Positions 1 to 28,042 of a stretch of 28,042 nucleotides of DNA are shown piece by piece. The notes beneath the pieces are model-generated. The model was not told where the DNA came from. It was given only the letters and a program-made list of their open reading frames with translations, and made no database searches. Each line of letters opens with the position of its first letter. Position 1 is the stretch's first letter. Location: positions 1 to 28,042 of the forward strand of contig NIVC01005039.1 of assembly GCA_002269645.1 (NCBI GenBank), given 5' to 3'. Source of the stretch: Macrostomum lignano. Its lineage: Eukaryota. Made by a program: the position numbers and the translations under genes.

Positions 1-346
1 CATGTTTATCGCTTTTTCTTGCCAAGCTTCAAGAAACTTTTCGCTATTATATTTGTACGAGCGTAGAATAAAGCCAATTGTGTCCTGAACTCGTGTAGAA
101 ACTTTTCAACTCTTTACCTTTTCAACTTCTCAGATGTCATTTCTGTTTTTTTGCCGACACTCCATAAGGAGGGCGACAATTTTATGATGCCGATTCTGTC
201 ATTGAAGAAAAAACCGTCACAACTTTATCCTCTATTTAATGAGAGCCCCAATCGAGACAGCTTCCTACTAGCTATTTAGCCGTGGGAAAACGGTACTCAG
301 TTGGAAAGCATTCAATACTTCAAATTTCCTACAGCAAAATGTTCCC

Positions 347-1186
347 ATGTTCAACTCCGTGCGATTGTTCCCCTGCTGCTGCCGCTGCTGCTGCTGACTC
401 GGCCCGCGACCTGCTGCAGGCAGCGAGTCGCCTTCCACCCGATCCTCACCTCGAACTGCGTGTCCCCAGCTCACTACCAGCTGCTCGACTTTGACATCGC
501 GGCCTGTGCGCTTCGCTGCGGAGCGGCTCCGAGATGCAGAGCCTTCGCCATGGAGGCTGCGGCCGCCTCGGACCGGCAGCTCTGCCTGCTGTTCGCCTTC
601 GATGCCTGCAGCTCGCAGCTGCTGCTCGATCCCGGCTCGTGGAGCGGCGGCTGCCTCAGCAGGAGGCTTCGAGTCTTCGTCAAGCAGTCGGAGGGTCTCG
701 AGCCGGGCCGACTCTGTCCCGTCGACTATCGCTGGGTGCCTGGCGTCAGCGGCAGCCCGCTTCAAGGGTTCGCTGTACAAGGCTGCTGGGAGCGGGCAGG
801 TGGCCGACTGGAGCGCTCAGGCCGTCAGCTGCCGGAGCTTCCTGACCACCTCGGACAGGTCCGCCATGCCGCTGACGAAGCTCGCCCACCTGAGCAGCGT
901 CGAGGAGCTCCAGGATGTGAGGGCGTCAATTGGCCTGACTGGCAGCCAAAGGATCTGGGTGGGCGCCTCGATTCTTGGCAACGGCAGCTGGGCGTGGGCG
1001 GACTGCGGCTGGCCGCTGCCGCTGCTGGACGTTGACAGCGGCGGATTGTGGAAGTCTGGCAAGCCGAACTCCAAGGATGACGTTAGATTTCGTGGCAGAA
1101 TTTCGGACTCTGCGTTGACCGACTTTGATTATGCAGACCCCTTTCGCGGAGCTTGTGAATGCCTTGATCCATTCATCGAACTTTGA
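347..1186 (+). pseudogene. Secreted PAN/apple + C-type lectin-like (CTLD) protein, copy A; frameshifted as assembled
   Basis: Frame 301 gives a Leu-rich signal (LLLPLLLLTRPATC) and PAN-type cysteines (CALRCGAAPRCRAF...LCLLF). An extra C at 756-758 (ggcagcccgc vs ggcagccgc in B and C) shifts into frame 491, which carries CTLD motifs (WSAQAVSC, LAHLSSVEE, IWVGA, WAWAD, LWKSGKPN, GACEC) to the stop at 1186. There is no in-frame ATG before the signal; ATG 347 joins only if one C is added in the run at 370-373. Confidence 0.8.
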
Positions 1187-1700
1187 AACATTTTGCGTAA
1201 ACTGCGTTGCAAAATGAATTTTTTTGTAGTGTGTGGTACGCAGGATGAATGAGAAACTTGTATCGCGTGAAAATGGACCTATTATTACTTGGTACTCCTA
1301 ATTATAAACCAGTGCAATTAAACCTGATTAGAATGGCAGAACATGAAGAGTTCCTATCTACGCCCGTAGTTAATTTTGTGAGCTTTTTCTTTGTGGCTTT
1401 TGCTTTTAAAAATGCCCAATTTTCCCTGCAATTTTTATCTATAATTAAAACCGTAATCATCTTTCTAGCAGTTGATATTTTTATGTCCCGGAAGTTTCCA
1501 CCAACCACTTTATTAAACCGAAGTTGTTTCAACTAATTGAAAGCAATAAATACTATTTTGTTGGAGCTCTGTAAGAGCGGGTCTAAATTGTAACTTAATA
1601 TACCGTTTTTGCAATTGTTTTGTTGCTTCTTTCTAGTACAAAGGGGTTGTTAAATGCAAAATGTTCTGGACTGTGTTTACTCTCAGTCAGTTTACTCTCA

Positions 1701-1870
1701 GGGGGTGTGGCCTAGTGGTTTGAGCGTCGGACTCACGACACTGGAAGGTCGGGGGTTCGATTCTCGACCCAGTCGGAACAATTTGTGTCCTTCAGCAAGA
1801 CACTTAACTCTGCATTGCTTCAGTTCACTCAGCTGTAAAATGGGTGCCAGCATTAGCTGGGGTAACTGAG
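1701..1870 (+). mobile_element. tRNA-derived SINE with CORE (MIR-like) central domain; 3' end uncertain, may extend to ~2000
   Basis: Pol III A box TGGCCTAGTGG at 1708-1718 and B box GGTTCGATTC at 1754-1763. These are followed by TGTGTCCTTCAGCAAGACACTTAACTCTGCATTGCTTCAGTTCACTCAGCTGTAAAATGGG (1784-1844), which resembles the recalled MIR core TGTGACCTTGGGCAAGTCACTTAACCTCTCTGAGCCTCAGTTTCCTCATCTGTAAAATGGG. Confidence 0.75.
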
Positions 1871-2239
1871 GGTGTGTGTGGCGACCCCCCAGTCCTTGGA
1901 CTGAACAGCCGTACGCAGTCTTCAGATGCGCCCCGCAGTAGCTGCGGCTGAGCTGTCGGTTGCACATCTGTGCCTATCATCTGTGCACACCATTTGCTTA
2001 ACTCTTAATGCATATGAATAGTATATTGTTTGAGTTCGCGGCGCTTCTGCAGCGTCGCCACGTGCTTACCTACGACTGCCTTTAGTCCTTTAGAAGCAGT
2101 GAGGTTTTTCACCCTGTATGACACAACTTTTTTTCAAAGACCCTGACATGGTATTTTTGTAGTTGTGTTGAGTTGCATTAATTGTTGGTTAAGTTTATTG
2201 AGTGCAAAACTTAATACTTGCGTTCAACCTAATTGAATC

Positions 2240-2287
2240 CAGGGACTACTTAAACTAGTACTAGTAAACTAGTTTAAGTAGTCCCCG
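2240..2287. mobile_element. 48-bp hairpin micro-element with 8-bp TSD (hAT-like)
   Basis: Arms cagggactacttaaactagt (2240-2259) and actagtttaagtagtccccg (2268-2287) pair at 19/20 positions. Flanked by the direct repeat attgaatc at 2232-2239 and 2288-2295. Confidence 0.75.
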
Positions 2288-2714
2288 ATTGAATCTAAGT
2301 TAATATAAGCGTTGACGGAACAATTAGTTAACAGGAATTCAATCACACGAACGGAGCGAATGAAATACTTAACGTACATGTACATGTAGATATAACTAAC
2401 AGCTTAAACGAGCGATAGGTAATATTTTTGAGAATATATTGAGTGATTGAAAATACATGTAAGTCGAATAAACATATTCATGTAAACTGCAGATCCACGG
2501 GTTGAAAAATGTGTATTACTGAGAATGCTATGAAACTATAGGTATAAACTAAAAGCTAGAAAAAACATAGAAAGCTGAAAATTGCATTGAGTACATTTAT
2601 AGACATCATGAAACACACACGACACGGCAAAGAAATCGGAGGAGAGTTATCATATTAATATAGTTATCATTAGTTATAGTATGCGGTAAATGACTAATAT
2701 AAAACACCCCGTTT

Positions 2715-4016
2715 CGAGTGGTTGTCAGGAAAGTTCTGTGTATTAGAGAATAGCTCAGCTCTATGAACAAATGAAGAGTTGGGGTTTTAGCCATAGACAT
2801 ATACATATATAAAGAGTCGCTAGCTTCAGTTTTAGAGCACCAGATCATTTCTAGCCTGTGTTAGCAGTAATTTTTCAACCACACCCATGGCGCATTCCGT
2901 CCCGCGAGAGAGTTTTTCTAAACGCGACAATCGAGCGATCATCAAGTTTCATGTCCTTCAGGGGCGTACAGCAACCGAGATTTTTGAAGAAATGCGGCAG
3001 ACCATAGGAGACCATAGCAACGGCAAAGAAGACCTCGACGACAAGCCACGCAGTGGACGACCAACGAGTGCTCGGACTGACAGCCTGGTGAGTCAGGTGG
3101 AGGCAGCCGTGCTGCAGGACCGGAGACTGACCACCAGGCAGCTGGCTGATGCCACAGGGGTGTCCCACGACTCAGTCCACAAGATCCTGACCGAGGACCT
3201 TGGGATGCGCAAGGTCTGTGCCAAGTGGGTGCCGCATCTGCTCACTGACGATCAGCGGGCTCGGCGGGTCGCCATGTGCGCATCCAACCTGCAGCGGTGT
3301 CGGCGGGAGGGCATGGCGTTCCTGCAAAGGATCGTTGCCTGCGACGAAACCTGGGCGCATTTTTGGGAGGCGGAGTTGAAGCGGCAGAGTGCCACATGGT
3401 GCAGGCCAGGTTCTCCGCGACCTCAAAAGGCCATCCGGAGCATCGGCCAGCTGAAGGTCATGCACGTGACTTTCTTCGACCGGGAGGGTCTGTTGTTCGA
3501 TCAGCCTGTGCCAGTGGGGCAGACGGTCAATGGTGATTTCTACCTGTGGGTTCTGGTGAAAGGTCGGCGTGCCATTCGGGACAAAAGGCCTGCACTTCAC
3601 GCGGCTGGCCCGATTCTGCTTCACGACAACGCAGCCCCGCACCGAAAGCAAAGCGTGCTGGCTACGATCGAGTCGTGGGGGTGGGAAATTCTTCCGCATC
3701 CGCCTTATTCCCCGGACTTAAGTCCATGCGACTTTTTCCTCTTCCCTCGCATCAAGCAGTCGATGGGGGGCCAGCGTTTCAGTGCAGAGAAAGACGTGAA
3801 TCGGGCCTAACAAGGCTGGCATTGCCGCCGTGACGAACAATGGCATGACTACAGGCATTGACGGGCTGGTGCGGCGTTGGGAGAAGTGCATTGAAGCTGA
3901 GGGCTCATACTTTGAGTGAATAGATGTTAAGGAAGACATTTGTAACTTTTAATGTTTCTGCTGATTATCGTTCTCAAGTTATTACAATATACACAGAACT
4001 TTTCTGACAACCCTCA
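2715..4016 (+). mobile_element. Tc1/mariner DNA transposon (mariner, DD34D), ~1.3 kb
   Basis: Imperfect ~28-bp TIRs: cgagtggttgtcaggaaagttctgtgtat (2715-2743) and atacacagaacttttctgacaaccctca (3989-4016). TA at 4017-4018; the left flank reads TT. Contains a transposase ORF. Confidence 0.93.
2887..3919 (+). pseudogene. Mariner transposase, frameshifted near the C-terminus
   Basis: Motifs PRSGRP, WVPHLL, CDETW, HDNAAPH and HPPYSPDLSPCDF, with 34 residues between the 2nd and 3rd catalytic Asp. The ORF stops at 3810, but the +1 frame continues ...GIDGLVRRWEKCIEAEGSYFE* to 3919. Confidence 0.92.
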
Positions 4017-4882
4017 TAAAATAAGCACTATTCCGAGTATACTAGCATCTGACAACAAAGGGCGCTCCGACCGGTAGGTCTGGGATTTTAATACGCTCGT
4101 GTGATATTTTGCAGTTTAAAATTTACTGTAAAACTTGGGGAACCTGGCTATAATCCTCAACTTTTTCCTGTTGATTTATGTTACCTTGGTTACCGCGCCC
4201 ACTTCAGGCACACGATATTGGGTGCATTCTTCCCCGTATTCCGCATCTGGCCCTTGCACCACCTCCCAATATAGCTATAATTCTCTTCTGAGCTTCAATT
4301 GACGGGTCCAAAACTAAACAAGCTGCCGCAATTGCAATGTCCTTGATCAGTGGTCCTTGATTTATTTATCCTTGAACTTGACCAAGCTCCCTTGAATCAA
4401 ACGGGGAAAAAGTGAGATATTCTTACTGTGCTGCCTTGACGCTCTCTCGTACTGCTTCAGCTTAAAAGAGATGATGCAAATTCAGCGCATAGATCTAGAG
4501 TTCGTTTTTTAGCGACATTCAGCCGCTCATGCCTTTGCGGGTGCCTGCAACTGCATACATGTAGCTTATTCTAGCCACCATTTTTAGACCCATTATCTCT
4601 GAACTGCAGTAGAATATCCGGTAGCTATACAGCCTCGAATGTCAATAAAAATCACAATTCGCTAAAAGCATGCAGGTGAAATGATCAACACAAGCGATAT
4701 GTAGCTATACATGTATTCTCTGAGATATAGATGGTTGTCAGTCAACGCATAAAAGCTTTCTTGAAGCGAAATTTACATTTCTGTTCATTTTTCCAAATTT
4801 TTGTTGTCAATAGTGATAGAAGTTAGAGTTGGAGGTTTTTCGGAGTTCAAGTCATCGGTCCTATGCATCTATAATTTCAGAG

Positions 4883-7800
4883 AATCGGTCCAATATGACA
4901 AATTTCTAAGAATCGGTCCAATATGACAAATTTCTAAGAATCGGTCCAATATGACAAATTTCTAAGAATCGGTCCAATATGACAAATTTCTAAGAATCGG
5001 TCCAATATGACAAATTTCTAAGAATCGGTCCAATATGACAAATTTCTAAGAATCGGTGTTATATAGCAGCTTTCTAAGAATCGGTCCTATGTAGCAACTT
5101 TCTAAGAATCGGTCCTATATAGAAACTATCTAAGAATCGGTATTATGTAGCAACTTTCTAAGAATCGGTCCTATGTAGCAACTTTCTTAGAATCGGTCTT
5201 ATATAGAAACTTTCTAAGAATCGGTCCTATGTAGCAACTTTCTAAGAATCGGTCCTATATAGAAACTTTCTAAGAATCGGTCCTATGTAGCAACTTTCTA
5301 AAAATCGATCCTATATAGAAACTTTCTAAGAATCGGTCCTATGTAGCAACTTTCTAAGAATCGGTCCTATGTAGCAACTTTCTAAAAATCGGTCCTATAT
5401 AGAAACTTTCTAAGAATCGGTCCTATGTAGCAACTTTCTAAAAATCGGTCCTATGTAGCAACTTTCTAAGAATCGGTCCTATATAGAAACTTTCTAAGAA
5501 TCGGTCCTATGTAGCAACTTTCTAAAAATCGGTCCTATATAGAAACTTTCTAAGAATCGGTCCTATGTAGCAACTTTCTTAGAATCGGTCTTATATAGAA
5601 ACTTTCTAAGAATCGGTCCTATGTAGCAACTTTCTTAGAATCGGTCCTATATAGAAACTTTCTAAGAATCGGTCCTATGTAGCAACTTTCTAAGAATCGG
5701 TCCTATATAGAAACTTTCTAAGAATCGGTTCTATGTAGCAACTTTCTAAGAATCGGTCTTATATAGAAACTTTCTAAGAATCGGTCCTATGTAGCAACTT
5801 TCTTAGAATCGGTCCTATATAGAAACTTTCTAAGAATCGGTTCTATGTAGCAACTTTCTTAGAATCGGTCTTATATAGAAACTTTCTAAGAATCGGTCCT
5901 ATGTAGCAACTTTCTAGAATCGGTCCTATATAGAAACTTTCTAAGAATCGGTCCTATGTAGCAACTTTCTAAGAATCGGTCCTATATAGAAACTTTCTAA
6001 GAATCGGTCCTATGTAGCAACTTTCTAAGAATCGGTCCTATATAGAAACTTTCTAAGAATCGGTCCTATGTAGCAACTTTCTAAGAATCGGTCCTATGTA
6101 GCAACTTTCTAAGAATCGGTCCTATATAGAAACTTTCTAAGAATCGGTCCTATGTAGCAACTTTCTAAGAATCGGTCCTATATAGAAACTTTCTAAGAAT
6201 CGGTCCTATGTAGCAACTTTCTAAGAATCGGTCCTATGTAGCAACTTTCTAAAATCGGTCCTATATAGAAACTTTCTAAGAATCGGTCCTATGTAGCAAC
6301 TTTCTAAAATCGGTCCTATGTAGCAACTTTCTAAGAATCGGTCCTATATAGAAACTTTCTAAGAATCGGTCCTATGTAGCAACTTTCTAAAAATCGGTCC
6401 TATATAGAAACTTTCTAAGAATCGGTCCTATGTAGCAACTTTCTAGAATCGGTCCTATATAGAAACTTTCTAAGAATCGGTCCTATGTAGCAACTTTCTA
6501 GAATCGGTCCTATATAGAAACTTTCTAAGAATCGGTCCTATGTAGCAACTTTCTAAGAATCGGTCCTATATAGAAACTTTCTAAGAATCGGTTCTATGTA
6601 GCAACTTTCTAAGAATCGGTCTTATATAGAAACTTTCTAAGAATCGGTCCTATGTAGCAACTTTCTTAGAATCGGTCCTATATAGAAACTTTCTAAGAAT
6701 CGGTTCTATGTAGCAACTTTCTTAGAATCGGTCTATATAGAAACTTTCTAAGAATCGGTCCTATGTAGCAACTTTCTAGAATCGGTCCTATATAGAAACT
6801 TTCTAAGAATCGGTCCTATGTAGCAACTTTCTAAGAATCGGTCCTATGTAGCAACTTTCTAAGAATCGGTCCTATATAGAAACTTTCTAAGAATCGGTCC
6901 TATGTAGCAACTTTCTAAGAATCGGTCCTATATAGAAACTTTCTAAGAATCGGTCCTATGTAGCAACTTTCTAAGAATCGGTCCTATATAGAAACTTTCT
7001 AAGAATCGGTCCTATGTAGCAACTTTCTAAGAATCGGTCCTATGTAGCAACTTTCTAAGAATCGGTCCTATATAGAAACTTTCTAAGAATCGGTCCTATG
7101 TAGCAACTTTCTAAGAATCGGTCCTATGTAGCAACTTTCTAAGAATCGGTCCTATGTAGCAACTTTCTTAGAATCGGTCTTATATAGAAACTTTCTAAGA
7201 ATCGGTCCTATGTAGCAACTTTCTTAGAATCGGTCCTATATAGAAACTTTCTAAGAATCGGTCCTATGTAGCAACTTTCTAAGAATCGGTCCTATATAGA
7301 AACTTTCTAAGAATCGGTCTATGTAGCAACTTTCTAAGAATCGGTCTTATATAGAAACTTTCTAAGAATCGGTCCTATGTAGCAACTTTCTTAGAATCGG
7401 TCCTATATAGAAACTTTCTAAGAATCGGTTCTATGTAGCAACTTTCTTAGAATCGGTCTTATATAGAAACTTTCTAAGAATCGGTCCTATGTAGCAACTT
7501 TCTTAGAATCGGTCCTATATAGAAACTTTCTAAGAATCGGTCCTATGTAGCAACTTTCTAAGAATCGGTCCTATATAGAAACTTTCTAAGAATCGGTCCT
7601 ATGTAGCAACTTTCTAAGAATCGGTCCTATGTAGCAACTTTCTAAGAATCGGTCCTATATAGAAACTTTCTAAGAATCGGTCCTATGTAGCAACTTTCTA
7701 AAATCGGTCCTATGTAGCAACTTTCTAAGAATCGGTCCTATATAGAAACTTTCTAAGAATCGGTCCTATGTAGCAACTTTCTAAAATCGGTCCTATATAG

Positions 7801-10800
7801 AAACTTTCTAAGAATCGGTCCTATGTAGCAACTTTCTAGAATCGGTCCTATATAGAAACTTTCTAAGAATCGGTCCTATGTAGCAACTTTCTAGAATCGG
7901 TCCTATATAGAAACTTTCTAAGAATCGGTCCTATGTAGCAACTTTCTAAGAATCGGTCCTATATAGAAACTTTCTAAGAATCGGTCCTATGTAGCAACTT
8001 TCTAAGAATCGGTCTATATAGAAACTTTCTAAGAATCGGTCCTATGTAGCAACTTTCTTAGAATCGGTCCTATATAGAAACTTTCTAAGAATCGGTCTAT
8101 GTAGCAACTTTCTTAGAATCGGTCTATATAGAAACTTTCTAAGAATCGGTCCTATGTAGCAACTTTCTTAGAATCGGTCCTATATAGAAACTTTCTAAGA
8201 ATCGGTCCTATGTAGCAACTTTCTAAGAATCGGTCCTATGTAGCAACTTTCTAAGAATCGGTCCTATATAGAAACTTTCTAAGAATCGGTCCTATGTAGC
8301 AACTTTCTAAGAATCGGTCCTATATAGAAACTTTCTAAGAATCGGTCCTATGTAGCAACTTTCTAAGAATCGGTCCTATATAGAAACTTTCTAAGAATCG
8401 GTCCTATGTAGCAACTTTCTAAGAATCGGTCCTATGTAGCAACTTTCTAAGAATCGGTCCTATATAGAAACTTTCTAAGAATCGGTCCTATGTAGCAACT
8501 TTCTAAGAATCGGTCCTATGTAGCAACTTTCTAAGAATCGGTCCTATGTAGCAACTTTCTAGAATCGGTCCTATATAGAAACTTTCTAAGAATCGGTCCT
8601 ATGTAGCAACTTTCTAGAATCGGTCCTATATAGAAACTTTCTAAGAATCGGTCCTATGTAGCAACTTTCTAAGAATCGGTCCTATATAGAAACTTTCTAA
8701 GAATCGGTCTATGTAGCAACTTTCTAAGAATCGGTCCTATATAGAAACTTTCTAAGAATCGGTCCTATGTAGCAACTTTCTAGAATCGGTCCTATATAGA
8801 AACTTTCTAAGAATCGGTCCTATGTAGCAACTTTCTAGAATCGGTCCTATATAGAAACTTTCTAAGAATCGGTCCTATGTAGCAACTTTCTAGAATCGGT
8901 CCTATATAGAAACTTTCTAAGAATCGGTCCTATGTAGCAACTTTCTAAGAATCGGTCCTATATAGAAACTTTCTAAGAATCGGTCCTATGTAGCAACTTT
9001 CTAAGAATCGGTCCTATATAGAAACTTTCTAAGAATCGGTCCTATGTAGCAACTTTCTAAGAATCGGTCCTATGTAGCAACTTTCTAAGAATCGGTCCTA
9101 TATAGAAACTTTCTAAGAATCGGTCCTATGTAGCAACTTTCTAAGAATCGGTCCTATATAGAAACTTTCTAAGAATCGGTCCTATGTAGCAACTTTCTAA
9201 GAATCGGTCCTATGTAGCAACTTTCTAAAAATCGGTCCTATATAGAAACTTTCTAAGAATCGGTCCTATGTAGCAACTTTCTAAGAATCGGTCCTATGTA
9301 GCAACTTTCTAAGAATCGGTCCTATATAGAAACTTTCTAAGAATCGGTCCTATGTAGCAACTTTCTAAATCGGTCCTATATAGAAACTTTCTAAGAATCG
9401 GTCCTATGTAGCAACTTTCTTAGAATCGGTCCTATATAGAAACTTTCTAAGAATCGGTCCTATGTAGCAACTTTCTAAGAATCGGTCCTATATAGAAACT
9501 TTCTAAGAATCGGTCCTATGTAGCAACTTTCTAAGAATCGGTCCTATATAGAAACTTTCTAAGAATCGGTCCTATGTAGCAACTTTCTAAGAATCGGTCC
9601 TATATAGAAACTTTCTAAGAATCGGTCCTATGTAGCAACTTTCTTAGAATCGGTCCTATATAGAAACTTTCTAAGAATCGGTCCTATGTAGCAACTTTCT
9701 TAGAATCGGTCCTATATAGAAACTTTCTAAGAATCGGTCCTATGTAGCAACTTTCTTAGAATCGGTCCTATATAGAAACTTTCTAAGAATCGGTCCTATG
9801 TAGCAACTTTCTAAGAATCGGTCCTATATAGAAACTTTCTAAGAATCGGTCCTATGTAGCAACTTTCTAAGAATCGGTCCTATATAGAACTTTCTAAGAA
9901 TCGGTCCTATGTAGCAACTTTCTAAGAATCGGTCCTATGTAGCAACTTTCTAAGAATCGGTCCTATGTAGCAACTTTCTAAGAATCGGTCCTATGTAGCA
10001 ACTTTCTAAGAATCGGTCCTATGTAGCAACTTTCTAAGAATCGGTCCTATGTAGCAACTTTCTAAGAATCGGTCCTATATAGAAACTTTCTAAGAATCGG
10101 TCCTATGTAGCAACTTTCTAAGAATCGGTCCTATATAGAAACTTTCTAAGAATCGGTCCTATGTAGCAACTTTCTAAGAATCGGTCCTATATAGAAACTT
10201 TCTAAGAATCGGTCCTATGTAGCAACTTTCTAAGAATCGGTCCTATATAGAAACTTTCTAAGAATCGGTCCTATGTAGCAACTTTCTAAGAATCGGTCCT
10301 ATGTAGCAACTTTCTAAGAATCGGTCCTATGTAGCAACTTTCTAAGAATCGGTCCTATGTAGCAACTTTCTAAGAATCGGTCCTATGTAGCAACTTTCTA
10401 AGAATCGGTCCTATATAGCAACTTTCTAAGAATCGGTCCTATATAGAACTTTCTAAGAATCGGTCCTATATAGCAACTTTCTAAGAATCGGTCCTATATA
10501 GAAACTTTCTAAGAATCGGTCCTATATAGAAACTTTCTAAGAATCGGTCCTATGTAGCAACTTTCTAAGAATCGGTCCTATATAGAAACTTTCTAAGAAT
10601 CGGTCCTATATAGCAACTTTCTAAGAATCGGTCCTATAGCTTTCTAAGAATCGGTCCTATATAGAAACTTTCTAAGAATCGGTCCTATATAGCAGCTTTC
10701 TAAGAATCGGTCCTATATAGAAACTTTCTAAGAATCGGTCCTATATAGAAACTTTCTAAAAATCGGTCCTATATAGAAACTTTCTAAGAATCGGTCCTAT

Positions 10801-10968
10801 ATAGCAACTTTCTAAGAATCGGTCCTATATAGAAACTTTCTAAAAATCGGTCCTATATAGAAACTTTCTAAAAATCGGTCCTATATAGAAACTTTCTAAA
10901 AATCGGTCCTATATAGAAACTTTCTAAAAATCGGTCCTATATAGAAACTTTCTAAAAATCGGTCCTAT
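4883..10968. repeat. Satellite array of 28-bp units, ~217 copies
   Basis: Main units are AATCGGTCCTATGTAGCAACTTTCTAAG and AATCGGTCCTATATAGAAACTTTCTAAG, mostly alternating. Six divergent units (AATCGGTCCAATATGACAAATTTCTAAG) lie at 4883-5050. Confidence 0.98.
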
Positions 10969-11582
10969 TATACTAACATTAATTTCCAAGAATCGTCCCA
11001 ATGCAAAGTTTTTTATAGCTACGAGCTAAAAAATGCAAAGATTCGCTTCTGACAAAGAAAACTAATGAATTTGCACCTTTAACTAACCAATTCTCAATCC
11101 TCAACTATAAACAGTATAAAGTCTTTGCTCTTTTGGCAATCCGAATCTATTAATAATACAATAGTTTTGGTTGAAATTGCGCGTACTTTCGAAAAACTTA
11201 TGACAGCTTGTACTCTCTTGATTGTATTGTCAACATGCAAGCGCTCAAGTTCTCAACAGCTACACAAACCTACGCTCGTACATTGCAATTTACATGCAGT
11301 AATTATAATTAAACTTCTGAATCTTGCGTAAAGTACATTTTTTACTAATATACGTTCTCTTGGAAACTCCGCACTTATCTAATTTCGATTCTCAAGGGTA
11401 TTCTAAATACACAGTTAGTGATACAACAAATAGGTTCTTTACCTTATTTACTTAATTAGCTCATTTCTAAGAAGTTCCAGTGCAGCGTTCCTTTACTGTA
11501 GTTGTCTCACGATTTACATGTAAGTTCAGCATTACAATCTGTTTATGCACATGAGAAAAGCATAACGTGTTCTTGCATTGCG

Positions 11583-12436
11583 TCAAAAATACGAAAAAGG
11601 GTCGATGCATTCGCAGGCTCCGTAGAACTTGTATTTACCAGACCAATCAAACAAGACGGTGCTGAAAATCCTGGCTCGGATAATGGGATGTTTTTCTTCG
11701 TTGGGATTACCGGGACCCCATAATCCGCCGCTGTCAGCGTCCAGCAGCGGCAGCGGCCAGCCGCAGTCCGCCCACGCCCAGCTGCCGTTGCCAAGAATCG
11801 AGGCGCCCACCCAGATTTGCTGGTTGCTGCCAGTCAGGCCAGTTGACGCCCTCACATCCTGGAGCTCCTCGACGCTGCTCAGGTCGGCGAGCTTCGTCAG
11901 CGGCATGGCGGACCCGTCCGAGTTGGTCAGGAAGCTCCGGCAGCTGACGGCCTGAGCGCTCCAGTCGGCCACCTGCCCGCTCCCAGCAGCCTTGTACAGC
12001 GAGCCCTTGAAGCGGCTGCCGCTGACGCCAGGCACCCAGCGATAGTCGACGGGACAGAGTCGGCCCGGCAATCGAGACCCTCCGACTGCTTGACGAAGAC
12101 TCGAAGCCTCCTGCTGAGGCAGCCGCCGCTCCACGAGCCGGGATCGAGCAGCAGCTGCGAGCTGCAGGCGTCGAAGGCGAACAGCAGGCAGAGCTGCCGG
12201 TCTGAGGAGGCGGCAGCAGCTTCCATGGCGAAGGCTCTGCATCTCGGAGCCGCTCCGCAGCGAAGCGCACAGGCCGCGATGTCAAGGTCGAGCAGCTGGT
12301 AGTGAGCTGGGGACACGCAGTTCGAGGTGAGGATCGGGTGGAAGGCGACTCGCTGCCTGCAGCAGCTCAAGGGGCGGCTCAGCAGCAGTAGTAGCAACAG
12401 TAACGTGTTTGTGTACTTGCATCTATTTGACGACAT
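11583..12436 (-). pseudogene. Secreted PAN/apple + CTLD protein, copy B (283 aa if a 2-nt insertion is removed)
   Basis: ATG at 12436 and signal peptide MSSNRCKYTNTLLLLLLLLSRPLSC, then the PAN domain. An AA insertion at 12070-12071 relative to A and C shifts the frame. The CTLD continues in ORF 11583-12242 to GACECIDPFSYF*. (854-2)/3 = 284 codons including the stop. Confidence 0.85.
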
Positions 12437-12667
12437 TCTTTCTCGTTTAGTTAGATTAAAAAAATTAACGGAAATTAAATTCTTGATAAATATCTCGTAT
12501 TACGGTTTTTCAAATTTAACGGGTATGAAAAGTGTTAAAACTTTTGTCCATTTCTGAGCTTTAACTTTTTTACTACTTTTACCTGCTTGTTCTGAGGTAA
12601 AAGTTTTCTTTATTGGACGAGAGTCTGTATCTTATTCCAACCGTTTTGTCCTTTAATTGGTTGAGAC

Positions 12668-12700
12668 CAGGGACAACTAAAACCCTTTTAGTTGTCCCTG
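12668..12700. mobile_element. 33-bp perfect hairpin micro-element with 9-bp (or 8-bp) TSD
   Basis: cagggacaactaaaa-ccc-ttttagttgtccctg, with perfect 15-bp arms. Flanked by ggttgagac at 12659-12667 and 12701-12709. Confidence 0.75.
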
Positions 12701-13277
12701 GGTTGAGACTTTCATACGCAGAAACATGCATGTACGATCTAGTGCATTTATTTTACCGATAATTCTTAGTTTAAATGCACTCCAAGTTGAAGACTGTCTT
12801 ATAAATTATGTACAGATCCAATCTTTTCTAGTTAAACTTGGATGTTTTCAAAAAAGAGGCATCGAAATTATGTGTCATTTTTGGGCGTAAAATAATCTTA
12901 AAATCCATTTTCACATAGTGGGATAACGGGGAGAAATGTAAACTCCCAACTGACAGGAGGGTACTCAGATTCTTAGATGCGACACAACATTTCGGTCTCA
13001 GAGACGAGTGGGTCAGGTTTCTCGATTTTGTAATCCCTGGCCTGGCCTTAAATCTGCTAAGATTTCAATAATGCATCCGCTAGTAATGACTGTTCTGTGG
13101 ATTGTGCAGGTCTGCTTTTTAACTTTTTACCTTTTCAACTTCTCAGGTATCGTTTCTGCTTTTTCCGAAGCTTGATGCTGTTAGTCTGTCATCGAAGATG
13201 ACAAATTTAATTAGAATACGAATAGTTAAATGTGTCTATTTATAATCAGCTCTCTTAAAGCTGAGAAGCACTAGATA

Positions 13278-13740
13278 GAGATGCAGAGCCTTCGCCATGG
13301 AAGCTGCTGCCTCCTCGGACCGGCAGCTCTGCCTGCTGTTCGCCTTCGACGCCTGCAGCTCGCAGCTGCTGCTCGATCCCGGCTCGTGGAGCGGCGGCTG
13401 CCTCAGCAGGAGGCTTCGAGTCTTCGTCAAGCAGTCGGAGGGTCTCGAGCCGGGCCGACTCTGTCCCGTCGACTATCGCTGGGTGCCTGGCGTCAGCGGC
13501 AGCCGCTTCAAGGGTTCGCTGTACAAGGCTGCTGGGAGCGGGCTGGTGGCCGACTGGAGCGCTCAGGCCGTCAGCTGCCGGAGCTTCCTGACCACCTCGG
13601 ACGGGTCGCCATGCCGCTGACGAAGCTCGCCCACCTGAGCAGCGTCGAGGAGCTCCAGGATGTGAGGGAGTCAACTGGCCTGACTGGCAGTCAAAACTAC
13701 GAAACTAGTACGGAGCCTGCGAATGCATCGCGACCCTTTT
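13278..13740 (+). pseudogene. PAN + CTLD copy C: 5'-truncated, frameshifted, internally deleted
   Basis: Homology starts mid-PAN at gagatgcagagcc. One C is missing at ~13607 (gggtcgcc vs gggtccgcc). After ctggcag (13690) come 18 nt of filler, then 22 nt identical to the 3' end of B (tacggagcctgcgaatgcatcg, 13709-13730). Confidence 0.85.
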
Positions 13741-14180
13741 AATAGATTTTAATTAAAGACTATAGTTAGTTCTGAGCGAGTTGCCTATGCATGTGGTACA
13801 AACTGGTTGGATAGACGATTAAAGTATAATGAGGCTTGTTTTTGCTGCAAATTAAGTGCGTTTACCTCACCCTCCATCTACCTACACTGCTGCAAAGTGT
13901 CTCCAATTAAGTCTGACGTCAAATAAAGTCTCTGCGAATGTAGCCGGTTTTTTATGACAGCTGTCATAGGACTTTATTTTGACCAATTATTTACTGATTT
14001 CCGTCTGATGCACAGGTATACTGATGCCAGTATTGCAGACATCCCGTGTTTGCAATTCGAGCCCTGATGACGATGCTCCGCATCGGTGCTATAGTAAGAG
14101 CTTGTAGTCATATGGTCAGAAGCTTGCATATAGGAATTCTAATCATTTAATAAGTACATTCCCCCTGAAAAATTCTTCTT

Positions 14181-14216
14181 TGTGTCCTTGCATGGGTCGA
14201 TGCAATTCACAGGCCC
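14181..14216 (-). pseudogene. Short remnant of the lectin-family 3' end (ACE-CIDP)
   Basis: gggtcgatgcaattcacaggccc (14194-14216) vs gggtcgatgcattcgcaggctcc in B (11599-11621). The adjacent gtgtccttgcat also matches gtgttcttgcat in the 3' flank of B. Confidence 0.5.
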
Positions 14217-15783
14217 AGCAGGTCCCAATTTTATCGGCTATGACTTCTCCGATCAAAGGCTTGAATTATGAAACTGCTTTTAATTACTTACTTGAAAATG
14301 ATAACAAAGGAAAAAGAGAGTTTATTTAATTGTTTTTAACAAAGATCCAGTCACCGCTTAAATATATGGGTATTCTCTTTATTGTATCATAATAAAAAAT
14401 AATTGAATAAATTTCGCTAAATGTTCAGTAAAGTAAACGTATAGAGGCATTCAAGTTGAACTATTGATCAAGTAGCGTAATTCATGAATATGTTAAAAAT
14501 AAAAAACAGTGAAAAGGCTGCTTCGTACTTTTATACGCGTCATAATAATAATTATTGGGCTTTGAATCAATTAGCTATGGTACGAAAATTCTATATGTAT
14601 GTATACACATGCATGAAGCGAAGTTTTGCTCTTTAACGATTCACTTTTTCCCGACCCGGAAAAAGGTTGGCGGATAAAATTTATTATAACAATTTATTAT
14701 AGCAAATTATAACAGATGAAGTTTTATTTACAAGTCGTTAATGCAGCCTTAAAAGTTATAAGTTTTCTAAAATTCTTAATTATGCTACTTTTAGCACGAA
14801 ATTAAATCGACTGTTTTAGAGCCAGCTGTAAAGAAAAGCTTCATTTATTATAATACGACAATACGCTGTTGTATAAAATTATCCGCTATTTGAATTTTCG
14901 GCCGAGTCGCCGACCGAACTTTGGGCGGGTCGGGAAGAACGTCCTCCTCAAGAGCAAATTGCATGGGTGGTTCATATTCACGGAGCAAATTGAAGAAAGA
15001 AATTCATAACTTTAGTAATAATTATTAAGCATATTATAGCACGCCATGGTTCTGTTATTTCGGCAATTTAATTAACTTGCGTTATATATATTTTTTCTAT
15101 CAACAAATGAGCATACTAAACGAACGGTACACGCGTACCTTGACCTAGTAAAACAATAATATTAAAAGTAAATTAAGTAAGCATGCAATGTTTTCCAAAT
15201 ATTTTCTAGTGCAATTCATGAATTTTATGAATATATTCGCCAAGGTACTCCTTTCCGCCAACGACGTAAAGCATGGTTTCGTTAAAACAAAAGTTTTATT
15301 GTCTAAATCTTTGAAGACGCTTGTCAGAGAGGTCAATTTTTTCACTGCATAAAATTTGCCAGTTTTATAAAGTAATTTTAAAGTAAAAAAACGAAGCCGA
15401 TCTACATTTTTATCTCGATTTTCCGGTCTTAAGATCGACTACACCATCGGAATAGACACTCGATCAGTGGTCATGCATCTGACTCTCGCACCAAAGTTCC
15501 TGTCTGAGTCCCTAAAGAGCTTTAATTCTGTGCACAACCTCTCGTTAATTTAGGCCTCGTGCGCAAAAACTTTGTGGCTAAATTGCCGTACCATCCATGG
15601 CTGACAAACCTCAAAACACTGACGAGAAAGAGCTCATGCACGTTTGCGTTAACGTTCGCACGGCCTGCGATGCTCATCCTTTAGGGCTGTCGAGCCTTAC
15701 AGTGTTTATAGTGTATAGAGGCTAAATGAAAATGAAAAAAATGAGTTATCAGAAGTCAAACTTATTATTGTGCACAAAGCATA

Positions 15784-15897
15784 TCAAGGTCGCTTATCAA
15801 TGGACTGCATGAGTTGCCGAGTTTGGTCTGCAAGTTGCAAAACGGAGTTGCGATTTTGACCGCAGAGGTGACTACGGACAAAGCTTAATAAATCACT
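15784..15897 (-). CDS. KIAA0513: Possible KIAA0513-like terminal exon (frame ambiguous)
   Basis: Acceptor tgtacag| after a 58-nt intron. The phase-1 join gives E then TGA. The phase-0 frame reads SDLLSFVRSHL...DKRP* (37 aa). Confidence 0.4.
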   Translation of the reverse strand, partial: SDLLSFVRSHLCGQNRNSVLQLADQTRQLMQSIDKRP

Positions 15898-18800
15898 CTG
15901 TACATTATTTTTGTACATTAGCAACCATGTAGAATTAAAAACACAAATGACTCACCTTCAGGCAGACGTAGGTACTCAGACTGCTTCCTAATAAACTCGG
16001 CGATCATCTCTTTGCGCAGTTCGAATGCTCGCATGTTTGCAATAAATGTGCTGAAAAATGGAGTTTGTGAGTATAAACATGATCTTTTTATCCGATTAAT
16101 GTGGCCCTGTGTAGTGTTGAAAACCCTATTTTAACTGTATTATCTGCTAACACTGGGCACAACCGATCAGTGCACACCGCTGCTTGGCAGGCCATCAACC
16201 AGCTGACGGGCAGAAGGCCCAGGCCCAGCGCAGTTCTCGGCGCGGACTCCATCCAGCACCGCAAAGCCCAGCTGGTCTCGCACTACAGCGACGTGCTCAA
16301 CGCCCCTGATCCAGCCGCTTCACTGTTACCGATGCCCAATTCACCCCTGCCAACCATGACTCCTTCAACACTGGCTCTATCTTTTCACAGGAAGTTGGTC
16401 GGGCCTTAAAGAAAGATATGCGCGCTGATGCCGCCTCGGAGGTACATTTCCCTTTCGATTCCCCTTTCAAACGATTCCTCCTCGAAAGGTCCTGAAGCTT
16501 CCCGAGTTAACCGGCCCCTGCCGGGTAACCAGCCTGCCTTGGAGGGCACTGCAGTCTTGGAGGCGACGCGGCTGCATGTGCCCCACCACAATGACGCACC
16601 TCCAAGATCCTATAGATCCCAAAGAAGAGGGCCTCTACGTACCAGGATGGACAACCAACGTGGCATCGCACTGGAGTGCACCATGGCGAAGCTGTCGCGA
16701 CCCAGCTGCTGCCCAACGCGTTCTTTCCCGAGGGCGCCCGGGTGGGGCTGGTGGTCAACGCGCGCAAGACGGAGGTGATAATCGTGGGCACTGGCACCGC
16801 CCCTGCACTTGCGCTGCCCAGCGGACTTCCTCCTCTCACCCTCTCTCACCCTCTCCGCTCTCACTGTCTACCGTCTTTATCCCGCAAGTTTTACTTACTT
16901 CAAGTGCCCCAATGCAATGTGACTATTTTGATTTTGACGCTGTACATCCCTGGAATTTACATAAAAATTGATTTTTAGGCCAATCTGTTAATTGAAATAT
17001 CTCGGAAGAATCGGAATTAAGATTTGTATTGACAAAAAATCAAACTTACCGTATTTGTCGATCACCCTGAACTGTGATAATAAAAGCGGCATTCCAAAAT
17101 CTGAGCGACTGCCAAATTGGTTGGTCCTTGACGAAACTGCGCAAGTAGAGCTTGTGCGCCTGGCCGGACTCGGTTGTGGCTGCAATTAGCCATTTTCGCT
17201 TATTTAGCTACTAACAGTAGATATACGAGAATCGGCATTGTAATTTATTCACATATGCTAGAATAACTACCGGTGGATACGTGACTCGCAGAAAATGTGC
17301 TTATCTAATCTTTTCAGTAGCAAAACTAGCGTTTCTGTATTATATTAGTACAAAAGCAAAACATTTTAACTTTTTAAGCTGCAACCAGCGACTTAGGCCT
17401 TTTAAAAGCAGAACAATTAAATTAGCAGACTAAAGTAGCTTTGCAGCAAGGGAGAAAAGGGGTTGCTTTCACAAGCTCGAAATTTCACAACCTCGAAACC
17501 AGTTACTTTCATAAGCTCGAAATTTCATAAGCTCGAAATTTCACAACCTCGAAAACCATTTTAGCAGCCACTTTCACCAACCCGAAACTTCATAAGCTCG
17601 AAATTTCACAAGCTCGAAAATGTACTGTATTTGTATTTTTCACACTAGCTGTAAGTTTTTTGGGCTTCTTATCTACTGAGAATTTATTTGCTGATTTTCG
17701 AGGTTGTGAAATTTCGAGCTTGTGAAGTCGGCTGCTAAAATGGTTTTCGAGGTTGTGAAATTTCGAACTTATGAAGCCAGCTGCTAAAATTTCGAGGATA
17801 TGAAATTTCGAGCTTATGAAGTTTCGGGTTTGTGAAAGGAAGTGCTTTTCGAGGTTGCGAAATTTCGAGCTTGTGAAGCGACCCCGAGAAAAGGAGTAGT
17901 GCCAAGCTCTACTAGCTAGGCCGATAAACAAGTTTGGCTGTTCTCTTGCCCTATCCGATTGTGTCTGACTTTAACCTCTCTCCTTACTGCTCTCTCATTG
18001 GCTGAGCTAGATTGGGCCTGCCCCCCTAGACTGAGTTTCGTCCGTCTGACTTTAACCTCTCTCCTTACTGCTTTCTCATTGGCTGAGTTAGCTTGGGTCC
18101 GCCCCCTACGCCGAGTGTCGTCCGTCTTGCGTTCACTTGTGTACATTAAGTTAGATTCTTCTTGTTCCTTCTCTTATCCCCATTTGCTCCTGAGTCCTGG
18201 GGCCGCAAGCTCCGGGGAAGAAAATGAAATTTTAGCTGCCACATTAATTTTTAGGGACTGTAGTTATCTACTAATTTAGGTAGCATTAAACGCATCTTCA
18301 GTCTATCATCTTCAATACTCACCGGAATAATAGTAGGTGAAGCAGGCGGTCATCAGTGCGCACGCAGTCTGCCAGTCATCCGCTTCGTTGCATTCGTAGA
18401 GAGCCACAGCAACTGCCTGTACAGCGGCGAAGAAGCTCTGCTCCTCTAGGCGCTCGGATCTGCCTCTCTGGCTGACGAGATTCTTGGCTAGCCAGGCTCG
18501 GCCAGTTGATTTCTGGGCCGAAAAGTTGCGGTGGATTGGTTTGTTAATGCCCGTTTTGTAGCGCTTTCTTGATGATGCGGTGTGTCTCCAAAGGGGTATC
18601 TTGTGAAGGATGCTGTGTGTGTCTGGGGGGGGGGTAGCTTGTGGAGGATGTTGTGTGTGTCTGAGGTTAGCTTGAGGAAGATGCAGTGTGTCTAAAGGGG
18701 TAGCTTGTAAAGGATGCACAAGGACTACTCAGGTAACATATATATAGGACGCTACACTCGAAATCTGTGGTAAATGTTTTGACTGCAACTTTTCGCCGAA

Positions 18801-21674
18801 AAATACTGTACAGAGATAGGAGATTTTTTTTCAGCACAAAAATTGTTATTGCTTTTGATAGGAGGCAGATCCAGTGTTCATCTTTTGATATGTTGTGCCT
18901 TTCTTATTTCTTATATTTGTTCCTCACATGCAGCTCTAACGACGCATTAATCGATTTTTCATGTTAAATTGGTCTTGTCATTATTTTAATCGTTTTTTTC
19001 AAGTGACAGACCAATTTATTAACATGAAAAATCGATTAATGCGTCGTTAGAGCAGCATGTGAGGCACAAATAGTGTGATTAGGACTTTCTCTGACACTGT
19101 TAAGAGACCCAATCACTGTTTTAGTGTTGAAAATTGTGAAATTTCCTATCTCCATAGTGTATTTTTCCGGTGACACCGCTGCCTTTAAAACTATTTCTGA
19201 ACGAAAAGCTTTATGAATATCGATAGGCAATAAGAAAGGCACAAAATATCAAAGATGAACACTGGATCTGCCTCCTATCAAAAGCAATAACAATTTTTGT
19301 GCTAAAAAAATGAAAACCTCCTATCTCTGTAGTGTATTTTTCGGCGAAAAGCTGCCTTCAAAACATTTACCATAGATTTCGAGTGTTGCGTCCTTCTACT
19401 TAAGTTGTCCTTGAGGATGCAGTGTGTGTCTTAATATAACATTGATACCCGAAAAGGGACACTTGAGCTAAGAAAAGCTAAGCGTTAGCTTGTCAAGGAT
19501 GCAGCAGTGTGTCAAGGAGGTAGCTTGTGAAGGATGCAGCAGTGTGTCAAAAGGTATCTTGTGGAGGATGCAGCAGTGTGTCAAGAGGTAGCTTGTGAGG
19601 ATGCAGCATTGTGTCAAAGAGGTAGCTTGTGGAGGATGCAGCATTGTGTCAAAGAGGTAGCTTGTGAGGATGCAGCATTGTGTCAAAGAGGTAGCTTGTG
19701 GAGGATGCAGCATTGTGTCAAAGAGGTAGCTTGTGGATTGCAACGGTGTTTGTCAGAGTACATGCCTTTGCTATGTGTTCCAATTCCGCTGGAAACTAAG
19801 TATAGGAATGAGAGATGTAGTTAGGGGGGGTGAGAAGAGTGGTATAGTGATTGGTAGGGTAAGAGACACAGGGGTAAGAATGTCGAGAGGTGGATGGAGG
19901 GTTAGGAGCAACAATTGTGGTGGTGTAGATCCTCTCCGCCTTTCCCGTGTCTAATTGACGTAGAAATAAAACTCCAAAACGGCCACAAATCTACGAACTC
20001 ATAGAGAATGCAATTTTCTGCTAAATATCGTTCAGAATTAGGCAGCCAGTCTGTATCTTTTGTGAAGTACTTTTGCTCAATCTAATCCAGACAGACAGGC
20101 TGGTGTGGGTGGGGGGAGAGTTGCTGAATAAATCGCCGAAGTAATTCCACCGAACTCGTGGCTCTCAATCACGATTCTCTCGATTCTATCACAGACCGAG
20201 TGTACCGACTGTTGGGAAGTCGCTGCACTCAATCTCGACAATTGAGATCCCACCCAACCGTTCCCTTGGGAGGGAGAAGAGAAGAAGGGAATCGAGGGAG
20301 AAGCAAAATAAGAAACTGAAAAATAGAAGACGAGCGAGCCAAGAAAGATCAGAAGCTGTCGTCAGGCTGAAACGTATCAGAGAAGGATTCTCTCAGCAAG
20401 TTACTTTCTTCCAGATTCCGGCTTGAATCTTATTAAGAAAGGAAAATCCAATGAGAAAGGAAAATGAGGGGCGATGACTGATCAGTGTTGACGAAGGATC
20501 TTCTTTCAACCAGTTTGGTTTTTAAAAAAAATCCAATCTCATGTCGACTTCAATGCGTTATTTCACATCTCTAAGAGACCTGACATAAGAGACCTGATAT
20601 ATGAGACCTGATATATGAGACCTGACATATGAGACCTGATATATGAGACCTGATATATGAGACCTGACATAAGAGACCTGATATATGAGACCTGATATAT
20701 GAGACCTGACATAGGAGACCTGATATATGAGACCTGATATATGAGACCTGATGTGATGAGACCTGATATATGAGACCTGAGATATGAGACCTGAGATATT
20801 AGACCTGAGAAATGAGACTCGAGATAGGAGACCTGAGATATAAGACCCGAGATATAAGAGATGAGAATCGGATATTACAAGATTGTCTTTGGCCAACATT
20901 TTCCAGAAGAATGAAGATTAGAAATGAGGATATATATGCATGAACAAGTTCGTTTGTATCGTTCAGATCTGAGCAACTCTGCGGTAAATTCGTCCGACTC
21001 TCGCGCCACGACCCCTGGAGTGTGTGCCTGATGCATACAGTATTTGCGCGCTGGTTGTGGGACGAGGTCGCCTAAAGCGTTGCGCCAGGTGCCAAAATTA
21101 CGGCACATGTAATCTGCCGATTGTGCAGGTACTCGTCCATGAGGCAAACGTCATTGCGCAAAGTTTGCATACTGGCTGACACATTTTAGGTAGTTTGGCA
21201 TTCGACAGCTTTCTGGATGTTACTTCTCAAGGCAGACTTACCTGACAATAGTCTCCGAATACCTCCGTGTCTTCGGGCGTTATGCTCTGCCTAAAATTTA
21301 TATCGGAATCATTAGGCTAATACGGTATAGATGCTGCAGATTCCATCACCTGGCACCTGACACCTGGATGTTTCCATCCACTGACACCTGGCTGTTTCCA
21401 TCATTTGACACCTGGCTGTTTCCATCCCCTGACAACTGGCTGTTTCCATCATTTGACACCTGGCTGTTTCCAGCACCGACACCTGGCTGTTTTCATCACC
21501 TGACACCTGGCTGTTTCCATCCCCTGACAATGCATTCTAGCAGATTTTACTTTAACATTCCAGTAGGCTATGATTAGTTATACTCACCCTTGGTTGAACA
21601 TCATACTAACGTAGCGAGTCATAAAGTCACGGCATTGTTTAGCTTCTGCATCGTTCATATCTGTCGTTTGCTGC

Positions 21675-21706
<32 letters not shown>

Positions 21707-24212
21707 CAGACTGTTTACTGTCATTTCGTTATGCCTTCTTCCAGACTGTTGAAACTGCTGCTGCTGCGGCTGCTGCTGCTGCGGCTGCTGCTGCGGCTTC
21801 TGCTGTTGTTGCTGTCTCTGCCTTGCAGCTCGCCTGCTTCTACTCGAGCCATCGCCTACACCAATCAGGACGTCGTCTTCGGGCAAAGGTTGAGTGCCGC
21901 CGCCGCCTGAGCTTCTGTGCTGCAGCTGCTGCTGATAATGCCGTTGGCTCCTCCGACGTTGCTGCAGCTGCTGCTGCTGGTAGATAGCAAAGCCCGCCGG
22001 ATCGTTTTCCAGGAATTCGTCTTGTTCCACGTCGAAATGGTCGAAGTTTGGATCGTCGGCTTCGTAGTTGCTAGCATAGTTAGGGTACTGATGGTTATAA
22101 CGCACCTGGGACGATGGCCTCGGGTTGTCATAGTCCCATCTGTTTGGTTGGGCGATAGGTTTACCAGACTCAAGAGGTTTAGCACTACATGCTAAATTAA
22201 ACAAAATGAAAATAAATTAAACAGGAATGAAAGGAGAGCTTAACTTTTGCCACCGCATTGATGCGGCATCCACCGAGAGACGGGACAGGGCCGCCCACTG
22301 AAGACAGGGCAGCCCACCAAGAGACGGGACAGGGCCGCCCACTGAGAGACAGGGCAGCCCACCAAGAGACAGAGCAGCCCACTGAGAGACAGGGCAGCCC
22401 ACTGAGAGACAGGGCAGCCCACTGAGAGACAGGGCAGCCCACTGAGAGACAGGGCAGCCCACTGAGAGACAGGGCAACCCACCAAGAGACAGGGCAGCCC
22501 ACTGAGAGACAGGGCAGCCCACTGAGAGACAGGGCAGCCTACCAAGAGACAGAGCAGCCCACTGAGAGACAGGGCAGCCCACTGAGAGACAGGGCAGCCC
22601 ACCAAGAGACAGAGCAGCCCACTGAGAGACAGGGCAGCCCACCAGAGACAGGGCAGCCCACCAAGAGACAGAGCAGCCCACTGAGAGACAGGGCAGCCCA
22701 CTGAGAGACAGGGCAGCCCACCAAGAGACAGGGCCGCGCACTGAGAGACCTTTGAACATCTAGGGACGATTTTAACTTTGCAGTAGTTTACCTTCCACCG
22801 TATTGCCTTCTGTCGTCGCCGTACACAGGTGGTGGCGGCAGCGGACTGTGCGAACCGTATCGTTCAAAGTTGAGCATCCGACCCCGATCGTGATGATACA
22901 TCATCCCCGGTTGGTGCTGCTGCTGCTGCTGATGCATTGCCGGACGTTGGCTAGACCAGCACCTGCCGGCTTCACCAACGAAATAAGCGGGCTCTCCGTC
23001 CCCGCTGTAGCCCTGGTAGCCACTGGCGAAACGGCGCCGGCCCCCACCTCCGCCGCCGCCGCCGCCGCCATACTCGGAGGCCGTGTCCAAGTCTAGGCCT
23101 TCGCCGCCGCCATAGAAACCACCGCCGCCACCGACGCCACCGCCGCGTAGTCCACCTAGGAGGTGAGCCGTCGGATCTGGCAGCGGCTCGCCTCGCATTG
23201 CGGCCCTGATGTAAGGATCAGCCTCCCAGTATGAAGAGTTGCCGTCATACTGCTGCTGCGGCACCAAGCCAATGCCTGGCTGTTGGTGAAACGGCTGGCC
23301 CTGGGCCATGACAACCTGATTCGGGTAGCCTTGAAAGAACTGATCCTGCTGCACTGGATTGTTCGGATTGGGATAAACCTGAGACTGGTAGCCTTGACTG
23401 TTGAAACCAGTCTGAGCCGCCTGGTAGCCAGGTAGGGGATACATTCGACCTCCCAGTTGATCTGCTGGACCGAACATCGAACCACCCGGCTGCAATGGCA
23501 GCTGCTGCTGTTGCTGTTGCTGCCCCTTCTGTTGCTGCTGCTGTTCTTGCTGGCCAAAGCCGCGAGTCAGCTCGCTGAACTTTGATGTCAGCCCGCTGAA
23601 TAAGCCGTCGCTTTGATTCTGTTGTTGCTGTTGTTGCTGCTGCTGTGGCTGCTGTTGCTGCTGTTGCTGCGGCTGCTGCGGTGGCTGCTGCATGGCAAAT
23701 TGCTGCGTGAAAGGAATCGGCTGCTGTTGCTGCTGCTGCTGCTGACTGTTTGGATGGTTATTGCTGTAAGGCTGTTGCTGAAACTGCGGTTGCTGCTCAT
23801 AGTACATTGGTTGCTGCCTCTGATGCTGCCAGTTTTGTTGCCTCGTCCTGCCAATGCCGGGGCCCGATGGTTGGGACTGTTGGATTGGCGGCTGCTGCAC
23901 CGGCGGAGGCTGCGGAGGCTGCGGAGGCTGCGGTCCCTGAATCCTATTAGAATTGCCTCTGAATAGCAGCGGCTGAGGTTGCTGCTGTGGCTGTTGCTGA
24001 TGCTGCCGAGGTGGAGGCTGAGGCGGTGGTGGACCGCTATTTAAAAGTTGACTTCTGTCGGATGGGCCCTGCATTCTCTGGCGTTGTGACTGCTGCAACT
24101 GCTGCTGCGGTTGCATCGGCGACTGCTCCGTCGTCTGTTGACTGTCGCCGGTCACAGATGCCGCCACAGAGCCAAAGAACTTGGACGCCTCGCCTAGGAT
24201 GCCACCGAACAT
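15784..24212 (-). CDS. KIAA0513: Multi-exon KIAA0513-like gene (SBF1/SBF2 domain) with long Q/P/G-rich N-terminal extension, ~845-880 aa
   Basis: Joined exons read CRDFMTRYVSMMFNQGQSITPEDTEVFGDYCQKSTGRAWLAKNLVSQR...AVALYECNEADDWQTACALMTACFTYY...LYLRSFVKDQPIWQSLRFWNAAF...LGHLNTFIANMRAFELRKEMIAEFIRKQ. This is collinear with recalled KIAA0513 motifs (LRDFMRGYVEKIF, GREWFARYVSAQR, VLFECHQMDDF..AKNLMTMCFTYY, QPIW..LRFWNAAF, GQLGTFTHNMLAF). All exon 1-7 junctions are GT-AG with matching phases. Confidence 0.85.
15956..16050 (-). CDS. KIAA0513: KIAA0513-like exon 7 (95 nt, TFIANMRAFELRKEMIAEFIRKQSEYLRLPE)
   Basis: Acceptor tttttcag|, donor |gtgag. Phase 2 in, phase 1 out. Confidence 0.85.
16150..16830 (+). 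mobile_element. Degenerate, internally deleted non-LTR retrotransposon (LINE) RT fragment, antisense in intron 6
   Basis: Fragmentary peptides AWQAINQLTGRR...HYSDVLN, EVGRALKKDMR and GIAL...QLL...ARVGLVVNARKTEVI resemble the pre-RT linker, RT domain 0 and the post-YADD region of LINE ORF2. The frames are broken. Confidence 0.65.
16899..16949 (-). CDS. KIAA0513: KIAA0513-like exon 6 (51 nt, DVQRQNQNSHIALGHL)
   Basis: Acceptor aattccag|, donor |gtaagt. Phase 2 at both ends; the upstream intron is 100 nt. Confidence 0.8.
17050..17179 (-). CDS. KIAA0513: KIAA0513-like exon 5 (130 nt, HKLYLRSFVKDQPIWQSLRFWNAAF)
   Basis: Acceptor aattgcag|, donor |gtaagt. Phase 1 in, phase 2 out. Confidence 0.88.
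17459..17885. mobile_element. Foldback-type MITE (~427 bp) with arms built from 16-bp subrepeats
   Basis: The left arm has repeats of gaaatttcacaagctc and the right arm their reverse complement. Termini ggggttgctt... and ...aagcgacccc. Direct repeat gagaaaa(gg) at 17452 and 17886. Confidence 0.8.
17963..18127. repeat. Tandem duplication, ~81-bp unit x2
   Basis: gtctgactttaacctctctccttactgct... starts at 17963 and again at 18044. Confidence 0.9.
18323..18512 (-). CDS. KIAA0513: KIAA0513-like exon 4 (190 nt, KSTGRAWLAKN...CFTYYYS)
   Basis: Acceptor cttttcggcccag|, donor |gtgag. 63 codons plus 1 nt. Confidence 0.88.
18580..19742. repeat. ~35-bp minisatellite (gaggtagcttgtggaggatgcagcattgtgtcaaa), split by a transposon insertion
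   Basis: Degenerate units at 18580-18718; better units at ~19485-19742. Confidence 0.85.
18719..19413. mobile_element. 695-bp non-autonomous hAT-like element with long internal inverted arms
   Basis: Termini caaggactactcaggt and acttaagttgtccttg match at 13/16. Perfect 8-bp TSD aggatgca at 18711-18718 and 19414-19421. Inner ~230-bp inverted arms (18746-18980 vs 19004-19394) carry an extra ~140 bp in the right arm. Confidence 0.85.
20573..20860. repeat. 14-bp minisatellite (gagacctgatatat), ~20 copies
   Basis: Directly visible; degenerates toward the right. Confidence 0.92.
21242..21290 (-). CDS. KIAA0513: KIAA0513-like exon 3 (49 nt, QSITPEDTEVFGDYCQ)
   Basis: Acceptor ttttag|, donor |gtaagt. 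Phase 2 in, phase 0 out, fitting both neighbours. Not shown in the ORF track. Confidence 0.85.
21341..21530. repeat. 24-bp minisatellite (gacacctggctgtttccatcattt), ~7-8 copies
   Basis: Directly visible, in intron 2. Confidence 0.9.
21588..22184 (-). CDS. KIAA0513: KIAA0513-like exon 2 (597 nt, poly-Q, start of conserved domain)
   Basis: The acceptor tgtag at 22185 gives phase 2, after a long pyrimidine tract. Donor GG|GTGAG at 21587. Ends AKQCRDFMTRYVSMMFNQG. Confidence 0.8.
22271..22749. repeat. 20-bp minisatellite (cactgagagacagggcagcc / caccaagagacagagcagcc), ~24 copies
   Basis: Directly visible; fills most of intron 1. Confidence 0.93.
22792..24212 (-). CDS. KIAA0513: KIAA0513-like exon 1 (low-complexity Q/P/G/Y-rich)
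   Basis: 474-codon ORF from ATG 24212 (context gccATG), ending in a phase-2 donor AG|GTAAAC. Linkage to exon 2 is inferred from phase compatibility. Confidence 0.7.
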
Positions 24213-25846
24213 GGCTAAACCAGCTGACGGAAGAACCGCGGGCCCAAAGTCCCAAATATTCTGGGAAGGAGTTGGAACTGCTGCTCAGTTAATGATTCGA
24301 CGAACAATTTGCATCCGAGAGCTGCAGCTGCAGGGATGGTTCGCAAAAATTACTGGATCTGCGAGTTTAAACCGGAGAGGGGGACGGAGGGCTCGCCCCT
24401 CGGGGGAAAACGCATGCCAAGAGACCAACCCCTCATGCTCTCCAATCCAGCAACCAGCGATTTTGGCGGAGCAACATTTAAAAAACTTTCTCTCTCTCTC
24501 TCTCTCCTATCTCTCCATGGCTGCTACGCCATCCTGCACTGAAGCCTGCAGCATGAGCCGACTAGTGCAGTGCAGAGTATTTATTTTGAACGAGAGGAGG
24601 AAACTTCTCATATCCGTATCCGATCGGCCTTCCCAGCATCTATGCTATAGCTGTATAGTTCTGCTTCAAGCCATAAAGCCCGAGTCCGCGCCACCAGTTG
24701 CACTCTGCGTGCTGAATTATGGATGAAAATTCTCGGTTTCCTGCACTGCTCCCCGTCTCTCGCTTGACCTAAATTTCACAGCGAAGCACTACTCCTTCCC
24801 GGCTTTTTTAACCAGGAAGTAGTTTTTTATGGGAGGAAAAAATCTGTTGCATCTGGGCAAAAAAGTATGGTTAAATCATTATCTTACCAATTAAACTATT
24901 CGATGACTGAGCAGCTAGTCATGAAAACTGATCCCTGGATTAGCAAGCGCACTAGATATATCCAGGGGCCGCCTCTGCCGATGCGGTATGTCGCTGCACG
25001 CTGATTCGAAGACTAATGTGACGATTTTTATATAACTGTTAGCTGAGCCCTGCAGACGCATACGATAAGGCCGAAAAGTAATTACGGTTAATTATAGATA
25101 TGCTAGCCTCAGTAAACTATATGATTAGAGTCAAACTGGTGTAAACTGACTGACCAACCGACAGTGCCAGCTAGTTTTTGTTACAATACGCGTTGTTTAA
25201 TGCGTCCTGAAGAAACGCAATTGCGGTCAATGGTTGGAAGATGTGTTTTGTAAGCTGCATAGTCTCAAGAGACGGGCCGGGGCGAGACTGGAAAGGGGAT
25301 GTCGGATAGCTTGAGGGGAGAAAGAAGCGAGGAACTGTTAGGATTGGGCGCGACGCAATATTGGAGTTTATGGGAAGAGAAAGAGACAGAGTAGAGAGAG
25401 GGAGAAACGGAGAAGCTGTATAGATGATGCAGGAGAGTTTGCCTGAGTTGTTGGCAGGCTACGGACGGGCCTGTGTTGGTGGAGTTTGAGAGGAATTGAA
25501 AACTTTGGGGAACTGCTAGATGCGCAAGAAGGATGGATCAGAGAGGGAGAGACAGAGAGAGCCGTCCATCCACTGGTCCACTTTGTGTCGTTGGTGAACC
25601 ATTTTACTAACCCTCACCCCGCTCCTCTCGTCTCGTTGGTTGAGCTCAGCACACCGGGAGGGGTGCTTGGCAGCACCAGGCTCTGCAGTCATTGCTAATA
25701 AAACTATGCATGGAAAAATTGGACTCTAGAGAGTCGGAGACCTCCATGTGCTGCAACGGGTGCTTGCGTCTTTAGGGTATGGGGGTATGGTACGACATTG
25801 TAGTCCTGCATGATAGCTGCATACACAGGAACCATTGGCCAGGGAT

Positions 25847-25848
<2 letters not shown>

Positions 25849-25932
<84 letters not shown>
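25849..25932. repeat. (AC)42 microsatellite
   Basis: Uninterrupted AC run. Confidence 0.97.
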
Positions 25933-25934
<2 letters not shown>

Positions 25935-26527
25935 ACACCGGCAATGAGGTTTGTGCAGTACGAGCGTATAAGCCCCACTGTTTTAGGCATTTCTAGCTCA
26001 CACCAATGTTCTTCTGTCCCACACTGGCCCAACTGCACTGTATGCAATGCCCTCCCTCAACCCTCGCCCTTCCGAAGACTGCAGTCATTGGACTTGAAAC
26101 CATCAGGCCCCACCAAAGCCTTTCTTGCTTCTCAAATATGCGACTCACCATAATTTCCTAGCAGCGTCCTTCAGGCTTAGCTCTCCCCATTCTCTCTCTC
26201 TCTCTCCGCTCTTCCCTTTACTAAGCTCTCTAATTTCTCGTTTTGGGTCGATACATGGTATATATGGTAACCCAGAGCCATGTGGGGGACAGTGTGTGTA
26301 TTATAGCTGCATGCTTCATGGAGGCAGTCAGTCTCAATGATGCATGCACAAAGCTACAATGTATACAGACCATGAGACGGCTAATTTATAAGTCTAGTCC
26401 ATACCGCCTGAATCTTCTGGTCTCATGTTAAGTCGGCCAAGATATAAACCTGTAAATACGCGTGCATGTGTATGAGTAGGGTCGTTGTAGTTCCATTACA
26501 CCTGATTAGGAACTGCAAGCATCTACA

Positions 26528-26898
<371 letters not shown>

Positions 26899-28042
26899 AT
26901 TTCTTTCTTAGCTTAGCGATCAGTGCCCGAGCGGTAAGACACTGTATTTAGTTATAAAAATCCGGAAAGTTATGGCGCATCAGCTGGGCTGGGCCAAGGG
27001 TGTCCAGTGGTAGACTCCTAACCTTCCTAACACCTTGACCGTTTGCAGTTTCTTTTTAGCGCCTAATGCCTAGTACCTAATGCCTAGCGCCTAATCTTAG
27101 CCGATCACGGCTATGCTCCCGAGTCTTCACGACTTCAATTATATTCGAGTCTATAACTCACGACTTCTGAAGCTGCCCTGAGTCTTCACGACTACGATTT
27201 TTCCCTAGTGTTTGGTGTCTCAATTTAGTCAGCAGTTTTCCTGAGCTTCCGTCTGCCGCTGGGCGCAGCTCTCCCCATTTTTTGCTCTCTGTTCCCCTCC
27301 GTAATTCCCTCTGCGCTCCTTATTTGCAGCCGCTGGGCAGCAATTGGCCTAGCCTGCTCTTGGTTCGTTCTCTGTGTAGCGGTCACTATAGTGGCTTCAC
27401 CATAGCGATATCTGGTTCTGGAATTGGTAATGTGAAAAGCCCCTTTATATATGCTCGTTTTTCACGCCTTCAAATATCAGCGCTTTCAAATAATTTTATC
27501 TTCACAAAAAATCGCCCTATTATTGAGAGCAATCCTTATACTCGATATTGTTATTTTGACAGAAAACCCTTTTTGAATCGCATTTTAGAAGAATCGTTTT
27601 GCATCATGCAAGGTCATACGGTATCGGTTTTTTATATTTACCTATTTTAAACTCTTGTCGTTCTTGTTAGTCGTTAGTCGTTCGAAAATACCGTAAAAAT
27701 TCCAGGCGCTCTTTCAAATACCTTACTTATACAAAATATCGTCTGACAAAGAGTCAAAAGAGCTTACTGGAGTAGCCAAAATTTACGATGCCATGCGTAT
27801 ACATGCAACAAGGACTTCTAGAATTATAGGTCCTTGTGTACATGTACAGCTAAAATTATTTACTTTGAACACTGAACATAACAGAGTAGTACTGTCGAGT
27901 CCGCTTCTTTTTCCCACCATCACGTCCTTGAATGGTCCCTTATTGGTGGCGCATTTACATATACTCGCAGAAAAGTATTGCCTGCAATACTGCTATGCTT
28001 TCAATATGACTCATTTTGTCCATTTATTTTTGCAGGAATTTT

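What the first reader, a model, noticed from the sequence alone, without database searches (positions are those of the whole stretch)
1051..1186. Secreted PAN-CTLD paralogs with a constant scaffold and a sharply bounded, same-length hypervariable ligand-binding tail
Seen: from CCRQR to GGLW, copies A and B differ at only ~8-9 of ~215 residues. Immediately after ggcggatt(g/a)tgg (A 1050, B 11720) identity falls to 17/44 aa with no gaps, and to 6/26 between PN and GACEC. Synonymous positions also differ there and the sequence becomes visibly less GC-rich. The EPN-equivalent is KPN vs NPN, the WND-equivalent is LTD vs LFD, and the inner CTLD disulfide is missing in both. Known: this segment forms the long loop and beta3-beta4 binding surface of C-type lectin folds. 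Inference: a recognition-protein family (immune, adhesive or reproductive) whose scaffold is homogenised by conversion or recent recombination, while old or swapped binding cassettes are kept. The layout is conceptually like DGR CLec targets, but in an animal.
Basis: partly seen in the sequence, partly recalled or inferred. Interest (0 to 1): 0.75.

Follow-up and report, generated by a model that had tools for sequence, protein, structure and literature searches.

The report
Patchy gene conversion between lectin-like paralogs
Two old, neighbouring copies of a lectin-like gene had their middle 640 bases recently overwritten to near-identity by gene conversion while both ends stayed ancient, a known and fairly ordinary pattern, and as assembled all copies have broken reading frames.

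Summary
The sharp step is real. Copies A (339-1186, +) and B (12436-11583, -) differ at 15 of 636 bases from A411 to A1047. Elsewhere in the coding span they differ at 100 of 210 (Fisher p about 1e-53). The 3' break lies within 1047-1051, at GGLW.

- There is an equally sharp 5' break at A408-413, the signal-peptide/mature junction.
- Non-coding flanks on both sides are unalignable.
- GC3 is 84% inside the tract and 48-52% in the tails.
- Every copy is frame-broken: A has +1 at 756-758 and no in-frame ATG, B has +2 at 12070-12071, and the fragment C has -1 near 13607.

The tails are homologous: 17/44 residues, no gaps, same stop. Their synonymous sites are saturated (pS 0.82, pN 0.42). They are old and unconverted, not shown to be hypervariable.

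Best reading: mosaic concerted evolution by GC-biased non-allelic gene conversion in a small, possibly decaying cluster.

The window holds no template repeat, no adenine bias and no spare tail cassettes. The PAN and CTLD assignments are weak: Pfam Lectin_C finds nothing, and solved CTLDs match at E of about 0.01.

No relatives turned up in any collection, so family-wide claims are untested.

The parts
339..411 (+). Copy A, signal-peptide-like region. It is diverged from B. The ATG at 339 is 73 nt before CCRQR, so it is out of frame, and there is no in-frame ATG.
411..1051 (+). Copy A, homogenised GC-rich tract from CCRQR to GGLW (PAN-like plus most of the CTLD-like domain). It is 97.6% identical to B, with GC 67% and GC3 84%. 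It contains a +1 frameshift (extra C) in the run at 756-758.
1052..1186 (+). Copy A, unconverted tail: 44 codons plus the stop at 1184-1186. It runs KSGKPN...LTD...GACECLDPFIEL, with GC 48%.
12365..12436 (-). Copy B, ATG and signal peptide (MSSNRCKYTNTLLLLLLLLSRPLS), 72 nt, diverged from A.
11718..12364 (-). Copy B, homogenised tract from CCRQR to GGLW. It contains a +2 frameshift: TT on the coding strand, AA at 12070-12071 on the + strand.
11583..11717 (-). Copy B, unconverted tail: 44 codons plus stop. It runs GPGNPN...LFD...GACECIDPFSYF, with GC 45%.
13278..13695 (+). Copy C, a fragment of the homogenised tract (equivalent to A531-950). It is 97-99% identical to A and B and has a private -1 frameshift near 13606-13607.
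13709..13740 (+). Copy C, a remnant of the tail end (YGACECI..DPF). It is B-type: identical to B apart from a 2-nt insertion. The stretch equivalent to A951 to about 1146 is deleted.
13115..13200 (+). Copy C, upstream flank homologous to A's upstream flank (A102-208; 88% over 50 nt). The equivalent of A 209-530 or so is missing.

Best explanation
A, B and the fragment C are members of a small, lineage-restricted cluster of single-exon genes. Each once encoded a secreted protein made of a PAN/apple-like module and a divergent C-type-lectin-like domain.

A and B are old duplicates. Their signal peptides, C-terminal 44 codons and non-coding flanks have diverged to saturation. They lie tail to tail, 10.4 kb apart.

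A central tract of about 640 bp, from the first residue of the mature protein to GGLW, has been overwritten between copies by non-allelic gene conversion. This probably happened repeatedly and with a GC bias. The result is about 97.6% identity and unusually high GC3 (84%).

The sharp edges are the ends of the conversion tract. Once the flanks have diverged, conversion cannot start or extend into them, so the edges keep themselves sharp. The tail is the part that conversion does not reach. It is not a region that is actively diversified.

Since the last homogenisation each copy has gained a few private changes, including its own frameshift. Either the cluster is now decaying into pseudogenes, or the assembly carries indel errors.

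Shown: the breakpoints, the homology of the tails, the GC step and the frameshifts. Inferred: recurrence of conversion, GC bias as the cause of the step, self-sharpening of the edges, and the former function.
For: - The maximum-likelihood low-divergence segment is A411-1047, with 15/636 mismatches against 100/210 outside it. 2dlnL = 240 and Fisher p = 1e-53. The 3' edge resolves to 1047-1051 and the 5' edge to 408-413.
- Inside the tract 7 codons differ synonymously and 7 non-synonymously, so synonymous sites are homogenised too.
- The tail has pS 0.82 (saturated) and pN 0.42, no gaps and the same stop position. tblastn of one tail against the other gives E = 5e-11.
- A and B flanks outside the coding sequence give no significant blastn match.
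- GC3 is 84% in the tract, 48-52% in the tails and 58-68% in other ORFs of the window. Flank GC is 34-39%.
- Raised GC3 in the converted parts of mosaic paralog pairs, with stable boundaries, is a documented signature (PMC2720389).
- Each frameshift is private to one copy, so the last shared sequence was intact.
- The top matches among solved structures are all CTLDs: langerin E = 0.009, CLEC4F E = 0.024.
Against: - Only two full copies and one fragment are available, and no orthologues or further paralogs were found. Recurrence and stability of the boundary are therefore inferred from base composition alone.
- With three sequences the private-change pattern fits a simple star tree. It does not itself prove repeated exchange.
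- Private changes run 8 strong-to-weak against 3 weak-to-strong, which does not differ significantly from expectation at 67% GC (my count).
- Selection could also have helped keep the tail distinct.
- C combines an A-type upstream flank with a B-type tail remnant. This hints at exchanges that do not respect the A/B boundary.
Confidence: 0.7

Rival explanations
1. Selection for different binding specificities keeps the tails (long loop, beta3-beta4) distinct by removing convertants. The scaffold is free to be homogenised. This is a 'peak of divergence' maintained against conversion, as proposed for the red and green opsin genes, and is essentially the first reader's model.
For: - The 3' edge falls exactly at W-x-x-G-x-P-N, the start of the segment that forms the Ca2+/ligand site in classical CTLDs (alignment to langerin).
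- The tails kept frame, length and core residues over a saturating divergence.
- The model is established in theory and in other gene pairs (PMC3924837).
Against: - The signal-peptide side shows an equally sharp edge and the non-coding flanks are also unconverted. No special explanation is needed for the tail.
- pN is below pS, so there is no sign of positive selection. dS is saturated, so omega cannot be estimated.
- The canonical sugar and Ca2+ ligands are absent (KPN/NPN, LTD/LFD).
- All copies are frame-broken as assembled.
Confidence: 0.15
2. A single recent patch replacement. One conversion or double-crossover event copied a GC-rich 640-bp segment from one paralog, possibly one outside the window, into the others. 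There is no long-term recurrent conversion and no GC-biased fixation.
For: - A, B and C are roughly equidistant, with about 5-6 private changes each. That fits one recent burst.
- The tract length is typical of single conversion events (general knowledge).
Against: It does not explain why the donor gene itself would have GC3 of 84% up to GGLW and about 50% after it. Both A and B show the same compositional step at the same codon.
Confidence: 0.15
3. A recent whole-gene duplication followed by targeted hypermutation or cassette replacement of the tail: DGR-like, or somatic/germline cassette shuffling.
For: The sharp, in-frame, same-length replacement resembles the variable regions of such systems. 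C pairs an A-type upstream flank with a B-type tail remnant.
Against: - The flanks outside the coding sequence are also unalignable, so the recent event did not include the whole gene.
- The window holds no extra tail-like sequence.
- All 12 substitution types occur, with no adenine bias.
- Synonymous sites are saturated, as expected from age.
- No reverse-transcriptase domain was found in the ORFs scanned.
Confidence: 0.03
4. Assembly or polishing artefact: cross-mapped reads made the paralogs look identical in the middle.
For: Three of the four frameshifts are length changes in C runs, the commonest long-read error.
Against: - Polishing cannot turn about 45% identity into 97.6% over 640 bp with edges sharp to a single codon.
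- The copies keep private substitutions and in-frame indels.
- A 474-codon, repeat-rich ORF elsewhere in the window is uninterrupted.
Confidence: 0.03

Closest known systems
Mosaic concerted evolution of paralog pairs by non-allelic, GC-biased gene conversion (for example DDX19A/B, TUBG1/2 and BMP8A/B in mammals; PMC2720389)
   Same: Part of the gene is kept near-identical between linked paralogs while other parts diverge. GC3 is raised in the converted part. Boundaries are sharp.
   Different: Here the gene is an orphan lectin-like gene from an unidentified, probably invertebrate, genome. The copies are inverted and interrupted by frameshifts. Conservation of the boundary across species could not be tested.
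'Peak of divergence' maintained by selection against conversion (red/green opsin exon 5; reviewed in PMC3924837)
   Same: A short, functionally critical segment stays diverged inside an otherwise homogenised pair.
   Different: In this window the diverged segment lies at the end of the gene and runs on into unalignable flanks. Selection is therefore not needed to explain it.
Classical C-type lectin domains such as langerin (CLEC4K) and CLEC4F
   Same: The WIGL-like strand, the G-x-W-x-W-x-D motif, W-x-x-G-x-P-N and the C-terminal C-E motif are in the same register. These are the best and only consistent hits among solved structures (E 0.009-0.04).
   Different: There is no Pfam Lectin_C match. 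The C2-C3 disulfide is absent. EPN is replaced by KPN/NPN and WND by LTD/LFD, so Ca2+-dependent sugar binding is unlikely. An N-terminal PAN-like module is attached.
DGR variable CLec-fold targets (for example Bordetella phage Mtd)
   Same: Variability would map to the C-terminal part of a C-type-lectin-like fold.
   Different: There is no template repeat, no adenine-specific pattern and no reverse transcriptase here. The divergence is ancient rather than generated.

Membership tests
C-type lectin-like domain (Pfam Lectin_C, PF00059) | Significant match to the family profile | tested here: not met
   No Lectin_C hit even at E <= 10, for full-length or domain-only queries of A and B.
C-type lectin-like domain (Pfam Lectin_C, PF00059) | Sequence similarity to solved CTLD structures | tested here: inconclusive
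   All of the best PDB hits are CTLDs but they are weak: langerin E = 0.009, CLEC4F E = 0.024, CLEC9A E = 0.09-0.27; the A+B profile hits langerin at E = 0.037.
C-type lectin-like domain (Pfam Lectin_C, PF00059) | Motif register: CP..W, W..A...C, WIGL, G.W.W.D, W..G.PN, C-E | tested here: met
   Read directly from the translation and consistent with the HMMER alignments to langerin. The consensus itself is from general knowledge.
C-type lectin-like domain (Pfam Lectin_C, PF00059) | Canonical C2-C3 disulfide and Ca2+ site 2 ligands (EPN/QPD, WND) | tested here: not met
   The only tail cysteines are in GACEC. The motifs are KPN/NPN and LTD/LFD.
C-type lectin-like domain (Pfam Lectin_C, PF00059) | CTLD fold | tested here: inconclusive
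   The AlphaFold2 model from a 2-sequence alignment has mean pLDDT 31.9 and is unusable. No fold search was run.
PAN/apple domain | Match to PAN profiles above the curated cut-off | tested here: inconclusive
   PAN_4 E = 2.7e-4 (21.4 bits, cut-off 27). PAN_1 E = 1.3e-3 (18.9 bits, cut-off 21.4). PAN_2 E = 0.25. Three related families hit the same stretch, all below threshold.
Mosaic concerted evolution by non-allelic gene conversion | A tract of significantly lower divergence than the rest of the homologous gene, with defined breakpoints | tested here: met
   15/636 against 100/210 mismatches, p = 1e-53. The edges are at 408-413 and 1047-1051.
Mosaic concerted evolution by non-allelic gene conversion | Synonymous sites homogenised inside the tract and diverged outside it | tested here: met
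   7 synonymous codon differences in 214 codons inside the tract. pS is 0.82 in the tail.
Mosaic concerted evolution by non-allelic gene conversion | Raised GC3 in the converted tract (GC-biased conversion) | tested here: met
   GC3 is 84% in the tract, 48-52% in the tails and 58-68% in other ORFs.
Mosaic concerted evolution by non-allelic gene conversion | Paralogs closer to each other than to their orthologues within the tract, with orthology preserved outside it | not testable with these tools
   No related sequence was found in any collection.
Diversity-generating retroelement target | A nearby template repeat nearly identical to the variable region | tested here: not met
   tblastn of both tails against all six frames of the window finds only the tails themselves and the C remnant.
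Diversity-generating retroelement target | Differences confined to adenine positions | tested here: not met
   The 67 differences are spread over all 12 substitution types.
Diversity-generating retroelement target | Adjacent reverse transcriptase | tested here: not met
   No RT domain in the 13 ORFs scanned with Pfam. Not every small ORF was scanned.
Cassette-based diversification (VLR, chicken pseudo-V, snail FREP type) | Arrays of silent donor cassettes flanking an expressed scaffold | tested here: not met
   None in the 28 kb window. The rest of the genome was not available.

The most novel reading that the evidence does not exclude
The cluster is part of a larger, lineage-specific family of secreted PAN-CTLD-like recognition proteins. 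In that family conversion keeps one scaffold uniform, and a fixed breakpoint at GGLW lets a limited set of old binding-loop 'cassettes' be retained and occasionally swapped between genes. C's A-type upstream flank joined to a B-type tail remnant hints at this. The frameshifts seen here would then be assembly errors or recent losses in a few members.
Probability: 0.1. Interest if true: 0.6.

Novelty: new member of a known kind. Interest (0 to 1): 0.3.

Why it matters
If confirmed with more copies and species, this would be a clean example of GC-biased non-allelic gene conversion in what is probably an invertebrate genome. The edges resolve to a single codon, and GC3 changes by about 35 points across them. 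That makes it useful as a teaching case, and as a warning that such mosaics can mimic 'hypervariable' regions or positive selection. It does not open a new mechanism. The gene family has no detectable relatives among 5.8 billion proteins, so it is of modest interest on its own, but all copies seen here are interrupted.

Tried and rejected
- Homologue searches found nothing. These were the word-indexed search of 5.8 billion proteins, a full HMMER scan of 1.84 billion representatives, exact DNA patterns and back-translated patterns in the metagenome and prokaryote genome collections, and exact-product look-ups for three window ORFs.
- I tried to identify the organism from the mariner transposase. 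The nearest protein is only 65% identical, so the source genome is apparently not in the collections.
- AlphaFold2 on the CTLD-like part gave pLDDT 32, so no fold search was run.
- Pfam does not recognise a CTLD.
- Rfam and ARAGORN found nothing in the window.
- I first read C's alternating A-like and B-like sites as a conversion mosaic. I rejected this because, with three sequences, the pattern equals private changes on a star tree.
- Literature searches for PAN+CTLD families gave no matching family.

Full report
**What is there**

The window is eukaryotic and repeat-rich. It holds a mariner-type transposase ORF at 2887-3810, a 6.1-kb satellite with a 28-bp unit at 4854-10968, microsatellites, and a tRNA-like SINE head near 1690. 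Base GC is about 35%.

Three copies of a GC-rich unit lie within 14 kb:
- A, 339-1186 on the + strand.
- B, 12436-11583 on the - strand, tail to tail with A and 10.4 kb away.
- C, 13278-13695 on the + strand, head to head with B and 0.84 kb away. C is a fragment.

**Checking the observation**

- From CCRQR to GGLW there are 7 replacements and 2 single-codon indels in 214-215 residues.
- After the shared TGG at A1049-1051, identity per 30-nt block falls from 93-100% to 40-47%.
- The 44-codon tails align without gaps and end at the same stop. 17/44 residues are identical, and 6/26 between PN and GACEC.
- A two-breakpoint likelihood scan over the coding span places the low-divergence segment at A411-1047, with 15/636 mismatches against 100/210 outside it. 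2dlnL = 240 and Fisher p = 1.2e-53. The 3' edge resolves to 1047-1051.

Three things were missed.

First, there is a mirror-image 5' edge at A408-413. This is the first codon of CCRQR, the junction between the signal peptide and the mature protein.

Second, the frames are broken.
- A has an extra C in the run at 756-758.
- A's only nearby ATG (339) lies 73 nt before CCRQR, against 72 nt in B. A has no in-frame start codon.
- B has an extra TT at 12070-12071.
- C has a 1-nt deletion near 13607. It also lacks the equivalents of A209-530 and of A951 to about 1146.

Third, each frameshift is private to one copy. The last common sequence of the tract was therefore intact. Three of the four frameshifts are length changes in C runs. 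These could be real mutations or long-read assembly errors, and reads are needed to decide.

**What the encoded protein is**

B starts with a good signal peptide (MSSNRCKYTNTLLLLLLLLSRPLS), judged by eye.

The N-terminal module hits three PAN families on the same stretch, all below Pfam's cut-offs (best PAN_4, E = 2.7e-4).

The C-terminal module is not detected by Pfam Lectin_C at all. However, its best hits among solved structures are consistently C-type lectin domains: langerin E = 0.009, CLEC4F E = 0.024, CLEC9A E = 0.09-0.27. The alignments put IWVG on WIGL, GSWAWAD on G-W-W-D, and KPN on EPN. By eye, the full CTLD motif register is present.

It is a probable but very divergent CTLD. It lacks the C2-C3 disulfide and the canonical Ca2+/sugar ligands. 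AlphaFold2 gave an unusable model with pLDDT 32.

No relative was found in 5.8 billion proteins, in 1.84 billion representatives, or in the metagenome and prokaryote genome collections. The nearest mariner protein is only 65% identical. The source organism is evidently not represented, and no further paralogs could be collected.

**How the pattern arose**

The tails are truly homologous (tblastn E = 5e-11) but ancient. pS is 0.82, which is saturated, and pN is 0.42.

Non-coding flanks of A and B give no significant match on either side. The recent event therefore involved only the roughly 640-bp tract, not the whole gene. That rules out a recent duplication followed by hypermutation of the tail.

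Inside the tract, synonymous sites are as homogenised as replacement sites: 7 synonymous and 7 non-synonymous codon differences.

Base composition changes at the same two edges:
- Tract: GC 67%, GC3 84%.
- Tails: GC3 48-52%.
- Other ORFs in the window: GC3 58-68%.
- Flanks: GC 34-39%.

Raised GC3 confined to the converted part of a paralog pair, with stable boundaries, is a published signature of GC-biased gene conversion in mosaic concerted evolution (PMC2720389).

Both A and B carry the compositional step at the same codon. This argues that the tract has been exchanged repeatedly over a long period with roughly the same limits, and was not copied just once.

The sharp edges follow naturally. 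Conversion needs homology, so once the flanks have diverged the tract cannot extend into them.

**What is not supported**

'Hypervariable' is not shown. There are two tails and a 32-nt remnant. Their divergence is what one expects of old paralogs under constraint, and the signal-peptide end behaves the same way.

Selection against conversion in the binding loops is a known model (PMC3924837). It is possible here but not needed.

The DGR analogy fails on every testable feature. There is no template copy, all 12 substitution types occur with no adenine bias, and no reverse transcriptase was found. The window holds no spare tail cassettes.

One loose end remains. C joins an A-type upstream flank (88% identity to A102-151) to a B-type tail remnant. 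Some exchanges therefore crossed the A/B boundary, or C has a compound history. I first took C's alternating A-like and B-like sites as a mosaic. With three sequences, that pattern is simply private changes on a star tree.

**Verdict**

The sequence observation is real and statistically overwhelming. It is best explained as ordinary mosaic concerted evolution by non-allelic, probably GC-biased, gene conversion in a small cluster of orphan lectin-like genes. As assembled, those genes are all interrupted.

It is a new instance of a known kind of pattern. Interest is modest unless genome-wide data reveal many copies sharing the same breakpoint with many different tails.

Noticed in passing
window 4854-10968: A 6.1-kb satellite of a 28-bp unit (ATCGGTCCTATGTAGCAACTTTCTAAGA): about 219 copies, 91% matches. 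It lies between copies A and B.
   Followed up: no
window 2887-3810 (+): A mariner/Mos1-type transposase ORF of 307 aa (Transposase_1, HTH_32, DDE_3). It stops about 50 aa short of its relatives (357 aa). The nearest protein in 5.8 billion is only 65% identical, so the source organism appears absent from the collections.
   Followed up: partly
window ~1688-1900 (+): A tRNA-like SINE head with A-box-like and B-box-like motifs (TGGCCTAGTGG ... GGTTCGATTCTCG), followed by a conserved-looking core. ARAGORN and Rfam do not call it.
   Followed up: partly
window 21584-24212 (-): Two long Gln/Pro-rich ORFs (474 aa and 206 aa) are separated by a 20-bp tandem repeat (22284-22749). They are probably two exons of one gene with a repeat-filled intron. 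There is no Pfam domain and no exact product on record.
   Followed up: partly
window 18746-19394: An inverted-repeat pair of about 140 nt (18746-18885 against 19251-19394, 90-98% complementary). This suggests a MITE or foldback element. It lies just before 35-bp tandem repeats at 19486-19737.
   Followed up: no
window 25849-25932 and 26528-26898: A perfect (AC)42 microsatellite and a (TGTC)93 array.
   Followed up: no
window 13115-13200 and 13709-13740: Copy C combines an upstream flank related to A's (88%) with a tail remnant identical to B's, apart from a 2-nt insertion. This is either a compound history or an exchange that crossed the A/B breakpoint.
   Followed up: partly
window 411-1051 and 11718-12364: The PAN+CTLD-like protein has no detectable relative in two very large protein collections (E <= 0.001). 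It is an orphan or very fast-evolving family with a GC-rich, Ala/Gly/Ser/Leu/Arg-rich composition.
   Followed up: yes
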